Source: Candidatus Omnitrophota bacterium (GTDB lineage Bacteria; Omnitrophota; Gorgyraeia; Zapsychrales; Zapsychraceae). From it: 64,000 bases of DNA. The stretch lies in the NCBI GenBank assembly GCA_015233115.1, contig JADFYJ010000005.1, positions 22,359 to 86,358 of the forward strand, read 5' to 3'. The notes beneath the pieces are model-generated. The model had not been told where the DNA came from. It searched no databases and worked only from the letters and a program-made list of their open reading frames with translations. How positions within the stretch are numbered: position 1 is the stretch's first letter; each line of letters opens with the position of its first letter. Of the stretch, positions 1 through 64,000 are shown piece after piece. A program made the translations under genes and the position numbers.

Positions 1-477
1 TCCCAATACTCCGGGAATAAGCCGCACCACCGTATCGACCACAACCATAGCCGGAAGTTCGCCGCCAGTCAGCACATAATCCCCAATCGAAACGCATTCA
101 TCCACGACGAGGTCACGCACCCGTTCATCAATGCCTTCATAATGACCGCATATAATAACTAAATTTTTTTCATTTGACAAGTGTTTTGCTAAACTTTGTT
201 TCAAAACCGTTCCGCTAGGGCACATGAGCAAAACCTTGCATTTCCTGCGGCCTTTAATCTTTTTGACCGCGTCCACCAAAGGCTGAGCCAGCATCACCAT
301 CCCCGGCCCCCCGCCAAACGGCCGGTCATCTACCTTGCGGTGCTTATCATCCGTGTAATCCCGAAGATCATGGACAGTGATCGAGCACAGCTTCTTCTCC
401 TGCGCCCGTTTCATAATAGACTCCTCAAGCACAGGGCGGAACATTTCAGGAAAAATGGTAATAATGTCGATTTTCAT
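1..477 (-). CDS. trmD: tRNA (guanine37-N1)-methyltransferase TrmD; N-terminus at 477, C-terminus truncated by window edge
   Basis: Reverse-strand translation from ATG at 475-477 reads [13 protein letters not shown]...GGGPGMV, the TrmD SPOUT signature. No ORF-track entry because it runs off the window. Confidence 0.8.
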
Positions 478-489
478 AATTTGACTCCA

Positions 490-789
490 TCAATTAAGAC
501 TGCAAGCATGTACTTCCTGAGAAATTTTATTTCCTAATTCTTCTAATTCAATATCCAAGTCATATGCTGATTGCAGATTCATCCAAAATTGCGGCGATGT
601 TTTAAAATAAATTCCTAAGCGTAAAGCCGTATCCGCTGTGACCCGTCTTTTGCCTAACACAATTTCATTAATCCGCCGCGGAGGAACTTTAATATCCCGG
701 GCTATCCGGTTTTGACTGATACATAATGGCTTTAAAAATTCCTCATTCAGCACTTCACCGGGATGTATAGGGCTTAATTTTTTATTCAT
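490..789 (-). CDS. higA: HigA-family antitoxin (XRE-type HTH)
   Basis: 99-aa ORF. HTH region NRIARDIKVPPRRINEIVLGKRRVTADTALRL is typical of HigA/VapI antidote proteins. Lies immediately downstream of the higB-like gene. Confidence 0.7.
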   Translation of the reverse strand: MNKKLSPIHPGEVLNEEFLKPLCISQNRIARDIKVPPRRINEIVLGKRRVTADTALRLGIYFKTSPQFWMNLQSAYDLDIELEELGNKISQEVHACSLN

Positions 790-810
790 AGGATTATTTC
801 TCCTTTATTC

Positions 811-1092
811 TTAATGATAGTCGACTATTTCGACATCAAACGCGTTATTTTCGCGCCATGTAAAACAAATTCTCCATTGATCATTAATGCGAATACTATG
901 CTGTTCTTTCCTCGCCCCTTTTAATTTTTCAAGCCTATTGCTTGGGGGAGCCGTCAAGTCTCTTAAGTCAATCGCGCTGTCAAGCATCCGGAGCTTCCTC
1001 AAAGCAATCTGCTGGATGCTTCCGGGCAATTGTTTAGAAAAAATTCGATTAAATACTTTTTCTGTTTCTTTGCACCTAAACAATTTGATCAT
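811..1092 (-). CDS. higB: HigB-like toxin (RelE/ParE superfamily plasmid-maintenance killer)
   Basis: 93-aa ORF. Toxin-first order (higB then higA) is typical of HigBA operons. C-terminal motif ...FDVEIVDYH. Confidence 0.65.
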   Translation of the reverse strand: MIKLFRCKETEKVFNRIFSKQLPGSIQQIALRKLRMLDSAIDLRDLTAPPSNRLEKLKGARKEQHSIRINDQWRICFTWRENNAFDVEIVDYH

Positions 1093-1162
1093 AATGAAAG
1101 TATATAACGCGTAACGTTATATGTCAAGATTTCTGCTCCGCCCGATTCAAAAGGCAATAAAG

Positions 1163-3322
1163 TTACTGACCTATCTTAGGGAACCATTTCAACTTATCTG
1201 CCTGCTTACCTAACTCCGTTTTCCCGCACGTCCTGATCAACGCCTTATAAAATTTATCCGCAAGCATAAGGTCGCACCTGGCAAGAAAAAGTCCTCCCTG
1301 GCATAATGCCTTGGCTTTAAGTTCATCGTTGTCCGAAAGAAGCTGGGCGCTTTGCCACATTAAATCCGCCGCCTTATAACGATAGTGAAATCTTTTATCC
1401 GGTGAAGGCAGAGAACTCAACGCACGACTTTCCTCATCACCAGTCCCATAGAAAAAACCGCGATGCGCGAATCTATGTTTTATGGACTCATAATTTGGGA
1501 AGGCTCCCCTATCCACAAAACCATCCGGATCCAACTCTGTTCCCATTAATTCCATTCCATAACGTCGCACTATAATTCCCGCATCATAATATGCTTTGGC
1601 CCGATCTTTTTTCGCTATCCTTTGATTCTGCGCATTCAAAAGTAAAACGTGAAGTTTGCCTAATGTCTCTCTCGGATTAATATTTTCATTCACCTGTTCA
1701 TATTCCGAATCACCTGACTTGTTTTTCTTTTCAATATATCCGCGGTCAATTTTTATTTTTGTTGGCATATATTTTCCGGCAGGCTCTAACTCTCCTTGTC
1801 GCACCAACCGCCTGGCCAAAAGATATTCCAACGCTTCCCGCAAAGTAAGTCCGCCGTCATCAATATTTTCGGCGAACTCGCCTTCATATATTTTTTGTTT
1901 GTTAGCTAACACAGAGTTCCCTTTGTTATTGTTCAAGAAATCCTCAAGCTCCTGAACAGTTAATACTTTTTCTGCCACATAAGCGATATCTTCCCAATAT
2001 TTTCCTTTCAGAAGAAAATCAAAAGCCATGGTGTATTCTTTTCTACTTAATTTTAAAACCGCCATATTTGAATTGAGCTCGCGCCCAATGTCTTCTTGAA
2101 AAAACATGTTTTTATCAGGACTTTTTTCAAATGAAGATATGACTTTCGACAATTTTCCAATAGCCTCGTCAACTTTTTCGTCTCGCAATGACAGTTTAAA
2201 ATCAATAAACCGAGCCAAAGGCGTTGAGAGTTTCGAAGATGTCAACCAGCGCTTTGCCAACGCCCTGTCACCTTTAATATAATATAGCCATGCTACTCGG
2301 TCTGCGTAATCAATCGGATCTGTTTTCTTTAATCCCTCGATCGCGGACAAAAGCCTGCTGAAAAAATCTTTATGCTTTTTATCGTCATTCAATTCCATTT
2401 CTTCCCAATATGGCCGGGAAATGGCCCATCCCAAAAGAATATTCCTCGCTGTTTTATCATTTACAATCGTCGCGATAGTGTTATCCGTTGTCTCAGAAAC
2501 ATTACTGCAAACCCAATTCAATGAATCAATATCCATCTGCTCTAAATAATGTTTAAGACTTGAAACATAATCTTTCTGTTCATACTCAGCCAGCGCTTGC
2601 CAGCCTAAACTTTCCTTCGCAAGACCCAATGAATCTATATAACCATTTTCAGCCATTTTTCTGGTTTGTTCAAAAAATGGAATCGCGCGTTTCTGATCAC
2701 GCAAAGATAAATACGCTTTGCCAATCATAAAGGAAGCCCAGGTGCTCTTATATTTACGTTCAGATTCCGGCAATTTAAATATTTTTGACCATTCGTTGAT
2801 GGACGCAAAAAAATCATTGATGTGATACTTTCCAGCACCAGTTAAATATAATCTAAATTCTTCCGGCACCTTTGACGTCAAAATAATACTTAGTTTATTC
2901 TTTAACAAATTGAGTTTAACCCGCTCGTGACTGCGAAATCTTCCCCCGTACCATAACGAATGGTCTTCTACTAAAAATGTCTGAAGATAGGAATTTATTT
3001 CGTCGCGCGATTTTTGATATGACATAACAGCATCATGGAATTCTTTTTCCGTAATTTGGGAAGCTTTTAAAGATTTTCTCAAATCACCCTCATCAACATC
3101 AGAAACACGTTTAGGCTGTGGGGCTTTTATTTCAAACGGCAGTTTATTTCCGCCTGTTCGTTTTAATTCAAACAAAAAATTCCCTTCAGGAATAGCTAAA
3201 AATTTTTCTTTGGAACTTCGGACAAAATAGGCATCATCATATTCCGGCGCACAGGCCAGCGCCAATGACGCGAATGAAAACAAAAAAACTATTATCAAAA
3301 AATAAAGATTAATTCGTTTCAT
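1163..3322 (-). CDS. Large secreted lipoprotein of unknown function (719 aa from internal Met with lipobox LALAC)
   Basis: Track ORF 1163..3463 has a non-signal N-terminal extension. Internal start MKRINLYFLIIVFLFSFASLALAC (ATG 3320-3322) is preceded by GTGAGG and gives a signal peptide plus lipobox. No recognisable catalytic motif. Confidence 0.5.
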   Translation of the reverse strand: MKRINLYFLIIVFLFSFASLALACAPEYDDAYFVRSSKEKFLAIPEGNFLFELKRTGGNKLPFEIKAPQPKRVSDVDEGDLRKSLKASQITEKEFHDAVMSYQKSRDEINSYLQTFLVEDHSLWYGGRFRSHERVKLNLLKNKLSIILTSKVPEEFRLYLTGAGKYHINDFFASINEWSKIFKLPESERKYKSTWASFMIGKAYLSLRDQKRAIPFFEQTRKMAENGYIDSLGLAKESLGWQALAEYEQKDYVSSLKHYLEQMDIDSLNWVCSNVSETTDNTIATIVNDKTARNILLGWAISRPYWEEMELNDDKKHKDFFSRLLSAIEGLKKTDPIDYADRVAWLYYIKGDRALAKRWLTSSKLSTPLARFIDFKLSLRDEKVDEAIGKLSKVISSFEKSPDKNMFFQEDIGRELNSNMAVLKLSRKEYTMAFDFLLKGKYWEDIAYVAEKVLTVQELEDFLNNNKGNSVLANKQKIYEGEFAENIDDGGLTLREALEYLLARRLVRQGELEPAGKYMPTKIKIDRGYIEKKNKSGDSEYEQVNENINPRETLGKLHVLLLNAQNQRIAKKDRAKAYYDAGIIVRRYGMELMGTELDPDGFVDRGAFPNYESIKHRFAHRGFFYGTGDEESRALSSLPSPDKRFHYRYKAADLMWQSAQLLSDNDELKAKALCQGGLFLARCDLMLADKFYKALIRTCGKTELGKQADKLKWFPKIGQ

Positions 3323-4568
3323 CGACTTTGGCCTCACTTTTCCTAATAAATAAATCTTTATTATCAGACACCCTAAACCATGCAGCCATCTTTTTTTGAG
3401 AAACACGCGGCGGCCGGCCCGTAATCCGCATCCCTTTTCCATCAGGAAGTGTCGAATAATCAAAATCGCCTAAAACATCAAAAACAGGGCTTCCCGTATC
3501 CCAAAAAATTTCAAACGACGCATTATTTGAAAAATTTATTTCCCCATCGTTTACAAGATAAACCTCTGTTATTCCATCGTCCTTGCGAACCAATTCAACA
3601 TCCAGATGACCGGCAGGTATTTCCCGTTTAATGACACGCGTAAATGTTTTCAAATCCCAGTTGAACCGATCTGAAGATAAAGGAAGCCGGAACCAACAAA
3701 CACCGCGGAAATTCTGTGACTTGACAGAATCAAGATATTTTAAAAAACCAATTATTTCTTGAGGGTCAGCAAAAACCATTTTCTTTTTTATTCCCTCAGC
3801 AAAATACTGTACGCCGCCTTCTGCTCTAAGTCCTATAAATTCATCAACTTTGCTGTAAGCAACCTCATAACCATATGTGGGGAGAGAAACATAGAAAGGC
3901 TTATTTAAATTAATCGTGCGGTTAAAATATTCAATGGACTTATCTTTTTGAAAAATATACTGCGACGTGTTTTTATTTTTGGGAAGTTCAAAAGAATGCA
4001 GCTGAAGAACATAGATATCAACCCAATTTAAAAGCGATAAGAAGTCTTTGCTTTCCAGCCAGGTCGGCAAAGCCGTGATTGAAACGGATTTCTCTTTGTA
4101 TGCAGATCGAAAAAGTTTTAGAAATCTTGCAAAATCATTCAATTTTGCCGTAGGACAATCATAATCTAATTCAATACCTGTAATATCAACGCCTGACTGC
4201 TTTGCCTGCTCAATAATGCCGTGGATCCCGTCAACAAGACACCTAACAATTGGCTGCTGATCCTGCACTTTTAAATATCGGGATAAATCCGTCCGCATGC
4301 GAATATCTATGACAGTTTTCTTTTTTGACCTTAAATATTCCCATTTAACAGCTACTTTTGAAAAACTAATATGGCCATTCTCAACCGTTAAATCACCTGC
4401 CAAAACCTTGAACTGAGTGCTTTGACTATTCAACTTCCCGATTGCCGCTTCTATTTCAGACCGCCAGCTCCTTTGCCAGATGTAAACCGAATTTTCATCG
4501 GCTCCTGATAAATTACAAACAGAAAGTACAAAAACAATGGTAAATATAATTTTTAAACCTACTTGCAT
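3309..4568 (-). CDS. DUF3142-like secreted protein (putative TIM-barrel glycoside-hydrolase-like fold)
   Basis: 435-aa ORF. Likely start at MQVGLKIIFTIVFVLSVCNLSGA (ATG 4566-4568), a signal peptide. Family resemblance from memory only. Overlaps upstream SLT gene by 10 nt and downstream lipoprotein gene by 14 nt, so the three look like an operon. Confidence 0.45.
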   Translation of the reverse strand: MQVGLKIIFTIVFVLSVCNLSGADENSVYIWQRSWRSEIEAAIGKLNSQSTQFKVLAGDLTVENGHISFSKVAVKWEYLRSKKKTVIDIRMRTDLSRYLKVQDQQPIVRCLVDGIHGIIEQAKQSGVDITGIELDYDCPTAKLNDFARFLKLFRSAYKEKSVSITALPTWLESKDFLSLLNWVDIYVLQLHSFELPKNKNTSQYIFQKDKSIEYFNRTINLNKPFYVSLPTYGYEVAYSKVDEFIGLRAEGGVQYFAEGIKKKMVFADPQEIIGFLKYLDSVKSQNFRGVCWFRLPLSSDRFNWDLKTFTRVIKREIPAGHLDVELVRKDDGITEVYLVNDGEINFSNNASFEIFWDTGSPVFDVLGDFDYSTLPDGKGMRITGRPPRVSQKKMAAWFRVSDNKDLFIRKSEAKVDETN

Positions 4569-5269
4569 ATAAAAATATGGAGATGATCTTTTGTAATCCA
4601 ATGACCTTTGGTGCATTGAATTTTTGGTTTGATGAACTTTTTGTCTTTGGCTTTCTTATCTGCTTGAGATTTCTTCGCGAATTCAGCTTCATATTCAGAA
4701 ACCCGGGGAACATAGCCTTTTATTTTATTAATAGTATCGGCACTGATATCTTTGGATGGCATCAAAAAATCTTTAACAGCATCCCATCTCGTCGGATCTT
4801 TTCCTGCTTTGGACGCCAACTGTTGTGCTTTGCCAATAGTACCCTGCCCTCCCGTATAAGCGGCAAAATCAAATTTTTCACGTTCGACAGGGTCAATTAT
4901 TGGGTATGTAAATAGTTTGGTACCAAGATTGGTTCTTTTAGAAAACGCGTAGTCAATATCTTTCAAATATCGTGCAGCGGCTATTGAAGAGTAATCAATA
5001 TCAAAACGTTGATCATTATCTTTAGAAACGTATAATCCATAATGTTCCGCCAAGGACTTCTGCAGCTGAAATTCACCCGCAGCGGCCGAAATACCCCGAT
5101 TATTCAACTTAGTTCCAAAACTGCTTTCTTTAGCATAAATTGCCTCAAGTGTATTTACATTCAACACATCTTTATCATCAAAATAAGTTGACGCATTTTC
5201 AAGAGCCTTACGGATATGTCCGTCTTCCTTTACAACCCAGATGTCTACATTAGTCATTTTCTTAGGCAT
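4559..5269 (-). CDS. Lytic transglycosylase, SLT domain, no signal peptide, basic C-terminal tail
   Basis: 236-aa ORF. Catalytic region ...AKESSFGTK...AAGEFQLQ matches the SLT E-S motif and GLMQ-like block. N-terminus MPKKMTNVDIWVVKEDG is not hydrophobic. Confidence 0.6.
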   Translation of the reverse strand: MPKKMTNVDIWVVKEDGHIRKALENASTYFDDKDVLNVNTLEAIYAKESSFGTKLNNRGISAAAGEFQLQKSLAEHYGLYVSKDNDQRFDIDYSSIAAARYLKDIDYAFSKRTNLGTKLFTYPIIDPVEREKFDFAAYTGGQGTIGKAQQLASKAGKDPTRWDAVKDFLMPSKDISADTINKIKGYVPRVSEYEAEFAKKSQADKKAKDKKFIKPKIQCTKGHWITKDHLHIFICK

Positions 5270-5443
5270 AAATTCGTCCTTTCCGTGCAGAGAATATTTG
5301 TTGCGGAAAAATATAAAAGATACGAAGGCCAGATAAAATCATTGCACGATCCTGCACTTGGTGTTGATGCCCGGGAATAAATTAATTATAACAAAGTAAA
5401 ATTTATATTAAAATTATCTATCTTTTTTATAAGTAATAATTTT

Positions 5444-5707
5444 TCATTCATAATGAGTCCACATCCGTACAACTTTAACGACCATCTCTTTCTTATATAT
5501 TTGATAAACTATGCGATGCTGGATGTTAATACGTCGGGAATAAAAACCGGTTAAATCTCCGACTAGTTTTTCATACGAAGGCGGATTTTGAAAAGGATTT
5601 TGTTCTAAGATATTGAGAATCATTAAAGCTTTTGGCTTTAATCCGACGTTGAGAAGCCGTTTTGCGTCAGATTGAGCCTGTTTGGTAAAGATTACTTTCC
5701 AAGCCAT
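5444..5707 (-). CDS. yoeB: YoeB/Txe-family toxin (RelE superfamily mRNA interferase)
   Basis: 87-aa ORF, ...YSRRINIQHRIVYQIYKKEMVVKVVRMWTHYE is a characteristic YoeB C-terminus. Directly downstream of a Phd/YefM antitoxin gene. Confidence 0.7.
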   Translation of the reverse strand: MAWKVIFTKQAQSDAKRLLNVGLKPKALMILNILEQNPFQNPPSYEKLVGDLTGFYSRRINIQHRIVYQIYKKEMVVKVVRMWTHYE

Positions 5708-5711
5708 TTGC

Positions 5712-5969
5712 TTACCATTTGAGATGCGTTGAACAATTCTTTAGTGAAGTTTTGCCGCCAGCTATAATGGATTCCCGCATGCCTGGAATCGATACGAGAT
5801 AGAGAGTTTCCTGTATAGACCGCCAATCATCTTCAGAAATAAGAACAGCATTATTTCTTTTGCCGGTAATCTGAATGGGTTCATGTGATTGGGCGGAGTC
5901 ATCAACCAATTGATAGAGTTTGGCTCTCGCTTTAGTCGCAGTAATAGTTGTCATTTTTGTTTCTCCCAA
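5712..5969 (-). CDS. yefM: Phd/YefM-family antitoxin
   Basis: 85-aa ORF. N-terminal TTITATKARAKLYQLVDDSAQSHEPIQITGKRNNAVLISEDDWRSIQETLYL is the YefM fold signature. 4-nt gap to yoeB. Confidence 0.7.
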   Translation of the reverse strand: MGETKMTTITATKARAKLYQLVDDSAQSHEPIQITGKRNNAVLISEDDWRSIQETLYLVSIPGMRESIIAGGKTSLKNCSTHLKW

Positions 5970-6024
5970 GACTAAGCGTACTATATAGCGTACGCATTGT
6001 CAATGAATAATTTTTTTCTAAAAT

Positions 6025-6798
6025 TTACAAAGATTGTTCTATAAATTCCCTAAACAAAACAACTTTCTTCACTTCACCGGGAGCATAAAGGAACGGCTCT
6101 ACGTCTAAAGCTAATTGTTTAAAATTAAAATTTTTACAATGATCATTCAACTTGGTCTTTAATTGTTGGGCATTCTTTATCCCCAGTTTAGCAGTCAAAT
6201 ACGGATAATTTGGCGTGGTCTTCCCAGACAAATAAACTATGTCGAAAAAATCACGACCCATCGGACGCGGTCGATTTAAAGCGGCAAACAACTTTTGGGA
6301 CAAAAGGATATCAACAGGAACAACATTAATTCTCAAAAAAACATCAAATTTGTTAAGAATAATTTTATCCGATGAATACTTGAATTTCTGCGGCTGGGTA
6401 TCGACTTGGATTAGAATTTTTTCTTCCTTGTGGCCGGTTAATCCCAGATCAAAAAGAACATCAGAAAATCTGATATAAGCTCTGCATACATCTCCGAGAT
6501 TAATACGAACCTGGGTCGTGTACCCTGAAAGTTTTAACCGTTTCATGATTTCCTGTGTCATTTTCTCAAAATCCTTAGGCTTGAGAGAAAGATTGTCAAA
6601 GTCTAAATCTTCAGAAAACCGCGTATTCCCGTGAACAATTTGGATAGCCGTCCCTCCCATAAATGAAAGTCCTGCGCCATATGGAGAATCAAAAATAATT
6701 TCCAGAATTTTGTATTGTAGATACTCTCTAAGAATATTCCGTTTAAACGGCTTCAGGTTTGTTGGATAAAATGATTCAATGTTTTTTAAACTAAGCAT
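6025..6798 (-). CDS. AbiEii/AbiGii-family nucleotidyltransferase toxin (type IV TA / abortive infection)
   Basis: 257-aa ORF. GGTAIQIVHGNTRFSEDLDFDN matches the AbiEii GG[ST]A...R.S.D[IL]D motif. Confidence 0.65.
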   Translation of the reverse strand: MLSLKNIESFYPTNLKPFKRNILREYLQYKILEIIFDSPYGAGLSFMGGTAIQIVHGNTRFSEDLDFDNLSLKPKDFEKMTQEIMKRLKLSGYTTQVRINLGDVCRAYIRFSDVLFDLGLTGHKEEKILIQVDTQPQKFKYSSDKIILNKFDVFLRINVVPVDILLSQKLFAALNRPRPMGRDFFDIVYLSGKTTPNYPYLTAKLGIKNAQQLKTKLNDHCKNFNFKQLALDVEPFLYAPGEVKKVVLFREFIEQSL

Positions 6799-7444
6799 GG
6801 TTCATGACCTCCAAAAGTAATTTTATCCGTTCGGACAAGCCGGGCTGTCCGGAAAGCAACGCATATCTGTGAATAAGCCGCTTGTTAATAATCTTGGAGA
6901 ACAACTCCTTGTTAATTCTCATCCCTTCGAAATCTTCCTCGGCTCGAATAGATGGATTCAAATATAAATGATCGATAAACATTTTTTCCGGTGAAGCCAT
7001 TTTAAAATGCTTTCCACGGTGTTCGATCAGATCATAGCCAAAAAACATGTCCGGCTTGATGGTCCTATAACTAAATTGTGCTAATGGTGTTTGAAACTGG
7101 TAGGTTCTTCGTGTGGCAACTGCGGTAACCTCATAAACGCTTTCAGGGATGAGCCCGTAATAAGCGAAAGCCATTTGTAAAGAAACATATGAAGGCGCAT
7201 AAATCTTATTGGATATTTCAAATAGAACGCCTTCATCTACTTGTAAATCAGAAAAAACGTAATAACCTCGGGTCAATTTCTTAATGTAACCCTTATTTTG
7301 CCATTCAATGAGTCGGGGCCTATAAAAATCTTGTTCAACGCGTCGGATGTCGTTCAGCGAGAAAACCGTAAAATCTTTAAGCAAATTATGAAAATCCAGG
7401 TATCTCATAGCATTTCGTGAAAGTACGTTAAATAGTAACTTCAC
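6791..7444 (-). CDS. AbiEi-like antitoxin/transcriptional regulator, partner of AbiEii
   Basis: 217-aa ORF overlapping AbiEii start by 8 nt, the typical AbiEi-AbiEii arrangement. Assignment is by context and size rather than a clear motif. Confidence 0.45.
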   Translation of the reverse strand: MKLLFNVLSRNAMRYLDFHNLLKDFTVFSLNDIRRVEQDFYRPRLIEWQNKGYIKKLTRGYYVFSDLQVDEGVLFEISNKIYAPSYVSLQMAFAYYGLIPESVYEVTAVATRRTYQFQTPLAQFSYRTIKPDMFFGYDLIEHRGKHFKMASPEKMFIDHLYLNPSIRAEEDFEGMRINKELFSKIINKRLIHRYALLSGQPGLSERIKLLLEVMNHA

Positions 7445-7507
7445 GAAATAAGTATATAACGAGAGGAAAAGGAAATCAAGAGCAATATCGTATAACGGAT
7501 TATGCGT

Positions 7508-8632
7508 CTATTTTAATTCTGAACCATATTTTGTCAAAAATTCAGTCATAAAACTCTGATACTGATCTTGTTCTATGGCTTGGCGGATGCGGCGCATTAG
7601 ACTGATGTAGAAATAGAGATTATGGTAAGTCACGAGCTTAAGGCCGGTGATTTCTTTGAGTTTTAATAAATGGCGAATATAACTTTTAGAATATTTTTTA
7701 CAGACTAAACAGTCACAGTCCGGGTCAATTGGGCCGAAATCCGTTTTAAATTCTTCATTACGGACAATGATGCGGCCGCGGCTGGTAAAGGCTGTGCCAT
7801 GGCGCCCAAACCGGGTTGGCAGGCACGTATCGAACATATCTATGCCTTCACCAACAGCTTTGACAATCTGGTCTGGGAGACCGATGCCCATAAAATAATG
7901 CGGCTTATCAGCCGGTAAAAACGGCATGACCCATTCTAAGGCCTCAAACATATCTTTAACCGGCTCCCCTACACTAACTCCGCCGATGGCATACGCGTCA
8001 AAATCAACGTCAATAATTTCTTTGGCTGATCGTTCCCGCAAATCTTTATAAGTCGCTCCTTGAATGATGCCGAATCCAAATTGATTACGGTCGCTCCTGC
8101 GGTTTTCCAAAAAATATTTCCTGGCGCGCTTGGCCCACAATGTTGTCAAATATACGGAACGCTCGGCTTCTTCGCGGCTGCAGGGATAGGGTGCGCAAAC
8201 ATCCAAAGGCATAATCATATCCGCGCCTATGGATTGCTGAATATCCATCACCTTTTCAGGAGTAAAGAAATGATACGCTCCATCAATATGCGACTGAAAT
8301 TCCACGCCGTCTTCTCTGAGTTTTCGGAGTTTGGCCAAACTAAAAACCTGATATCCGCCACTGTCCGTCAAAGTCGGCTTATGCCAGTTCATGAAATTAT
8401 GCATACCGCCGGCAGCCTCAAAAACCTCCAACCCAGGACGTAAAAATAAGTGGTACGCGTTGCACAACACAATCTCTGCGCCCGTGTCATTAACGTCCTC
8501 AAACGTCAAACTCTTGACAGACGCGTTCGTGCCCACAGGCATAAAAAAAGGAGACTGAATCTCCCCATGCGCCGTAGTCACAACTCCGCGTCGAGCTTTA
8601 GTATTCTTATCGATCTTAATTAATTTAAACAT
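7508..8632 (-). CDS. tgt: Queuine tRNA-ribosyltransferase (tRNA-guanine transglycosylase)
   Basis: 374-aa ORF with C-terminal zinc site CDCLVCKKYSKSYIRHL and TIM-barrel blocks typical of Tgt. Confidence 0.9.
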   Translation of the reverse strand: MFKLIKIDKNTKARRGVVTTAHGEIQSPFFMPVGTNASVKSLTFEDVNDTGAEIVLCNAYHLFLRPGLEVFEAAGGMHNFMNWHKPTLTDSGGYQVFSLAKLRKLREDGVEFQSHIDGAYHFFTPEKVMDIQQSIGADMIMPLDVCAPYPCSREEAERSVYLTTLWAKRARKYFLENRRSDRNQFGFGIIQGATYKDLRERSAKEIIDVDFDAYAIGGVSVGEPVKDMFEALEWVMPFLPADKPHYFMGIGLPDQIVKAVGEGIDMFDTCLPTRFGRHGTAFTSRGRIIVRNEEFKTDFGPIDPDCDCLVCKKYSKSYIRHLLKLKEITGLKLVTYHNLYFYISLMRRIRQAIEQDQYQSFMTEFLTKYGSELK

Positions 8633-8643
8633 TTCTGCCTTCT

Positions 8644-9645
8644 TTACAAAATTACCATAGCATCCCCATAACTGAAAAATCTGTACTTCTCTTTGATGGC
8701 TTCCTGGTATGCTTGACGAATCAGGTCGGTTCCGGCTAACGCGCAGACTAGCATTAATAATGTGCTTTTGGGTAAATGGAAATTCGTAATTAAACCGTCC
8801 AGTATTTTAAATTCACACCCGGGATACAAAAATATATCTGTTGAGCCAGTAAGTTTACCACATCTTGCTACAGATTCAAGTACTCGTCCGCTAGTTGTGC
8901 CTACGGCGATAATTTTATGCCCCTCTGCTTTTTTAGCAGTAATCATTTTCCAAACGGCAGGTGTTAAAAAATATTCTTCAATATGCATTTTATGTTGTGT
9001 GATATCTGCGACATCTACGGGTTTAAATGTACCATATCCGACGTGCAAAGTCACCCGTTCTAAGCTGTGCCCCTGCGTTCTAAGCTGTTCTAGAAGTCTA
9101 TTCGTAAAATGTAATCCGGCAGTCGGCGCGGCTAATGATCCATCATGCTTCGCATAAACTGTTTGATAATATTTTCGATCTTCAGCCCGGTCTTCATGGT
9201 GAATGTATGGCGGAAGTGGAATGTGTCCAATTTTCTCCAGCCGTTTAATGATGTGGGGGAAGTTAAAACGAACCAGGCGATTGTCTTTATTGACTACAGT
9301 CGCGATGATCCCATCTTTGAAAAAAAGTTCTTCGCCTTCTTTCAATCGCCGAGTCGGGCGCATTAATACTTCAAAAGTCCAGTCATCAACTTGATGAAGC
9401 AAAAATATTTCCGCTTCACCGCCGGTTTGCCTCTTGGTCAAAAGACGGGCAGGAATAACCTTACTGTCATTCAGCACTAAAACTGACTTAGGCGGGAGAT
9501 ATTTTTCTATGTGGGAAAAATAATCATGCCGAATCGTTCCAGCTTTACGGTCAACGACCATTAAACGAGCCTGATCCCGTCTGTGCAAAGGATGCTGGGC
9601 AATCAATTCTTCCGGCAAATCATAATCAAAGTCACTTAAACGCAT
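8644..9645 (-). CDS. queA: S-adenosylmethionine:tRNA ribosyltransferase-isomerase
   Basis: 333-aa ORF beginning MRLSDFDYDLPEELIAQHPL, the canonical QueA N-terminus. Adjacent to tgt. Confidence 0.9.
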   Translation of the reverse strand: MRLSDFDYDLPEELIAQHPLHRRDQARLMVVDRKAGTIRHDYFSHIEKYLPPKSVLVLNDSKVIPARLLTKRQTGGEAEIFLLHQVDDWTFEVLMRPTRRLKEGEELFFKDGIIATVVNKDNRLVRFNFPHIIKRLEKIGHIPLPPYIHHEDRAEDRKYYQTVYAKHDGSLAAPTAGLHFTNRLLEQLRTQGHSLERVTLHVGYGTFKPVDVADITQHKMHIEEYFLTPAVWKMITAKKAEGHKIIAVGTTSGRVLESVARCGKLTGSTDIFLYPGCEFKILDGLITNFHLPKSTLLMLVCALAGTDLIRQAYQEAIKEKYRFFSYGDAMVIL

Positions 9646-9656
9646 ATGATCCTGGT

Positions 9657-10163
9657 CTAAATGAGTTTTTTCAGTTCCGCAAAAACCGTATCAAAATTCG
9701 GCGAATCCGTCAATTCTTTAACCAATTGCACATAACGGACTTTATTCGTTTTATCAACGATCAAAACAGAACGCGCGGTTAAAGCCAATTCCTTAATCAG
9801 CAAACCATATTTAATAGAAAAATCCGATGATTGATAATCAGACAATACCTCCACGCCGCTGATCCCTTGTGCCGCGCAAAAACGTTTTTGGGCAAACGGC
9901 AAATCTTTGCTAATCCCCAAAATCACCACATCTTTGGATAAACCAGCCGCCCGCTTGTTAAATTCACGAACCTGCAAATCACACACCGGCGTATCAATTG
10001 ACGGAAAAGTCGTAATAACTTTTATTTTCCCCGCGTAATCTTTTAACGAACGCTTCTGCAGATCGCCATTAACCACCGCAAAATCAAGCGCCGCATCTCC
10101 CACTTTAACTAAATTCCCGTCCAAATTTAACGGCCCGCCTTTAAAAGTAATTTGAGTGCCCAT
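9657..10163 (-). CDS. tpx: Thiol peroxidase (atypical 2-Cys peroxiredoxin)
   Basis: 168-aa ORF with FPSIDTPVCDLQVREF peroxidatic Cys context and overall Tpx length. Confidence 0.8.
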   Translation of the reverse strand: MGTQITFKGGPLNLDGNLVKVGDAALDFAVVNGDLQKRSLKDYAGKIKVITTFPSIDTPVCDLQVREFNKRAAGLSKDVVILGISKDLPFAQKRFCAAQGISGVEVLSDYQSSDFSIKYGLLIKELALTARSVLIVDKTNKVRYVQLVKELTDSPNFDTVFAELKKLI

Positions 10164-10211
10164 AATTATCCCCTATCTTGACTGATTTTTTAAAAAATAA
10201 CATATCGTTTT

Positions 10212-10240
10212 GTAGGGGCGATCTCCTGATCGCCCGCTAC
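10212..10240. repeat. 29-nt GC-rich REP-like palindrome, copy A (GTAGGGGCGATCTCCTGATCGCCCGCTAC)
   Basis: 8-bp stem GGGCGATC/GATCGCCC with a 4-nt loop. An inverted copy lies at 10312-10340 and a third at 38414-38446. Stands out as GC-rich in an AT-rich intergenic region. Confidence 0.7.
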
Positions 10241-10311
10241 AAGATATTCGCTTTTTTATTTTTATATAACAAACGAAAAACACCTGAATATTAAATTTAT
10301 AAATCTTTTAT

Positions 10312-10340
10312 AGTGCGGGCGATCAGGAGATCGCCCCTAC
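10312..10340. repeat. 29-nt GC-rich REP-like palindrome, copy B (inverted relative to copy A, 70 nt away)
   Basis: AGTGCGGGCGATCAGGAGATCGCCCCTAC is the exact reverse complement of copy A. Sits just 3' of the mscS stop, so a terminator role is possible. Confidence 0.7.
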
Positions 10341-10351
10341 AACCGAGTCTT

Positions 10352-11167
10352 TCACTTCTCACTTTTATTTTTTATATGTATTTCCCTCTGCGGATAGGGC
10401 AGAGTGATTCCATTTTTTTCTAATTCGATTTTTGCCCGTTCCGTTATATCAAACAAAACCGCCCAATAATTGCTGGGTTTGGCCCAAGGACGGCACACGA
10501 GATTTACACTGCTTTCCGCTAATTCTGATACAGCTACCATTGGCGCCGGATCTTTTAAAACATTAGGGTTGGACAACATAACCTGCATTAAAATATCTTT
10601 AGCTAATTTTATATTATCATTATACGAAATCCCGAATACCATATCAATACGACGATAAGGAACTGCGCTCAAATTCACAATATTATCATTAATAATCTTG
10701 GAATTCGGTACCATGACATGCTGATTATCAGCTGTCGCGATCAAGGTATTAAAAATTTTTATTTCTTTAACTTCACCGGTAACCCCGCCAGCCTGAACCG
10801 CATCCCCGAGACGAAAAGGCTTTAAAATAATAATCATCACACCAGCCGCAAAATTGGATAATGATCCCTGCAATGCTAAACCGATCGCTAAACCTGCGGC
10901 ACCGACGATTGCGACGATCGAAGTGGTCTGCACGCCCAATTGATTCAAAGCCGCGATAATCACAAATGCTAAAATACCAAAATAAACCAATTCTTTTAAA
11001 AATGAAATCAGCGTGGCATCCAGGTTAGAGCGACGCATAACTTTTTCTAAAAACCGCGCAATGACTCTGGCCAAAATTTTACCGATCAAAAATATGACCA
11101 GCGCCCAAACTAAATTGACTCCGTATTTCAAACCAAATTCATTAACCATATCCCAATTAAAACTCAT
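10352..11167 (-). CDS. mscS: Small-conductance mechanosensitive channel (MscS family)
   Basis: 271-aa ORF with three N-terminal TM helices and the conserved MscS beta-domain ...LGDAVQAGGVTGEVKEIKIFNTLIATADNQHVMVPNSKI. Confidence 0.8.
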   Translation of the reverse strand: MSFNWDMVNEFGLKYGVNLVWALVIFLIGKILARVIARFLEKVMRRSNLDATLISFLKELVYFGILAFVIIAALNQLGVQTTSIVAIVGAAGLAIGLALQGSLSNFAAGVMIIILKPFRLGDAVQAGGVTGEVKEIKIFNTLIATADNQHVMVPNSKIINDNIVNLSAVPYRRIDMVFGISYNDNIKLAKDILMQVMLSNPNVLKDPAPMVAVSELAESSVNLVCRPWAKPSNYWAVLFDITERAKIELEKNGITLPYPQREIHIKNKSEK

Positions 11168-11172
11168 ATTAT

Positions 11173-11661
11173 TTATCCTTTGAGGCCTTGTTTATCTATT
11201 CTAAATCCAAATTGCCAGTATTCGCATTTTACCTTTGCGTTCTCGGTAATCTTGATATCTACTTCGTCATCTTCGCGAATCAGCCCGTGCCATATTCCTT
11301 TAAACAATATAACTGGCTTATCCAAAGAAAAACACTCAATTTTTTTAAAATCCTGTTCACGGCTTACAAAAAATAATGCCTTTCCTTTTACCGGTTCAAA
11401 AGTCTCGTCCGAATCCGGATGGCATTCCATTCTGCCGATCGTGCGGTCGCGCAAAACCAAATACGCCACCCGCCAGCCAGTCTTGGCTTCTGAGGTATGC
11501 ACAATCCGCCATAAATTCCGCTTATCACCCTTCTTTTCTCTAAGGGGATAATCAATGATCCGCCCATATTTTCGGAAATTTACTGAATTAATCGATAGAA
11601 TTTTTAACTCATTATTTATCTGTACCATATGCAAATTTCGTGTCCCCCGAATTTCTAACAC
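11173..11661 (-). CDS. Hypothetical protein, possibly cupin-like
   Basis: 162-aa ORF with no confident family assignment. Has a 6-nt gap to mscS, so probably co-transcribed. Confidence 0.35.
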   Translation of the reverse strand: MLEIRGTRNLHMVQINNELKILSINSVNFRKYGRIIDYPLREKKGDKRNLWRIVHTSEAKTGWRVAYLVLRDRTIGRMECHPDSDETFEPVKGKALFFVSREQDFKKIECFSLDKPVILFKGIWHGLIREDDEVDIKITENAKVKCEYWQFGFRIDKQGLKG

Positions 11662-11671
11662 TGTTGATTAC

Positions 11672-12694
11672 TTATTTCGTTACCGCTGAAATATGCTGTG
11701 CCATGTCCTTAACACGAACATACCATAGCTTCCCCTTTTTTAGAGCCTTGAGTTCGCCACGGTTTATCAAGTTGCGAAGGTAATCCTGGGAATAATCATA
11801 AAGCTGAGCCAAATCACGCAAAGGAATAACTGCATCCTTGCTTATACTTTTTGTCTTTCCTGTCTTCATGCGCTTGATACTTTCAACCAAACGCCCAAGA
11901 ACAATTTTTTTAAGCTCGGAGAGCGGTTTATCAGTCACAATAGCATCAAGCTGCTCGAGCGACAACTTCTTCCCTTTTTCAATCCTCCGGCTGATCTCCT
12001 CAAAACAATCATCCCCCTGCTCTAAGGCACTGTAATAAAGGTCACGATCCAACTTTGAAAAACCCTTGATCGCAATATTCAGATGCCCGCTACCTATAAG
12101 AATGTAGTTTAGTAAAATACGACCAGCACGGCCATTACTATCTCTGAAAGGATGAATTGTTTCAAACCAGGTATGCGTTAAAGCTGCCACTGTTATAGGC
12201 GAATACTTGGACAGTTTCAAATGCCTATTAGTCCAGCGAACCATCAAGTCTACAGCTTCACGAATATAAAAGTGATCAACAGGCTTAAACTTCGACTGCG
12301 TGACTTCGGCCGTCATCTTGCGAAAATCCCCGATCTCACCTATATAACTCCCGAGCTCCTTTTCATACCGCATGAGGAGCGTATGGATCTGTTTTACGTC
12401 AGCCATCCTCAGGCAAAACTCACCCTCAAGCCACTGATTGTAGGCATATTCGTAGATCGTGCTCGCCGCTTCAAAATATCCCAGAATAGCGGCCGCCTTT
12501 TCCTTATTGGTCCGGCTATTATGTTCCAGAACATCAATCAACTCCTGTCGGTTGGCAAAAACCCCTTCCATAGCGATAGAGTTACGAATTTCCTCCCGGA
12601 ACAGCGAATACCATTCTGCATTCTGGACCGTTACAAGCCGTCCATCGCCGGACCGAAGCGCAGCAATAGCTTTCTTCAGACTCTTTTCATCCAT
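11672..12694 (-). CDS. Fic/Doc-family protein (AMPylator-type) with C-terminal helix-turn-helix
   Basis: Fic motif HPFRDSNGRAGR (HPFx[DE]GNGR core). C-terminal excisionase-like HTH ...DYLRNLINRGELKALKKGKLWYVRVKDM. Start taken at the second in-frame ATG (12692-12694) because AGGAG lies 9 nt upstream. The track start at 12703 has the SD abutting the ATG. Confidence 0.8.
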   Translation of the reverse strand: MDEKSLKKAIAALRSGDGRLVTVQNAEWYSLFREEIRNSIAMEGVFANRQELIDVLEHNSRTNKEKAAAILGYFEAASTIYEYAYNQWLEGEFCLRMADVKQIHTLLMRYEKELGSYIGEIGDFRKMTAEVTQSKFKPVDHFYIREAVDLMVRWTNRHLKLSKYSPITVAALTHTWFETIHPFRDSNGRAGRILLNYILIGSGHLNIAIKGFSKLDRDLYYSALEQGDDCFEEISRRIEKGKKLSLEQLDAIVTDKPLSELKKIVLGRLVESIKRMKTGKTKSISKDAVIPLRDLAQLYDYSQDYLRNLINRGELKALKKGKLWYVRVKDMAQHISAVTK

Positions 12695-12710
12695 AAACAC
12701 CATCTCCTAT

Positions 12711-12919
12711 TTGCGAACCCCCGCAGCTGGTTCGGAAATAATATACCACATTATCGTCGATATGCAAATAGAAATTTTATAAATATTCCGAACTTTCCGA
12801 ACCAATACATCGCGCCCCACACTTCACTTTCCGAACCACCAATAAAGGTTCGGAAATAAAATAATATTATTCGACAATATATAAAATTTTTCTTATAACT
12901 TTTGCGAATTTTTCGAACC
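12711..12919. promoter_or_regulatory. Array of operator-like repeats: two 29-nt palindromes TTTSCGAACC-N9-GGTTCGGAAA (12711-12739, 12828-12856) plus tandem half-sites (12785-12803, 12901-12919)
   Basis: Read directly: TTTGCGAACCcccgcagctGGTTCGGAAA and TTTCCGAACCaccaataaaGGTTCGGAAA, then aTTCCGAACtTTCCGAACC and TTTGCGAATtTTTCGAACC. All lie between the divergent Fic gene and a plus-strand small ORF. Confidence 0.5.
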
Positions 12920-12933
12920 TAAACAAGGAGGAC

Positions 12934-13008
12934 ATGCAAACCTTAATTGACAAACTAATGAAAAATAAATGGCGTTTTCGTCAAGGCCTTGAATGGTATA
13001 GCTGGTAG
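12934..13008 (+). CDS. 24-aa small ORF MQTLIDKLMKNKWRFRQGLEWYSW with perfect Shine-Dalgarno (AAGGAGG, 6-nt spacer), divergent from Fic
   Basis: Not in the ORF track (too short). Has ATG, a strong RBS and an in-frame TAG, and is followed by a hairpin plus T-run at 13049-13076. Coding status not provable from sequence alone. Confidence 0.35.
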   Translation: MQTLIDKLMKNKWRFRQGLEWYSW

Positions 13009-13048
13009 TGTTGCCGGCTGGGATTTCTTACGGGATCAGAGGAGACGA

Positions 13049-13076
13049 AATAGGGCGCTGTCCCCTATTCTTTTAT
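13049..13076 (+). terminator. Rho-independent terminator for the small plus-strand ORF
   Basis: AATAGGGcgctgtCCCTATT followed by CTTTTAT. Confidence 0.5.
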
Positions 13077-13078
13077 AA

Positions 13079-13116
13079 ATCAATAGTGACAGGCATCGAT
13101 GCCTGTCACTATTGAT
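13079..13116 (-). terminator. Perfect 38-nt palindrome ATCAATAGTGACAGGCATCGATGCCTGTCACTATTGAT, likely terminator of the FadL-like gene (convergent terminator pair)
   Basis: Located 20 nt past the stop of the minus-strand OMP gene. On the minus strand it is followed by TTATAAAAGAATAG (U/A-rich). Confidence 0.5.
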
Positions 13117-13135
13117 TTAACCCTATTGCCTCTGA

Positions 13136-14422
13136 TTAAAAATCCCAAGTCAAAGAACCCATGCCAAACTGGGCAAAGGTCTTATATGTGCCTGCTATGT
13201 TAGCATCGGTATCTGTAATCTTCCTCGGCTGGAAGATTCTCGTAACATATGCTAAATCAAAAGATAAATTGTTGGTCAATTTAATTCCCGTCCCAACTGT
13301 TACACAACTGCTATTAGAATCAGCCAGCCATAAAGGATAATTTGTCTTATTAACCGGACTGGGGAAATACGCATATCCCATTCTCATAGCCCACCGGTCT
13401 GTTACCCAATATTCCGTACCGATTCCGCCGGATATTGTATCTTTAAAATGCAAAGAAGTCGAAGCGCCAATGTTGCTTAAAAGCCCGTTAGAATAATCAT
13501 TGGGGTCAACATAATTTATCGCGCTTTGACGCACAGACGACCAATTCATCCACTCCACATCCGCATTGATTCTCCATTTTTCTGTGGGACGGAAGCTATA
13601 ACCTAACGTCACACTTTGCGGTAATTTCATTTTTGAAGATATTTCCGTTTCATAATTTGTCTTACCGCCAAAAAGAGCCATACCTGCGTAGCCACCTAAA
13701 TTATCCAAGTACAATTTACCGTGCATATCCAATTGAATCGGACTACGGTAAACTAAACCAATTTGATTCTGATCATTAATTTTAAATAAGCCAGAGATGT
13801 GATACCCCATCCCGTCATTATCTTTTCCCTTGGCCTCAATATTGCCATTTCCACCTGCAAGATTATCAAACTTTACAGTTTTATTGATTCTGGACATTTC
13901 AAAATCAAATCCAGCACCCAGAGAAAACCGTTCCGTAACTTTCACCCCTATAGCGGCAATAGCTGTAGAGTCAACCATATCAGTTTTTATTGCTTTATAT
14001 TTCGCAAAACTGTTATCTGCCCATTCTGTTCCCAGACCCCAAGTTGAAACAACCCCAAATCCGAATGCCACACGGTCATTTTTCATTTTATCCGCGAAGA
14101 AGAAATGCGGAATGGTGAACTCTTTTACTTTTCCGGCAGAATCTTCCTGACCAGCAGCAGAGGAATGATAATGTTGGCGCAATTGTAAAGCAGTCGCACC
14201 TAGCTGTATATGACGGCCTTCATTGAGTTGAGTTAAACCTGCGGGATTGTAATAAACTGCGGATGGAGTGTCGGCTTCGCCTGCAAACGCGAAACCCATG
14301 CTTTCGGCTTTTGGATCAACCACTTGCGCATTATACCCGCCTGATCCTGCGGCCATTGCGGGACTTACCATAGATAATATCCCACCCAACAAAAAAAGAA
14401 CAAACAGTATCGCCTTGTTCAC
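13136..14422 (-). CDS. Outer-membrane beta-barrel transporter, FadL/OmpP1 family
   Basis: 428-aa ORF with signal peptide MNKAILFVLFLLGGILSMVSPAMAAG. Ends in a C-terminal aromatic residue (...LTWDF) typical of OM beta-barrels. Glycine/aromatic alternation throughout. Confidence 0.65.
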   Translation of the reverse strand: MNKAILFVLFLLGGILSMVSPAMAAGSGGYNAQVVDPKAESMGFAFAGEADTPSAVYYNPAGLTQLNEGRHIQLGATALQLRQHYHSSAAGQEDSAGKVKEFTIPHFFFADKMKNDRVAFGFGVVSTWGLGTEWADNSFAKYKAIKTDMVDSTAIAAIGVKVTERFSLGAGFDFEMSRINKTVKFDNLAGGNGNIEAKGKDNDGMGYHISGLFKINDQNQIGLVYRSPIQLDMHGKLYLDNLGGYAGMALFGGKTNYETEISSKMKLPQSVTLGYSFRPTEKWRINADVEWMNWSSVRQSAINYVDPNDYSNGLLSNIGASTSLHFKDTISGGIGTEYWVTDRWAMRMGYAYFPSPVNKTNYPLWLADSNSSCVTVGTGIKLTNNLSFDLAYVTRIFQPRKITDTDANIAGTYKTFAQFGMGSLTWDF

Positions 14423-14511
14423 TTTCTCCCCCCCTTGTTATTTTGTTCAAAAGTGAAATACGCTTTTATTATATATGGTAAATTGCATTTACCAAATAAA
14501 ATTCTATTTTT

Positions 14512-15942
14512 TTACATTAAGCTTTTGTAGACACCTAAGGTGTGATCGGCTATAACATCCCAGGAGAAATCTTTTTCTGCAGCATAGCGGCCATTTTTTC
14601 CCATCCACCTGCCATGTTCAAAACCAGCGAATAATGATCCAACGCCCCACGCCACTGAATCAGGGTTAGGATGAATTTTAAATCCGCTCACATCATGCCA
14701 TACAATTTCTGAAGGCCCACCAATATTGGTCGCGATAACTGGTTTGCCAGCACTCCATGCTTCCAATATAACAATACCAAAAGGTTCATTACGGCTAGGC
14801 ACACAAACACAATCGCAGGCTTTGTAAAGATCTCTTAAGCCCCACGCATTTTGCTGTCCTAAGAAACGGCAAGCATGGCCAACTCCTAATTGATGCGCTC
14901 TGCGTTCCACTGATCCACGTAAATTACCATCACCCGCAAAAACGAATTTAGCGTTTGAATAAGAACGTAAAATCATGGGAATAGCTTCAACTAAAATATC
15001 CGGACCTTTTTGCTGGGTCATACGTCCCACAAAGAGCACCATAGGATCCATCGGAGCAATAGAATAGCGCATTTTAACTCCACCCGCATCAACGTGAACA
15101 TCATAAAATGTAGGATTTACTCCATTATATACCACATTGACTTTATGGTCTGGCAAATTATACATCCACTGAACTTCCCCTTTAGTCGCATAGGATACAG
15201 CTATGACTTTGTCCGCACAAAATGTTCCATTACGCTCGTGATCCCGGATTCGAGCTGACGGCCCGGCATAAAAATTATTACCGCAGCGTCCATATTCAGT
15301 TGAATGCATAGTCATAATACCCCGTCTGCCGCGGCCTTGTTTAATCCATACCATGGCATTAGATGCTAGCCAATCATGTGCGTGAACTATATCAAAATGC
15401 GCACCCATGTAATCTTCAGTATGAAAAACAGAGCCCACAAAAGCCCGGCACATATTATTAATATCTTCAATAAAATCACTATGCGGGCCATACGGAACCC
15501 TATGGTAATGAACACCATCGATCAATTGGTATTGCAAATGACCAGGATAAGCCATACGGGTATAAACGTGAACTTCATGGCCTTTGCGTTCTAAAGCGCA
15601 AGCTAATTCAGTCACATGGTTAGCTACCCCTCCAACACTAATCGAATGCAGAGTTTCCCAAGACAATAAAGCCACACGTAGCGGATTAACCTTTGGCTTA
15701 ACTTCAACTATTTCAGGTATTTGAGGAGCTTGCGGCTGTGCTTCTTCAATGCGGCTGATCATTTCTTCAATGATCGTTTCATCCTGCTTTTTGAGCAAAT
15801 CTTCTATGATGGCAGAAGCGCTATCCACAGTTTCATGGTCAGCAATCTCTGGAAGTTGTTTTATTTCAAGAACTTCCTCAGTCATTGTGATTCGTGAAAT
15901 CGCTTTCTTGTTATTTAAAGTAGATTCTTTTGCGGTTTTCAT
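14512..15942 (-). CDS. GT-B fold glycosyltransferase (GT4/GT5-like, glycogen/starch-synthase-like) with ~90-aa acidic N-terminal extension
   Basis: 476-aa ORF. Core begins LRVALLSWETLHSISVGGVANHV, with GT-B C-terminal block ...PSRNEPFGIVILEAWSAGKPVIATNIGGPSEIV. Confidence 0.6.
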   Translation of the reverse strand: MKTAKESTLNNKKAISRITMTEEVLEIKQLPEIADHETVDSASAIIEDLLKKQDETIIEEMISRIEEAQPQAPQIPEIVEVKPKVNPLRVALLSWETLHSISVGGVANHVTELACALERKGHEVHVYTRMAYPGHLQYQLIDGVHYHRVPYGPHSDFIEDINNMCRAFVGSVFHTEDYMGAHFDIVHAHDWLASNAMVWIKQGRGRRGIMTMHSTEYGRCGNNFYAGPSARIRDHERNGTFCADKVIAVSYATKGEVQWMYNLPDHKVNVVYNGVNPTFYDVHVDAGGVKMRYSIAPMDPMVLFVGRMTQQKGPDILVEAIPMILRSYSNAKFVFAGDGNLRGSVERRAHQLGVGHACRFLGQQNAWGLRDLYKACDCVCVPSRNEPFGIVILEAWSAGKPVIATNIGGPSEIVWHDVSGFKIHPNPDSVAWGVGSLFAGFEHGRWMGKNGRYAAEKDFSWDVIADHTLGVYKSLM

Positions 15943-16149
15943 AATAAGACCTTGGCACCCGGGTTCACAAATTTTTTAAATTTATATGTGTTCCAAGTTT
16001 ATATATTTCTGTGTGATATGGAAAATATAACACATGAAATCAATTTTGCAAAGAAATTATTTTTTGTACTGAGATGCCTATTTTATGTTAAGTAGCGTAA
16101 TCGACGGGAGTAAGACTTTAGGGAAATAAATAAGTGTAAAAAATATTTT

Positions 16150-16803
16150 TTATTTACACTTATCCAGCAAATTTTTAATTTCTTGAAGATTATCGCAACA
16201 ACGGGAAATTTTATCAAAATTAATTTCAGAAACATTCTTATGAAGGCTTAAATGAGAAAGATACACAACCGGAAATTGAAGTTTATTGCGAATTTTGTCC
16301 ACAATAGTTTCAATGTTAATGGTGGCGTAACGCAGTTTTTCCAAAAATTCTGAAATAGAATTTAAAGAAATTGAAATCCGCTGCATATCTTCCAGGGTAA
16401 TCACCGCTTCCTTATCCCTTTCCAAATAACTGCCAATGATAAGACTCATGATATTCAAATCATTTCCCAAATAATGCCCCATCAATTCTTTAACAGCCAA
16501 ATGCAAGCCTTTGCTTTCCTGAATGATTTTAACTAATTTAACATCATGGCTGTGCAAATGTTCAGGATAATAAATCTTACGGAAATGTTCAATCATCTTT
16601 GATACATAAATACCCATTTTTTCAAGGTCTGCCCTGCTCACCGATTCTTTGAGGTCTTGATAATATTCCAAGATAAAGCGGGTTGAGGTAAGATATTCAG
16701 ATATGACACTATAAATATACGCCCACATTTCTGTTGAAAGCGACACATGAGCAGCTTCAATTTCCGCGAATAATTCTTTTTCTTTCGGGTGTATATTAGC
16801 CAC
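16150..16803 (-). CDS. Hypothetical protein (possible His/Glu-rich metal-binding, hemerythrin-like?), downstream of a stand-alone receiver
   Basis: 217-aa ORF. His/Glu patches HFRKIYYPEHLHSHD and MGHYLGND. No confident family. Confidence 0.35.
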   Translation of the reverse strand: MANIHPKEKELFAEIEAAHVSLSTEMWAYIYSVISEYLTSTRFILEYYQDLKESVSRADLEKMGIYVSKMIEHFRKIYYPEHLHSHDVKLVKIIQESKGLHLAVKELMGHYLGNDLNIMSLIIGSYLERDKEAVITLEDMQRISISLNSISEFLEKLRYATINIETIVDKIRNKLQFPVVYLSHLSLHKNVSEINFDKISRCCDNLQEIKNLLDKCK

Positions 16804-16830
16804 GATAAACTTTTCGTTCTAGATTTACGA

Positions 16831-17229
16831 TTAATTAGCTGACTTTAAAACTTTTTCAACACACGCGTCCAAAGTTTCCATAAAATTTTTGAGTTCAATG
16901 GGTTTATGACAATATTTCTCAGCGCCCAAGTCTTTGGCTTTCTCGATAATGGCGTCTTCTTCCATGCGGGACACCATTAAACAAACTGCCTGTGGATTCA
17001 TTTTTTTAACTTCTTCCAAAACTTTTAATCCATCAATTTCGTATGAGCTTCCTAAAAAGACATCCAAAATGCAAATTTCACTTTTTTCTTTTTTATAATA
17101 TTCTAACGCTTCGTTAGGATTAGTCGTCGCGAAAACATTATATCCCTTACGCAACAGTATATTTTTGACAAAAAAAACGATTCCTTCTTCATCATCCAGA
17201 ACCATAATGCGTATTTGAGATCGATCCAT
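16831..17229 (-). CDS. Stand-alone response-regulator receiver domain (CheY-like)
   Basis: 132-aa ORF: MVLDDEEG...ICILDVFLG...KPIELKNF. Has the phospho-acceptor Asp context and the receiver K. No output domain. Confidence 0.8.
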   Translation of the reverse strand: MDRSQIRIMVLDDEEGIVFFVKNILLRKGYNVFATTNPNEALEYYKKEKSEICILDVFLGSSYEIDGLKVLEEVKKMNPQAVCLMVSRMEEDAIIEKAKDLGAEKYCHKPIELKNFMETLDACVEKVLKSAN

Positions 17230-17241
17230 ATTTTCTCCTTC

Positions 17242-18198
17242 TCAATGTTCTAATGTTGACAAATGTTTAATGCGTTTGAGCATATTTGGATGCGTGCTGA
17301 GGATTTCCATCATTTTATCTGTAAAACTAACATTGATCTCTCTATTGCGTAATGCTGAGAGTTCAGCCGAATCAATGCTATGGCTCCCGTCCTGATCCAA
17401 TTCTTTTAATTCACGGATCTCTGCTGATGCCCGGGACGGGTCACTAGCAAAAAAAGCTTTCATCCCTTCTGCTTCGCGGATAACATCTTTATCCAGGCGG
17501 GCAGCTCCGTAAACTAATTTATAAAGCGCGGAAGCTAATTTCGCCGGAGGATTGCCTAATTCGACTGACCCTTTATCCGCAAAATACTCACGGATACGGG
17601 ACGCATAAAGGATCAATAAATTCGTAATAAAATAAAATATAAACGCAGCTAAGCCGACAAAAGCCGCATTGCCGCGCTCTCTCCCTCTTCCTCCGTAAAA
17701 TAAAAAACTCCAGGCAATACGGTACAAAATCATAGGAATAACGGACAGTATGGTAATCGTGAGCACGTCCCGGTTTTTCAAATGGGTAATTTCATGACCA
17801 ATCACGGCTTTTAATTCATCTTCCTCCAAAAGATCCACAATCCCTTTTGTCACACAAACCCGGCCGTCACGTTGCCCGCGGCCAAACGCAAAAGCATTGG
17901 GAATCTCAGATTGGGACACACAAACACGCGGTATAGGAATGCCGGCACGCGTAGCCTGATCTTCAACCATTGCGAATAATTCAGGAAAATCTTCCCGCTG
18001 AATATACCTCACGCCCATGGTCCATTCCACCATCTTGGGACCAATCATATATTGAACCAGCATAATCCCCACAGAAATGACCAGATAAAAATAAAAATTC
18101 GTCACGCCCATGGATGTCCCCACCATAACCACAATGGCATAAACAATCGCGAACAAAACGCCCAATAACATCATCATGCGAGTCTGCAAAGAAAACAT
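17242..18198 (-). CDS. htpX: M48-family zinc metalloprotease HtpX
   Basis: 318-aa ORF with N-terminal TM helices and HEITHLKNRD (HExxH) plus downstream E. Confidence 0.85.
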   Translation of the reverse strand: MFSLQTRMMMLLGVLFAIVYAIVVMVGTSMGVTNFYFYLVISVGIMLVQYMIGPKMVEWTMGVRYIQREDFPELFAMVEDQATRAGIPIPRVCVSQSEIPNAFAFGRGQRDGRVCVTKGIVDLLEEDELKAVIGHEITHLKNRDVLTITILSVIPMILYRIAWSFLFYGGRGRERGNAAFVGLAAFIFYFITNLLILYASRIREYFADKGSVELGNPPAKLASALYKLVYGAARLDKDVIREAEGMKAFFASDPSRASAEIRELKELDQDGSHSIDSAELSALRNREINVSFTDKMMEILSTHPNMLKRIKHLSTLEH

Positions 18199-18216
18199 AA
18201 GTTTCTCCTGTAAGAG

Positions 18217-18358
18217 TATGTAGTGCGTAGTATGTCGTATGTAGCAAAAACGAAAATAAAAAATAAATTTTTTTCAAAAAACAATCCGTAAATCAACTTT
18301 GTGTTTTTTTCAGCCAATCGCGTTTTTTCACCACATACTACATACCACATACTACATA
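18217..18358. repeat. Heptamer inverted-repeat element (GTATGTA family): arm GTATGTAGTGCGTAGTATGTCGTATGTAGCAAAAACGAA, AT-rich spacer, core CCAATCGCGTTTTTT, arm CACCACATACTACATACCACATACTACATAC
   Basis: Arms are tandem 7-nt units in inverted orientation. Lies between the htpX start and the RNase-J-like stop (the arm overlaps the stop codon). Confidence 0.75.
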
Positions 18359-19765
18359 CTAAAAAATAAATTCTTGTCCCAACTTTGGTATTAATATATT
18401 TGCAAAACCAAATTTTTCTAACGCGGTTTTGAGTGCTTGCTGACGGTCGATTTCACCGTGAACTAAAAAAATGGTTTGAATTTTTTTAATACTTTGGTTA
18501 GAAATGTAAGCCATTATTTCGGTTTGATCCGCGTGCGCGCTGAACGAATCCATGACTTCAATTTTGGCTTTGACTTGTTTCATTTCTCCAAACATCCACA
18601 CTTCTTTCGCCCCATCCCGTAATTCAGCGCCGATCGTTCCTTTAGCACAGTATCCAACAATTAAAATAGTCGTGTTCGCTTCTTCAATGTGATTAGCCAC
18701 GTGATGTTTAATCCGTCCGGCATTGATCATGCCTGACGCGCTTATAATAATAGCCGGCCCTTGAAGGGCGTTTAATGCTTTTGAATCTTCCAAATCGCGG
18801 ATATATTTTAAACCATTAAAACCAAACGGATCCGGGTCTTTTTTTATATATTCAACCATATCTTTATCAAAACATTCCGGGTGATTCCTGAAAATATCCG
18901 TCGCGCTGACTGCCAAAGGGCTGTCCACATAAACAGGAATATTCGGCATTTTACGTTCATTCGCGAATTGATCTAAAAGATAAATAATTTCTTGTGTCCG
19001 TCCGACACTAAAAGCAGGTATCAATAATTTACCCTTATTAACTACGCACGTTTGTTTAATAATTTCTAACAGCCGATCTGCATCTGAATGAATATTCTCA
19101 TGTTCCTGTCCGCCATAGGTGGATTCAGTAATCAAATAATCCAGCTGATCCATACGTACCGGATCTTTTAAAATCGGACGGTTAGGCCTGCCGATATCTC
19201 CGGTAAATCCGAATACTTTTTCCTGGTCAAGTTCAACCTTGACTTTTAAGGTTATACTCGCGCTGCCAATGATATGACCGCTGTCCTTAAACACTGCTGT
19301 CGCATGGTCATTTAATACTACGGCCTGTTCATAATCCACGCTTTCAAACAATTTCATACAGTCTTCTACATCTTTATCAGAATATAACGCTACCGCGGGT
19401 TCAGTCGCGTTCCGGCGGCGGTGATCTTTATTCGCATATTCAGCGTCGCGCATTTGAATCTTGGCACTGTCTAACAACATGAGCGCAGCCAAATCTTTCG
19501 TCGCGGAGGTGCAGATAATCCGCCCGTGAAAGCCGTTTTTGACCAAAAGCGGAATTCTGCCGCAATGATCAATGTGCGCGTGTGTCAGCAATAAGCAATC
19601 AATTTTAGCCGGATCAAACAACCACGAACGATTAAGCTTTTCCGTGTCTTGTTCTGCGCCTTGATGCATACCGGCGTCCACCAAAATGGAATAGCCATTG
19701 TCTAAAACCAGCATATGACAACTGCCCGTGACTTCTTGATCTGCTCCGCAAAATTTTAGTTTCAT
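18359..19765 (-). CDS. MBL-fold beta-CASP ribonuclease (RNA-metabolising metallo-beta-lactamase, RNase J/CPSF73-like)
   Basis: 468-aa ORF with LTHAHIDHCGRIP (HxHxDH) and beta-CASP/RMMBL blocks downstream. Confidence 0.75.
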   Translation of the reverse strand: MKLKFCGADQEVTGSCHMLVLDNGYSILVDAGMHQGAEQDTEKLNRSWLFDPAKIDCLLLTHAHIDHCGRIPLLVKNGFHGRIICTSATKDLAALMLLDSAKIQMRDAEYANKDHRRRNATEPAVALYSDKDVEDCMKLFESVDYEQAVVLNDHATAVFKDSGHIIGSASITLKVKVELDQEKVFGFTGDIGRPNRPILKDPVRMDQLDYLITESTYGGQEHENIHSDADRLLEIIKQTCVVNKGKLLIPAFSVGRTQEIIYLLDQFANERKMPNIPVYVDSPLAVSATDIFRNHPECFDKDMVEYIKKDPDPFGFNGLKYIRDLEDSKALNALQGPAIIISASGMINAGRIKHHVANHIEEANTTILIVGYCAKGTIGAELRDGAKEVWMFGEMKQVKAKIEVMDSFSAHADQTEIMAYISNQSIKKIQTIFLVHGEIDRQQALKTALEKFGFANILIPKLGQEFIF

Positions 19766-19782
19766 AATAATATCAAAAATTT

Positions 19783-19896
19783 AGTTGATGGTTTTTGGTT
19801 GTTAGTTTTTGGTAAACAGTTCACAAAACAATCGCTTTTTCTCTGTTACTCTGTCACTTTACCACTCTCTACTTTGTACTCTGTGCTCTCTACTTT
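19783..19896. repeat. Heptamer repeat element (TTGATGGTTTTTGG / TACTCTG family) with core ACAATCGCTTTTTC, 5' of the RNase-J-like gene
   Basis: AGTTGATGGTTTTTGGTTGTTAGTTTTTGGT ... CAATCGCTTTTT ... CTCTGTTACTCTGTCACTTTACCACTCTCTACTTTGTACTCTGTGCTCTCTACTTT. The right arm runs into the SpoIID C-terminus. Confidence 0.7.
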
Positions 19897-21036
19897 ATCT
19901 AATTGTTCTAAATCCGCGCCGGGATAATAAAGTTCTAATATTTTTTTATAATCAAAGCCTTCTTTAGCCATTTCATACGCGCCCCATTGCGACATCCCTA
20001 CGCCATGGCCCCAGCCTTTTCCTACCACATCAAAATAAAATCCCTGCATAACAATATCATAATTATTACTGCGGATATCATTAGGCCCAAGAATATCCCG
20101 GAAATCCTTACCCGTCAACAGCACAAATTTCCCGTCACTGTCTATCACTTTGATCTTGCGGATACGGCCGCTATCATTGCGCTCCACCACTTCAATATTG
20201 ACAATCGGACCAGCCGGATACCCTTTGGCATTCAGGCGTTTTTGAACATCAGCTGATTTAAAATTTTTCTTCCAAGTATAATTTTTTCCAAAACGCGAAT
20301 AAGGGTCAGGCACGCCCCTCAACGGAGACAAATCATGATGATTCCACAGCTCCGCGGCATCTTCTGTATGATCGCCGGAATTGGAATGAAAATACGCGGG
20401 AAGAATACTGCCCCGATAGGTTAATACTTCACCTTTGGTTCCATCAACCGCTAAACTGGTGCGGAACCTTTCCGCATTGCGTCCACCGTATACTTGAGAA
20501 TAAATATCCGTTTTAACGTCATAATCCTGTTTGACATTTTCATGCGCCTGATAAACAGCGTAAGAACGGGCGGCCACAGCCTGGGCTTTCATGGCGTCCA
20601 TCGGCCAGCGGTCCGTCACTTCGTGATATAGAACGCCTTTGATATATGTTTCCAAATCCAGATGATTTACCAGATTGAATTTAATTTTATCCTTGATGAT
20701 TATATCGACAGCTCCCCGGTATCGTTTACGTTCTCCATTGTCGAGGTAAATAGTAATGTCTTGACTGGAATCAATGCGGATGCGGTTGCCACGGAAAAAT
20801 CGTTTTCCAATATAAATAAAATTACCACGGGAAAGAACGCGGGATTTATGAAGAGCATCTCCTTCAAATATCGTGGCCTTCGCCTTTTGATCAATAATCC
20901 GATAATGACCACTGGCCGATACCACAATGTTATCCAGATTTTCCATGACCAAAACACGGATGTCCGGCGATTCGATAGCGCGCACGATACACGTGTTACA
21001 AAATAACAATATAAATAAAATTAAAAATTTTTTCAT
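19846..21036 (-). CDS. SpoIID/LytB-domain protein (amidase-enhancer family)
   Basis: Signal peptide from MKKFLILFILLFCNTCIVRA. SpoIID blocks ...YSQVYGG... and ...FHSNSGDHTEDAAELW. The C-terminal KVESTEYKVESGKVTE is encoded by the 7-nt repeat element, so the stop may be later than the functional end. Confidence 0.7.
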   Translation of the reverse strand: MKKFLILFILLFCNTCIVRAIESPDIRVLVMENLDNIVVSASGHYRIIDQKAKATIFEGDALHKSRVLSRGNFIYIGKRFFRGNRIRIDSSQDITIYLDNGERKRYRGAVDIIIKDKIKFNLVNHLDLETYIKGVLYHEVTDRWPMDAMKAQAVAARSYAVYQAHENVKQDYDVKTDIYSQVYGGRNAERFRTSLAVDGTKGEVLTYRGSILPAYFHSNSGDHTEDAAELWNHHDLSPLRGVPDPYSRFGKNYTWKKNFKSADVQKRLNAKGYPAGPIVNIEVVERNDSGRIRKIKVIDSDGKFVLLTGKDFRDILGPNDIRSNNYDIVMQGFYFDVVGKGWGHGVGMSQWGAYEMAKEGFDYKKILELYYPGADLEQLDKVESTEYKVESGKVTE

Positions 21037-21066
21037 AATAAACCCATGGAACACCGCGTCGGAGTC

Positions 21067-21282
21067 CTAAAGGCCACCGGCGCGGTGTTTAATTTTTAAG
21101 ATCAACGTAATTATAACGCTTATTAAAATACACGTTGCTAAAGGAAAATAAAACGTAAAATTTTCTTTTTTGATCAAAATATCGCCGGGCAAACGGCCGA
21201 GGCCTATTTTACTTATCAGAGGCCAAGCTACTCCGATTAGAACAACGATTAGCCCTAAATAAATTAATAATTTTTGCATTTT
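21067..21282 (-). CDS. DUF2905-family small membrane protein
   Basis: Internal start MQKLLIYLGLIVVLIGVAWPLISKIGLGRLPGDILIKKENFTFYFPLATCILISVIITLILK matches the DUF2905 hallmark LGRLPGDI...FYFP. The track ORF (to 21393) has an unlikely N-terminal extension. Confidence 0.55.
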   Translation of the reverse strand, partial: KMQKLLIYLGLIVVLIGVAWPLISKIGLGRLPGDILIKKENFTFYFPLATCILISVIITLILKIKHRAGGL

Positions 21283-21348
21283 CTTAACCGCGTACGCTGT
21301 TTTATTATTTATTAAATAACAGAGTAATTCTATCTTCGCGTTAATTTT

Positions 21349-21474
21349 CAAACCGCGTGCCCAGACACAAGGTTTGCGTTTAAACCGAATCACCGAGCGA
21401 GTTCAGCTCCGCTTCGGAGCTGCTGTTTGAGCGAATGATTTGGTTTAAATGCTAACCGCTCTACCGCGCGCTTT
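21349..21474. repeat. ~126-nt structured repeat element, copy 1 (long imperfect hairpin with conserved internal motifs CCGAGCGAGTT / TTGTTTGAGCGAA and inner stem CAGCTCCG-CTT-CGGAGCTG)
   Basis: About 90% identical to 31585-31713. A diverged third copy at 58357-58430 has compensatory stem changes. Possibly an ncRNA or MITE/REP-like element; strand unknown. Confidence 0.6.
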
Positions 21475-21485
21475 ACAGTTCAACT

Positions 21486-22487
21486 CTACGCTTTTTTAAT
21501 ATGTTTCACCGCTTCTTCTGTAATTTCTCGACCTCGCGAAGTCCGCCGTAAAAATCCAATTTTTAATAAAAACGGCTCAACTACATCGACCAGCGTATCT
21601 GTTTCTTCATTCAATGTAGCAGCTAAAGTTTCAATACCGACCGGTCCGCCTTTGTATTGCTGGTGCAAAATTTTTAATAAACGGCGGTCGAGTTCATCCA
21701 AGCCGTATTCATCAATGCCTAAAGTCCCCATCGCATTGCGGACCAGATTGATTTCAACCTCAGCTTTACCAGTTTTCACTTGCGCGTAATCCCGCATCCG
21801 GCGGAACAAACGGTTCGCGATGCGCGGTGTTCCTCTAGCGCGCCGGGCAATTTCTAAAGCCGCGTCATCAGCCATCAACACATTTAATTTTTTAGCAGAA
21901 CGCAGGACAATCTCTTTTAATTCCTGCGGCTCATAAAATTCCAGATGATAAAAAAGTCCAAACCGGTCCCGTAACGGCGAAGCCAATAACCCGCTACGTG
22001 TTGTTGCCCCAATTAATGTAAAAGGTTTTAAACTAAAATTGATCGTCTTAGCGAATTGTCCTTTATCAACGATAAAATCGACTTTAAACCCTTCCATGGC
22101 TGGGTAAAGAAACTCTTCCACGGTTTTCGAAAGCCGATGGATTTCATCAATAAATAATATATCCCCTTGTTCTAAATTCGTTAAAATCCCGATTAAATCT
22201 CCGGCACGTTCAATAGCTGGTCCGGAGGTAACAGTAATTCTCGCGCTCATCTGATGCGCGACAATATTGGCCAATGAGGTTTTTCCCAACCCCGGGGGAC
22301 CGGAAAACAACATATGCTCAACCGGTTCATTGCGGTGCTTGGCCGCCTCAAGCGCGACTTTTAAATTAGCCACAACATCTTTCTGCCCGACAAATTCATC
22401 GAGAGATGACGGACGCAATGACAAACTATAAACCCGGTCTTCTTCATTTTCCTGATTAAAAACTATGCGTTTACGTTCTTCTTCCAT
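21486..22487 (-). CDS. ruvB: Holliday junction branch-migration helicase RuvB
   Basis: 333-aa ORF: Walker A GPPGLGKTSLA, DEIHRL, and a winged-helix C-terminus. Canonical RuvB. Confidence 0.9.
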   Translation of the reverse strand: MEEERKRIVFNQENEEDRVYSLSLRPSSLDEFVGQKDVVANLKVALEAAKHRNEPVEHMLFSGPPGLGKTSLANIVAHQMSARITVTSGPAIERAGDLIGILTNLEQGDILFIDEIHRLSKTVEEFLYPAMEGFKVDFIVDKGQFAKTINFSLKPFTLIGATTRSGLLASPLRDRFGLFYHLEFYEPQELKEIVLRSAKKLNVLMADDAALEIARRARGTPRIANRLFRRMRDYAQVKTGKAEVEINLVRNAMGTLGIDEYGLDELDRRLLKILHQQYKGGPVGIETLAATLNEETDTLVDVVEPFLLKIGFLRRTSRGREITEEAVKHIKKA

Positions 22488-22701
22488 AATTTTGTTAAGT
22501 GATAAACGGGGTAAAGGTGATAAATGTATAAAGGTTCAAAAAACTCATATTAAAAACCCTCACAATAAAAATGCAATCCTAAACAATTTAAACAAGCCGA
22601 TATGCAAACAATAAATCAAAAATTGCTAAAAAAATTAATTTAAATTATCATCTTATATAATATTCATTTCATAAAACAATTTGCTTTTTCAATCAGAAAT
22701 C

Positions 22702-23487
22702 TTAATCATTAATTTTTCCATCAAACGCATTTTCCTTTACTACCTCTACCGCGTTTACCACCTCTACCACTACACGAATGATTTCAATATTTTCAAACGC
22801 GCGTTTTTGAACAGCTTTAATTTGTTTTAGCCGGATGAGCTCCAGGATCGCCAAAAATGTTACTACAATTTCCATCTTAGACCGGCAATGGCCGAATAGT
22901 TCGTTTAAATACATACGCTCCTGATCCAGCAAAGTTTCTGTAATATATTGAACTTTTGATTCAACCGTGTACTCTTCTTTCATGATTTCATGAACCAAAT
23001 CTTCAGGGATCTTTTTCAAAGCCTCGGACAGCGCGCTGATCAGGTCGAAAAGATTAGTATCATGATAAACTTCTTTAGCTTCTTCCTTCCACTGTCTTTT
23101 TTGTTCATCATCCGGCGGACGTGGGAATAAATCTTTGCGGGCTTTTTCTTTCTGTTCCAGTTCTCCGGCTATTTCTTTAAATCTTTGATATTCAGCTAAT
23201 CTGCGGATGAGCTCTTCTTTAGGATCGTCAGGATTCTTTTCTTCTTCATTGTTTTCCAGCGGCAGGAGCATGCGGGATTTGATATGCATCAAAGTAGCGG
23301 CCATAACCAAAAAATCGCCGATCAGATCCAGGTCAAGAATCTGCATTACTTCTATAAATCTCATATATTGCTCAGTGATCGACGCAATAGGAATATTCTG
23401 GATATCAAGATCATTTTTCCGGATCAGATAAAGCAACAGATCCAATGGGCCTTCAAAAATGTCAAGACGGATTTTATATCCCATCAA
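22702..23487 (-). CDS. scpA: Segregation and condensation protein A
   Basis: 261-aa ORF, N-terminus ...DIFEGPLDLLLYLIRKNDLDIQNIPIASITEQYMRFIE is the ScpA signature. Confidence 0.8.
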   Translation of the reverse strand: MMGYKIRLDIFEGPLDLLLYLIRKNDLDIQNIPIASITEQYMRFIEVMQILDLDLIGDFLVMAATLMHIKSRMLLPLENNEEEKNPDDPKEELIRRLAEYQRFKEIAGELEQKEKARKDLFPRPPDDEQKRQWKEEAKEVYHDTNLFDLISALSEALKKIPEDLVHEIMKEEYTVESKVQYITETLLDQERMYLNELFGHCRSKMEIVVTFLAILELIRLKQIKAVQKRAFENIEIIRVVVEVVNAVEVVKENAFDGKIND

Positions 23488-24461
23488 AAAATAACCTCTT
23501 TGATTTCCGCGATTGTCTGCTTCGCGATTAAAGACGCCTTTTTACGACCTTCCTCCAAAATATCCCAAACCTTTGCGCGGTCTTTGGCATATTTTTCACG
23601 GCGTTCGGTGATCGGCTTCAAATAGTCGACCAGCACTTCCGCCAATATTTTTTTGCAATCCGTGCAGCCCTTTTGAGCGTTCACGCACCACTCTCTCACT
23701 TCTGATGTTTTCTCCGGAGCAAAAATGGAATAATAACTAAACACATTACATTCATCCGGGTGGCCCGGGTCTTTTAAACGTAATCGTTGTGGATCCGTGA
23801 ACATGCCTTTGACTTTGGCGCGTATTTCATCGGGAGTATCCGCTAAATTAATGGCATTCTGATAACTTTTGCTCATTTTCCGGCCGTCTAATCCTAATAA
23901 CCGGGGTGTTTGAGTCAGAATCGCTTCACAATCCGTAAAATATTCTGTTTTAAAAATATGGTTAAAACGGCGACTGATTTCTCTGGTCAATTCCAAATGC
24001 GGCAGTTGATCTTCGCCGATCGGCACCGCATTCGCTTTATACAAAAGAATATCCGCGGCCTGCAAAACCGGATAACCTAAAAATCCGTAAGTCTGCAGAT
24101 CTCTCGTCGTGATCTCACGTAACTGTTCCTTATAGGTCGGATTACGTTCAAGCCATCCTAATGGGGTGATGCAAGAAAAAATCATCTGCAATTCCAGATG
24201 TTCAGGCACATGGGATTGAACGCAAAAAATAGCGCGGTCCGGGTCTAAGCCGCAAGCCAGCCAGTCAATCACCATATCGACAGTATTTTCTTTTAATACT
24301 TTGCTGTTCTCATATTCACCCATGAGCGCGTGCCAATCAGCTACGCCGAACACGCAGTGATATTTATCCTGAAATTCCCGCCAATTACTGAGGGCTCCAA
24401 CTAAATGGCCCAAATGCAATTTGCCGGTCGGCCGCATGGCACTATAAACCCGTTTCATCAT
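23484..24461 (-). CDS. trpS: Tryptophan--tRNA ligase
   Basis: 325-aa ORF with HIGH-type TGKLHLGHLVG and KMSKS motifs. Confidence 0.9.
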   Translation of the reverse strand: MMKRVYSAMRPTGKLHLGHLVGALSNWREFQDKYHCVFGVADWHALMGEYENSKVLKENTVDMVIDWLACGLDPDRAIFCVQSHVPEHLELQMIFSCITPLGWLERNPTYKEQLREITTRDLQTYGFLGYPVLQAADILLYKANAVPIGEDQLPHLELTREISRRFNHIFKTEYFTDCEAILTQTPRLLGLDGRKMSKSYQNAINLADTPDEIRAKVKGMFTDPQRLRLKDPGHPDECNVFSYYSIFAPEKTSEVREWCVNAQKGCTDCKKILAEVLVDYLKPITERREKYAKDRAKVWDILEEGRKKASLIAKQTIAEIKEVIF

Positions 24462-26923
24462 AGTCGCTGAGCCACTTTCTGTTCGTCGTAGATTTCTAAA
24501 ATATCTCCGACTTCATATTTGTCAAAACCATTAATCGTCAAGCCGCATTCCATAGATTCTGTCACTTCCTTCACATCATCCTTGAAACGCTTGAGCGAAC
24601 TGATTGATCCTGAAAACACACATTCTCCATTACGCATGACATCAATCTTCGCTTTGCGCGGCGCTTTGCCTTTTAAAACATAGCATCCGGCGACAATACC
24701 ATGCTTAGATAACTTAAACACTTCTCTGACTTCAATACGAGCCAGAAAATTCTTAACCGTTTTAGCCTCTAACATACCTTCCAAAGCATTATGCATGTCC
24801 TGCACCGCGTCATAAATGATGCGGTATTCACGAACTTCAACGGCTAAATGCTCCATTTCAGCACGCGCCCGGGAATCTATCCCGACATTAAACGCAATAA
24901 TAATCGCGCTCGAAGCCTGGGCCAAAACCACATCAGATGTATTGACCACACCTACACCCGCATGAATAAAATTGATTCGCACTTTATCACTAGGCAATTT
25001 CATCAATGAATCTTTGAGTGCTTCGACTGAACCCTGCACATCGCCTTTCAAGATCACATTCAATTCTTTCATCTCTCCGGCTTTTAAATGAGCGTACAAA
25101 GTTTCCAACGTCACGCGTTGCTGCGCGTTCAAACGTTCTTTTTTAATTTGTTCCTGCCGTTGAGACGCGATCTCTTTGGCTTTACGATCATCCTCGACAA
25201 CATAAAATTTCTCTCCAGCAGACGGAACTTCCGGTAAACCCAAAACTTCAACCGGCGTCGCAGGCCCTGCCGATTTGACCGGACGATTATAATCATCCAC
25301 CATGGCTTTTACTTTTCCATAATATGGTCCAACCACAATATAATCGCCCTCTTTTAACGTCCCGTTCTGGACGATCAAAGTCGCTAACGAACCCCGGCCC
25401 TGGCTTAAATGCGCTTCCACAACAATTCCTGACGCATGGCGATCTGGATTTGCTTTCAGTTCCAGCAATTCCGCTTCCAAGAGCATCATTTCTAATAACT
25501 GATCGATACCTGCTCCGGTTTTTGCAGACACCGGAACCACAATCGTTTTACCGCCCCATTCTTCCGGCATAAAACCAATATCCGACAGTTGTTTCTTAAC
25601 CCGGTCAGGATCTACAGTTGATTTATCCATTTTATTTAAAGCAATCACAATTGGCACATTAGCGGCTTTGGCATGATCAATAGCTTCCAAAGTCTGAGGC
25701 ATAATTCCTTCATCAGCGGCAATTACAATAATAGCAATATCTGTAATATGCGCGCCGCGTGAACGCATGGCTGTAAACGCTTCATGGCCAGGGGTATCTA
25801 AAAATGTTACCATTCCTCGGGGAGTTTTAACAGAATAAGCCCGCATGTGCTGAGTGATCCCGCCATGCTCAGAGTCTGTAACATTACTTTTGCGGATCGA
25901 ATCCAACAAGGATGTTTTACCATGATCAACGTGGCCCATTAAAGTAACAACAGGCGCTCGCAGCTTTAATAACGAGGGATCATCCGTTTCTTCATGAAAT
26001 AAAATTAATTGCTCTTCTTCAGTTTTTATTTCAATCAATTTAAAACCAAATTTTTGGATCACAGTTTCTGCGACATCTTTATCCAAAGACTGATTGATAT
26101 GGCAAAATAACCCCATATCCATGAGGATTTTTAAAATCGCGCTGGATTTTTGCCCAATACGCGTGCTTAAGTCTTTAACTGTGATTGGAACCTTCATTTC
26201 GACCCCAACCAACTCCTTGGCGCCTTCAGCAGACGCCGCTAAAGGAACAACTGGCTTGGCGGCAGAATGTTCTTCATCTGTTAAAAATGCGCGTGCTGCT
26301 GCCGCGTCATCAGCTTCTTTGGAACCAACTGGCCGTTTCTTTTTACGACTCAAAGGCGTTAAAGTAATTAACGGTTCATCACCAATCGAAATAGCCGGTT
26401 TCTTTTTAGCTTGGGCGTCTAGCTTAACTTCTGGTTTAATTTCAGGTTTGGGTTCCTGTTTGATTATAGGAACAATTTCCGGTTTAGCTTCTACTTTAAC
26501 AGCTGTTATACCAGGCGTTACTTTTTCAATAGAAGAGTCTTCACTTATATTTTTAGAAACCCGTTTCGCTGCAGCTTTAGGCTCTTCCACAACAGGCACA
26601 GCTACAACAGAAATTGGTTCTCCATCGGTTTTTTTCACGACGCGTTTACGGGCAGGTTTCTTGACCGGCGCTTCCTCCTCATCTAAATTAGGCTGACCTT
26701 TCATAATCGTTTCCAAAACCTGAGGAGATATTCGCGCCAATTTTTGCCCAGGAAAAGGAATCTTTCTTTTATCCAGAGAATTCAAATGGCCGCGCACAAC
26801 AGACAAAACCACGGCATTGAGCTCTTGATCTGCATCCTTGGCTTTCAACTTAAACGATTTAATGGTCTCTAAAATAAAATCGGTGGTCGTATTATATTCT
26901 TTAGCTAAATCACTAACTTTCAT
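24458..26923 (-). CDS. infB: Translation initiation factor IF-2
   Basis: 821-aa ORF. G-domain [24 protein letters not shown]. Low-complexity N-terminal region. Followed by nusA and rimP, the conserved nusA-infB cluster. Confidence 0.9.
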
Positions 26924-27090
26924 AAAAGTTAAATTCCTTGTAAAGGTTAAAAGTGAAAAGTGAAAAGTGAAAAGTGAACGCTTTTCACATCAATCGCTTT
27001 TTCATCTATCGTCTATCTTCTTTTGACTCTGTACTTTGTACTCTATACTCTCTACTTGTTTTCCAGCCCCTCCTCTGTTGAGCCCCCGCT
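26924..27090. repeat. Heptamer repeat element ((GAAAAGT)x4 / TACTCTG family) with core CATCAATCGCTTTTTC, 5' of infB and overlapping the nusA 3' end
   Basis: AAAAGTGAAAAGTGAAAAGTGAAAAGTGAACGCTTTTCACATCAATCGCTTTTTCATC...CTCTGTACTTTGTACTCTATACTCTCTACTTG. Confidence 0.7.
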
Positions 27091-28125
27091 CATATCTTCA
27101 TTACTCTCTGCCGGCTCTGTCGCTTCTGCCGGTTCAGCAGGCTCAATAGCCTCTGCTGGTGTCGTGATGCCTTTTAATTCATTCCATTGTTTCAATGAAA
27201 ATAAATTTAGCTCCCATCCAACTAATTGACTGGCTAACCGGACATTTTGACCTTGCTTACCTATCGCGATCGAAAGCTGATCATCAGCGACGATAATATT
27301 AGCTTTTTTCTGCTGATAATTCAACTGAATTTGTGAGATCTCCGCTGGAGACAAAGACTGCTGAACATATTCTTTAATATCATCTGAATACCGGACAATA
27401 TCAATGCGCTCCCCTTGGAGCTCATTCACAATGTTTTTAACCCGGGAACCGCGCATACCAACGCATGCGCCCAAACAATCAATCTTCTCATCTTTAGAGT
27501 TAACCGCGATTTTAGTCCGGTCGCCGGCATCACGAGCAATGCCTTTGATCTCAACAATGCCCTCGTAAATTTCCGGCACTTCTAATTCAAATAGCCGTTT
27601 TACAAAATTAGCATGGGCGCGGGACAAAATAACCTGAGGTCCTTTATTATCTCTGCGGACTTCCAGAACATACGCGCGGATCCGATCTCCTTGACGAAAA
27701 TCATCTTTAGGTGACTGCTCTTTCTTAGGTAAATACGCTTCCGCTTTTCCCAAATCAACGATAATATTCCCTTTTTCAAAACGGTACACGGCCCCAGAAA
27801 TTATCTGGCCGATTTTCAATTGATATTCATCAAAAACGACACCTTTTTCAGCTTCGCGGATCTTCTGGATCACGACTTGTTTAGCGGTTTGCGCAGCAAT
27901 ACGGCCAAACTCACTAGAGCGGATTTCTTTCCCATTCGCGTAGGCTTTAATTTCACCGCTCTTAGCATCGAGTTTAACAATCACTTCTTCGCTGTCATCC
28001 ACAGTCCATAATTTCCGCGCCGCAGTCGCCACAGCTGATTCAACTGCCTCAATCAAGACCTGTTTATTAACGCCTTTATCGCGCTCTAACTGTTCTAATA
28101 TAACCAACAAATCATTATTTGCCAT
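27052..28125 (-). CDS. nusA: Transcription termination/antitermination factor NusA (C-terminal acidic EPAEPAEATEPAE tail)
   Basis: 357-aa ORF with S1 and KH domains (...GACVGMRGSRVKNIVNELQGERIDIV...). The last ~30 codons overlap the heptamer-repeat element. Confidence 0.9.
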   Translation of the reverse strand: MANNDLLVILEQLERDKGVNKQVLIEAVESAVATAARKLWTVDDSEEVIVKLDAKSGEIKAYANGKEIRSSEFGRIAAQTAKQVVIQKIREAEKGVVFDEYQLKIGQIISGAVYRFEKGNIIVDLGKAEAYLPKKEQSPKDDFRQGDRIRAYVLEVRRDNKGPQVILSRAHANFVKRLFELEVPEIYEGIVEIKGIARDAGDRTKIAVNSKDEKIDCLGACVGMRGSRVKNIVNELQGERIDIVRYSDDIKEYVQQSLSPAEISQIQLNYQQKKANIIVADDQLSIAIGKQGQNVRLASQLVGWELNLFSLKQWNELKGITTPAEAIEPAEPAEATEPAESNEDMSGGSTEEGLENK

Positions 28126-28190
28126 TGTCCAACCCTTTCCTGTCGTATTCTAATATATTTAAAAATTTTAATGTTTGTTTCTATTTTTCT

Positions 28191-28240
28191 CACCAATCGC
28201 TTTTTCTTCTGACATCTGACCTTCTGACTTCTGACCTTAC
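28191..28240. repeat. Heptamer repeat element (CTGACMT family) with core CACCAATCGCTTTTTC, 5' of nusA
   Basis: CAATCGCTTTTTCTTCTGACATCTGACCTTCTGACTTCTGACCTTACAGG. Confidence 0.65.
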
Positions 28241-28245
28241 AGGTT

Positions 28246-28704
28246 CTATTCTATTATTTCCATACCTTTATTAATCACATCATAAGGCACTTCTTTAGTT
28301 TCACCATTAAAATCAATTTTGACATTTTGCTCTCCCGCCTCGACAATCTTCCCGTCATACTGCACTTTTCCATCAAGAGGCTGGGACAAATATAGCATAA
28401 CATTACGTCCCATTGCCCGTTTAAAATCCCGTTGGACTTTCAGCGGCCAATCCAAACCCGGGGAACAAACGCCAACCGTATAACCCGTAGTAATAATCCC
28501 GCCCTCGTCAATCACCTGAATCAACCGCCGATTTAATCGTCCGCATTCTTCAACTGTTATTCCACCTGCCGGCTTGTCAACAACCAAATCGATCGTAATT
28601 TCATTTCTGTATTCGTTCATTGCGAATAAAAAAATTTCCAGTCCCATTTCATCTAAAACAGGCTTAATAATTTGATCCAGTTTACTTTTTAACTCATCGA
28701 TCAT
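28246..28704 (-). CDS. rimP: Ribosome maturation factor RimP
   Basis: 152-aa ORF located between nusA and proS with the RimP fold pattern. Confidence 0.75.
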   Translation of the reverse strand: MIDELKSKLDQIIKPVLDEMGLEIFLFAMNEYRNEITIDLVVDKPAGGITVEECGRLNRRLIQVIDEGGIITTGYTVGVCSPGLDWPLKVQRDFKRAMGRNVMLYLSQPLDGKVQYDGKIVEAGEQNVKIDFNGETKEVPYDVINKGMEIIE

Positions 28705-29960
28705 TTTTTAAGTTCCATAATTTTCATCAGCACATCATTCACCTCAACCAGCATCACTTCACCGGTTTGACGTAATTTTATTTCTACTTTACCTTCAACT
28801 AAATTACGCTGGCCAATGGTTATACGTAAAGGAATACCAATCAGATCCGCGTCATTAAACTTACGGCCCGCGCTTTCACTCCGGTCATCCATTAAAACAT
28901 CACAGCCTTTAGCCCGAAGTTCAGAATAAAATTTTTCCGACAATTTCATTATCTCATCGTCCGCGGATTTTGCAATTGGCAATATTTCCACGTCAAACGG
29001 CGCGACACTGGCTGGCCATTTGATTCCCTTGTCATCATTGTATTTTTCTATAATCGCGGCAACCACGCGGCTCACCCCAATCCCATAGCATCCCATGATC
29101 ATAGGGTTGCGTTTACCGTCTTCGTCAATGTATTCTGCCGCTAAAGCAGAACTATATTTTGTCCCTAATTGAAAAATATGTCCAAGTTCTAAAGCAGACT
29201 GTTTTGTAAGAATACCTTTTCCGCATTGCGGACAAGTTTTTCCCTGATCTTGATTTTCGGTCACTCCGCTTTGCGCTTTGCAAGACGGACAGGAAACCAC
29301 TGCATCTTCGCCAATAGGCGCACCGATCATAAACTCATGGGACACATCGCCGCCCATAGCTCCTGAATCAGCCGCGATCACTGCCACATCCAATTCCATA
29401 CGGCTAAAAATACGCTTATACGCGTCAAACATAATCTGATAACTTTTACGCAAGCCATCCACATCCCGGTCAAAACTATACGCGTCTTTCATAATAAATT
29501 CACTCGCGCGGACAATGCCAAAACGAGTACGCAATTCATCACGAAATTTAGTCTGAATCTGATACAAAGTCACTGGCAGCTGACGATAAGACTGCACGAA
29601 TTGACGAACCAAATCAGTTATAATCTCCTCATGCGTTGGCCCTAAACACATATCATGCCCGCGGTTATTTTTAAATTTGATCATAATCCCGTCTAAAACT
29701 TGGTCTCGTCCAGTTTTTTTCCACAATTCAATGGGATGCAGACACGGCATCAACAATTCATGCGCGCCGGCATTATTCATCTCCTCCCGAATAATATTTT
29801 CCACCCGGTTCAATACTTTTAACCCTAAAGGCAGATAAGAATAAACCCCGGAAGTCAGCATTTGCACCAGTCCCGCTCTTAATAAAAGTTGATGACTCAC
29901 CGCTTCAGTTCCCACCGGAACTTCTTTTAACGTTGGTATAAAATATTTAGACCATTTCAT
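28701..29960 (-). CDS. proS: Proline--tRNA ligase (short form, no editing insertion; Cys-rich zinc ribbon CPSCKAQ...CPQCGKG)
   Basis: 419-aa ORF with class II aaRS motifs. The N-terminus MKWSKYFIPTLKEVP is typical of ProS. Confidence 0.8.
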   Translation of the reverse strand: MKWSKYFIPTLKEVPVGTEAVSHQLLLRAGLVQMLTSGVYSYLPLGLKVLNRVENIIREEMNNAGAHELLMPCLHPIELWKKTGRDQVLDGIMIKFKNNRGHDMCLGPTHEEIITDLVRQFVQSYRQLPVTLYQIQTKFRDELRTRFGIVRASEFIMKDAYSFDRDVDGLRKSYQIMFDAYKRIFSRMELDVAVIAADSGAMGGDVSHEFMIGAPIGEDAVVSCPSCKAQSGVTENQDQGKTCPQCGKGILTKQSALELGHIFQLGTKYSSALAAEYIDEDGKRNPMIMGCYGIGVSRVVAAIIEKYNDDKGIKWPASVAPFDVEILPIAKSADDEIMKLSEKFYSELRAKGCDVLMDDRSESAGRKFNDADLIGIPLRITIGQRNLVEGKVEIKLRQTGEVMLVEVNDVLMKIMELKK

Positions 29961-29978
29961 TTAAGACTCCAATTTTTT

Positions 29979-30264
29979 TAGTATGTAGTATGTGGTATAT
30001 GGTATGTAGTAAAAACGAATTTGTTTTAATAAAAGCGAAACCAATAAACAATAAAAAACGCTTTAACAACAATCGCTTTTATTTTTCACCAAACCACATA
30101 ACACTTACTACATTTAATTATCAAATAATTTTTTTTAATACACGCTTTTCCAGCAATCGCTTTTCGCTACATGCTACATGCTATACAAATAAATTTTTAA
30201 GCTTTCCCATCAATCGCTTCTCGCTACATACTACATACTACATGCTACATGCCACATGCTATAC
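29979..30264. repeat. Compound heptamer inverted-repeat element (GTATGTA family) with three core copies (30062-30076, 30151-30166, 30201-30216), 5' of proS
   Basis: Left arm TAGTATGTAGTATGTGGTATATGGTATGTAGTAAAAACGAAT. Right arms CTACATGCTACATGCTATAC and CTACATACTACATACTACATGCTACATGCCACATGCTATAC. Confidence 0.75.
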
Positions 30265-31524
30265 AAATAAATTATTAGGTACCGCCACATTCCGTTTGGC
30301 AAATTTATAAAAGAATGACGGCTGGTTTTTATTCATTTCCCAATATCCACTGATTTTTCCGTCAGACGCATGATCAGTTTGTTTAAAACGGAAAATGTCG
30401 TATAAATTTACTTCTTTAGTTTTTTCATCAAAAACCACATCTGTCATTGCGGTCATTCGGCGTTTACCGTCACTAAATAATTCCAAATGAACCACAATAT
30501 CAATAGCGCGGGCGACTTGCTTGCGGATTTCATCCGTGCTCAAACGAATCCCGGTCATGAGCATCATGGTCACCAAACGGTTAAAACAATCTTCCGGGCT
30601 TTCCGCGTGTACGATAGATAAAGAACCACTGTGGCCGCTCGAAATCGACTCTATCATGTCCAATACTTCAGCACCTCTTAATTCCCCGACAATAATGCGA
30701 TCCGGGCGCATGCGCAGGCAATTGATAAACAATTCCCGCATGGTTATTTGGCCGCGGCCTTCAATATTGGCATCTTTGGTGCATAACGTGACCACATGCT
30801 CTTGCTTAAGCCTTAATTCCGGCGTATCTTCAATCGTAATGATCCGCTCATCTTCCGGAATATAACTTGAAAAAACATTCAGCGCCGTTGTCTTACCTGA
30901 ACCAGTTGACCCACAAAATATGACATTTAATTTTGCCTTCATGGCTAAAATCAAAAGATCCGCGATATTCCGATCTAATTCACCCAGCTCAATCAAATTC
31001 TCGACCGTGGTAATATCTTCCTTGAACTTCCGTATCGTCATAACCGGCCCAATCTGCGATAACGGCGGAATGATCGCGTTGACTCTGGATCCATCCGGCA
31101 ATGAAAAATCAACATAAGCCGATGATTCATCCAAGCGCTTATTCGCTCCGGTCGAAGCCAGTAATTTCTGGATCGTATGGAGCAAATGCTGATTATGATC
31201 AAATTTAATATTCGCTTTTTCAATTTTCCCGTGACGCTGAATATAAATCAAATCCGGACCATTCACCATGATTTCCGTAATCAAAGGATCTTCCATAAGC
31301 GGCCGCAGCGGCCCCAAACTGGCCAATCCCGTAATCAATGACCGGATAACATCTCCCTGCTGTTCTAAAGGAATCTCAAATTTTACAACTTTAGAAAAAT
31401 CAATAAATGATTTTTGTAAAAAAGCCCGCATCGCGTCTTCACTCATCTTATCTTTGCGGTCGAGAAAATCAGTTTGATTAATCAAATACTGATTAAACCC
31501 AGCTTTTATATCGTCAGTCTTCAT
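30259..31524 (-). CDS. CpaF/VirB11-family type II/IV secretion ATPase (orphan, no tad/pilus neighbours)
   Basis: 421-aa ORF with Walker A GSTGSGKTT, Asp box and His box (...HAESPED...). Has the ~100-aa N-terminal domain typical of CpaF. Confidence 0.75.
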   Translation of the reverse strand: MKTDDIKAGFNQYLINQTDFLDRKDKMSEDAMRAFLQKSFIDFSKVVKFEIPLEQQGDVIRSLITGLASLGPLRPLMEDPLITEIMVNGPDLIYIQRHGKIEKANIKFDHNQHLLHTIQKLLASTGANKRLDESSAYVDFSLPDGSRVNAIIPPLSQIGPVMTIRKFKEDITTVENLIELGELDRNIADLLILAMKAKLNVIFCGSTGSGKTTALNVFSSYIPEDERIITIEDTPELRLKQEHVVTLCTKDANIEGRGQITMRELFINCLRMRPDRIIVGELRGAEVLDMIESISSGHSGSLSIVHAESPEDCFNRLVTMMLMTGIRLSTDEIRKQVARAIDIVVHLELFSDGKRRMTAMTDVVFDEKTKEVNLYDIFRFKQTDHASDGKISGYWEMNKNQPSFFYKFAKRNVAVPNNLFV

Positions 31525-31537
31525 AATTTATTCCTAA

Positions 31538-31790
31538 TAGTAACAAAGTAACCGAGTAACCGAGTAACAAAGTAAAAACTAATCAAACCGCGTGCCCATA
31601 CACAAGGTTTACGTTTAAACTGAATCCCAGAGCGAGTTCAGCTCCGCTTCGGAGCTGCTGTTTGAGCGAAGGATTCGGTTTAAATGCAAACCGCCCAACC
31701 CGCGCGCTTTATATATTCATAGAAATTTTTTAATCATTAAGTAACAGAGTAACCGAGTAACAGGGTAACAGGGTAACAGAGTAACAGAAT
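31538..31790. repeat. 8-nt tandem arrays (GTAACMRR) in direct orientation at 31538-31578 and 31741-31790, flanking structured-element copy 2
   Basis: GTAACAAAGTAACCGAGTAACCGAGTAACAAAGTAAAAAC and GTAACAGAGTAACCGAGTAACAGGGTAACAGGGTAACAGAGTAACAG. Confidence 0.7.
31585..31713. repeat. ~129-nt structured repeat element, copy 2 (same as 21349-21474), bracketed by direct 8-nt GTAACMGR tandem arrays
   Basis: AAACCGCGTGCCCATACACAAGGTTTACGTTTAAACTGAATCCCAGAGCGAGTTCAGCTCCGCTTCGGAGCTGCTGTTTGAGCGAAGGATTCGGTTTAAATGCAAACCGCCCAACCCGCGCGCTTTA. Confidence 0.6.
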
Positions 31791-31799
31791 GATACTAAT

Positions 31800-32906
31800 T
31801 TATCTTATAAACAACGACTTAATTTTTGCTATCAAACCAATATTTTCAAAATCATTATAAAATACGAATAATGCGAAACAGATAATCAACACAAAACCGG
31901 CATTCCCCACGATTTCATCCATTTTTTCCGGCAAGGGCTTTCCTCTCACCTTTTCGATAGCCATTAAAAGCAAATGGCCGCCATCTAACGGAATAATCGG
32001 GAGTAAATTAAAAATCGCCAAACTCGCGCTGATCACGCCGACAATAAAAACCAGATGATTAAATCCCATAGCTGCCGCTTCTTTAATAATCTTAAAAATC
32101 ATAACCGGACCAGCCACATTCTTGGCCGACATTGACCCTGTAATCATAAAATAAATTGACTTGTAAGTCATCTCTGTGATCTCAACAATTTTGGTGAAAC
32201 CAAGAACCAAAGATTGCCCCAAGCCATATTTCAAAGAAACCAATTCATCCGCAGGCACAATGCCGATCAAACGTGTTTTTTGTTTTTGCCCAAAAACATT
32301 TTTTTGTTCTTCAAAACGCGGCACTAAAGTAAGATCTAGCGGTTTCCCGTTACGAGTGATCTCTAAATCTAATTTGTCAAAGGCCGGATTCGTAATACTT
32401 TTCTTAACCTCAGTCCAATTCGTAACCGGCTGTTTATTAATTTTCACAATTCTATCGCCGACCAAAAGACCTGCTTGTTGCGCGGGAAAATCCTTCATAA
32501 CCTGTCCGACTTTAGTCGAAAAATCCGGATACCCAATCAAAAAAACCACCACAAAACACAAATACGCTAAAAGGAAATTCACAATCGGTCCGTTAATCGC
32601 GATCAATGCCCGGCATTCCGGCGGTTTGGAATGAAACTCATCCGGCGCGCCTTTACAATCTTCCCGGCTTTCACCCGCCATTTTAACGTACCCGCCTAAA
32701 GGAAATAAACTTACGCAATACTCTACCCCGCCGATAACTTTTTTAAAAAGTTTAGGGCCAAAGCCAATAGAAAAACTTTCCACGCGCACCCCTAACTTAA
32801 TAGCTGTCATAAAATGACCCCATTCATGCACGATAATCAGAATGCTGAGCACAATTAAAAAAACGACAATACTATATAAATTCGTCATCAATATCGCTAA
32901 ACTCAT
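31800..32906 (-). CDS. rseP: RIP site-2 metalloprotease RseP (M50, PDZ domain)
   Basis: HEWGHF (HExxH) in the first TM helix and the LDG motif near the C-terminus. Start taken at MSLAIL... just after the dxr stop. Confidence 0.8.
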   Translation of the reverse strand: MSLAILMTNLYSIVVFLIVLSILIIVHEWGHFMTAIKLGVRVESFSIGFGPKLFKKVIGGVEYCVSLFPLGGYVKMAGESREDCKGAPDEFHSKPPECRALIAINGPIVNFLLAYLCFVVVFLIGYPDFSTKVGQVMKDFPAQQAGLLVGDRIVKINKQPVTNWTEVKKSITNPAFDKLDLEITRNGKPLDLTLVPRFEEQKNVFGQKQKTRLIGIVPADELVSLKYGLGQSLVLGFTKIVEITEMTYKSIYFMITGSMSAKNVAGPVMIFKIIKEAAAMGFNHLVFIVGVISASLAIFNLLPIIPLDGGHLLLMAIEKVRGKPLPEKMDEIVGNAGFVLIICFALFVFYNDFENIGLIAKIKSLFIR

Positions 32907-34054
32907 AATTTTTCCAATACCTTTCTGGTAGCTTCTCTCCCCCACTGGTCAGCGGATAAAATATCCCGCAATTTTGGTGCCTTAATACTTTTGTGTTTGC
33001 TCACAACTGTTTCAACCGTCGTATAAATTTGATCAAACCTAATTTTTCCATGCAAAAACGCCTCTACAGCTTCTTCATCCGCGCTGTTTAACACGGCCGG
33101 CAACGTTCCGCCTTTTTTAGCGACATGGCAGCATAAACTTAAAGCCGGAAATTTTTGCACATCAGGTTCACAAAAACTCAACTGCTGCAATGAACAAAAA
33201 TCCAGCCGCTTTAAATGCGTCGGCCAACGATCCGGATAAGTCAACGCGTACTGAATCGGCAGACGCATATCCGTAATTCCCATTTGCGCGATCACTGAGC
33301 CATCACAATATTCAACCATGGAATGAATAATCGCTTCCGGGTGAATCACCACTTTAATCTGATCAGCCGTCAAGTCAAACAAACGCATCGCTTCAATTAC
33401 TTCAAAGCCTTTATTCATGAGCATGGCTGAATCAACCGTGATCTTCCGCCCCATTTTCCATCGCGGATGCGCCAAAATATCTTTAACCGTCATAGTCGAA
33501 AATTTCGACTTAGGTGTTTTTAATAACGCCCCGCCAGAAGCTGTCAAATGAACCATCTTTAATTCAGAACGCTTCTGCCCATTCAAACATTGGAATATCG
33601 CGCTCTGTTCACTATCAATCGGGACAATCTTCGCCCCAAATTTTTTAGCCTCAGCCATAATCAAATCGCCGGCAATCACCAAAGCTTCTTTATTAGCCGG
33701 AGCAATCTGTTTGCCTGCCCGAACAGCCGCTAAAAAAGGCATAAGCGCCGCACTGCCCCTCATCGCCACCACCACCACATCCACCTTCGGCAAACTGACC
33801 AGCCATTCCAAATCTTCAAACACACTCAAAATCTGTTTATCAACCAAAATTCTTTTTTGCTTAAAATGAGTAATACCTTCTTCAGACAATACCACATAAT
33901 CCGGCTTAAAAAGCCTAACCTGCTCTTCAATCAAATGAATATTGTTATATGCTGTTAAGCCCACGACACGGAATTGATCCGGATACCGGCTGATCACCTT
34001 TAACGCATTAACGCCAATTGAACCTGTAGAACCAAGAATAACTATATTTTTCAT
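32903..34054 (-). CDS. dxr: 1-deoxy-D-xylulose 5-phosphate reductoisomerase
   Basis: 383-aa ORF with N-terminal NADPH site MKNIVILGSTGSIGVNAL and conserved Dxr blocks. Confidence 0.9.
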   Translation of the reverse strand: MKNIVILGSTGSIGVNALKVISRYPDQFRVVGLTAYNNIHLIEEQVRLFKPDYVVLSEEGITHFKQKRILVDKQILSVFEDLEWLVSLPKVDVVVVAMRGSAALMPFLAAVRAGKQIAPANKEALVIAGDLIMAEAKKFGAKIVPIDSEQSAIFQCLNGQKRSELKMVHLTASGGALLKTPKSKFSTMTVKDILAHPRWKMGRKITVDSAMLMNKGFEVIEAMRLFDLTADQIKVVIHPEAIIHSMVEYCDGSVIAQMGITDMRLPIQYALTYPDRWPTHLKRLDFCSLQQLSFCEPDVQKFPALSLCCHVAKKGGTLPAVLNSADEEAVEAFLHGKIRFDQIYTTVETVVSKHKSIKAPKLRDILSADQWGREATRKVLEKL

Positions 34055-34065
34055 GTTATATTAAA

Positions 34066-34165
34066 AATTTCGGTTGATGGTTTTTGGTTGTTGGTTTTTG
34101 GTCAACAACATTTTTAAGCAATCGCTTTTTCGTCCATCATCCCGCGGCCTTCATCCCTCGTATAT
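34066..34165. repeat. Repeat element homologous to 19783-19845 (TTGATGGTTTTTGGTTGTTGGTTTTTGGT plus core AGCAATCGCTTTTTC), 5' of dxr
   Basis: About 80 nt of the dxr 5' leader is near-identical to the RNase-J-like 5' leader. Confidence 0.7.
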
Positions 34166-34987
34166 CTATTGCAATATCGCGCTGATAAAAAAGTAGAAAA
34201 CCGGGACGGCGAATAATAGGCTATCGATCATGTCTAAAACTCCGCCTAAACCGGGCATTAATTTTCCGGAATCTTTTACATTGCAATCACGCTTGATTTG
34301 CGACTCGGACATGTCACCCAGCTGGCCTATGATCCCTAACGCCGCTCCCATTAAAACAACTTGCCACAACGTTAATCCCAATTCAGGCGGCATTAGTTTA
34401 AAAGCCAACAAGGCAATAAACGCGCTCATTAATAAACCGCCTAAACCGCCTTCTATGGTTTTTTTGGGACTGACGGTGGGTAACAGCGGATGTTTACCTA
34501 AAACTTTACCAATCAACAAAGCACCGACATCGCCGAATTTTGTGACCAATAAAACAAACGCCAACAATCGCAAACCGGCCCAATCACTCACGTCTGCCAT
34601 TAAAAAACGGACTTTGATCGTAAAACTAAACAGCCAGGACACATAGAGTATGCCGAATAATGTGGTCGAAATGCCAATTAACGCGTTGTTGTTATCCTTG
34701 CGCCTAAACTGTAAAATAAAAACTGTACCTAACACCAGAACTATGAACAATAGCTCCCAGCCCTTGGTCGGCTGAAAACGAAAAAACGTGGTCAAAGGGA
34801 TTAAAACACCAATCAGGATACCCGTGTAATCATAAATCGGGATACCCTTCTTTTTCGCCAAATAAAAAAATTCATACAACCCGCCCACCGTAAAAATCAA
34901 GATAAGCAATAAGAAAAACCATTTGTTAAAGAGCCCCGCGATAATGAGCGGAATAATGATAAATGATGAAAAAATTCTCTTTAACAT
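34166..34987 (-). CDS. cdsA: Phosphatidate cytidylyltransferase
   Basis: 273-aa polytopic membrane protein with the C-terminal CdsA signature ...[36 protein letters not shown]. Confidence 0.8.
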   Translation of the reverse strand: [273 protein letters not shown]

Positions 34988-34990
34988 GTT

Positions 34991-35728
34991 TTATCCTTGT
35001 TGATGGGAAACAACTTTTCCAAAACGCCGGTCCCGCTTTTGATAATCAAGAATCGCTTTTTTAAATTCATTTTTTGTGAAATCCGGCCACAAAACTTCAG
35101 TAAACAAAAACTCAGCGTATGACAATTGCCATAATAAAAAATTACTGATCCGTTGTTCTCCTGACGTGCGGATTAATAAATCCGGGTCGGGTAAATCTTT
35201 GGTATATAAATAACGTCCTACTGTTTCTTCTGATATAGTTTTTTGTGATAATTTCCCAATGACCACATCTTTGGCAATATTCTTAATCGCGTCAACAATT
35301 TCACCTCGGCTGCCGTAATTAAAAGCCAGATTTACGGTCAAGCCAGTATTCTTATCCAGCTTATGTATCACCGCTTCCAGCTCATTCCAAACTTTATCCG
35401 GAACGCCTTCTCGCCGACCGCACAACCGCACCCGGATGTTATCCCGCTGCAATTTCGACATTTGATTATTCAAGACCAGACACATGGTCTTCATAATCCC
35501 CTCAACTTCAGATTGCGGCCGATTCCAATTTTCCGTGGAAAAAGCGAATAACGTCAAAACCTTGATCCCCATCTCCCTCGCGACATCCATTACTTCACCA
35601 ACACGCTTAACGCCTTCCAAATGTCCTTGCGGACGGGTCAGCCCGCGCTTCTTTGCCCAGCGTCCGTTCCCATCCATAATGATCGCCACATGCTGAGGTA
35701 TTCGTTTAGGATCTAAATCAACCATCAT
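34991..35728 (-). CDS. uppS: Ditrans,polycis-undecaprenyl-diphosphate synthase
   Basis: 245-aa ORF: HVAIIMDGNGRWA, and FSTENWNRP. Confidence 0.9.
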   Translation of the reverse strand: MMVDLDPKRIPQHVAIIMDGNGRWAKKRGLTRPQGHLEGVKRVGEVMDVAREMGIKVLTLFAFSTENWNRPQSEVEGIMKTMCLVLNNQMSKLQRDNIRVRLCGRREGVPDKVWNELEAVIHKLDKNTGLTVNLAFNYGSRGEIVDAIKNIAKDVVIGKLSQKTISEETVGRYLYTKDLPDPDLLIRTSGEQRISNFLLWQLSYAEFLFTEVLWPDFTKNEFKKAILDYQKRDRRFGKVVSHQQG

Positions 35729-36456
35729 TATTTTCTCTCGTCTATCAACGTTCCATTCTCGTCATACTTCTTGACCGGATGTTCCAGTTTACCTTTTTTA
35801 AAAAGCATTTCTGTTCTCAACTGACCAGTTTCGAAATATATCTTAAGCAACCCGTCACGCTTGCCATCACTATAAAAGCCTTCCATTCGCAATTTTCCAT
35901 TTTCATGATAGGTTTTTAAAAAACCATCTATTTGGCCGTCTTTATATGTTCCAGTCTCACGCAAATTACCATTTTCATGATATTTTTTATATGCGCCCTT
36001 CCGCTTTCCAGAGGCGTAAATAACTTCACTCCGCAGCTTTCCATCGTAATAATATTTCCTGACTAAGTCTTCTTTCTGACTATTGATAAGAACCCCGTCC
36101 TCCATTAATTTTCCATTTTCATAATATACCTTAAATGGACCTTCCGCTTTACTATCAATGTATAATTCTGTTTCTTTAAGGGCTCCGCTTTCGTAATAGA
36201 GTTTAGCTTCCCCTTGTGCTTTACCGTTTATAAAATTGACTTCACTCTCCACCTTCCCGTTTTCGTAGTATTTTCTAAACAGGCCATCTTTAACTCCACC
36301 CTTGAAAAACCCTTGCTGAAACAACTTCCCGCTTTTGTAATAAGTTTTATGCGGTCCATCTGGTATAGTTTCTGAAGAAAAAAGTAGCCGCGTTGAAAAT
36401 AACAAAAATATGGTGCCGATCAGGATGATATTAAAATTTTGTCTTTGAAAAATCAT
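35728..36456 (-). CDS. Secreted MORN-repeat-variant protein (YwqK-like), paralog 1
   Basis: 242 aa with signal peptide, then ~8 repeats of YYENGKL/YHENGNL-type MORN-variant units. Confidence 0.6.
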   Translation of the reverse strand: MIFQRQNFNIILIGTIFLLFSTRLLFSSETIPDGPHKTYYKSGKLFQQGFFKGGVKDGLFRKYYENGKVESEVNFINGKAQGEAKLYYESGALKETELYIDSKAEGPFKVYYENGKLMEDGVLINSQKEDLVRKYYYDGKLRSEVIYASGKRKGAYKKYHENGNLRETGTYKDGQIDGFLKTYHENGKLRMEGFYSDGKRDGLLKIYFETGQLRTEMLFKKGKLEHPVKKYDENGTLIDERK

Positions 36457-36521
36457 TTTTTAAAAACCTCTACAAATAAAAGGGGAAAATATCATTTCTG
36501 AATCATTAATCCCACTGAATA

Positions 36522-37268
36522 CTATTTCGGGTTTAGTGTCTTTTCACTTTCATCATGCATTGTCTCTAAACCTTCTTGAATACCATTCTTAAAAAAGACT
36601 TCTTTTTTTAACTGTCCACTTTCGTAATATGTTTTAAACGACCCCTCCAACTTACCATCCTTAGTCGTTCCTTCCTGATACAATTTTCCACTTTGGTAAT
36701 ACGTTCTGAACAATCCGTCTTGCACATCATTCTTGTAATTTGTTTGCAATTCTATTATCCCATTTTGTCTATACGTCGTCAAAAGACCCTCTAGCTTACT
36801 ATCATTATAATGGGCTTCCTGCTTTAACTCTCCCCCTAAATAAAAGTCTTTACGAAAACCTTCCCCTTTAATTTTCAAAATTCCGTCAGTCATCAACTGT
36901 CCACCCGGATAATATGCTTTAAAGGGACCATCTTGCTGGTCATCCTTCAGCGCCATTTCTTCTTGCAAATTCCCGTTTTCATAATATTTCTTCATTGGTC
37001 CGTCATGTAAACCAAGTTTAAATGTCCATTCTTCTTTCAACTTCCCATTTTCGTAGTACTCTTTGTACGGCCCTTCCAACTTTCCATTTTTAAAAATTCC
37101 GTCCAGTTGCAATTTTCCATCAGCATAATATGTTTTATAAGGTCCATCTAAAGGTTTGCCTTCATCCGCCTTTTGTTCCGACTGAGCACAAGATAAAGGG
37201 GTTATTACAAACAATAAAAAAAACGCAATAATTAAATTAATTTTAAAATTTTGTTTTCGATCAATCAT
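36522..37268 (-). CDS. Secreted MORN-repeat-variant protein (YwqK-like), paralog 2 (tandem duplicate)
   Basis: 248 aa with the same architecture. Flanking non-coding sequence is also duplicated (cctctacaaataaaagggg). Confidence 0.6.
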   Translation of the reverse strand: MIDRKQNFKINLIIAFFLLFVITPLSCAQSEQKADEGKPLDGPYKTYYADGKLQLDGIFKNGKLEGPYKEYYENGKLKEEWTFKLGLHDGPMKKYYENGNLQEEMALKDDQQDGPFKAYYPGGQLMTDGILKIKGEGFRKDFYLGGELKQEAHYNDSKLEGLLTTYRQNGIIELQTNYKNDVQDGLFRTYYQSGKLYQEGTTKDGKLEGSFKTYYESGQLKKEVFFKNGIQEGLETMHDESEKTLNPK

Positions 37269-37320
37269 ATTATTATACCTTCGCCTCTATCTTCTGCCGT
37301 TTTCTTATCGTTCCTCTACA

Positions 37321-37348
37321 AATAAAAAGGGGGATATATCATCCCCCA
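37321..37348 (-). terminator. Rho-independent terminator (GGGGGAT-ATATC-ATCCCCC hairpin followed by U-run on the minus strand)
   Basis: Plus strand reads AAAAAGGGGGATATATCATCCCCC, so on the minus strand the hairpin is followed by UUUUUAUUU. About 55 nt past the stop of the 37403..37795 gene. Confidence 0.6.
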
Positions 37349-37402
37349 TATCGAATCCACGCAATCTTATTAAAATTAAAAAATGAAAGACACCAAAATA
37401 AA

Positions 37403-37795
37403 CTACTTGGCTGACAGTGGCTGTTCCGGCACACCTATGTTACTCACCTTTTGCTTTTTCTCAATGTCAGCTATTCGGCCTTGTAAACTATCCTTCTGCT
37501 TTGAAACTTCATCAACCTGTTTTTTAAGGTCTGAATTCATCGCCTTGGTATCGTCCAACATTTTTTCCAGATTATTAGATTTTTTTCGAATACGTTCTAA
37601 ATCTGTCGTCATGGATGAAACACTACTCTTTACCTGCTGCAAAGATTCTTCCGCAAGCATGCGCTGATAACGTTCATCATTTAATTGTTTTTCAGCTAAC
37701 TTTTTTTGGTGATAAAATTGAAAAACAACGACAATACTCAAAATGACTATCCCACCGACTAAAGCACTCAACCTGCGTATTTTGCTATTCTCCAT
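37403..37795 (-). CDS. Coiled-coil membrane-anchored hypothetical protein
   Basis: 130 aa with an N-terminal TM helix then heptad-rich sequence. Overlaps the start of the OmpA-like gene by 11 nt. Confidence 0.35.
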   Translation of the reverse strand: MENSKIRRLSALVGGIVILSIVVVFQFYHQKKLAEKQLNDERYQRMLAEESLQQVKSSVSSMTTDLERIRKKSNNLEKMLDDTKAMNSDLKKQVDEVSKQKDSLQGRIADIEKKQKVSNIGVPEQPLSAK

Positions 37796-38396
37796 TTGCT
37801 TTTACCTTTTTAACATCTTTTGGCAAAATAACTATTTCTACCCGTCGATTTTTTTGGCGGCCGGCTTTATCATCATTGGACATGACCGGATGAAATTCAC
37901 CATAAGCAATCGCGGAAACGCGCGTTGGTTCTAAGCTTCCGTTATCAATCAAATAATGCAATACCCCTAAAGCGCGATGCGCTGATAATTCCCAGTTAGA
38001 TTTCCAACCTGAATGTTTAATCGGTTCATTATCAGTATGCCCTTCAATGCCGATTCTATAATCTTTAGCTGTCGAATTTAAAACATCCGCAACCTTAAGT
38101 AATTTATCCTTTGCGGTTTCTTTCAAATCCGCTTTTCCTGAATCAAACAAAACTTCGGCCACAAAGGTAATCGTCAACCCTTTATCCAACATTTCCACTT
38201 TAACGTCTTTATCGCCGATCTCTTTATTTAACTTATCTTCCAATTCTTTTTTAGCGCGATCCATATCAGATAATTGGGTTTGGAGTTTTGAGATCTTTTC
38301 AACGTCTACTCTGCGCCCTTTTTGAAATATAAAGGTGCAACCGCTCAGCAGACTGGCTGTGGTAATAACTAGAACGAATGGTAATAATTTTTTCAT
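37785..38396 (-). CDS. OmpA/MotB-domain peptidoglycan-binding lipoprotein (Pal-like)
   Basis: Lipobox LLSGC, then OmpA-like C-terminal domain ...GHTDNEPI...NWELSAHRALGV...RRVEIVI. Confidence 0.7.
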   Translation of the reverse strand: MKKLLPFVLVITTASLLSGCTFIFQKGRRVDVEKISKLQTQLSDMDRAKKELEDKLNKEIGDKDVKVEMLDKGLTITFVAEVLFDSGKADLKETAKDKLLKVADVLNSTAKDYRIGIEGHTDNEPIKHSGWKSNWELSAHRALGVLHYLIDNGSLEPTRVSAIAYGEFHPVMSNDDKAGRQKNRRVEIVILPKDVKKVKANGE

Positions 38397-38413
38397 AAAG
38401 CCCTCTCTGTTTT

Positions 38414-38446
38414 GTTAGCGGGCGATCAGGTGATCGCCCCTACGAC
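38414..38446. repeat. GC-rich REP-like palindrome, copy C (GTTAGCGGGCGATCAGGTGATCGCCCCTACGAC)
   Basis: Same unit as 10212-10240 and 10312-10340 with a single loop substitution (AGGT vs AGGA). Confidence 0.65.
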
Positions 38447-38552
38447 AAAATGTATATTTTATCGAATATTTTGTATTCCCAAAAGTAACATAAGCCGTTT
38501 TTAAAGTCAAGTTATTTCTACCTAAAACTATTAAAAACAATAAGATACAGCA

Positions 38553-39836
<1,284 letters not shown>

Positions 39837-39842
39837 TTAAAA

Positions 39843-39968
39843 GTATGTAGTATGTCGTATGTGGTATGTGGTTAAAAATATAAGCAAAACAAAAAAAACA
39901 ATAATTTTTATACGCTTTTTTTCATCAATCGCTTTTTGCTACATACCACATACCACATACTACATACC
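39843..39968. repeat. Heptamer inverted-repeat element (GTATGTA family) with core CATCAATCGCTTTTTGC, 5' of purA
   Basis: Arms AGTATGTAGTATGTCGTATGTGGTATGTGG and CTACATACCACATACCACATACTACATACC are reverse complements. Confidence 0.75.
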
Positions 39969-39971
39969 AAA

Positions 39972-41561
39972 TTAGATTTTTAAATATTTCACAAACAGAA
40001 TTTCTTTGGTGTTCTTTAGCTTATAGATGGTTGCGTCGGAAACTTCGCTATCGACATTGACAATACTCATAGCCAAACCACCGCGAGTCTCACGGCCAAA
40101 AGTAATTCCAGCAATGTTCACGCCTTCTTCAGCGAGCACAGTCCCGACTACACCGACCACGCCGGGACGATCATTGTTATTGATCACAATCATATCACCG
40201 TCCGGAACAGCTTCAACATAAACATTGTTCATCTTCACAATACGCGGCTGTTGATTGGCAGACAAAGTCCCGCAGATCGTAAAAGTTTCTTTATCCGTCG
40301 TAATCACCAGACTCATAAAATTAACAAACTCTTCTTCTTTTTTAGATATCACTTCTTTAACATCAATGGCACGTTCTTTGGCCATGTCTAACGCGTTAAC
40401 AAAATTAACCGTATCACCTAAGATCGGCGTTAAAAGACCATTAACTAATGACAAAGTCAAAGGCGCCACCTTATGGTTAGTCATAATCCCATTGTAAGTC
40501 ACTTCAATCCCTTTGATCGCCCCATTGACTAATAGTCCGGCAAATTTTCCCGTGCGGAACGCGAGGTTAATATAAGGATTTAATACTTTTTGACTCTCTG
40601 CGTCAACAGTTGGAAAATTAGCCGCGTTCATGATTCCCCGTCCTAACAACGCGTTCTTCATGGTCTCGGCTATTTCAATCGCTACGTTAATCTGGGCTTC
40701 ATTGGTTGATGCACCCAAATGCGGCGTGGTGATGCAATTATCGAACTTGAATAACGCGGAATTAAAATCCGGCGGTTCCTGATCAAAAACATCGAGAGCA
40801 CATCCCGCGATCCGCTTCTGTTCTAACGCGCGGACTAAAGCCTCTTCATTCACAATCCCGCCACGCGCGCAATTAATAACAAACGCGCTTTTTTTCATCA
40901 GCCCTAATTCCCGGTCGCCGATCAAATCAGTCGTTTCCGGACTTTTGGGAATATGAATCGTCACATAATCAGCCCGTTTCAAAATATCGTCGAGCGTAGC
41001 CCTTTCCAATCCCCGCTGTTCAAAAACTTCCGCGGGTAAAAACGGATCAAATCCAATGACTTGCATGCCAAACGTTTTCGCAAATTTTGCTACCGTTGAA
41101 CCAATGCGGCCCAGCCCAATGATTCCAATGGTCTTGCCGTAAAGTTCAACCCCTTTAAATTTATTTCTTTCCCACTGCAACTTTTTCATAGACGCGCAAG
41201 CTTGAGGGATACTGCGGGAAATCGCCATGATCAAACCCCAGGTCTGCTCTGCTGTCGACGTCGTATTTCCTGCCGGAGTGTTCAATGCCACCACCCCTTT
41301 TTTAGTCGCTGCAGGTAAGTCCACGTTATCGAGCCCAACGCCGGCACGGCCGATGAATTTCAAACGATCCGCTGCCTCAATAATATCCGCCTTAAGCTTG
41401 GTCGCGCTGCGCACAATGATCGCGTCATAATTTTTAATGACCGCCTTCAATTCATCCGGCTTCATCTCATTTTTGACGTCGACATCAAATTCCGGCACAG
41501 CTTTGAGGATCTCGATTCCTTCTTTGGACAGGTTGTCAGTGATTAAAATTTTCTTGTTCAT
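39972..41561 (-). CDS. serA: D-3-phosphoglycerate dehydrogenase (with C-terminal ASB/ACT regulatory domains)
   Basis: 529-aa ORF with NAD site GIIGLGRIGSTVA, catalytic R/H/E blocks and an ACT domain. Confidence 0.9.
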   Translation of the reverse strand: MNKKILITDNLSKEGIEILKAVPEFDVDVKNEMKPDELKAVIKNYDAIIVRSATKLKADIIEAADRLKFIGRAGVGLDNVDLPAATKKGVVALNTPAGNTTSTAEQTWGLIMAISRSIPQACASMKKLQWERNKFKGVELYGKTIGIIGLGRIGSTVAKFAKTFGMQVIGFDPFLPAEVFEQRGLERATLDDILKRADYVTIHIPKSPETTDLIGDRELGLMKKSAFVINCARGGIVNEEALVRALEQKRIAGCALDVFDQEPPDFNSALFKFDNCITTPHLGASTNEAQINVAIEIAETMKNALLGRGIMNAANFPTVDAESQKVLNPYINLAFRTGKFAGLLVNGAIKGIEVTYNGIMTNHKVAPLTLSLVNGLLTPILGDTVNFVNALDMAKERAIDVKEVISKKEEEFVNFMSLVITTDKETFTICGTLSANQQPRIVKMNNVYVEAVPDGDMIVINNNDRPGVVGVVGTVLAEEGVNIAGITFGRETRGGLAMSIVNVDSEVSDATIYKLKNTKEILFVKYLKI

Positions 41562-41656
41562 TACAACACCTTTCTGCTTTCGGTCTGATTCCTGAAAGAA
41601 CCAGTACCAAGACTGATCTCCTGAAAGAGATCATGTCAGTTTGTGACTTGCTTAAA

Positions 41657-41863
41657 AGTATGTGGTACGTAGTATGTCGTATGTAGTAAAAACAATAAAC
41701 GAGCAATAAAAAAATTAACAAAACCGATAAATTAATAAAATGTCATCTTCTCAATTTTACTGGGAAAATTTTAAAATCTAATTATGTTTATAATCTTTGT
41801 TATTTATTTTATTATTCATCAATCGTTTTTCTCTACATACAACATACCACATACTACATACGC
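41657..41863. repeat. Heptamer inverted-repeat element (GTATGTA family) with core CATCAATCGTTTTTC and ~120-nt AT-rich loop, 5' of serA
   Basis: GTATGTGGTACGTAGTATGTCGTATGTAGTAAAAACAAT ... CATCAATCGTTTTTCTCTACATACAACATACCACATACTACATAC. Confidence 0.75.
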
Positions 41864-41877
41864 CTTATGATTAGCAC

Positions 41878-43023
41878 TTATTCATTATAGATTTTCTGTG
41901 CCGCCGTTAATCCTGCGCCTAATTCAAATTTATGGCCGAATTGTTTCAAGACTTTTTCAAAACATCCGATTCCAACCAGCATATCAAATTCATCAACCGC
42001 GCCCATATGGGAAATACGGATGATTTTATTTTCCACATCCCCCTGGCCGGCTGCGACAGAAACGCCATAAACATCGCGCATGGCTTTGACCACTTTTTTC
42101 GCCTCAATACCGTCAGGAAGTAAAATCGGGGTTAATGCCGTTGAAATACAATAGTCTTCAGCGAATAATTTCAAATTCATGGCTTTCGCGGCCGCACGCA
42201 CGCCTTTAGCCAAACGGCTAAAACGGGCAATCATATTGTCCAAACCCTCGGCACGCATTTTCCGTAAACTATCAACCATCGCTACAATGATATTGATCGC
42301 CGGAGTAAAAGGCGTATCTGTCTTGCCATACGCTTTTTCATATTTCCGCAAATCAAAGTAATAGCGCGGAGAAGTGCAAGCGTTAATAACTTTCATGGCT
42401 TTTTCACTGACCGCCACCATGCCCAAACCAGGAGGAAGCATAAAACCTTTATGCGCCCCGGCAACGCAAACATCTACATTCCAGTCATCCATTTTAAAAT
42501 CTACAACGCCTAAACCACTGATGGCATCGACGACTAAAAGTGTATTCGTTCCTTTAACCGCTTCACCCAAAGCTTTGATATCTGCCGTCACACCGGTTGA
42601 AGTTTCATTTAGCGTCGCGAACACAACTTTAATGGAAGGGTCCTCATCCAGCATCTTCTTGATCAGTTTCGCGTCAACCGCCGTGCCCCATTTAACAGGT
42701 ACGACTTTGGATTCAGCGCCGTAAACCTTACATAATTCTGTCCAGCGTTCGCCGAATTTCCCGCCTTCAATGGTAATAACCTTATCCCCTTTATTAACCA
42801 CATTCGCGACCGCAGCTTCCATGGTGCCGGTTCCTGAACTGGCTAAAAGGTACACATGATTTTTTGTCTGAAAAATATACTGCAGACCTTCGCCCACTTC
42901 TTTTAAATACTGTTGAAACTGGGGCGTACGGTGATGAATAATCGGTTTGCCTAATGCCGCGCATAAATCCGGCGGAATATGTGTTGGCCCGGGAGTCAAT
43001 AACAAATTTCTATCCATGTCCAA
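41878..43023 (-). CDS. Class-V PLP-dependent aminotransferase (serine-pyruvate / phosphoserine aminotransferase family)
   Basis: 381-aa ORF with lysine-aldimine region ...DVCVAGAHKGFMLPPGLGM. Its position next to serA suggests a serine-pathway role. Confidence 0.7.
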   Translation of the reverse strand: MDMDRNLLLTPGPTHIPPDLCAALGKPIIHHRTPQFQQYLKEVGEGLQYIFQTKNHVYLLASSGTGTMEAAVANVVNKGDKVITIEGGKFGERWTELCKVYGAESKVVPVKWGTAVDAKLIKKMLDEDPSIKVVFATLNETSTGVTADIKALGEAVKGTNTLLVVDAISGLGVVDFKMDDWNVDVCVAGAHKGFMLPPGLGMVAVSEKAMKVINACTSPRYYFDLRKYEKAYGKTDTPFTPAINIIVAMVDSLRKMRAEGLDNMIARFSRLAKGVRAAAKAMNLKLFAEDYCISTALTPILLPDGIEAKKVVKAMRDVYGVSVAAGQGDVENKIIRISHMGAVDEFDMLVGIGCFEKVLKQFGHKFELGAGLTAAQKIYNE

Positions 43024-43030
43024 AACCTTT

Positions 43031-43636
43031 CTATTTATTTTTCAGTGTCACCACTACTTCATCGACCAAACCATAGTCTTTTGATTCCTGCGCGGACATA
43101 AAAAAATCGCGGTCAGAATCGGCTTCGATCTTTGACAGTTGTTGACCTGTATGTTTGACTAAAATATTGTTCAACTCTTCCTTCATGCGGAGGATCTCTT
43201 TGGCCTGAATCGAAATATCGCTGGCTGAGCCCTGCGCGCCGCCCCAGGGCTGGTGAATCATGATCCGGGAATTCGGCAAAGCAAACCGTTTACCTTTGGT
43301 ACCCGCGCACAACAGGATCGAACCCATGCTGGCGGCCTGGCCAAGGCAATACGTATTAATATCAGGTTTAACAAACTGCATAGTGTCGTAAATCGCCAGC
43401 CCCGCCGTCACAGAACCGCCAGGAGAATTGACATAAACATGAATGTCCTTTGCCGCGTCTTCACTCTGCAAAAATAATAATTGGGCAATAATTAGATTCG
43501 CCACATTGTCATCAATAGCGGTACCAATAAAAATAATCCGATCTTTTAACAACCGGGAATAGATGTCATAAGCGCGTTCACCATGACTGGATTTCTCAAT
43601 AACCATTGGAACTAAAACCTGGTTTTTTATATCCAT
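43031..43636 (-). CDS. clpP: ATP-dependent Clp protease proteolytic subunit
   Basis: 201-aa ORF: GQAASMGS (Ser), IMIHQP (His), and Asp downstream. Confidence 0.9.
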
Positions 43637-43637
43637 G

Positions 43638-44540
43638 TTATTTAGCCTCCTCCCATTTAGCTTCTTTTAATAAAAATTCCACGACTTTCGCCGGAAGATT
43701 TTCCCCCTGCTTCACTTCAATTTTTTCTTCTTCCGCGATTTTTTCCAAGGTTAAATAAACCCGGATATCCTTCTCAACCGCTGATTTTAAATCATTGAGG
43801 ACATCTTCCTCTTTCTTCTTTATATCCGTATCAGACATCCCTTGTTTCTTAAGCCGTTCTTTGACTTCCGCGGCTCTGCGTTCTACTTGTTTCTTCACTA
43901 ATCCTTGAGGAACAACTAATTTAGCTTTCTTCATGACCGCTTCAATCACCTGATTCTCAAGATCAGTGCGGCTTTGACGTTCTTTATCCAATTCCAATTG
44001 ACGGCGCAAGGATTTTTTAAGTTCTTCCAAATTAGGAAAACCTAAACCATTCGCGAAACTATCGTCAAATACGACTTCTTCTTTTTCTTTGCCTTGCCCC
44101 TGTTTAAAATATTCCAGGGTTTTCTGAATATCTTCATCGCTCACCTGCGCGCTTTTGCGCGTGACTTTCACGCCCTTATAATCTTTGACTGTCACCTCAG
44201 GACGGATGTCTAATGAGGCTTTAAACGATATTTTCCCGTCGTTAAAAGCGACATCTTCAATGTCCGGCATATCAATCGGGATGAGCTTTTCATTTTCAAT
44301 GGCTTCCTGATATACTTCCGGAATCAGTTTTTTTAAAACTTCTTCTTTAGCGAGATTGCCATATTGCGATTCCAAAATATTGCGCGGCGCTTTTCCCTGA
44401 CGAAAACCCTTGATCTTCGCGGCTTTAGCCAGGTCGTCATAAATTTCCTGCATTTTTTTCGCGACCCGTTCTTTGGAAATTTCGAAATTCAATTCACGTC
44501 TAGTTGGGTCTACTTTTTTAACTTCAACTTTCATTAACAA
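43638..44540 (-). CDS. tig: Trigger factor, short form lacking the FKBP/PPIase domain (N-terminal ribosome-binding plus C-terminal chaperone arm only)
   Basis: 300 aa with the TF signature [13 protein letters not shown] in the N-domain. No FKBP-like block. Immediately upstream of clpP as in the tig-clpP arrangement. Confidence 0.7.
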
Positions 44541-44558
44541 AATCCTTCCATTTTTTAG

Positions 44559-45287
44559 TTACATTCTAAATTTTTCACCTAAATAAATTTTTCTTGCTTC
44601 CGGATCATTAATCAATTCTTCGGCTGTACCGGATATCAAAACTTTTCCCTCTGCGATCAAATACGCCCGGTCCGTGATGGCTAAAGTTTCTCTTACATTA
44701 TGATCTGTTAACAAAATCCCCAACCCTTTATTCTTTAACTCTTTAATAATCTCTTGCGCCTCTGCGACGACAATAGGGTCGATTCCGGAAAACGGCTCAT
44801 CCAGCAATAAAAATGATGGATTCGTCACCAAGGCGCGGGTAATTTCCAAACGCCGCCGCTCACCACCGGAGAGCGTGAAAGCTTTACTCTTGGCTAGATG
44901 CGCGATATTCAATTCTTCCAGCAAAGACTGCAGTCTGCGTTTGCGTTCTTTAGGACCAATATCCAAAGTTTCCAAAATCGCCATGATATTTTCTTCCACA
45001 GTCAATTTACGGAAAATAGAAGATTCTTGGGCCAAATAACCCATTCCCAGACGGCAACGATCATGAATTGATTTCCGGGTAATATCTTCATTATCAAAAA
45101 ATATCTGGCCATCATTCGGTTTAATAATACCCACAGCCATGTAAAAAGTTGTGGTCTTTCCTGCCCCATTAGGCCCTAAAAGCCCCACAATTTCCGACCG
45201 GCCCACTGTGATGCTGAGGCCATCAACAACTTTCCGGCTTCCGTATTCCTTGCACAGTCCCCTAGTTTCCAAAAGGTGTAAGGCCAT
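44559..45287 (-). CDS. lptB: LPS export ABC transporter ATP-binding protein LptB
   Basis: GPNGAGKTTTF Walker A and LSGGERRRLEITRAL signature. Start taken at the second Met (MALHLLETRGL...). Confidence 0.8.
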   Translation of the reverse strand: MALHLLETRGLCKEYGSRKVVDGLSITVGRSEIVGLLGPNGAGKTTTFYMAVGIIKPNDGQIFFDNEDITRKSIHDRCRLGMGYLAQESSIFRKLTVEENIMAILETLDIGPKERKRRLQSLLEELNIAHLAKSKAFTLSGGERRRLEITRALVTNPSFLLLDEPFSGIDPIVVAEAQEIIKELKNKGLGILLTDHNVRETLAITDRAYLIAEGKVLISGTAEELINDPEARKIYLGEKFRM

Positions 45288-46131
45288 TAGTCCCCTCAGT
45301 CTCAAATATCAGTTTTGGTTTTCCAGACAACGTGATTTTTTGTGTACCAGCGTCGTAAACCGCTTTTTCCGCAAAGGTTTGATTCTCTCCTTGAGTGATC
45401 ACCACGTTACCTTCACAAACTAATTGCTTAATTTTTTTTTCTTCCTTATTGAAATAAACTTTCATAATATCCGAACGCAAAGTCTGCGTATCCCGGACAG
45501 CTTTGACATTATCATGAAAAACAGCAATCATATCCGCCTGATCTAATTCCATTGGCCCATCACTGGTGATCGTGACAATTTGTTTATTTTTTTCATTTGG
45601 CGCCGTAGCCACCCGAGCTGTCACATCTTTTTTAATTTCCGCTGTTTTTTCTTTAGTATGCGCTTCCATGCCAGTGCCGGTTACAGTCATCTGATTCCCG
45701 GTAAAAGCCACATCATCCTTGGTCTGAACCACATCTTTATTGCGGTCCCATTCCAAAGAATTGGTCATCATCTGCTGTCCATCCTGAGCTGTAATCACCA
45801 CATCTTTTTCCAAACGCATTTTGTTTTGCGTTTGATCTATATATCCGGTTTCTGCCGTGACATTAACTTTATTTTCGCCAAAGGTGTTGGCATCAACATT
45901 CTGAACTTTAATCTCATTGCCGACAATATCCGCTTTATCGCCTTTCACATCCCATTGCTTCTCTCCGGTATTAGAATATCCTTGCAAATTAAATCCCTGA
46001 AGCTGCTGTTGCGGTTGCGGCTGTCCAGATTTTTTAGTCGGAATAATCTCCGGTGCCTGTTCCTGCGCCCATCCGATATAAGAAATAAAAACTAAAATTA
46101 ACGCGCATAATACAGATCGGAAAATTTTCAT
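45262..46131 (-). CDS. LptA/LptC-family (OstA-like) periplasmic LPS-transport protein
   Basis: Signal/anchor MKIFRSVLCALILVFISYIGWA, then beta-jellyroll-like repeats. Located between kdsC and lptB as in kdsC-lptC-lptA-lptB clusters. Confidence 0.55.
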   Translation of the reverse strand: MKIFRSVLCALILVFISYIGWAQEQAPEIIPTKKSGQPQPQQQLQGFNLQGYSNTGEKQWDVKGDKADIVGNEIKVQNVDANTFGENKVNVTAETGYIDQTQNKMRLEKDVVITAQDGQQMMTNSLEWDRNKDVVQTKDDVAFTGNQMTVTGTGMEAHTKEKTAEIKKDVTARVATAPNEKNKQIVTITSDGPMELDQADMIAVFHDNVKAVRDTQTLRSDIMKVYFNKEEKKIKQLVCEGNVVITQGENQTFAEKAVYDAGTQKITLSGKPKLIFETEGTNGLTPFGN

Positions 46132-46667
46132 ACAAAAGTCTCCAGCACGGTTTTCCACCGGCTCTGTGTTTTCAATATTAACTCCACAACTTCGCGAACT
46201 GCGCCATTTCCGCCCGATTTTTTAGTGACATAATGCGCATATTGTTTAGCATCCGAGGAAGCATTGGCCACAGCCACCGCGAACCCGGCTTGTTTTAAAA
46301 CCGGAATATCCGGCAAATCGTCGCCGACAAAACACACTTCGTCTGGAGAAACATTGAAATTTTTCAAAAGATCCCCAAACGCGGCCGACTTAGGATACGC
46401 ATCTTGATACACTTTGTCAATTTTTAAATCAAGAGCCCGCGCTGCCACACAACCGGATGAACGCGCGGTAATAATCGCCGTTTTAAGGCCGGCTTTACGC
46501 AAAACCGCAATACCCAAGCCGTCCTGAACATTAAACATTTTAATCTCCTGGCCCTTCTCATCCAAATTAATAGAGCCGTTCGTCATAACCCCATCAACAT
46601 CAAAGGCAATGACCTTGATCTTCATGATGCGTTGTTTTAAATTTTTTGTCATATGAATTAATTTCAT
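46128..46667 (-). CDS. kdsC: 3-deoxy-D-manno-octulosonate 8-phosphate phosphatase (HAD family)
   Basis: FDVDGVMTNG (DxDG HAD motif I) and GDDLPD motif IV. Start codon is uncertain (three in-frame Met). Confidence 0.75.
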   Translation of the reverse strand: MKLIHMTKNLKQRIMKIKVIAFDVDGVMTNGSINLDEKGQEIKMFNVQDGLGIAVLRKAGLKTAIITARSSGCVAARALDLKIDKVYQDAYPKSAAFGDLLKNFNVSPDEVCFVGDDLPDIPVLKQAGFAVAVANASSDAKQYAHYVTKKSGGNGAVREVVELILKTQSRWKTVLETFV

Positions 46668-46850
46668 TAAAGAAAATAGACGATAGATAATAGAAGATAG
46701 AAAAACATCGATTAATTTTTAAATAGACAAGACAGCAAACACAGTGCCGCAAAACACAATAAATCTTCGAATATTTTCATCTCTATCGTTGTTATTCTTT
46801 CTTTTTCTATTTTCTATTCTCTATTCTCTCCCATCTATCTTCTAATTTGT
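46668..46850. repeat. Heptamer inverted-repeat element (AGATAGA / TCTATYC family), 5' of kdsC
   Basis: AGAAAATAGACGATAGATAATAGAAGATAGAAAAA ... TTTCTATTTTCTATTCTCTATTCTCTCCCATCTATCTTCT. Confidence 0.65.
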
Positions 46851-47807
46851 TTAAACTAAACCTGCCCTTAAAAGATCCTGCACATCCAACAAACCGACTA
46901 ATTTTCCTTTTTTATCTATAACCGGCAATTCGTCAATTTTACGGCCTTCCAGCACCAGCAATGATTCAGCAGCTAATTGTTCGGCCTTAATCACGGTCGG
47001 ATTTTTTGTCATCACATTCTTAACCGGTTTGCTTAGCAAATTCACGTCCAATTCTAAATGACGGCGTAAATCTCCGTCCGTGAATATTCCGACAAATTTC
47101 CCTTTTGCATTAACCACACACGCGGATCCGCACCGGGCCTGAGTAATGGCGTATAAAACATCCTTGACTGCCATGGTTTCTTTGACTTTGGCATAATGCT
47201 CACCCGACCGCATAATATCGCTGACCCGCAATAATAATTTCCGGCCTAAAGAACCGCCGGGATGAAAAAACGCAAAATCTTCCCGTTTAAATTGCCGGCG
47301 CGAAATTAAACATGATGCTAACGCGTCGCCCATCACTAACGTCGCGGTGGTAGATGCCATCGGCGCTAAACCTAAAGGACAACCTTCTTTTTCAACAGAC
47401 ACATCCAACACGATATCGCTGTGCTTAGCTAAAGACGATTTAACATTCCCAGTGATAGCAATGGTTTTAGCCTTGATCCGTTTCAAAAGTGGCAATAAAC
47501 GCACGGTCTCTTCTGTTTCACCGCTAGAGGAGATCAGAAGAATCACATCGTCTTTTGTCACTTGCCCTAAATCACCATGCGCGGCTTCCGCGCTATGCAT
47601 AAAAATACTCGGCGTTCCAGTTGAGGAAAACGTTGCAGAAATCTTACGGCCCACAATTCCAGTCTTCCCCATACCCGAGACGATCACCCGGCCTTTGCAT
47701 TTTAAAATCACTTCAATGGCGAGCAAGAAATTATCATTTAATTTCTTGGCTAAATTTTGAATCGCCTTGGCTTCAGTATGTATTAAATCTTTGGCAGTCT
47801 TCAGCAA
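46851..47807 (-). CDS. kdsD: Arabinose-5-phosphate isomerase (SIS plus tandem CBS), KdsD/KpsF
   Basis: 318-aa ORF with SIS domain VSGMGKTGIVGRKISATFSSTGTPS and C-terminal CBS pair. Confidence 0.8.
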   Translation of the reverse strand: MLKTAKDLIHTEAKAIQNLAKKLNDNFLLAIEVILKCKGRVIVSGMGKTGIVGRKISATFSSTGTPSIFMHSAEAAHGDLGQVTKDDVILLISSSGETEETVRLLPLLKRIKAKTIAITGNVKSSLAKHSDIVLDVSVEKEGCPLGLAPMASTTATLVMGDALASCLISRRQFKREDFAFFHPGGSLGRKLLLRVSDIMRSGEHYAKVKETMAVKDVLYAITQARCGSACVVNAKGKFVGIFTDGDLRRHLELDVNLLSKPVKNVMTKNPTVIKAEQLAAESLLVLEGRKIDELPVIDKKGKLVGLLDVQDLLRAGLV

Positions 47808-47821
47808 AATTTGCTCTTTTC

Positions 47822-48649
47822 TTAAACTTTATTTTTAATAACACTATCTAATTTTTTCAATTGTGTTAAAAATTTTTCAACCTGACTTAACGCAATCATA
47901 TTCGGCCCGTCTGAAAGGGCTTTTTCCGGATTCGGATGGACTTCTAAAAATATCCCCGCGCATCCTGCCGCAACAGCACAACGCGCCAAAAGCGGAATAA
48001 ATTCCCGGCACCCGCCTGAAGCATGACCTAACCCTCCCGGCTGTTGCACACTATGCGTCGCGTCAAATACGACCGGATATCCTGTCTCTGCCATAATTGC
48101 CAAAGACCGGAAATCACTCACTAAATTTCCATAACCAAACGATACACCTCGTTCAGTCAAAATAATTTTTTTATTTCCTGTGCTTTCCACTTTACGGATT
48201 AATTGCCCCATATTGTGCGGATCTAAAAATTGCCCTTTTTTAATATTAACAGCTTTCCCGGTACGCCCGGCTTCAACGACCAGATCTGTCTGCCGGCACA
48301 AAAACGCCGGGATCTGGAGGATATCCGCGACTTTAGCCGACTCAGCGACCTCTTCAACAGAATGCACATCCGTTAAAATCGGTAAGCCTAAAGTCTCTTT
48401 AACCTCTTTAAGAATGGCTAACCCTTTTTGCAAACCAGGCCCACGGAACGAATCAATCGACGTACGGTTCGCTTTATCATAACTCGCCTTAAAAATAAAC
48501 GGCACTTTCAAACGGGTCGTGATTGCCTTTAACTGCTTAGCCACCTTCAAAACCAAACCCCTGCTCTCGATCACACAAGGCCCCGCAATCAACACGATCG
48601 GTAAGCGGTTTGAAAATTTAACATTTTTAACTGATATTATTTTTTGCAT
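47822..48649 (-). CDS. kdsA: 3-deoxy-8-phosphooctulonate synthase
   Basis: 275-aa ORF with DAHP-synthase-like TIM-barrel blocks (...FKASYDKANRTS..., ...CRQTDL...). Confidence 0.9.
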   Translation of the reverse strand: MQKIISVKNVKFSNRLPIVLIAGPCVIESRGLVLKVAKQLKAITTRLKVPFIFKASYDKANRTSIDSFRGPGLQKGLAILKEVKETLGLPILTDVHSVEEVAESAKVADILQIPAFLCRQTDLVVEAGRTGKAVNIKKGQFLDPHNMGQLIRKVESTGNKKIILTERGVSFGYGNLVSDFRSLAIMAETGYPVVFDATHSVQQPGGLGHASGGCREFIPLLARCAVAAGCAGIFLEVHPNPEKALSDGPNMIALSQVEKFLTQLKKLDSVIKNKV

Positions 48650-48691
48650 TTTATTATCTCTATCAATTTAATCCCGTGATCGCGCGCGATT

Positions 48692-49420
48692 TTACGGGAC
48701 GACCTTCAGCACTCTGACCAAATCTTCTCGGGTATCCACCCCGATCGTCTCAATATCCGTCACGACCGTCTTAATTTTGTAGCCAGCCTCTAAAACTCTC
48801 AGCTGTTCCAGTTTTTCCGTCTGCTCAAGATAAGATGACGGCAAACGATTAAAACTTAACAAAAAATCTTTTCGATAAGCGTAAATGCCCAGATGTTTAT
48901 AATTTTTCAATTTATTAAATGGCGCGCCGTCACGGTTAAACGGAATAGTCGCTCTCGAAAAATATAAAGCATAACCCTGATGATCAATCACCACTTTAAC
49001 TACATTAGGATTATTAAATTCCGTCGTATCACTTAGCAACTTGATGGCTGTTGCCATAGGTGTCGCTTTGTCATGCTCCAGCACTTTAACCAGATCATCA
49101 ATCACCTGATGCTGAATTAACGGCTCATCGCCCTGAATATTAATCACAATATCACAAACCACATCTTTAACCGCTTCCGCGATCCGGTCTGTTCCGGACG
49201 CATGGTCTTTAGCCGTCATCACTGCCTTAGCCCCAAACTTTTTCGCCGCTGACATGATGCGTTCATCATCAGTCGCAATCAAAACGTCTGCCAAATATTT
49301 GCTCTGCTTGGTTCTTTCCCAAACATGCTGAATCATAGGCTTGCCCGCGATTTCAGCCAAAACCTTACCTTCAAACCGAGTCGATCCCCAACGAGCAGGA
49401 ATTACGCCAATTGCCGTCAT
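48692..49420 (-). CDS. kdsB: 3-deoxy-manno-octulosonate cytidylyltransferase (CMP-KDO synthetase)
   Basis: 242-aa ORF beginning MTAIGVIPARWGSTRFEGKVL, with IQGDEPL. Confidence 0.85.
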   Translation of the reverse strand: MTAIGVIPARWGSTRFEGKVLAEIAGKPMIQHVWERTKQSKYLADVLIATDDERIMSAAKKFGAKAVMTAKDHASGTDRIAEAVKDVVCDIVINIQGDEPLIQHQVIDDLVKVLEHDKATPMATAIKLLSDTTEFNNPNVVKVVIDHQGYALYFSRATIPFNRDGAPFNKLKNYKHLGIYAYRKDFLLSFNRLPSSYLEQTEKLEQLRVLEAGYKIKTVVTDIETIGVDTREDLVRVLKVVP

Positions 49421-49440
49421 GTCTTATCCTCATATTTAAT

Positions 49441-49780
49441 AGTAACCAAGTAACCGAGTAACCGAGTAACAAAGTAACAGCATAAAAACTATTGGTTTTA
49501 AAAAACACAAAACCAGGAAAAATATATTTTAATAGTAAACATGTAAATAAAGTAACAAAGCAAAAACATAAAAACGCTTGGTTCTAAAGAACATAAAACC
49601 TAAAAAACATATAATAAACATTTATTTTATAAAATTATTCTTTTGAGAAACACAAACAATTTTTATTTTATTCCGGTTATCCAAGCTTTTATGCTTTAAT
49701 TTCTGATTCTTCTTTTATCCATTCGCTTTTGCTCTGTTACTCGGTTACTCGGTTACTTGGTTACTTTTTAATAGCGTCTA
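49441..49780. repeat. 8-nt repeat inverted-repeat element (GTAACCRA family) with core ATTCGCTTTTGCT and ~240-nt AT-rich loop, between the rfaE-like gene and kdsB
   Basis: AGTAACCAAGTAACCGAGTAACCGAGTAACAAAGTAACAG ... GCTCTGTTACTCGGTTACTCGGTTACTTGGTTACTTTTTA (reverse complement). Confidence 0.7.
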
Positions 49781-50774
49781 AAAGTTCTTCCACTGACACG
49801 GCATAGACGCCTAACTTTCCCACCACCACACCCGCCGCAGCATTAGCCATTTTAGCTGACTGGCGCTTGTCTGCGCCTGCAGTTAATGCTAAAGTAAACA
49901 CCGAAATCACCGCGTCGCCCGCGCCAGTCACATCAAAAACTTCCTGCGCTTGAGTAGGAATAGAAAACGATTTTTTATTTTTTTCAAATAACCGCATACC
50001 CTTCTCACCCAAAGTGATGAGTAAAGACTCAAGATCCAAATAACGCATCAATTCCTGCCCAGCCAAATCGATTTCTTCATCCGTACCTAACCGGTCCACA
50101 GTAATATCCAAAGTCGGCGCAGTAGAGGTAATTTTAATATTCCTGATCGCGTTCTCTGCCTCTTTTAAATTCGGCGTAATGGATGTCACCTTACGATAAT
50201 AGCTAAAATGCCCCACTTTCGGATCTACCGTAATGATCTTTTTCTTGCGCAAAGCTAAATGGCACACAAATTCCACTAGCTCAGACGTAATAACCCCTTT
50301 TCCATAATCCGATAAAATAATCCCATCACATTCCGCAATATGTTTTTCAATAAACTGTAAAATCTTTTCCTGAACCTGCCGGTTCTCACCGCGGACTTGT
50401 TCCTGGTCGATGCGGACAATCTGCTGATGCTGAGCCATAACCCTGGTTTTCGTGATGGTCGGGGCTTTATTATCCAAAAATATCCCGTTGGTATTAATAT
50501 CTTTACGCTTCAACTCCCGCTTTAACAACTGGCCTTCAAAATCATTCCCAATTCTACCAACCTGCATCACATTCGCCCCTAATTTCCGCAAATTATGCGC
50601 TACATTAGCCGCTCCCCCTGGCGTATAAAAGAATTTTTCCTGTAAAAGCACTGGCACAGGCGCTTCTGGAGAAATCCTGGACACTGTTCCTTTGATATAA
50701 CGGTCCAAAATCACATCCCCAATCACCATAATAGTTTTGGATTTGAACCGTTTTACGATATCCGCGTAAGTCAT
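49761..50774 (-). CDS. PfkB-family sugar kinase, RfaE/HldE domain I-like (D-glycero-D-manno-heptose 7-phosphate kinase)
   Basis: 337-aa ORF with a ribokinase-like fold and DVTGAGDA near the C-terminus. Sits in the LPS core cluster. Confidence 0.7.
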   Translation of the reverse strand: MTYADIVKRFKSKTIMVIGDVILDRYIKGTVSRISPEAPVPVLLQEKFFYTPGGAANVAHNLRKLGANVMQVGRIGNDFEGQLLKRELKRKDINTNGIFLDNKAPTITKTRVMAQHQQIVRIDQEQVRGENRQVQEKILQFIEKHIAECDGIILSDYGKGVITSELVEFVCHLALRKKKIITVDPKVGHFSYYRKVTSITPNLKEAENAIRNIKITSTAPTLDITVDRLGTDEEIDLAGQELMRYLDLESLLITLGEKGMRLFEKNKKSFSIPTQAQEVFDVTGAGDAVISVFTLALTAGADKRQSAKMANAAAGVVVGKLGVYAVSVEELLDAIKK

Positions 50775-50849
50775 ACCCTGCCTTTATTATATAAATTGAA
50801 TCAAAACGAAGCCAAATTGTAACATACTTTGATAAGAGCGTCAACGGCC

Positions 50850-50878
50850 TTGACAACAGAAAAAACATGTGGCATATT
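50850..50878 (+). promoter_or_regulatory. Candidate sigma70 promoter for the first FG-GAP gene (TTGACA-17 nt-CATATT)
   Basis: TTGACAacagaaaaaacatgtggCATATT lies 50 nt upstream of the ATG at 50929. RBS AAGGAA is 9 nt upstream of the start. Confidence 0.3.
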
Positions 50879-50928
50879 TGATAAAATTTACCTAACAATA
50901 TAAACAAACCCTTAATTAAGGAACTCAA

Positions 50929-52980
50929 ATGAAAAAAATTTGCTTATTATTAATGCTACTGGTGTCATTCGCCCCTCATTCCGGTTCTGCGGCTAGCGAT
51001 GGTCCTTTCTGGTCCTGGGTTTCAGCTCCCACATTGATGGATATTAATAACGACGGAACAACAGAGTTGGTATATAATCGGGGCGGACAATTATATGCTT
51101 ACAATAATAAAGGAATCCTCCCAGGTTATCCTAAAATTTCGAAACTAAATCCCTATTCAACCCCAACTATCGTTGATTTAAACAGTGACGGGAAAAAAGA
51201 AATTATCGGCGTATGCGACAAAAATAAAATTTGCATTTATGATACAGACGGAGCAGTATTTCATGGTTGGCCACAAAAGGTCTCAGGCCATGTGGTCAGT
51301 TCACCAGCCGTAGCAGATATAGACAAAGATGGTCTCTATGAAATTGTCGTTGGTACAGATTATAGCGGGTCAAAATCCACCAAAGTTTATATTTTCCGCC
51401 AAGATGGCAGCTTAATGACTGGCTGGCCGAAAGATGTTATGGCGGGGGTAGCAGCAAACCCGGTTATTGCTGATATTAACGGGGATGGCTCATTAGACAT
51501 TGTGGTCGCAACGCTGGATGGAACAATCCATGTATGGGACAAAGATGGCCACAATCTTCCGGGATGGCCTAAATTCATTTCAGGAAAAGCAACGGACTTT
51601 GGCAGTATTTATGGATCTTCACCTGCTGTTGCTGACTTAAATAATGATGGCACAAAAGAAATTGTAGTTTGTGATAGTACCGGTCACATTTTTGTTTTAA
51701 AAGCTGATGGTTCCATACTGAAAGGCTGGCCTCAAACCGCGGGCCATTCAATCCAATTTTCTTCACCCTCAATCGGTGATGTGAATGGAGATGGAAAATT
51801 AGAAATCGCAGTAGGCAGTTTTGATGGAAAAGTATATCTATGGAAAGCAGACGGTACAATCATGCCTGGTTGGCCTCAAGCAACACAAGGCCCGGTTTAT
51901 GCTTCCCCAGTTTTAATTGATATTGATCAGGATGGCAAATTAGAAGTTGCCGCTGGTTCAACCGATAATAAAGTTTATATTTGGCAAGCCAATGGAAACC
52001 TCCTTGCTGGATGGCCGCAAACAATATCAGAAAAAAGCTTGAATTCTCTGGCATTCGGTGATTTTGATAATAATGGCAAACTTGATCTTTTAGCTGTGAC
52101 AGATAACAAAGTGAATACTTGGAAATTTGCCAATACAACCACTTTACCTTGGTCGATTCCTCGGTATGATCAGCAAAGAACAGGTTTTTATTCGTACAAA
52201 AAAAATGACGCAGAAATCATTGTTTATAAACAGCCTGTCGCAGTAGCGATAGGTACTTCCGTAACGTTAAAAGTTAAAGTCACGAACAACGGCCTCGACG
52301 TATGGAAAAACGGATATGATGTTTTAACAAAAACCCTTAATAAAAACGCTTATGATTGCCGCGCCCATCTTTATGATGCCAAAGGCAAATTATTAGTATG
52401 GGATTTATTCATGTCGGGAAATGATTTTCCCAAAGATGTCAAACCCGGAGAAACCGCCTGGTTAACGTTTACAGTTCCAACCACCGGAAAAAATGCCAGC
52501 ATTACTCAAACAGGTTCCTATATGCTTGGCGTCGATGTTGTTCATGAAAACGTAGCCTGGTTTAATCAGGAAGTTAAAACCAACATTTTTAAAGTGCAAA
52601 AAAATAATGACGCAGCTATTGTTATTCTCCAACAGCCGAATTCAGTAAAAATAGGCAATGCCGTAACATTAACAGTCAAAGTAACCAATAATGGTTTTGA
52701 TGTCTGGAAGCACAATGATGATAAAAACGGTTCCTATGCCTGCCGCGCCCACCTTTATGATTCTAAAGGCAATTTGAAAGTATGGGATTTATTCTTACGT
52801 GGAAAAGATTTAGGAAAAGATGTAAAACCCGGCGAAACTGTTACTCTCTCTTTTTCTGTACCAGTCGAAAAAAGCTCAAATATTCCAGCCGGCACATACT
52901 CCTTAGGAGTAGATATGGTCCATGAAAAAGTAGCATGGTTTAATCAAATAGTAAAAACAAATACTTTTATAGTTAAATAA
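50929..52980 (+). CDS. Secreted FG-GAP/beta-propeller repeat protein with two C-terminal Ig-like (CARDB-like) modules, paralog 1
   Basis: Signal peptide MKKICLLLMLLVSFAPHSGSAAS. About eight ~50-aa repeats, each with GWPq and a Ca-binding-like D-x-N/D-x-DG-x-x-E loop (ADINGDGSLDIVVAT etc.). The ~130-aa C-terminal module (...VTNNGxDVWK...YDCRAHLYD...DVKPGET...) is duplicated. Confidence 0.7.
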   Translation: MKKICLLLMLLVSFAPHSGSAASDGPFWSWVSAPTLMDINNDGTTELVYNRGGQLYAYNNKGILPGYPKISKLNPYSTPTIVDLNSDGKKEIIGVCDKNKICIYDTDGAVFHGWPQKVSGHVVSSPAVADIDKDGLYEIVVGTDYSGSKSTKVYIFRQDGSLMTGWPKDVMAGVAANPVIADINGDGSLDIVVATLDGTIHVWDKDGHNLPGWPKFISGKATDFGSIYGSSPAVADLNNDGTKEIVVCDSTGHIFVLKADGSILKGWPQTAGHSIQFSSPSIGDVNGDGKLEIAVGSFDGKVYLWKADGTIMPGWPQATQGPVYASPVLIDIDQDGKLEVAAGSTDNKVYIWQANGNLLAGWPQTISEKSLNSLAFGDFDNNGKLDLLAVTDNKVNTWKFANTTTLPWSIPRYDQQRTGFYSYKKNDAEIIVYKQPVAVAIGTSVTLKVKVTNNGLDVWKNGYDVLTKTLNKNAYDCRAHLYDAKGKLLVWDLFMSGNDFPKDVKPGETAWLTFTVPTTGKNASITQTGSYMLGVDVVHENVAWFNQEVKTNIFKVQKNNDAAIVILQQPNSVKIGNAVTLTVKVTNNGFDVWKHNDDKNGSYACRAHLYDSKGNLKVWDLFLRGKDLGKDVKPGETVTLSFSVPVEKSSNIPAGTYSLGVDMVHEKVAWFNQIVKTNTFIVK

Positions 52981-52998
52981 ACGTTTCTTTCCCATCCC

Positions 52999-53034
52999 GC
53001 CTCCGGTAGACAAAAGTCTCCCGGAGGCTTTTAT
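52999..53034 (+). terminator. Rho-independent terminator after FG-GAP paralog 1
   Basis: GCCTCCGGtagacaaaagtctCCCGGAGGC followed by TTTTAT. Confidence 0.65.
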
Positions 53035-53200
53035 AGCCAATTAAAGTAACCGCTTTCGCTAAAACGGTCCTACCCCCTTTTTTTTTATTAAAAGCCATGG
53101 CAAACTTAAAGTATGGAAAGCGTGTCTTATAAAACCAGTATTGTTAAAAAAATACATGAGTTTTATTAATATGAATCAAATACAACACAGGAGAGCAAAT

Positions 53201-55930
53201 ATGTTAAGAACCAACCCCCAAAAATTTTCTGTATTATTCTTAGCATTGATTCTCTCAATACTCATTTTGTCCTACGACTCTCAAGCAGCTTCAAAATCTA
53301 CGGTAACATCCCAACCTAAGGGGGCGGTAGGAGTACCCCAAAGCGACCCGGATTTTACTATGGTAGTCCTTCCTGATACTCAATATGAGGTAGACTGGGA
53401 AGCCAAAAAAACATCAACAATTTGGACCACCATGACAGATTGGATAAAAGCGGATCCTTTAAAGCTGAATATTAAAGTAGTCATTGGCGTTGGTGATATT
53501 ACTGATCAGCATGATAAATCAGAAATAGATTTTATAACAGCCCAACAAGGCTTCAATAAAATTCTCAGTGCTTCTATCCCTTATGTCCCCACAATTGGTA
53601 ATCATGATTATGATGACGCCTATAACCGCGTAGCTACAACCTATGATAAATATTTCGGTCCTGCTCAGCTTAGCAAAAGTGAAAAACAGTGGTATGGCGG
53701 TTGTTACAACGGAAGTGATCAAAACTTTTACATGAAATTTGACATTGGAACGCATAAATATCTCGTTCTAGCTCTAGAATTTTTCCCCAGCGCTAAAGCC
53801 TTGTCTTGGGCACAAGGCATTTTGGACGCCAACGCAAACGCTGATAGAGAAGTTATCGTGACAACACACGCCTATCTTAACCAAAATGGCGAGCGGCAAG
53901 GTAATGAGGGTCTGGGAGCTCTAAATTATTATAAAGGAAAGATTGAACAAACTGATTTTAATAACGGACCTGAAATGTGGGATGCCTTTATTAAAAAAAA
54001 TAAAAACATCATCATGACTTTAAATGGACACTTTACGGACACAATAACCACAGCAAAAAGAACTGATGCCGGCACTTATGGTAATCTCATACACCAAATA
54101 TTTGTGGATTATCAATATCGAAATTTGGGTGATGGGTATATGATGCTTTTAAAATTCCAACCTTCCTCCAATAATATACAGGTATCATTTTATTCGCCGT
54201 ATTTAGGAATCTACGATCCAAAAAATAAGACTTACGACTTGCCCTATAACATGCCTAATGGATCAACACCAAACCAATTTAAAACTTCTCCGGTTTCCGA
54301 TTCTGTTTTAATGGATATTAATAATGACGGACAAAAAGAATTGACATTTATTAAAAATGGGCAAATGAATGCTTATGACAGTAAAGGGTCTTCTCTCTCT
54401 GGCTTTCCTTGGAATACCCGCTTTAATACCACCTCTCCTGCTATCGTTGATTTAAACGGTGACGGAAATAAAGAAATTATTGGAGGCTGTGATAAAGGTC
54501 TTTGTGTATACGATACAAACGGCATGATGGTTTCCGGATGGCCGAAAATAATATCTGGGACAAATATCAGCGCGCCAGCTGTGGCAGATTTGGACAAAGA
54601 TGGACGAAAAGAAATTGTCATAGAAGCCGCCGCTTATACCGGAGCGCCCTCCACTAACCTTTATGTTTTCCATTCTGATGGTACTTTAATGGAAGGCTGG
54701 CCGAAAAGTGTTGATGGCGGCGTGGCGACAAATCCAATAATCGCTGACTTGTACGGAAACGGATCATTAGATATCATTGCCGCAACCCTTAATGGGCCAA
54801 TTTACGTATGGGATATCAATGGAAACGCTTTGGAGGGATGGGCTAGACGACTTCCAAAAATAAAACTCGATTATAATGCTATTTTTAAAACCTCACCAGC
54901 TGTGGCAGATTTAAATAATGATGGTAAAAAAGAAATTGTGCTCTGCGATAATAATGGTATGGTCTATGTTTTTAAACCAAATGGTGAAATTCTATCCTCT
55001 AACTGGCCCAAGCAAATCTCTGCGGGAACTGAATTAACTGCTCCCTCCATCGGAGATATCAATAATGACGGAAAACTTGAAATCGCGTTAGGGAGTTCAA
55101 ATGGAAAAGTATATTTATTAAATAACGACGGCTCAAATGTAACTGGCTGGCCGCAAACGACCCAAGGCCCCATTTATGCGGCGCCAGTGCTCGCCGATGT
55201 TGACAATGACGGCAAATTAGAAATAGCAGTCGGTTCAACTGATAAAAAAATATATATTTGGAAGAATAATGGATCACCGCTATCGGGATGGCCCAAAATT
55301 ACCAATAATTCATTCCTGACTCCTCTAGTTTTAGGCGATTTTGATAACGATGGTATTCTTAACCTCATAGCTGTCACAGACGCTCAGGTGTATAGTTGGA
55401 AATTAACCTGTACCAAAAATTTACCTTGGTCCATTCCCCGGTATGATTTTCAAAGGACAGGTTTTTATTCGTACAAAAACAATGACGCGGAAATCATTAT
55501 TTACCAGCAACCGAATTCCGTTAAACTGGGCAATTCCGTTACCGTAAAAGTTAAAGTCACAAATAATGGTCTGGATACCTGGAAAAGCGGTTATGACGTC
55601 TCAACCGGCAATTTCAACAATAAAGCATATGATTGCCGGGCACATCTTTATAATGCTAATAGCAAATTATTAACCTGGGACTTGTTCATGACTGGCAATG
55701 ATTTTACAAAACCCAATGATGGAAAATACATCAAAGATACCAAAAAATACCCGTTCATACCCGCAGATGTGAAACCAGGCGAAACAAATTGGATGATTTT
55801 TACTATTCCCACAGGGAAAAACACCAGCATCACAAAACCAGGAACCTATAAACTTGGAGTAGATTTAGTCCAAGAAACAGTGGCATGGTTTGGACAGGAA
55901 ATAAAATCATTAACTTTTAAAGTTGAATAA
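53201..55930 (+). CDS. Secreted fusion protein: N-terminal calcineurin-like metallophosphoesterase, FG-GAP beta-propeller, and C-terminal Ig-like module, paralog 2
   Basis: Start at ATG 53201 (RBS CAGGAGAG; signal peptide FSVLFLALILSILILSYDSQAAS). Phosphoesterase motifs GDITDQHD, GNHDYDD, TTHAYLN. Then the same FG-GAP repeats and C-terminal module as paralog 1. Confidence 0.7.
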   Translation: MLRTNPQKFSVLFLALILSILILSYDSQAASKSTVTSQPKGAVGVPQSDPDFTMVVLPDTQYEVDWEAKKTSTIWTTMTDWIKADPLKLNIKVVIGVGDITDQHDKSEIDFITAQQGFNKILSASIPYVPTIGNHDYDDAYNRVATTYDKYFGPAQLSKSEKQWYGGCYNGSDQNFYMKFDIGTHKYLVLALEFFPSAKALSWAQGILDANANADREVIVTTHAYLNQNGERQGNEGLGALNYYKGKIEQTDFNNGPEMWDAFIKKNKNIIMTLNGHFTDTITTAKRTDAGTYGNLIHQIFVDYQYRNLGDGYMMLLKFQPSSNNIQVSFYSPYLGIYDPKNKTYDLPYNMPNGSTPNQFKTSPVSDSVLMDINNDGQKELTFIKNGQMNAYDSKGSSLSGFPWNTRFNTTSPAIVDLNGDGNKEIIGGCDKGLCVYDTNGMMVSGWPKIISGTNISAPAVADLDKDGRKEIVIEAAAYTGAPSTNLYVFHSDGTLMEGWPKSVDGGVATNPIIADLYGNGSLDIIAATLNGPIYVWDINGNALEGWARRLPKIKLDYNAIFKTSPAVADLNNDGKKEIVLCDNNGMVYVFKPNGEILSSNWPKQISAGTELTAPSIGDINNDGKLEIALGSSNGKVYLLNNDGSNVTGWPQTTQGPIYAAPVLADVDNDGKLEIAVGSTDKKIYIWKNNGSPLSGWPKITNNSFLTPLVLGDFDNDGILNLIAVTDAQVYSWKLTCTKNLPWSIPRYDFQRTGFYSYKNNDAEIIIYQQPNSVKLGNSVTVKVKVTNNGLDTWKSGYDVSTGNFNNKAYDCRAHLYNANSKLLTWDLFMTGNDFTKPNDGKYIKDTKKYPFIPADVKPGETNWMIFTIPTGKNTSITKPGTYKLGVDLVQETVAWFGQEIKSLTFKVE

Positions 55931-55945
55931 TAAATTCTTATTAAC

Positions 55946-55982
55946 CCGCCTCTGACGGAAAATATCCGTCGGAGGCTTTTTA
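55946..55982 (+). terminator. Rho-independent terminator after FG-GAP paralog 2 (homologous to the one after paralog 1)
   Basis: CGCCTCTGACGGaaaatatCCGTCGGAGGC followed by TTTTT. The flanking aaagtaaacgctttcc block is also shared with the first intergenic region. Confidence 0.65.
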
Positions 55983-56100
55983 AGATAGTTTAAAGTAAAC
56001 GCTTTCCCCAAAACGCTTTTACACTCTTTTTATTTTTCAAATTACCATATATACTTTAGACATGAATATAAATGTTGGCAAACACCAAAGGAGCTGGAAA

Positions 56101-57876
56101 ATGAAAAAAATTTATTTACTGTTAGTTTTACTGTTAGTAGCGTTTAAGCCTGCTTTTGGATCTGTCATTAATAACATCGGCTTAGACCCAACCCAAAAAA
56201 CTTCAGATCCAGTTTCAGCCGATTTGTTTAACAATGGACAAAAAGAAGTCATCTACACTCAAAATGGCCAAGTCTACGCTTACGATAAAAACGGAATTAT
56301 CCCAGGCTTTCCCTGGAAACATACATACTTTAATGCTGCTTCTTCTTTAGCTATCGTAGATTTATACGGCGATGGTAATAAATATGTTATTGGAGGTTGT
56401 TACAATAAAACAGCCGGCAACGAAGTTTGTGTATACGATTCACATGGTGTTGCTCCTCATGGATGGCCCCAGAAAGTCTCAAGTTATATTGGTGGTGCGC
56501 CAGCTATTGCGGATTTAGATAATAATCATCAAAAAGAAATTATAGTCGCCACAAATATGCAGGTTTATATTTTCAATTCTGATGGGAAGTTGCGGTCTAA
56601 CTGGCCTAAAACGGTGGAATTTACTGGTAGGCCTGGTGTGATTGGCATGAATGGAGTGAGTACCAGCCCTGTTATCGCGGATATGGATGGAGATGGTGCA
56701 TTAGATATCATAGTAGCAACTACCAGCGGATTAATTAATGTTTGGAATAAAGATGGAAACTTAATTCACAAATATTATGGAACTTATATGTTAGGGACCG
56801 CACCTGCGGTTGCCGATTTAAATCAAGACGGTAAAAATGAAATAGTTTTCGGTGATCAAACCTTGAATAATTCCTACAACTATGTAGGTAACATCTATGT
56901 TTATAAAAAAGATGGCAAGCTAGTCTGGAAAAAACCAATTGAAGGCGGATTAGCACATTCTTCTCCGGTCATAGGCGATTTGGATAAGGATGGCAAATTA
57001 GAAATTGTGGCGACAGGAAGTGAAGGAAAAGTATATGTGTTCAAAGCTGATGGTTCTCTCATGCCAGGTTGGCCGAAATCTATTCCTGGCCAAATTGCCA
57101 CGTCCCCGGTTTTATTAGATATTTTTCAGGATAAAAAATTAGAGATAGTTGTCACGGCAAAAGATGGAAACGTATATTTTTGGAATTATGAGGGAACTTT
57201 AGTTCCATTTCAAAGTGGTAAAAATCCAATGCCCAATCCGATGCGCATATTACCACAAGGTAATGTATTAAACTCTCCGGTTTTTGGTGATTTTTATGGC
57301 GATGGGTATTTGGATATCGTAGCTGTTGCAGGCAACTCTATTGCTAATTGGGAATTACCGCCCTATAAAACAACTTTACCTTGGTCAACCCCTGGGTATG
57401 ATTTTCAACGAACAGGATATTATTCTTACAAAAGTAATGACGCGGAAATTGTTATTTACAACCAACAACCCAAAAATGGTTCAGTCACTTTAAACGATTC
57501 TGTAACTTTAAATGTTAAAGTCACGAATAATGGCTATGACACATGGAAAAGCGGTTATGATGTCGTAACGAAAAAGTTTAATGACAACGCCTATGATTGC
57601 CGCCCCCATCTTTATGCTTCAAAAGGCAACCTATTAAAATGGGACTTATACGTGGCAACAGGTCTCGATAAAAACAAAAAATATTACGGGAATGACTTCG
57701 GAAAAGATGTAAAACCTGGTGAAAGTGTTTTAATGACATTAATCATTCCTACCACCGGACAAAATGCCGCATTATTTAAAAAAGGCTCCTCATATCGCCT
57801 CGGCGTTGACGTGGTCCATGAAACTGTCGCATGGTTTGGACAAGAAGTGAAATCAGCGGCTTTTACAATTAAATAA
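56101..57876 (+). CDS. Secreted FG-GAP/beta-propeller repeat protein with one C-terminal Ig-like module, paralog 3
   Basis: Start at ATG 56101 (RBS AAAGGAGC; signal peptide MKKIYLLLVLLLVAFKPAFGS). Same repeats, including GWPQ and ADLDNNHQKEIIVAT-type loops. Confidence 0.7.
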   Translation: MKKIYLLLVLLLVAFKPAFGSVINNIGLDPTQKTSDPVSADLFNNGQKEVIYTQNGQVYAYDKNGIIPGFPWKHTYFNAASSLAIVDLYGDGNKYVIGGCYNKTAGNEVCVYDSHGVAPHGWPQKVSSYIGGAPAIADLDNNHQKEIIVATNMQVYIFNSDGKLRSNWPKTVEFTGRPGVIGMNGVSTSPVIADMDGDGALDIIVATTSGLINVWNKDGNLIHKYYGTYMLGTAPAVADLNQDGKNEIVFGDQTLNNSYNYVGNIYVYKKDGKLVWKKPIEGGLAHSSPVIGDLDKDGKLEIVATGSEGKVYVFKADGSLMPGWPKSIPGQIATSPVLLDIFQDKKLEIVVTAKDGNVYFWNYEGTLVPFQSGKNPMPNPMRILPQGNVLNSPVFGDFYGDGYLDIVAVAGNSIANWELPPYKTTLPWSTPGYDFQRTGYYSYKSNDAEIVIYNQQPKNGSVTLNDSVTLNVKVTNNGYDTWKSGYDVVTKKFNDNAYDCRPHLYASKGNLLKWDLYVATGLDKNKKYYGNDFGKDVKPGESVLMTLIIPTTGQNAALFKKGSSYRLGVDVVHETVAWFGQEVKSAAFTIK

Positions 57877-57890
57877 AAATGATATTATCA

Positions 57891-57929
57891 AAAAACGGCT
57901 TTGGCGATATTGACCAAAGCCGTTTTTTA
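57891..57929. terminator. Bidirectional terminator hairpin between convergent FG-GAP paralog 3 and arfB
   Basis: AAAAAACGGCTTTGGcgatattgaCCAAAGCCGTTTTTT, with A-run and T-run on either side. Confidence 0.65.
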
Positions 57930-57937
57930 TTTCTCCT

Positions 57938-58303
57938 TTATTCCCAATCTCGAGAATTTATTCTTAGCTTCTTTTTTTCTGATCTAATATGTTTAGCTTC
58001 AAGCATTTTTTCCTTGGCGGATTGGGAAAGTTTACGGTTTTTGCGGCGCTCTTTTTCTTTAGCGGTGATAATGACACTCCGCTCTTTCTGCTCCCTCTGC
58101 TCAAGCTTACTTAATAACATCGCCCGCGCCGTAATACGGTTTAAAGCCTGATTTCGTTCTTTCTGGCATTTAACCTGAATACCGGTCGGAATATGATAAA
58201 GCACCACACAAGTAGCGACTTTATTAACATTCTGCCCGCCAGCCCCTGACGAACGGACAAACGTCTCCTTAATATCTTTCTCTAAAATTTTAATATGCGG
58301 CAT
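57938..58303 (-). CDS. arfB: Alternative ribosome-rescue factor ArfB (peptidyl-tRNA hydrolase, GGQ domain)
   Basis: 121-aa ORF with GGQ motif in ...[18 protein letters not shown]... and a basic C-terminal tail. Confidence 0.8.
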
Positions 58304-58356
58304 ACGCTTTTTTATTATATTTAGATCATGCCATGACTAAAAAAAGGGCAGTGTTA

Positions 58357-58430
58357 AAATCATGTCCCAGAGCGAGTTTCCTTGGCGCTTCGCCAAGGTT
58401 GTTTGAGCGAAGGACAGGATTTTAATAGTG
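58357..58430. repeat. Diverged third copy of the structured element (core only): CCCAGAGCGAGTT-[CCTTGGCG CTT CGCCAAGG]-TTGTTTGAGCGAAGGA, with a new outer stem AAAATCATGTCC/GGACAGGATTTT, nested in a further 10-bp inverted repeat (58327-58338 / 58432-58443)
   Basis: Flanking motifs are identical to copies 1 and 2. The 8-bp stem is completely replaced yet still pairs, and the CTT loop is retained. Confidence 0.55.
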
Positions 58431-58461
58431 ACCGATCAAGCCGTCATGGCATTCCACCATG

Positions 58462-58773
58462 TTATACAAATGAACAACAATAATCTGTGCCTTTAATAAT
58501 TTTCACTTTAAATTTGGAAGACCCCGTTACTTCAAAGGATTCGCCGCCTTTAATTTTTTTCCAAACCGTCTGCCCCGGCAATAACACCTCAAGTTCACCC
58601 GACATAATCTCCATAATCTCCGGCGCATTCGTACCGAATTCATATTCACCCGGAAGCATAAACCCCAAAGTTTTAGTAGACCCATCAGCAAATTTAATCG
58701 TCCGACTCACCACTTTAGCCTCAAAATACACATTAGCTTTTTTAACAACTGTTACATTAGTGAATTCACTCAT
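58462..58773 (-). CDS. ppnP: Pyrimidine/purine nucleoside phosphorylase PpnP (DUF1255 cupin)
   Basis: 103-aa ORF, ...VYFEAKVVSRT...LGFMLPGEYEFGT..., matching the YaiE/PpnP family. Confidence 0.7.
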   Translation of the reverse strand: MSEFTNVTVVKKANVYFEAKVVSRTIKFADGSTKTLGFMLPGEYEFGTNAPEIMEIMSGELEVLLPGQTVWKKIKGGESFEVTGSSKFKVKIIKGTDYCCSFV

Positions 58774-58795
58774 GTTCCCATCTCCTATTAGATTA

Positions 58796-59821
58796 CTAAA
58801 TAATTAATTTTTTAATGATTGGAAAAACTTCTTCCGGAGTTATTTTTTTAAGATACACGCTTTCGCCATCTCCGGCCTTAAGAAACGACACAGACATATC
58901 CTTAGGCGGGGCAATAAAAAGCGACTTTTCACCTAACGGATACCACCGCTCCGGATTAATACCCGGCTGATTACGGACAAAAATCGCGACGACTGGAGCA
59001 TTAAGGGCTGCGGCAATATGGATCGGGCCTGAATCATTAGAAATCAAAATATCTGACTGTTTAATCAAGCTCACTAATTGACTAACGCTGGTCTGAGAAG
59101 TAAGATCAACAACATCAGAACATTGCTTAATAATTATTTCAGCTTTATGCTGTGCCTCAAAATTTCCGACTAGCACACAAACCGCATTCCACTCTTGTTT
59201 AACCATATTGATCAACTGAACAAAATATTCAGCCGGCCATACTTTCCCCGGATCACTTGCCCCTACATGAAATAAAACCTTCTTTTTCCCCTCTTTAAAC
59301 TTATCCTTCCAAAACTTTTCTGCCCACTGTTGTGCCGCAGGATCAATCGAAATATGCAGTTCCAAATCACCCTGTTCTACACCTAAAACTTTCAGCAAAT
59401 CTAAACAATATTGACTCTCATGAACTTCTCCCAAATAACGATGATCTTCTACCGGTATCGTTAACAAAGATCCAGCATGTTTATCTTTATATCCACACCG
59501 CGCAGGTATTCCCGCAAAATATACCAGCCAATTCGTCCAACGTTTTGTGTGATAAATAACCGCCAGATCAAATTTACGTTTTCGGATTTCAAAAACTAAT
59601 TTCCAAAATCCCCAAAAACCATTATGCCGTCCTTCCCGATCGACCATCAAAATTTCATTCACATAAGGATTCTGAAACACCAGAGGATATGTGACAGAAC
59701 TAACTAACAAAGATATCTTTGCTTCTGGATAAGCAAGCCGCAAAGCTTTAAATGCCGGAGTCGTCAAAATCACATCGCCGATACGATCAGTGCGGACGAC
59801 TAAAATGTTCTTAAAATTCAT
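58796..59821 (-). CDS. GT9-family glycosyltransferase (LPS heptosyltransferase-like), first of four
   Basis: 341-aa ORF with N-terminal ILVVRTDRIGDVILTTPAFKAL and C-terminal GNDSGPIHIAAAL, the GT9 WaaC/WaaF hallmarks. Confidence 0.8.
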   Translation of the reverse strand: MNFKNILVVRTDRIGDVILTTPAFKALRLAYPEAKISLLVSSVTYPLVFQNPYVNEILMVDREGRHNGFWGFWKLVFEIRKRKFDLAVIYHTKRWTNWLVYFAGIPARCGYKDKHAGSLLTIPVEDHRYLGEVHESQYCLDLLKVLGVEQGDLELHISIDPAAQQWAEKFWKDKFKEGKKKVLFHVGASDPGKVWPAEYFVQLINMVKQEWNAVCVLVGNFEAQHKAEIIIKQCSDVVDLTSQTSVSQLVSLIKQSDILISNDSGPIHIAAALNAPVVAIFVRNQPGINPERWYPLGEKSLFIAPPKDMSVSFLKAGDGESVYLKKITPEEVFPIIKKLII

Positions 59822-59840
59822 AAGGTCTATTCCTAAAAAA

Positions 59841-59987
59841 GTATGTAGTATGTGGTATGTCGTATGTAGTAAAAGCGAATGATAAAAGTAAAAATGCCAG
59901 TTAATAAAAACTCAAAAAATTATAAAACAAATATATATAACCCATCGCTTCTCAGAAAAAATTTTTACTCCCACCTACTACATACTA
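59841..59987. repeat. Heptamer inverted-repeat element (GTATGTA family) with degenerate core CCCATCGCTTCTC, between two GT9 genes
   Basis: GTATGTAGTATGTGGTATGTCGTATGTAGTAAAAGCGAATG ... CCACCTACTACATACTAAAT. Confidence 0.65.
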
Positions 59988-60973
59988 AATTTAACTTCTC
60001 TTCCTTTAATCTCAAATGACTTAATCACTTCAGCCAAGTGCAAATTTTTCATGCAACCGTGTTCAATTTTATTATTTTTTTTCTGGCAGGCCAGGCACAC
60101 AGCTTTTGACTTTAAAAACAATCCATTGGCTCCCCAGGGACCATATAAAGATGGATCAGTCGGGCCAAATAACGCCAGAACCGGAACATCAAAATAGCTG
60201 GCAATATGTAAAGGGCCGGTATCATTGCCAATGACCATGACCGCCTGTTTTATAACATAAGCCAGTTGCAGCAAGGTCAGTTGACCGCACAAATTAATGG
60301 CTGAATATTTCATGTCATGAATAATTTGTTCCGTCAAATCCATATCAGAGACCCCTCCGGCAAATATAATTTTGACACGATACTTCTCTGCCAAATGATC
60401 AGCTAATCGAGTATAATCATCCGCACTCCAGCGTTTACGATGGTCAGCTGCTCCGGAAACAATGACCACATAACGGTCTGCGCCTCCTCGCGCCCTAAAC
60501 AAATTCTGAACATAAGCAACATCTTTTTCGCCAATATCTAAACCTTTTTTTTCCCGGGGAAACTCTTCAAATTCATAAGCTGTGCAAAGCTGGTTTAGAT
60601 GCTTATCCTTCATGTGCAGATTTTTCTGGACATTTGAAAGATTGATACTCGTTGGAGAAGCAATCAAAAATGGGATAATAGTATGCCGCAAATCAATAAC
60701 CAAATCAAATTTGGCTTTTCGTAATTTTCCAATTAATTTTAATTTTCTAAAGACTGGCGCGTGTTTGTCGTAAACATATAGCTTGGACACTGAGCGGTTT
60801 TCACTAAACAACTCTTTCGCGCGGGGGCCAACTAAAATCGATATATCAGCGTCAGGAAAATCCGCAGACAAGACATCAAATACCGGCAAAGTCAAAATGA
60901 CATCACCAATATTTGACAACGTGATCAATAGAATATTATGAATTTTGGATCTGTCTAACGGCACAACACACAT
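59978..60973 (-). CDS. GT9-family glycosyltransferase (heptosyltransferase-like), second
   Basis: 331-aa ORF with ILLITLSNIGDVILTLPVF and GNDTGPLHIASYF. The 38-nt overlap with the upstream gene suggests an alternative start. Confidence 0.75.
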   Translation of the reverse strand: MCVVPLDRSKIHNILLITLSNIGDVILTLPVFDVLSADFPDADISILVGPRAKELFSENRSVSKLYVYDKHAPVFRKLKLIGKLRKAKFDLVIDLRHTIIPFLIASPTSINLSNVQKNLHMKDKHLNQLCTAYEFEEFPREKKGLDIGEKDVAYVQNLFRARGGADRYVVIVSGAADHRKRWSADDYTRLADHLAEKYRVKIIFAGGVSDMDLTEQIIHDMKYSAINLCGQLTLLQLAYVIKQAVMVIGNDTGPLHIASYFDVPVLALFGPTDPSLYGPWGANGLFLKSKAVCLACQKKNNKIEHGCMKNLHLAEVIKSFEIKGREVKFSM

Positions 60974-61973
60974 CCTCTACGCTAAGCGCTTTAACACACA
61001 CATTATCCGGACAATCTAAATAATAACATGGTTCACGGTTGCACCCAACGTCCTTTTGCAAAATGACCGCCTGCCCTGTTCCTCTGGGACCAGTGATTTC
61101 CGGGCGGGTTGGACCAAATATACCGACAACTTTGGTTCCCACGCTATTGGCCACATGCAAAGGCCCTGAATCAGATGATATGACAATTTGCGCCATGGAC
61201 AAAAGGTGGATTAATTGCTGAAGATCTGTTTGCCCTGCCAGGATGGCAGGTTTTATTTCCAAAGACGCGACAATACGATTGATGCGCGGCAAATCATTTT
61301 TTCCGCCAGGAATGACCACCTGCATCTTAAAATCATTCATCAACCGTCGAATCAAAAGAGTAAAATTTTGTTCACTCCATACTTTCAAATCCCAATTCCC
61401 ACAAACATGCAAAACAATAAAAGATTTATGTTCATCGACACCAGAGTCATTCAACAAGAGGCAAACACGTTCCCGGCCCTGCTCCGGAACTGTTAAAATA
61501 TTACGGTCATTTTTAACTTCAACTCCAAAAGAACGTATAACCTCCATATAAAAATCAGACCGGTGGATCTTTCCCGACTGGGATTTGATGGGATGTGTCA
61601 AAAATTTTCCGCGACCTTTGCGCTCATACCCAACCCGTACTGGTATGCCTGCCCACTTCATCAAAAAAGCGCGGGTCTTGGATCCATGCAGGAGAAACAC
61701 CGCGTCAAATTTGTAAGAAGATATTTTATGGCTGAAAAAAATCCACTGCCATGGCCGCCACTTCATAGCGTCTTCATCAAGTGGTATAACCTCATCGACA
61801 AATGGCACAAATTTCAATACTTCACAAACCCGCGGCACAGCCATACACGCGATTCTCACCTCAGGATATTTTTCTTTCAACGCCCGAAACACCGGCGTCG
61901 AAAAAATCACATCCCCCAGCCAATTCACATTAACGACTAAAATATTTTTAAAAGTCATTTTATTTTTTACCAA
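60936..61973 (-). CDS. GT9-family glycosyltransferase (heptosyltransferase-like), third
   Basis: 345-aa ORF with ILVVNVNWLGDVIFSTPVF and SSDSGPLHVANSV. Confidence 0.75.
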   Translation of the reverse strand: MVKNKMTFKNILVVNVNWLGDVIFSTPVFRALKEKYPEVRIACMAVPRVCEVLKFVPFVDEVIPLDEDAMKWRPWQWIFFSHKISSYKFDAVFLLHGSKTRAFLMKWAGIPVRVGYERKGRGKFLTHPIKSQSGKIHRSDFYMEVIRSFGVEVKNDRNILTVPEQGRERVCLLLNDSGVDEHKSFIVLHVCGNWDLKVWSEQNFTLLIRRLMNDFKMQVVIPGGKNDLPRINRIVASLEIKPAILAGQTDLQQLIHLLSMAQIVISSDSGPLHVANSVGTKVVGIFGPTRPEITGPRGTGQAVILQKDVGCNREPCYYLDCPDNVCVKALSVEDVCCAVRQIQNS

Positions 61974-63129
61974 TTACTTCGTAATATACCCGTTCTGTTT
62001 CCTCAATCATTTTCTCCAGAAACTTTGCTTTTATGACAAAATCACGCCCGGATAAACCAACGGATTTTCCCCGGTCTTCTCGGCTGATCACATTGATCAA
62101 AACCTTGGCCAAGTCCCGGCTGTTTCCCGGTTCAGCTAAAAATCCAGTTTTTTGATCTTCAATAAGACTAACAATCCCGCCTACCCGTGACGCCACGACT
62201 GGCACGGCAGCAGCCTGTGCCTCTAAAATAGAAAGTCCCAGACCTTCCATCCTTGACGGAACAACTAAAATATCAAGCGCGGCCAATAAATCGAGCGTGC
62301 GGCTAGCTACGGAATAAAAACTGATATGATCGTCCAATTGATATTGCTTAACCATAGCTCTTAATTTTGGCTCCATTTTTCCTTCTCCGGCGATCAGGAG
62401 ATGAACTTTGGGTCCCGGAACGACAACTTCCCGCATGGCCTCAATTAAAATGTCTTGGCCTTTGACATCTGAGAGCCGCGCGATCATTCCTAAAACAACA
62501 ACATCCTCAGGCACATTTAATTGTTTGCGTTGAAATACGCGATCCTGATCATTGATTACGATAAATTCACTCAGATCTATTCCGCTTGGAACTAATGCGA
62601 TATTGGTTTGCGATACTGAAAAATCACGCCGTAAATGATCATAAACAGCAGGACTGATCGCAATAACTTTTTGTCCCCAGCATGGAAATAACCTACGGAA
62701 AAAACGCGGCTTAAAAAAACCATGACAAGTTGTCACTAAAGGCAATTCAGGAGACGATAACATTTGCCCTACAAATTGTGTGACCCGGGTATGCGCGTGA
62801 ATAACTTGAATATGATATTTCAGTATAATTTTTTTTAATTTAGGTAATAAAAAATATAATTTGGGATTTAATACAGATTTAGTCTTAAGGTCGACCTTCA
62901 CTAACTTTATTCCAGCCTCAGAAAATATTTTCTCCATATTCCCTCCGCTGGAACAAACGTAAACAGTATGCCCTCGACTCACCAAACCCTTACCCAATGT
63001 TAACAGATAACTAGTAATACCGCCGGTATTTAAATGTGTTGTTAAAAAAAGAATGTTCAAAGTTAAACTCCCTCTACCAATGAAAATATGACCTGCGCCA
63101 TTTCTTCCGGTAAAATTTTTTCCAAACAA
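61960..63129 (-). CDS. GT4-family (GT-B) glycosyltransferase
   Basis: 389-aa ORF with ILFLTTHLNTGGI (GT4 N-domain) and C-terminal ...VVPSRMEGLGLSILEAQAAAVPVVASRVGGI. The true start is probably internal (the track Met overlaps the upstream gene). Confidence 0.7.
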   Translation of the reverse strand: MFGKNFTGRNGAGHIFIGRGSLTLNILFLTTHLNTGGITSYLLTLGKGLVSRGHTVYVCSSGGNMEKIFSEAGIKLVKVDLKTKSVLNPKLYFLLPKLKKIILKYHIQVIHAHTRVTQFVGQMLSSPELPLVTTCHGFFKPRFFRRLFPCWGQKVIAISPAVYDHLRRDFSVSQTNIALVPSGIDLSEFIVINDQDRVFQRKQLNVPEDVVVLGMIARLSDVKGQDILIEAMREVVVPGPKVHLLIAGEGKMEPKLRAMVKQYQLDDHISFYSVASRTLDLLAALDILVVPSRMEGLGLSILEAQAAAVPVVASRVGGIVSLIEDQKTGFLAEPGNSRDLAKVLINVISREDRGKSVGLSGRDFVIKAKFLEKMIEETERVYYEVIGKK

Positions 63130-64000
63130 TCATGTGTCTTAATTAAACATGCTGAGCTGTAGCAGGGGGAACACTTAACGTGTTTATTCAATACCACTAA
63201 TTTACGGCATGGCGGTAAATGCCGCTTGTCATCCGTTGGCCCAAAATACGTCACGACTGGTATATTCATTGCTGCCGCCACATGAAGCGGCGCGGAATCC
63301 GGAGTGACATAAACCTTGCATCGGCTGATGAGCGCTGCCAATTGCATCATATCCGTTTTTCCGGAAAAATTCGCAGGTTTAGCTAAAGAAAGCCGCCCTA
63401 CTTCCCGTCCTAATTCAATGTCTTTATCCATCCCGGTTAAAACAACCCTAATTCCTTTTGCGGATAACAAATCGCAGAGCACAGCCATATACTTAACTGG
63501 CCAATTTTTTGTTTTCCACTTTTCCGAAGCAGAAAGATTAATTCCCACAATCGTTTTGCAATTGCCTAGCCATTCCGCTTCCAGCAATTCCTGGACATAT
63601 TCGAAATTATATTTAGACGGCCACAACTCAAGATATAAATCATCCTGATAGGGGATATCCAGCATTTTTAAAATCTGGAACTGATGTTCAACCGGAGGAA
63701 TATCATCCCGGTATGCTTTTAACCCATGCGTCAATAATTTACCGTTTTTTTGATTCAAAAAGCCGTAGCTTTCTTTGGGATCAGCTAAATACGCCAGCCA
63801 ATGACTGCGGTGATTATTTTGAAAATCTAAAACAATATCAAGCCGCATTTTTCGCAAACGCCGGGCAAATTGCGCGAAAGCCCACCATTTTTTATGTTTA
63901 AGCCGTTTATCATACACAATAATGTCATCAATATACGGACAAGATTGCAAAACTTCCAAACAGTCTTTTTCGACCACACATTTAATTTTAGCTTTTGGAA
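63063..64000 (-). CDS. GT9-family glycosyltransferase, fourth; N-terminus beyond the window edge
   Basis: C-terminal TPDSAPLHVAAAM GT9 block. The reading frame stays open from 63977 to 64000 (...PKAKIKCVVEKDC), so the gene continues past the window. Confidence 0.7.
   Translation of the reverse strand, partial: PKAKIKCVVEKDCLEVLQSCPYIDDIIVYDKRLKHKKWWAFAQFARRLRKMRLDIVLDFQNNHRSHWLAYLADPKESYGFLNQKNGKLLTHGLKAYRDDIPPVEHQFQILKMLDIPYQDDLYLELWPSKYNFEYVQELLEAEWLGNCKTIVGINLSASEKWKTKNWPVKYMAVLCDLLSAKGIRVVLTGMDKDIELGREVGRLSLAKPANFSGKTDMMQLAALISRCKVYVTPDSAPLHVAAAMNIPVVTYFGPTDDKRHLPPCRKLVVLNKHVKCSPCYSSACLIKTHDCLEKILPEEMAQVIFSLVEGV

Follow-up and report, generated by a model that had tools for sequence, protein, structure and literature searches.

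Three copies of a hairpin-forming element are localized in gaps between genes of a 64,000-nt stretch of Candidatus Omnitrophota DNA (hereafter the window, i.e., the whole stretch that was analyzed). The question raised by this locus is whether the element is a structured RNA, a site bound by a structure-specific protein or a mobile repeat. The original prediction described three copies of ~130 nt, with ~90% identity between the first two. The sequence check finds the three copies where they had been placed (Table 1), and the identity between copies 1 and 2 amounts to 92% across 118 nt. All three are localized, as had been proposed, in short intergenic gaps of minus-strand operons. The flanking pairs are RuvB and DUF2905 for copy 1, RseP (M50) and a T2SSE/CpaF-like ATPase for copy 2, PpnP and an ArfB-like RF-1 domain protein for copy 3. 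All the flanking genes are on the minus strand and all three copies are on the plus strand, i.e., antisense. An NCBI entry 100% identical to this RuvB assigns the contig to a Candidatus Omnitrophica MAG. The site of copy 1 is 10 nt past the ruvB stop and ~70 nt ahead of the DUF2905 start. Copy 2 is in the 275-nt rseP/T2SSE gap, where AGTAACMG octamer arrays flank it on both sides. These direct tandem arrays extend over 31540-31580 and 31741-31792; a third one (49440-49485) is localized just upstream of a CMP-KDO synthetase-like gene (48692-49420).

Table 1. Coordinates of the three copies in the window and of their parts.
Feature	Position	Strand	Basis and remarks
Copy 1, whole unit as common to copy 2; three nested stems	21349..21474	+	sequence, repeat comparison, folding
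Copy 1, outer stem, 5' arm (GGTTTGCGTTTAAACCGAATCA)	21371..21392	+	folding; followed by the 2-nt bulge CC, 21393-21394
Copy 1, 5' core GAGCGAGTT	21395..21403	+	pattern, alignment, covariance model
Copy 1, inner hairpin CAGCTCCG-CTT-CGGAGCTG	21404..21422	+	folding
Copy 1, 3' core TGTTTGAGCGAA	21424..21435	+	pattern, alignment
Copy 1, outer stem, 3' arm (TGATTTGGTTTAAATGCTAACC)	21436..21457	+	folding
Copy 2, whole unit	31585..31713	+	repeat comparison, folding, covariance model
Copy 2, outer arms	31606-31627 and 31671-31692	+	
Copy 2, 5' core	31630-31638	+	
Copy 2, inner hairpin	31639-31657	+	
Copy 2, 3' core	31659-31670	+	
Copy 3, second subfamily, ppnP/arfB gap	58346..58433	+	folding, covariance model
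Copy 3, extended outer arms	58346-58367 and 58412-58433	+	
Copy 3, 12-bp stem of the original prediction	58356-58367 with 58412-58423	+	
Copy 3, bulge CA	58368-58369	+	
Copy 3, 5' core	58370-58378	+	
Copy 3, inner hairpin	58380-58398	+	
Copy 3, 3' core	58400-58411	+	

The blocks common to copy 3 and to copies 1 and 2 are only GAGCGAGTT, TGTTTGAGCGAA and the CTT loop. The motifs had been said to be kept exactly in copy 3; this is correct for these two cores and the loop. On the contrary, the longer 5' motif (CACCGAGCGAGTT in copy 1, CCCAGAGCGAGTT in copies 2 and 3) differs at two positions, and the 3' motif starts with CTG in copies 1 and 2 and with TTG in copy 3. The stems of copy 3 are unrelated in sequence to those of copies 1 and 2. 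The compensated stem swap proposed for this copy is confirmed in the case of the inner stem (CCTTGGCG/CGCCAAGG), which is complementary, and in that of the outer stem (AAAATCATGTCC/GGACAGGATTTT) with the exception of one A.G mismatch. The CTT loop, supposed to be fixed, is so within the window genome; elsewhere, the loop is GAAG, GAU, ACCA, AAA, UCUU and others.

The pattern GAGCGAG-N15-40-TGAGCGAA has 3 matches in the window vs. 0.00 expected. The fold of the plus strand gives z values of −5.4, −6.9 and −5.8 against shuffles for copies 1, 2 and 3, respectively, and this strand folds better than the minus strand in each of them (plus/minus: −56/−48, −53.5/−49.6 and −40/−30.6 kcal/mol). A covariance-model search, which had been suggested as a check, was run with filters off over the 64-kb window. 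Exactly the three known copies were recovered (E values of 3e-22, 2e-21 and 1e-19), with nothing above simple hairpins in the rest of the window. Solo half-sites in the window are not above chance.

The family was then defined by exact match to GAGCGAGTT-N14-30-TGTTTGAGCGAA. This pattern retrieves 19 loci in a species-representative genome collection, where the chance expectation (own arithmetic) is ~5 matches in 596 Gb, and 19 more in a metagenome collection. The scan of a viral contig collection gave 0 matches and the plasmid BLAST only a 19-nt chance match. About two thirds of the pattern matches are found in long hairpins, i.e., ~26 distinct hairpin-embedded instances. The matches without hairpin (L002, L004, L005, L009/L015, L011/L020, L017, L021, L027, L034, L036 and L038) were taken as chance or unrelated. 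The named carriers belong to Acidimicrobiia, Lachnospiraceae (3 copies), Adlercreutzia, Phycisphaeraceae and Clostridiales, to which a gammaproteobacterium and three other Omnitrophota are added; contigs from gut, termite gut and sediment supply additional instances. The GC content of the hosts spans from 35 to 72%.

Since the core is held constant by an exact-match pattern, the size of the family and its true variability are underestimated. Core variability is seen in three diverged copies found by the covariance model, which reduce the hardest core to GCGAGUU / UGUYYGAGC; examples are AAU-GCGAGUU...UGUYYGAGC-AGG in UBA2337 and GCGGAGUUCCGCAGC...GAGGACUGUCUGAGC in Adlercreutzia. Many members have an extra module outside the search pattern, i.e., ACC-GAGCGAGTT-CCGCA-(stem-loop)-GAGGAC-TGTTTGAGCGAA-TGG. 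Phycisphaeraceae, Clostridiales, Omnitrophota and a 43%-GC contig have it in identical form, and one locus (L037) covaries inside it (GCGCA/GAGCGC). In three low-GC metagenome contigs (L022:40-140, L032:780-890 and L033:380-480), a further conserved layer, (C)CGRUGAGGA ... UCCGARYGAA, surrounds the element. L022 and L032 hence have two GAGCGAA-like motifs on the 3' side, possibly as a result of nested elements, and L033 has GAAUGAA.

A structural alignment (A3) of 26 distinct instances was analyzed with RNAalifold, which draws an outer stem of 14 bp and, in addition, pairs the central G-C and C-G of the facing GAGCGA hexamers (26/26). Each of the 14 outer-stem pairs has changes on both sides. 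The proportion of paired cells in the outer stem is 80.8%, vs. 51% in shuffles (0/500 reach the observed value) and 31-45% with the partner slid. An inner hairpin, if only a short one, forms in 24 of the 26 instances with unrelated sequences and loops; its mean z is −2.4, and 15 of the 26 singly beat 95% of shuffles. The length of the stem from the core to the end of the repeat ranges from 5 to 42 bp across the family. The GC content of the stems tracks that of the host (Spearman 0.78, p 2e-6) and the core stays constant. The proposal that paired regions vary while motifs stay is thus extended beyond the window: the same core is found in unrelated stems, in ~26 instances from several phyla, and the covariation of the outer stem beats all controls. 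Because the stems are replaced and tuned to host GC around at least 21 identical nt (~39 in many members), the core is under strong selection.

The two motifs had also been described as single-stranded. Their conservation is confirmed; as to their state, they probably pair non-canonically with each other, judging from the central GC/CG paired by RNAalifold. The antiparallel reading of GAGCGA vs. GAGCGA gives G.A, A.G, G-C, C-G, G.A and A.G. This putative pseudo-symmetric purine platform comes with a nearly constant 2-nt bulge on the 5' side and one A on the 3' side. An alternative register, GAGCGAG with UUUGAGC, is drawn by RNAfold.

Which strand folds was examined by counting wobbles. The count in the minimum-energy folds (44 vs. 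33) is indecisive. An ungapped census of the stems by the core, read on the GAGCGA strand, contains 401 Watson-Crick pairs, 22 G.U, 7 A.C and 24 other mismatches; after removal of near-duplicates, G.U vs. A.C is about 18 to 5 (p about 0.01). The excess of G.U over A.C thus speaks for selection on the fold of the GAGCGA strand. This strand is the C-rich one in the window, with a GC skew of −0.17 for the whole and −0.15 for intergenic sequence. It is therefore antisense to the genes and the leading-strand template. In the family, the orientation relative to flanking genes is mixed, ~14 antisense and 6 sense (assigned by ORF and GC3 heuristics, approximate in high-GC loci), i.e., it is a bias and not a rule. 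Sense copies are mostly localized just past a gene stop (L016, L019, L026 and L037). Between co-directional genes, 10 copies are antisense vs. 3 sense. Two Omnitrophota copies follow tRNA genes at a distance of 10-28 nt and are on the strand opposite to them.

The junctions occupied in the window were compared to those of relatives. In the closest one (L039, RuvB 85% identical), the distance from ruvB to the next gene is 20 nt. In a 78% relative (L040-L043), the gaps are 26 nt (ruvB-DUF2905) and 17-44 nt (rseP-T2SSE). The same junctions are 206 nt and 275 nt long, respectively, in the window, and the covariance model finds no element over the loci of those relatives (100 kb). Since syntenic gaps of 17-44 nt in the relatives are free of the element, the window copies are insertions relative to related genomes. 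These empty sites, together with the presence of one subfamily at unrelated loci, agree with the mobile-element half of the original prediction.

Recent multiplication is visible within genomes, including that of the window, where copies 1 and 2 are 92% identical. In Lachnospiraceae, three copies are localized by plsY, der and prs; one compensated change (from C-G to A-T) is seen among them. L006 and L028 are one subfamily at unrelated loci, with a compensated T-A to C-G change and a retained G.U. A tandem pair is found in L013 (copies 99% identical). In Phycisphaeraceae, a repeat of at least 165 nt is found at the start of two contigs, which suggests assembly breakage. Inverted pairs of elements 45-100 nt apart exist, as do tandem pairs. 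A 72%-GC contig (L031:5190-5585) has a 400-nt nest of inverted repeats with arms of 28-50 nt, some of which pair in mutually exclusive ways; the nest holds two elements in opposite orientation. Concerning the boundaries, the termini of copies 1 and 2 form an imperfect AAA(C/G)CGCG inverted repeat. No target-site duplication was found at copies 1 and 2 nor at the Lachnospiraceae copies. Termini vary among genomes, and no conserved terminal sequence or flank was found.

The comparison with Rfam, also suggested in the original prediction, was carried out on the window and 18 loci and matched the element to no family. At gathering scores, Rfam 15 gave 0 matches in the window, and 12 element loci gave only two tRNA genes. 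Nothing relevant appeared with E values up to 10 around copies 1 and 3, nor up to 1 in six further loci. A literature search for the core sequences gave only primer coincidences, and no matching description was found in the searchable literature. As to partner genes, a Y1 transposase or RAYT gene had been thought worth looking for as a possible agent of mobilization. None was found: transposase, RAYT and reverse transcriptase are absent from the ~50 window ORFs scanned with Pfam and from the genes annotated by synteny with relatives, as well as from 10 neighbor ORFs of other loci (Pfam), which encode ordinary enzymes. All-against-all BLASTP of the neighbors revealed no recurring protein family near the elements, and no parent IS was found near the loci. 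The neighbors are ordinary housekeeping or metabolic genes. The lack of a recurrent neighbor family and the ordinary nature of the neighbors are consistent with an action in trans.

Other features of the window are reported here for their own sake. Arrays of the octamer GTATGTRG are found at 18215-18360, 29970-30257, 39843-39972, 41647-41866 and 59840-59986. Each one pairs with an inverted CYACATAC array 55-115 nt off, with arms up to 36 nt and 81-94% complementary. These pairs are localized just upstream of minus-strand gene starts and would form a long 5'-leader hairpin. The segment 11672-13135 contains a Fic/DOC + HTH gene (11672-12703) and then a 432-nt gap with a perfect 44-bp palindrome (13076-13119) and other inverted repeats; it looks inserted, since the gene is missing from the otherwise syntenic closest relative. 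A toxin-antitoxin cluster (490-7444) includes a HigB-like toxin with its HTH partner, a YoeB/ParE-like toxin with Phd/YefM, and AbiEii; a 217-aa ORF upstream of AbiEii has no Pfam match. Greedy selection placed no ORF of at least 70 aa in the 1.1 kb of 3464-4558. This sequence is not intergenic-looking and may be a frameshifted or interrupted gene. The sole plus-strand block is 50929-57876. FG-GAP repeats and a weak match to CARDB are found in its first ORF (50929-52980), and the next two large ORFs have repeat families in common with it (60-84% identity).

Taken together, we tentatively favor, while granting that it may well be wrong, the reading that the copies belong to a non-autonomous, dispersed family of REP/MITE-like mobile hairpins of ~70-130 nt, whose core docks a putative trans-acting, dimeric and structure-specific protein. 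The distribution of the family is sporadic, multi-phylum, multi-copy and polymorphic. Such a pattern is that of a selfish element that moves horizontally and not that of a regulatory RNA inherited vertically. The element would insert into intergenic gaps of housekeeping operons and spread between bacterial phyla. Its GAGCGA strand, as single-stranded DNA or RNA, would form an outer stem and an inner hairpin separated by an internal loop, in which the two antiparallel GAGCGA hexamers would make the contacts G.A/A.G, G-C/C-G and G.A/A.G, then G.U and U.U, and would thus yield a two-fold pseudo-symmetric purine platform. A trans-acting, probably dimeric protein would dock on this platform and copy or move the element, perhaps as a single strand; the helices would need only to pair. 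Several points are at variance with this reading: (i) a distance from core to end that varies over 5-42 bp would fit poorly with an enzyme binding the core and cutting at the ends; (ii) a ~39-nt cross-phylum core flanked by covarying helices is typically seen in ribozymes and protein-binding RNAs as well; (iii) the GAGCGA strand in the window is not the lagging-strand template used by IS200/IS605-type single-strand transposition; (iv) the annotated window genes and the 10 neighbor ORFs of other loci include no transposase, RAYT or reverse transcriptase as partner; (v) neither a target-site duplication nor a conserved terminal sequence was found; (vi) the core was set by the search pattern, and its variability is known only from the three diverged copies.

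A close rival, which we consider a real possibility, is that the dispersed repeat carries a functional structured RNA, i.e., either a protein-binding motif for the processing or stability of the neighbor transcript, or a self-cleaving ribozyme. The helices P1 (outer stem), P2 and P3 (inner hairpin) would then be scaffolds and the conserved internal loops the active part. Invariant joining regions, covarying helices of free length and a sporadic multi-phylum spread are indeed typical of small ribozymes and protein-binding RNAs. The preference for G.U over A.C (22 to 7) is on one strand, and a stable RNA motif well known from work on the r(GGCGAGCC) duplex is the tandem G.A with G-C on either side. 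The placement of sense copies mostly past stops and of antisense copies in operons would fit an orientation-dependent effect selected against inside operons, and the inner hairpin of copy 3 followed by UUGUUUGAGC is weakly terminator-like. On the contrary, the window copies are all antisense to their operons, and copies 1 and 2 are without convincing promoter. Perfect stems of 20-28 bp and arms of up to 50 nt (L031) are unusual for RNAs and typical of DNA repeats. The empty orthologous sites in relatives mean that there is no conserved gene association, and the permissive Rfam searches described above retrieved no family.

Several known motifs were compared with the element and rejected: (i) a standard k-turn has the wrong bulge geometry; (ii) likeness to the PyrR binding loop, UCCAGAGAGG, is limited to copies 2 and 3, most members having ACCGAGCGAG; (iii) boxA/nut on the minus strand is without CUUU; (iv) for the hammerhead (CUGANGA...GAAA), CUGUUUGAGCGAA lacks A6, G8 and A9, there is no stem II between the boxes, and neither the hammerhead nor the other small self-cleaving ribozymes modeled in Rfam give a match; (v) the GGA site of CsrA is absent from the window copies; (vi) a short ORF is interrupted by a stop codon inside copy 1; (vii) in the case of an intrinsic terminator, no site is called at copy 1 and no T run follows the outer stems. 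The core may form G.A/A.G steps closed by G-C near an asymmetric 2x1 bulge, and in this modeled form it is similar to tandem G.A motifs (k-turn, CGAG/GAGC duplex). It differs from the k-turn, which has a 3-nt bulge on one strand only, by its two symmetric tandem G.A steps.

We regard a further proposal as rather unlikely. The ~39-nt core (ACC-GAGCGAGUU-CCGCA ... GAGGAC-UGUUUGAGCGAA-UGG) and its helices would be a new active nucleic-acid module, either a small self-cleaving ribozyme or the recognition module of a novel hairpin-specific mobilization or processing enzyme, riding a selfish hairpin repeat across phyla.

It appears improbable that the element is a REPIN/REP moved by a RAYT, i.e., a domesticated IS200/IS605-type Y1 transposase, or a PATE-type IS200/IS605 derivative. 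The likeness to REP, REPIN and BIME is manifold: short extragenic multi-copy palindromes between genes and at gene 3' ends, inverted or tandem clusters, long single-strand hairpins, compensated stem changes within a genome and absence of genes. Moreover, a separate doublet at 10210-10342 of the window has a REPIN-like layout (GTAG head + palindrome): two 33-nt hairpins, TTGTAG-GGGCGATC-TCCT-GATCGCCC-G-CTACAA, are inverted around a 77-nt AT-rich spacer, with 28-nt arms 100% complementary. This doublet fits the REP definition and the genome may thus hold a RAYT. REPs are defined by a conserved 5'-terminal tetranucleotide GT(A/G)G directly before the palindrome (PMC3686654). This head is missing from the element, in which the bases before core or stems are CACC, CCCA and others. 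Its conserved halves, GAGCGAG and GAGCGAA, are direct repeats and only the variable arms are inverted. Its core is identical over several phyla, unlike REP sequences, which are species- or clade-specific; a preprint describes REPIN-RAYT systems as lineage-specific, with mostly vertical inheritance (bioRxiv 10.1101/2022.05.22.493013). REPs go with a cognate RAYT gene that the same repeats flank; none is linked to the element in these 64 kb, where the annotated or scanned ORFs include no Y1 gene. IS200/IS605 and PATE elements resemble the element by their imperfect ssDNA hairpins, read by a dimeric HUH enzyme, and by their horizontal cross-phylum spread. Their ends are marked by two separate subterminal hairpins, with a fixed target tetra- or pentanucleotide at the left end, vs. 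one composite hairpin and no conserved flank here. Their active strand is on the lagging-strand template, whereas the favored folding strand of the element is the leading-strand template in the window.

Ordinary hairpins (terminators or neutral palindromic junk, functionless, with the motif by chance or recent common descent) are very hard to believe in: the intergenic positions, often at gene 3' ends, and the single terminator-like call at copy 3 would suit them, but stems fully diverged and GC-tracking over 35-72% around an identical core of at least 21 nt cannot be produced by neutral descent, the outer stems are without U-tract, and the pattern counts and model E-values are far from chance.

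The mobile hairpin family favored here was also compared with MITEs and attC sites. The similarity to MITEs (Correia/NEMIS, ERIC, RUP, bcr1) concerns the size of 70-150 nt, the long inverted arms, the intergenic position within operons and the presence/absence among relatives. MITEs keep their terminal inverted repeats and usually have a target-site duplication; on the contrary, the element keeps its center, its arms vary and no duplication is seen. To our knowledge, no described MITE family extends beyond a single genus or species. As in attC sites, a folded single strand would be recognized, with free paired sequence, specific short boxes or unpaired bases and a variable terminal hairpin. 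The R''/R' boxes (RYYYAAC/GTTRRRY) at the base of the attC hairpin are absent from both strands of the element. The attC sites are without long variable outer stem, and the neighbors of the element are housekeeping genes, not cassettes. Small dispersed palindromic repeats are known in kind, but a cross-phylum conserved internal loop is absent from the described REP, MITE and attC families.

As a rule, REPs, MITEs and other small palindromic repeats do not extend beyond one species or genus. An internal loop of ~21-39 nt identical from Omnitrophota to Actinobacteria and Firmicutes points to an undescribed conserved, horizontally travelling machinery or to an intrinsic catalytic or binding activity. 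The repeat also matters for the assembly and annotation of uncultured lineages, as illustrated by the Phycisphaeraceae contig starts. The hairpin of 70-90 nt and its covariance model are a concrete testable object, and the model is usable for genome profiling and for the discovery of partner genes.

Follow-up and report, generated by a model that had tools for sequence, protein, structure and literature searches.

The window analyzed here, a stretch of 64,000 nucleotides from a Candidatus Omnitrophota contig, carries only three substantial genes on its plus strand, named g1, g2 and g3. The gene g1 (50929..52980) encodes 683 aa, with a product identical to P0121; g2 (53201..55930) encodes 909 aa, identical to MBF0478611.1 (P0001, 100% identity); and g3 (56101..57876) encodes 591 aa, with a product identical to P0122. 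The starts of g2 at 53201 and g3 at 56101 are supported by RBS and concordant with the database entries P0001 and P0122. The remaining four plus-strand ORFs of at least 150 aa fall inside, or mostly overlap, longer minus-strand genes, which bears out the initial annotation in singling out these three. Its remark that they have no standard annotation is also fair, the NCBI label being just "VCBS repeat-containing protein".

A candidate sigma-70-like promoter for g1 (50850..50878, plus strand; TTGACA-17-CATATT with an extended TG, a consensus match only) is divergent from the promoter candidates of hldE. As initially described, each gene has its own RBS, with AGGAG/AAGGA ahead of every start, and a strong hairpin lies at the end of all three genes (dG -21 to -25 kcal/mol, z -6.4 to -6.8). 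The intrinsic terminators of g1 (52999..53032, plus strand; hairpin and U tract, dG -23 kcal/mol, z -6.8) and g2 (55948..55981, plus strand; 12-bp stem and U tract, dG -25 kcal/mol, z -6.5) are homologous, together with their downstream spacers. Homology had been proposed for the terminators of all three genes, but g3 ends in a different, bidirectional hairpin (57890..57928, both strands; A6-stem-loop-stem-T6, with 15-nt arms 100% complementary), which it shares with the convergent ArfB-like gene. The three genes are independent antisense transcription units. Their products are 46-57% identical in pairwise comparisons and this, along with the homologous g1 and g2 terminators and spacers, shows that whole transcription units were duplicated in tandem, as had been suggested. 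Furthermore, dS values of ~1.5, dN/dS ratios of ~0.21-0.25 and a GC3 skew equilibrated to the local strand bias show that the trio has long resided at its present site.

Insertion of the trio in the LPS core operon

Together with two minus-strand genes, the ArfB-like gene (57938-58303) and PpnP (58462-58773), the trio makes up a lineage-specific segment between HldE and GT9a (50775..58795). The genes on either side are LPS genes, HldE/Kds/Lpt on one side and four GT9 heptosyltransferase-like genes on the other. The trio had been placed between the KDO/heptose-kinase genes and the GT9 array; the LPS flanks are correct, but the trio is also separated from the GT9 array by the ArfB-like gene and PpnP. 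In all nine of the closest related loci, the GT9-HldE-KdsB-KdsA-KdsD-KdsC-Lpt array runs without interruption, GT9a being immediately upstream of HldE with nothing between them. The trio is thus inserted, in antisense orientation as originally stated, in an otherwise contiguous LPS core operon. Co-occurrence with LPS loci in relatives, which the initial annotation proposed as a check, was not observed: the trio is absent from the nine closest loci, and no g1-g3 homolog was found in the 37 related LPS loci of at least 10 kb (E < 1e-8). In more distant lineages, the same and neighboring operon junctions hold unrelated cargo such as a histidine kinase and TA modules, the latter at the insertion junction in locus L133.

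Domain architecture of the encoded proteins

All three N-termini display a hydrophobic core followed by a small-x-small (A-x-A-like) cleavage site, and the proteins are accordingly predicted to be Sec-exported with cleavable signal peptides (aa 1-21 in g1, 1-29 in g2 and 1-21 in g3), in line with the initial annotation. Neither a second TM segment nor a hydrophobic C-terminus was found in the trio, nor any membrane anchor, lipobox, T9SS, PEP-CTERM or LPXTG signal, or sorting domain.

The signal peptides are followed by FG-GAP propellers located at about aa 30-405 in g1, about aa 365-740 in g2 (54293..55420) and about aa 35-425 in g3, matching FG-GAP_3 (PF13517) with E values of 2e-50, 3e-42 and 2e-35, respectively. 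Each protein contains eight Ca loops of the type D-x-D/N-x-(D/N)-G-x-x-E/D with a spacing of ~47 aa, a blade periodicity also mirrored by DNA repeat families (D1, D5, D6), so that the propellers are predicted to have eight blades, each with a complete Ca-binding loop. The propellers of integrin alpha-subunits, PL11 rhamnogalacturonan lyases and lambda-carrageenases likewise contain FG-GAP repeats in which the Ca loops read D-x-D-x-D-G, and the Pfam families Beta-prop_CGLA and RGL11_C give partial, repeat-level matches to the trio. Integrin propellers, however, have seven blades, Ca loops in some of them only and a TM anchor, whereas the trio has eight repeats, a Ca loop in all of them and no anchor.

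One or two modules of ~130 aa form the C-terminal part, as reported initially. In g1, a linker (LPWSIPRYD, aa 406-424) separates the propeller from an FW-type Ig module A (52201-52602, aa 425-558), which is followed by module B (52603-52977, aa 559-683); g2 has a linker and a single FW-type Ig module (55478..55927, aa 760-909) with a lineage-specific insertion of 17 aa; and g3 has a linker (aa 426-444) and one FW module (57433-57873, aa 445-591). The module core is not strictly invariant, as had been claimed, since YACRAH appears in g1 module B and CRPH, WDLY and PGES in g3. The AF2 model of the FW module (pLDDT 94) has an E-set beta-sandwich fold. The window modules themselves fall below the Pfam threshold for PF16158; this family is matched, however, by 11 of 24 aligned module homologs, and hhalign aligned the window modules to the PF16158-matching segments with 99.5% probability (E = 3e-22). 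The best PDB profile match was ILRUN (6vhi, E = 0.037). On these profile comparisons, the C-terminal module is assigned as a divergent bacterial NBR1-like FW domain; the original "Ig/CARDB-like" label is right at the clan level but can be made more precise, and the Ca-type propeller originally placed ahead of these modules is supported. The window modules share the Ig-like beta-sandwich of the FW (four-tryptophan) domain of NBR1 and ILRUN (N_BRCA1_IG) and have its conserved N-x-G...W, WD and VAWF elements, but they differ from it by an insertion of ~10 aa ("VxTKxxNxxAYDCR") and by a longer loop preceding the last sheet. Besides, NBR1 is a cytosolic autophagy receptor, whereas the window modules are predicted to be extracytoplasmic. 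Bacterial FW domains have been acknowledged, and the eukaryotic ones are cargo- or protein-binding modules (PMC9582228).

A further domain precedes the propeller in g2, a variant metallophosphoesterase (MPE) head (53333..54280, aa 45-360). Its match to Metallophos (PF00149) is borderline (21.6 bits, cut-off 21.5), but the fusion proposed initially gains support from over 80 homologs (34-41% identity) and from a confident AF2 model with an MPE fold (pLDDT 88.7, pTM 0.91), for which Foldseek retrieved Lmo2642, purple acid phosphatases and ADPRM. The conserved residues are D59, Q61, D99, N134, H135, H223 and H277. The metal site is a variant one, with D-x-Q replacing D-x-H and motif V without its second His; two of the seven canonical metal ligands are missing and, judging from these residues, the head could be inactive or mono-metal. 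The same D, Q, D, N-H, H, H pattern is invariant in a widespread secreted MPE family of Acidobacteriota, Bacteroidota and others (P0006-P0101; 34-41% identity over ~310 aa), for which NCBIfam has no model and whose members carry Ig or carboxypeptidase-regulatory tails (Big_7, CarboxypepD_reg) instead of the FG-GAP propeller and FW module of g2. The best balanced structural match is ADPRM, a Mn-dependent ADP-ribose/CDP-alcohol diphosphatase (PDB 2nxf; TM 0.59 on either chain), albeit at only 11% identity and with a cytosolic location, as opposed to the predicted export of g2. Motif I of ADPRM also has Gln (D-x-Q), which provides a lead only.

A propeller and FW family with different heads

Two additional paralogs, P0002 and P0003, are encoded on another contig and very probably belong to the same MAG, given their neighboring accession numbers (MBF0478848 and MBF0478849, versus MBF0478611 for g2). 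P0002 has the variant MPE head of g2, P0003 has a CE4/DUF2334 polysaccharide deacetylase head (DUF2334, 67 bits; Polysacc_deac_1, 40 bits) on the same chassis, and g1 and g3 have none. P0003 starts with a leader (MLKHNPKIF...) similar to the leaders of g2 and P0002, which shows that heads were exchanged behind a conserved leader peptide; the family therefore consists of a propeller-plus-FW chassis, with zero to two FW modules per protein, and exchangeable heads.

The family is lineage-specific, with at least five paralogs at two loci of one Omnitrophota MAG and no close relatives outside this MAG among ~15 billion proteins, so that no function can be argued for it from conservation. More distant propeller relatives have mostly protease heads. 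S8, C1, M6 or C25 peptidase heads were assigned by Pfam to at least 29 of the 37 non-family FG-GAP matches, and PF00149 or PF01522 to none of the 37. These secreted peptidase-FG-GAP/VCBS propeller fusions (heads S8, C1A, M6-like and C25), exemplified by NCBIfam NF052323 ("T9SS-dependent M6-like inactivated metalloprotease"), the Woesearchaeota S8 proteins P0087-P0096 and P0241, share the GWP...SPAxADxDxDGxxE blade type of the trio, with 28-38% identity across the propeller, and, as in g2, a layout in which a hydrolase head at the N-terminus precedes the propeller. P0241 (S8 and FG-GAP propeller) also ends in an FW-type module. They differ from the family, whose heads are MPE, CE4 deacetylase or nothing and which lacks the C-terminal domain of the T9SS-type fusions. 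The domain combination seen in the family is new, though of a type already known.

Possible functions of the family

The location of the trio, its predicted export to the compartment of LPS modification and heads chemically plausible for LPS decoration would suit an envelope role, in which periplasmic g2 strips the core or lipid A of phosphate or phosphodiester substituents and the propellers bind LPS. We consider this quite improbable: the trio is missing from the nine closest operons, its junction and neighboring ones accept other cargo elsewhere, it is antisense with its own promoter candidate, RBSs and terminators, two of the three proteins have no catalytic domain, and two paralogs are encoded on a different contig. 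The lipid A phosphatases known so far are PAP2 enzymes and not MPEs. The recruitment to the LPS locus proposed in the initial annotation is thus unsupported, since the trio, ArfB and PpnP sit at a junction with other cargo in distant relatives. The S-layer-like system also proposed there, or defence or mobile-element cargo, is largely refuted: although the junction is an insertion hotspot, PADLOC matched none of the five inserted genes, integrase, transposase, terminal repeats and target-site duplication are all absent, no S-layer family matches the trio, and its composition has equilibrated with the strand bias of the host.

Most Omnitrophota have been proposed to be predators or parasites using adhesion-related genes (PMC10066038), and the proteins might be integrin-like adhesins with Ca-loaded propellers for host or prey attachment of an epibiotic or predatory cell, the heads locally remodeling the prey envelope through deacetylation of its peptidoglycan or cleavage of wall polymers joined by phosphodiester bonds. 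The full Ca loops, the lineage-specific paralog expansion with variable heads and the cargo binding of eukaryotic FW domains would fit; nevertheless, we find this unlikely, as none of the anchor or sorting signals that would retain the proteins on the surface was found, they are smaller than known Omnitrophota adhesin candidates, and pilus or Tad genes are absent next to the trio. Nutrient scavenging, in which the MPE head would act on extracellular polymers to free phosphate or a small organophosphate and the chassis would serve only to tether this head to particulate substrate, would fit a stand-alone MPE relative directly downstream of a TonB-dependent receptor in two Acidobacteria-like lineages (one locus with a weak GH26 match) and a Bacteroidales relative near a secreted Endonuclease_NS gene. 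The MPE neighborhood varies across phyla, however, the trio has no transporter or Pho-type gene next to it, and the headless paralogs and the deacetylase head are left unexplained, making this explanation improbable.

We favor, with a probability of roughly 0.55, that these are exported, modular polymer-binding and polymer-modifying proteins of a lineage-specific family outside LPS biology. The propeller and FW chassis would be a platform for binding and presenting an extracytoplasmic polymer (a glycan or envelope component, either the cell's own or foreign), from which the heads would strip phosphoester or acetyl groups, and the headless g1 and g3 would be binding-only proteins. The proteins would function either periplasmically or extracellularly, and the array intact in nine relatives, the lack of homologs in the 37 loci, the other cargo at the junctions and the separate RBS and terminator of each gene argue that this function is independent of LPS synthesis.

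Position and age of the trio within the LPS gene cluster

With their starts assigned by AGGAG-type ribosome binding sites (RBS) at 50929, 53201 and 56101, respectively, the tandem plus-strand paralogs g1 (ORF 50929-52980; database entry P0121), g2 (ORF 53141/53201-55930; P0001, MBF0478611.1) and g3 (ORF 56062/56101-57876; P0122) encode proteins of 683, 909 and 591 aa. They are the only large plus-strand ORFs of the window, as the initial annotation had stated: the four others of at least 150 aa are contained in longer genes of the minus strand or overlap with them for the most part, and around the trio the minus strand is the coding one, over ~50 kb on the upstream side and ~6 kb on the downstream side. 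One flank is formed by LptB, an LptC-LptA fusion, KdsC, KdsD, KdsA, KdsB and an HldE-type kinase, and the other by four glycosyltransferase 9 (GT9) genes together with a single GT4 gene; GT9a is separated from the trio by minus-strand genes for a 121-aa ArfB-like RF-1-domain protein (57938-58303) and the nucleoside phosphorylase PpnP (58462-58773).

Using the HldE kinase as probe, we retrieved 78 metagenomic loci and mapped the window neighbours onto the 37 of at least 10 kb. In the nine closest, whose HldE is 59-67% identical to that of the window, the gene order is GT4-GT9d-GT4-GT9c-GT9b-GT9a-HldE-KdsB-KdsA-KdsD-KdsC-LptCA-LptB, all genes being co-directional, with a gap of about 45-280 nt between GT9a and HldE. 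Neither a homolog of g1-g3 at E < 1e-8 (0/9 closest, 0/37 overall) nor an ArfB or PpnP match (0/37) was found in these loci. In more distant loci this junction is occupied by other genes over 1-3 kb, which in L110 (6930-9902) encode a histidine kinase of 663 aa and a deoxyhypusine-synthase-like protein. L133, like L110 an Omnitrophota-like operon, carries between GT9b and GT9a 6 kb (1985-8135) of PPK2-like, HigB/HigA-like toxin-antitoxin and nucleotidyltransferase/HEPN-like genes, identified from their translations and not by a library scan. The GT9/HldE region looks like an insertion hotspot and, since the relatives are either uninterrupted or hold other cargo, 50775-58795 is an insertion specific to this lineage, placed where the operon tolerates additions. 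The ArfB-like gene and PpnP would be lineage-specific operon additions too, because they are missing at this junction in the related LPS loci.

The antisense insertion described in the initial annotation is borne out by the LPS genes on both flanks and by the contiguous array of the nine closest loci. The functional recruitment to the LPS locus that it also proposed finds no counterpart in the same comparison: none of the 37 loci joins a homolog to the LPS genes, and membership of an LPS core operon of the kds-lpt-waa type is further contradicted by the antisense orientation and the separate terminators of the trio. Since synteny reveals a permissive insertion site, adjacency to the LPS operon is no evidence of LPS function.

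Divergence and base composition show that the insertion did not happen recently. Synonymous sites are near saturation between the paralogs (pS 0.64-0.65, dS about 1.5), so that the gene-wide dN/dS of about 0.21-0.25 denotes overall constraint only and cannot speak to diversifying selection. On the plus strand the trio has a GC3 skew of -0.23 to -0.30, matching the minus-strand neighbours, whose coding strand shows +0.24; the trio has thus equilibrated to the local replication-strand bias, and recent horizontal acquisition or inversion is rejected. The opposite replication-strand bias also accounts for most of the lower GC3 and lower RSCU correlation of the trio. Repeat analysis of the region found no terminal repeats or target-site duplications around the trio, mobile-element genes are absent from the insertion, and g1-g3, the ArfB-like protein and PpnP gave no PADLOC defence-protein match.

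Some other genes of the window deserve a description of their own. The LptC-LptA fusion (45262-46158, minus strand) is a single 298-aa ORF, with LptC at aa 18-181 and LptA/LptD_N at aa 196-282, and maps as one tblastn match in the related loci. The gene initially called a heptose kinase (49761-50774, minus strand) encodes a PfkB-only protein of 337 aa that corresponds to the kinase half of HldE with no fused adenylyltransferase domain; a separate adenylyltransferase gene was not seen in the annotated parts of the window. The trigger factor (43638-44540, minus strand) has only 300 aa and comprises Trigger_N and Trigger_C but lacks an intervening FKBP-type PPIase domain. Between UppS and an OmpA-family gene, two MORN_2-repeat proteins of ~245 aa (35728-36456 and 36522-37268, both minus strand) are encoded in tandem and form another small paralog pair.

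Expression signals, export and domain architecture

Each gene has its own RBS and, at its 3' end, a strong hairpin with a U tract (dG -23, -25 and -21 kcal/mol for g1, g2 and g3; z ~ -6.5 relative to shuffles). The hairpins of g1 and g2 are homologous, including ~50 nt downstream, and that of g3 is a distinct A6-stem-T6 bidirectional terminator common to the convergent gene; the initial view of a homologous terminator behind every paralog is hence correct for the first two only. The three genes share 46-57% pairwise identity as proteins and about 68-71% as DNA, and blade or module paralogy accounts for all repeat families of the region. The spacers 3' of the g1 and g2 terminators (53037-53090 and 55983-56036, plus strand) have in common a conserved 'TTAAAGTAAnCGCTTTCnCnAAAACG...CTTTTT' element, which may be a duplicated signal serving the following gene, either regulatory or promoter-proximal; its first copy can form a small hairpin and was scored as a minus-strand terminator-like site at 53069-53048. 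No Rfam RNA family was detected in the window.

A typical signal peptide of the SPase I type, lacking Cys at +1, opens each of the three proteins, as expected from the initial annotation. In g1-g3 no further TM-like segment occurs beyond residue 40, a lipobox is absent and the C-termini are hydrophilic, and the domain-library scan gave no match to Por_Secre_tail or another sorting domain, which speaks against an anchored surface adhesin of the integrin-like, T9SS, PEP-CTERM, LPXTG or lipoprotein type. The sequence features establish the trio as predicted exported, modular and tandemly amplified proteins with independent expression signals.

The propeller scored far above the gathering cut-offs of both FG-GAP families in g1, g2 and g3 (PF13517, 169, 143 and 122 bits versus 26.9; PF01839, 107, 58 and 44 bits versus 22.1). 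Close to the about eight ~50-aa repeats previously noted, each protein contains eight blades, counted from the sequence, of ~47 aa with a G-W-P turn, and every blade holds a complete D-x-D/N-x-D/N-G-x-x-D/E calcium loop, so that eight loops recur at ~47-aa spacing. A PDB sequence search gave repeat-level matches only (WD40 and ITFG2 proteins), and the matches listed in a GTDB genome scan with the family alignment were only FG-GAP propellers of at most 34% identity, from many phyla, and included neither the source MAG nor the locus of the further paralogs described below. We found no paper naming Omnitrophota together with FG-GAP, and a preprint on giant genes mentions neither FG-GAP, VCBS nor phosphoesterases.

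The C-terminal module is present twice in g1 (modules A and B) and once each in g2 and g3, and these four copies and that of the second-locus paralog P0003 are 53-70% identical. A profile search of 1.84 billion representative proteins returned three clusters at E < 1e-30, all from the family itself, and ~280 weaker matches (284 relatives in all), many of them tandem arrays; seven of nine relatives sampled gave any Pfam match, in all seven cases to PF16158, the NBR1 'FW' Ig-like domain. Within the joint module alignment 11 of 24 members match PF16158 individually, the window copies not being among them, and neither the window proteins nor module A alone reached its gathering score. The window-family modules alone aligned by hhalign to seven PF16158-matching segments at 99.5% probability (E = 3e-22, 106 columns). 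The AF2 model is an E-set beta-sandwich (pLDDT 94.3); among PDB folds it comes nearest to the Fn3-like domains of GH3 and to the CARDB domain of PF1109 (TM 0.5-0.6). A plain PDB sequence search with the module gave nothing meaningful, and a metagenome scan with its profile no match. The top PDB profile match was the FW-domain protein ILRUN (6vhi), at a marginal E = 0.037. The earlier label 'Ig/CARDB-like' is accurate at the clan level, to which CARDB and PF16158 both belong; CARDB itself (PF07705) was matched among the trio by g1 module B only (23.6 bits versus 22.7), the structure match to PF1109 CARDB (3idu) lies at TM 0.51-0.61, and PF16158 is the better fit. More precisely than by that label, the copies can be described as divergent FW domains of the bacterial kind that carry insertions specific to this lineage. 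In eukaryotes the FW domain binds protein cargo, and bacterial FW domains are already known and uncharacterised (PMC9582228).

The metallophosphoesterase (MPE) fused to g2 was correctly recognized at the outset. Its PF00149 score is marginal (21.6 bits versus a cut-off of 21.5; 28.3 bits for the paralog P0002), and the head (residues 45-360) has more than 80 secreted homologs at 34-41% identity across its whole length. Modelled from 20 homologs, it adopts the alpha/beta-sandwich MPE fold (pLDDT 88.7, pTM 0.91); a structure search gave 67 PDB matches at E <= 1e-3, of which the best 50 all belong to the metallophosphoesterase superfamily (TM 0.37-0.59) and comprise phosphatases, phosphodiesterases, Mre11/SbcD nucleases and calcineurin. 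Compared with Lmo2642, purple acid phosphatases, ADPRM (2nxf) and Mre11/SbcD, the model shows TM 0.45-0.59 at 9-14% identity. The family alignment keeps D59, D99, N134-H135, H223 and H277 (g2 numbering), with GD, GNHD and the motif IV His invariant. The canonical five-motif dinuclear site (D-x-H, G-D, G-N-H-D/E, H, G-H-x-H) is altered in two places: motif I reads D-x-Q for D-x-H (D-T-Q in g2 and in 18 of 20 aligned sequences), and motif V keeps the first His but not the second. From fold and alignment, the head is predicted to be a variant MPE; NCBIfam has no model covering this family, and a PDB sequence search gave nothing meaningful.

The gene neighbourhoods of stand-alone MPE relatives give weak hints on substrate. 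In two Acidobacteria-like lineages the relative directly follows a TonB-dependent receptor gene in the same orientation (215-2500 and 6001-8133 in L155-L158; 2040-5378 and 6001-7809 in L159-L162), with a weak GH26 match at one locus. This adjacency is absent from two other phyla (Bacteroidales contig L163 and the 2.5-Mb contig L164), and we discarded it as a general feature of the MPE relatives.

Head exchange and the wider family

Outside the window, only P0002 (MBF0478849.1) and P0003 (MBF0478848.1) exceed 40% identity to g2, and the family is confined to one MAG. P0002 combines an MPE head with the propeller and has no FW module; it stops at '...KWKLP', exactly where linker and FW module would start, and may be truncated or naturally tail-less. 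P0003 bears a DUF2334/polysaccharide-deacetylase head, the propeller and the FW module. Since their accessions are consecutive and fall in the same block as that of g2 (MBF0478611), we take both to be adjacent genes, on a contig of 119,397 bp, and by this numbering very probably in the same MAG as the trio. The five propellers are roughly equidistant (47-58% identity), and the three headed proteins (g2, P0002 and P0003) begin with a similar leader, MLR/KxNxxxF..., despite the different enzyme in P0003. Because P0003 keeps the leader with another head, the sequences indicate that the enzyme changed while the leader before it and the chassis after it (propeller plus FW module) were conserved, pointing to head exchange within the family.

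By Pfam annotation, peptidase heads (S8, C1A, M6-like, C25) occur on at least 29 of 37 more distant relatives of the propeller, and an MPE or CE4 head on none; the large class of such secreted peptidase-propeller fusions is the closest analogy to the trio. Two proteins come from the search of representative proteins: P0241 (1200 aa) is an S8 subtilase fused to an FG-GAP propeller and ending in an FW-type module, and in P0203 (1806 aa) five FW-type modules follow an FG-GAP region at the N-terminus, so that the pairing of propeller and FW recurs outside this MAG with other partners. Given these relatives, a hydrolase head on an FG-GAP propeller, whether or not an Ig tail follows, is a known and widespread theme, within which the predicted MPE heads, CE4 heads and headless forms are new combinations.

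Proposed role and significance

Altogether, the initial observation is upheld with small corrections, and its interpretation in part: it stands as regards architecture and insertion and falls as regards the functional LPS link and the S-layer idea, which the results do not support. We propose that the calcium-loaded propeller and the FW module would form a binding platform for an extracytoplasmic polymer, on which the heads would hydrolyse phosphoester and acetyl-ester/amide bonds, the headless g1 and g3 being binding-only paralogs. The lifestyles proposed for Omnitrophota allow prey or host interaction (PMC10066038), and such a role is possible for the trio; neither an anchor nor adjacent pilus genes supporting it were found. 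One could go further and speculate, with a probability of roughly one in eight, that in predatory or epibiotic Omnitrophota the chassis is a lineage-specific, head-swappable delivery platform binding a prey envelope polymer and bringing different envelope-attacking enzymes to it, the phosphodiesterase acting on phosphodiester-linked wall polymers and the deacetylase on peptidoglycan or exopolysaccharide, and that the bacterial FW domain represents the ancestral extracellular module, binding cargo or ligand, that gave rise to the cargo-recognition domain of eukaryotic NBR1.

The trio is a new domain-architecture variant of an already known theme, and its general significance is modest, because such paralogs occur in a single MAG and secreted FG-GAP fusions are common. 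For annotation, it cautions that a position inside an LPS operon does not imply LPS function. If our inference holds, these would be compact natural modular exported proteins, with one chassis, several catalytic heads and a conserved leader in a single genome, and the locus offers a lead on two widespread uncharacterised families, the NBR1-like FW domains of bacteria and a large clade of secreted MPEs whose metal site is of the D-x-Q variant.
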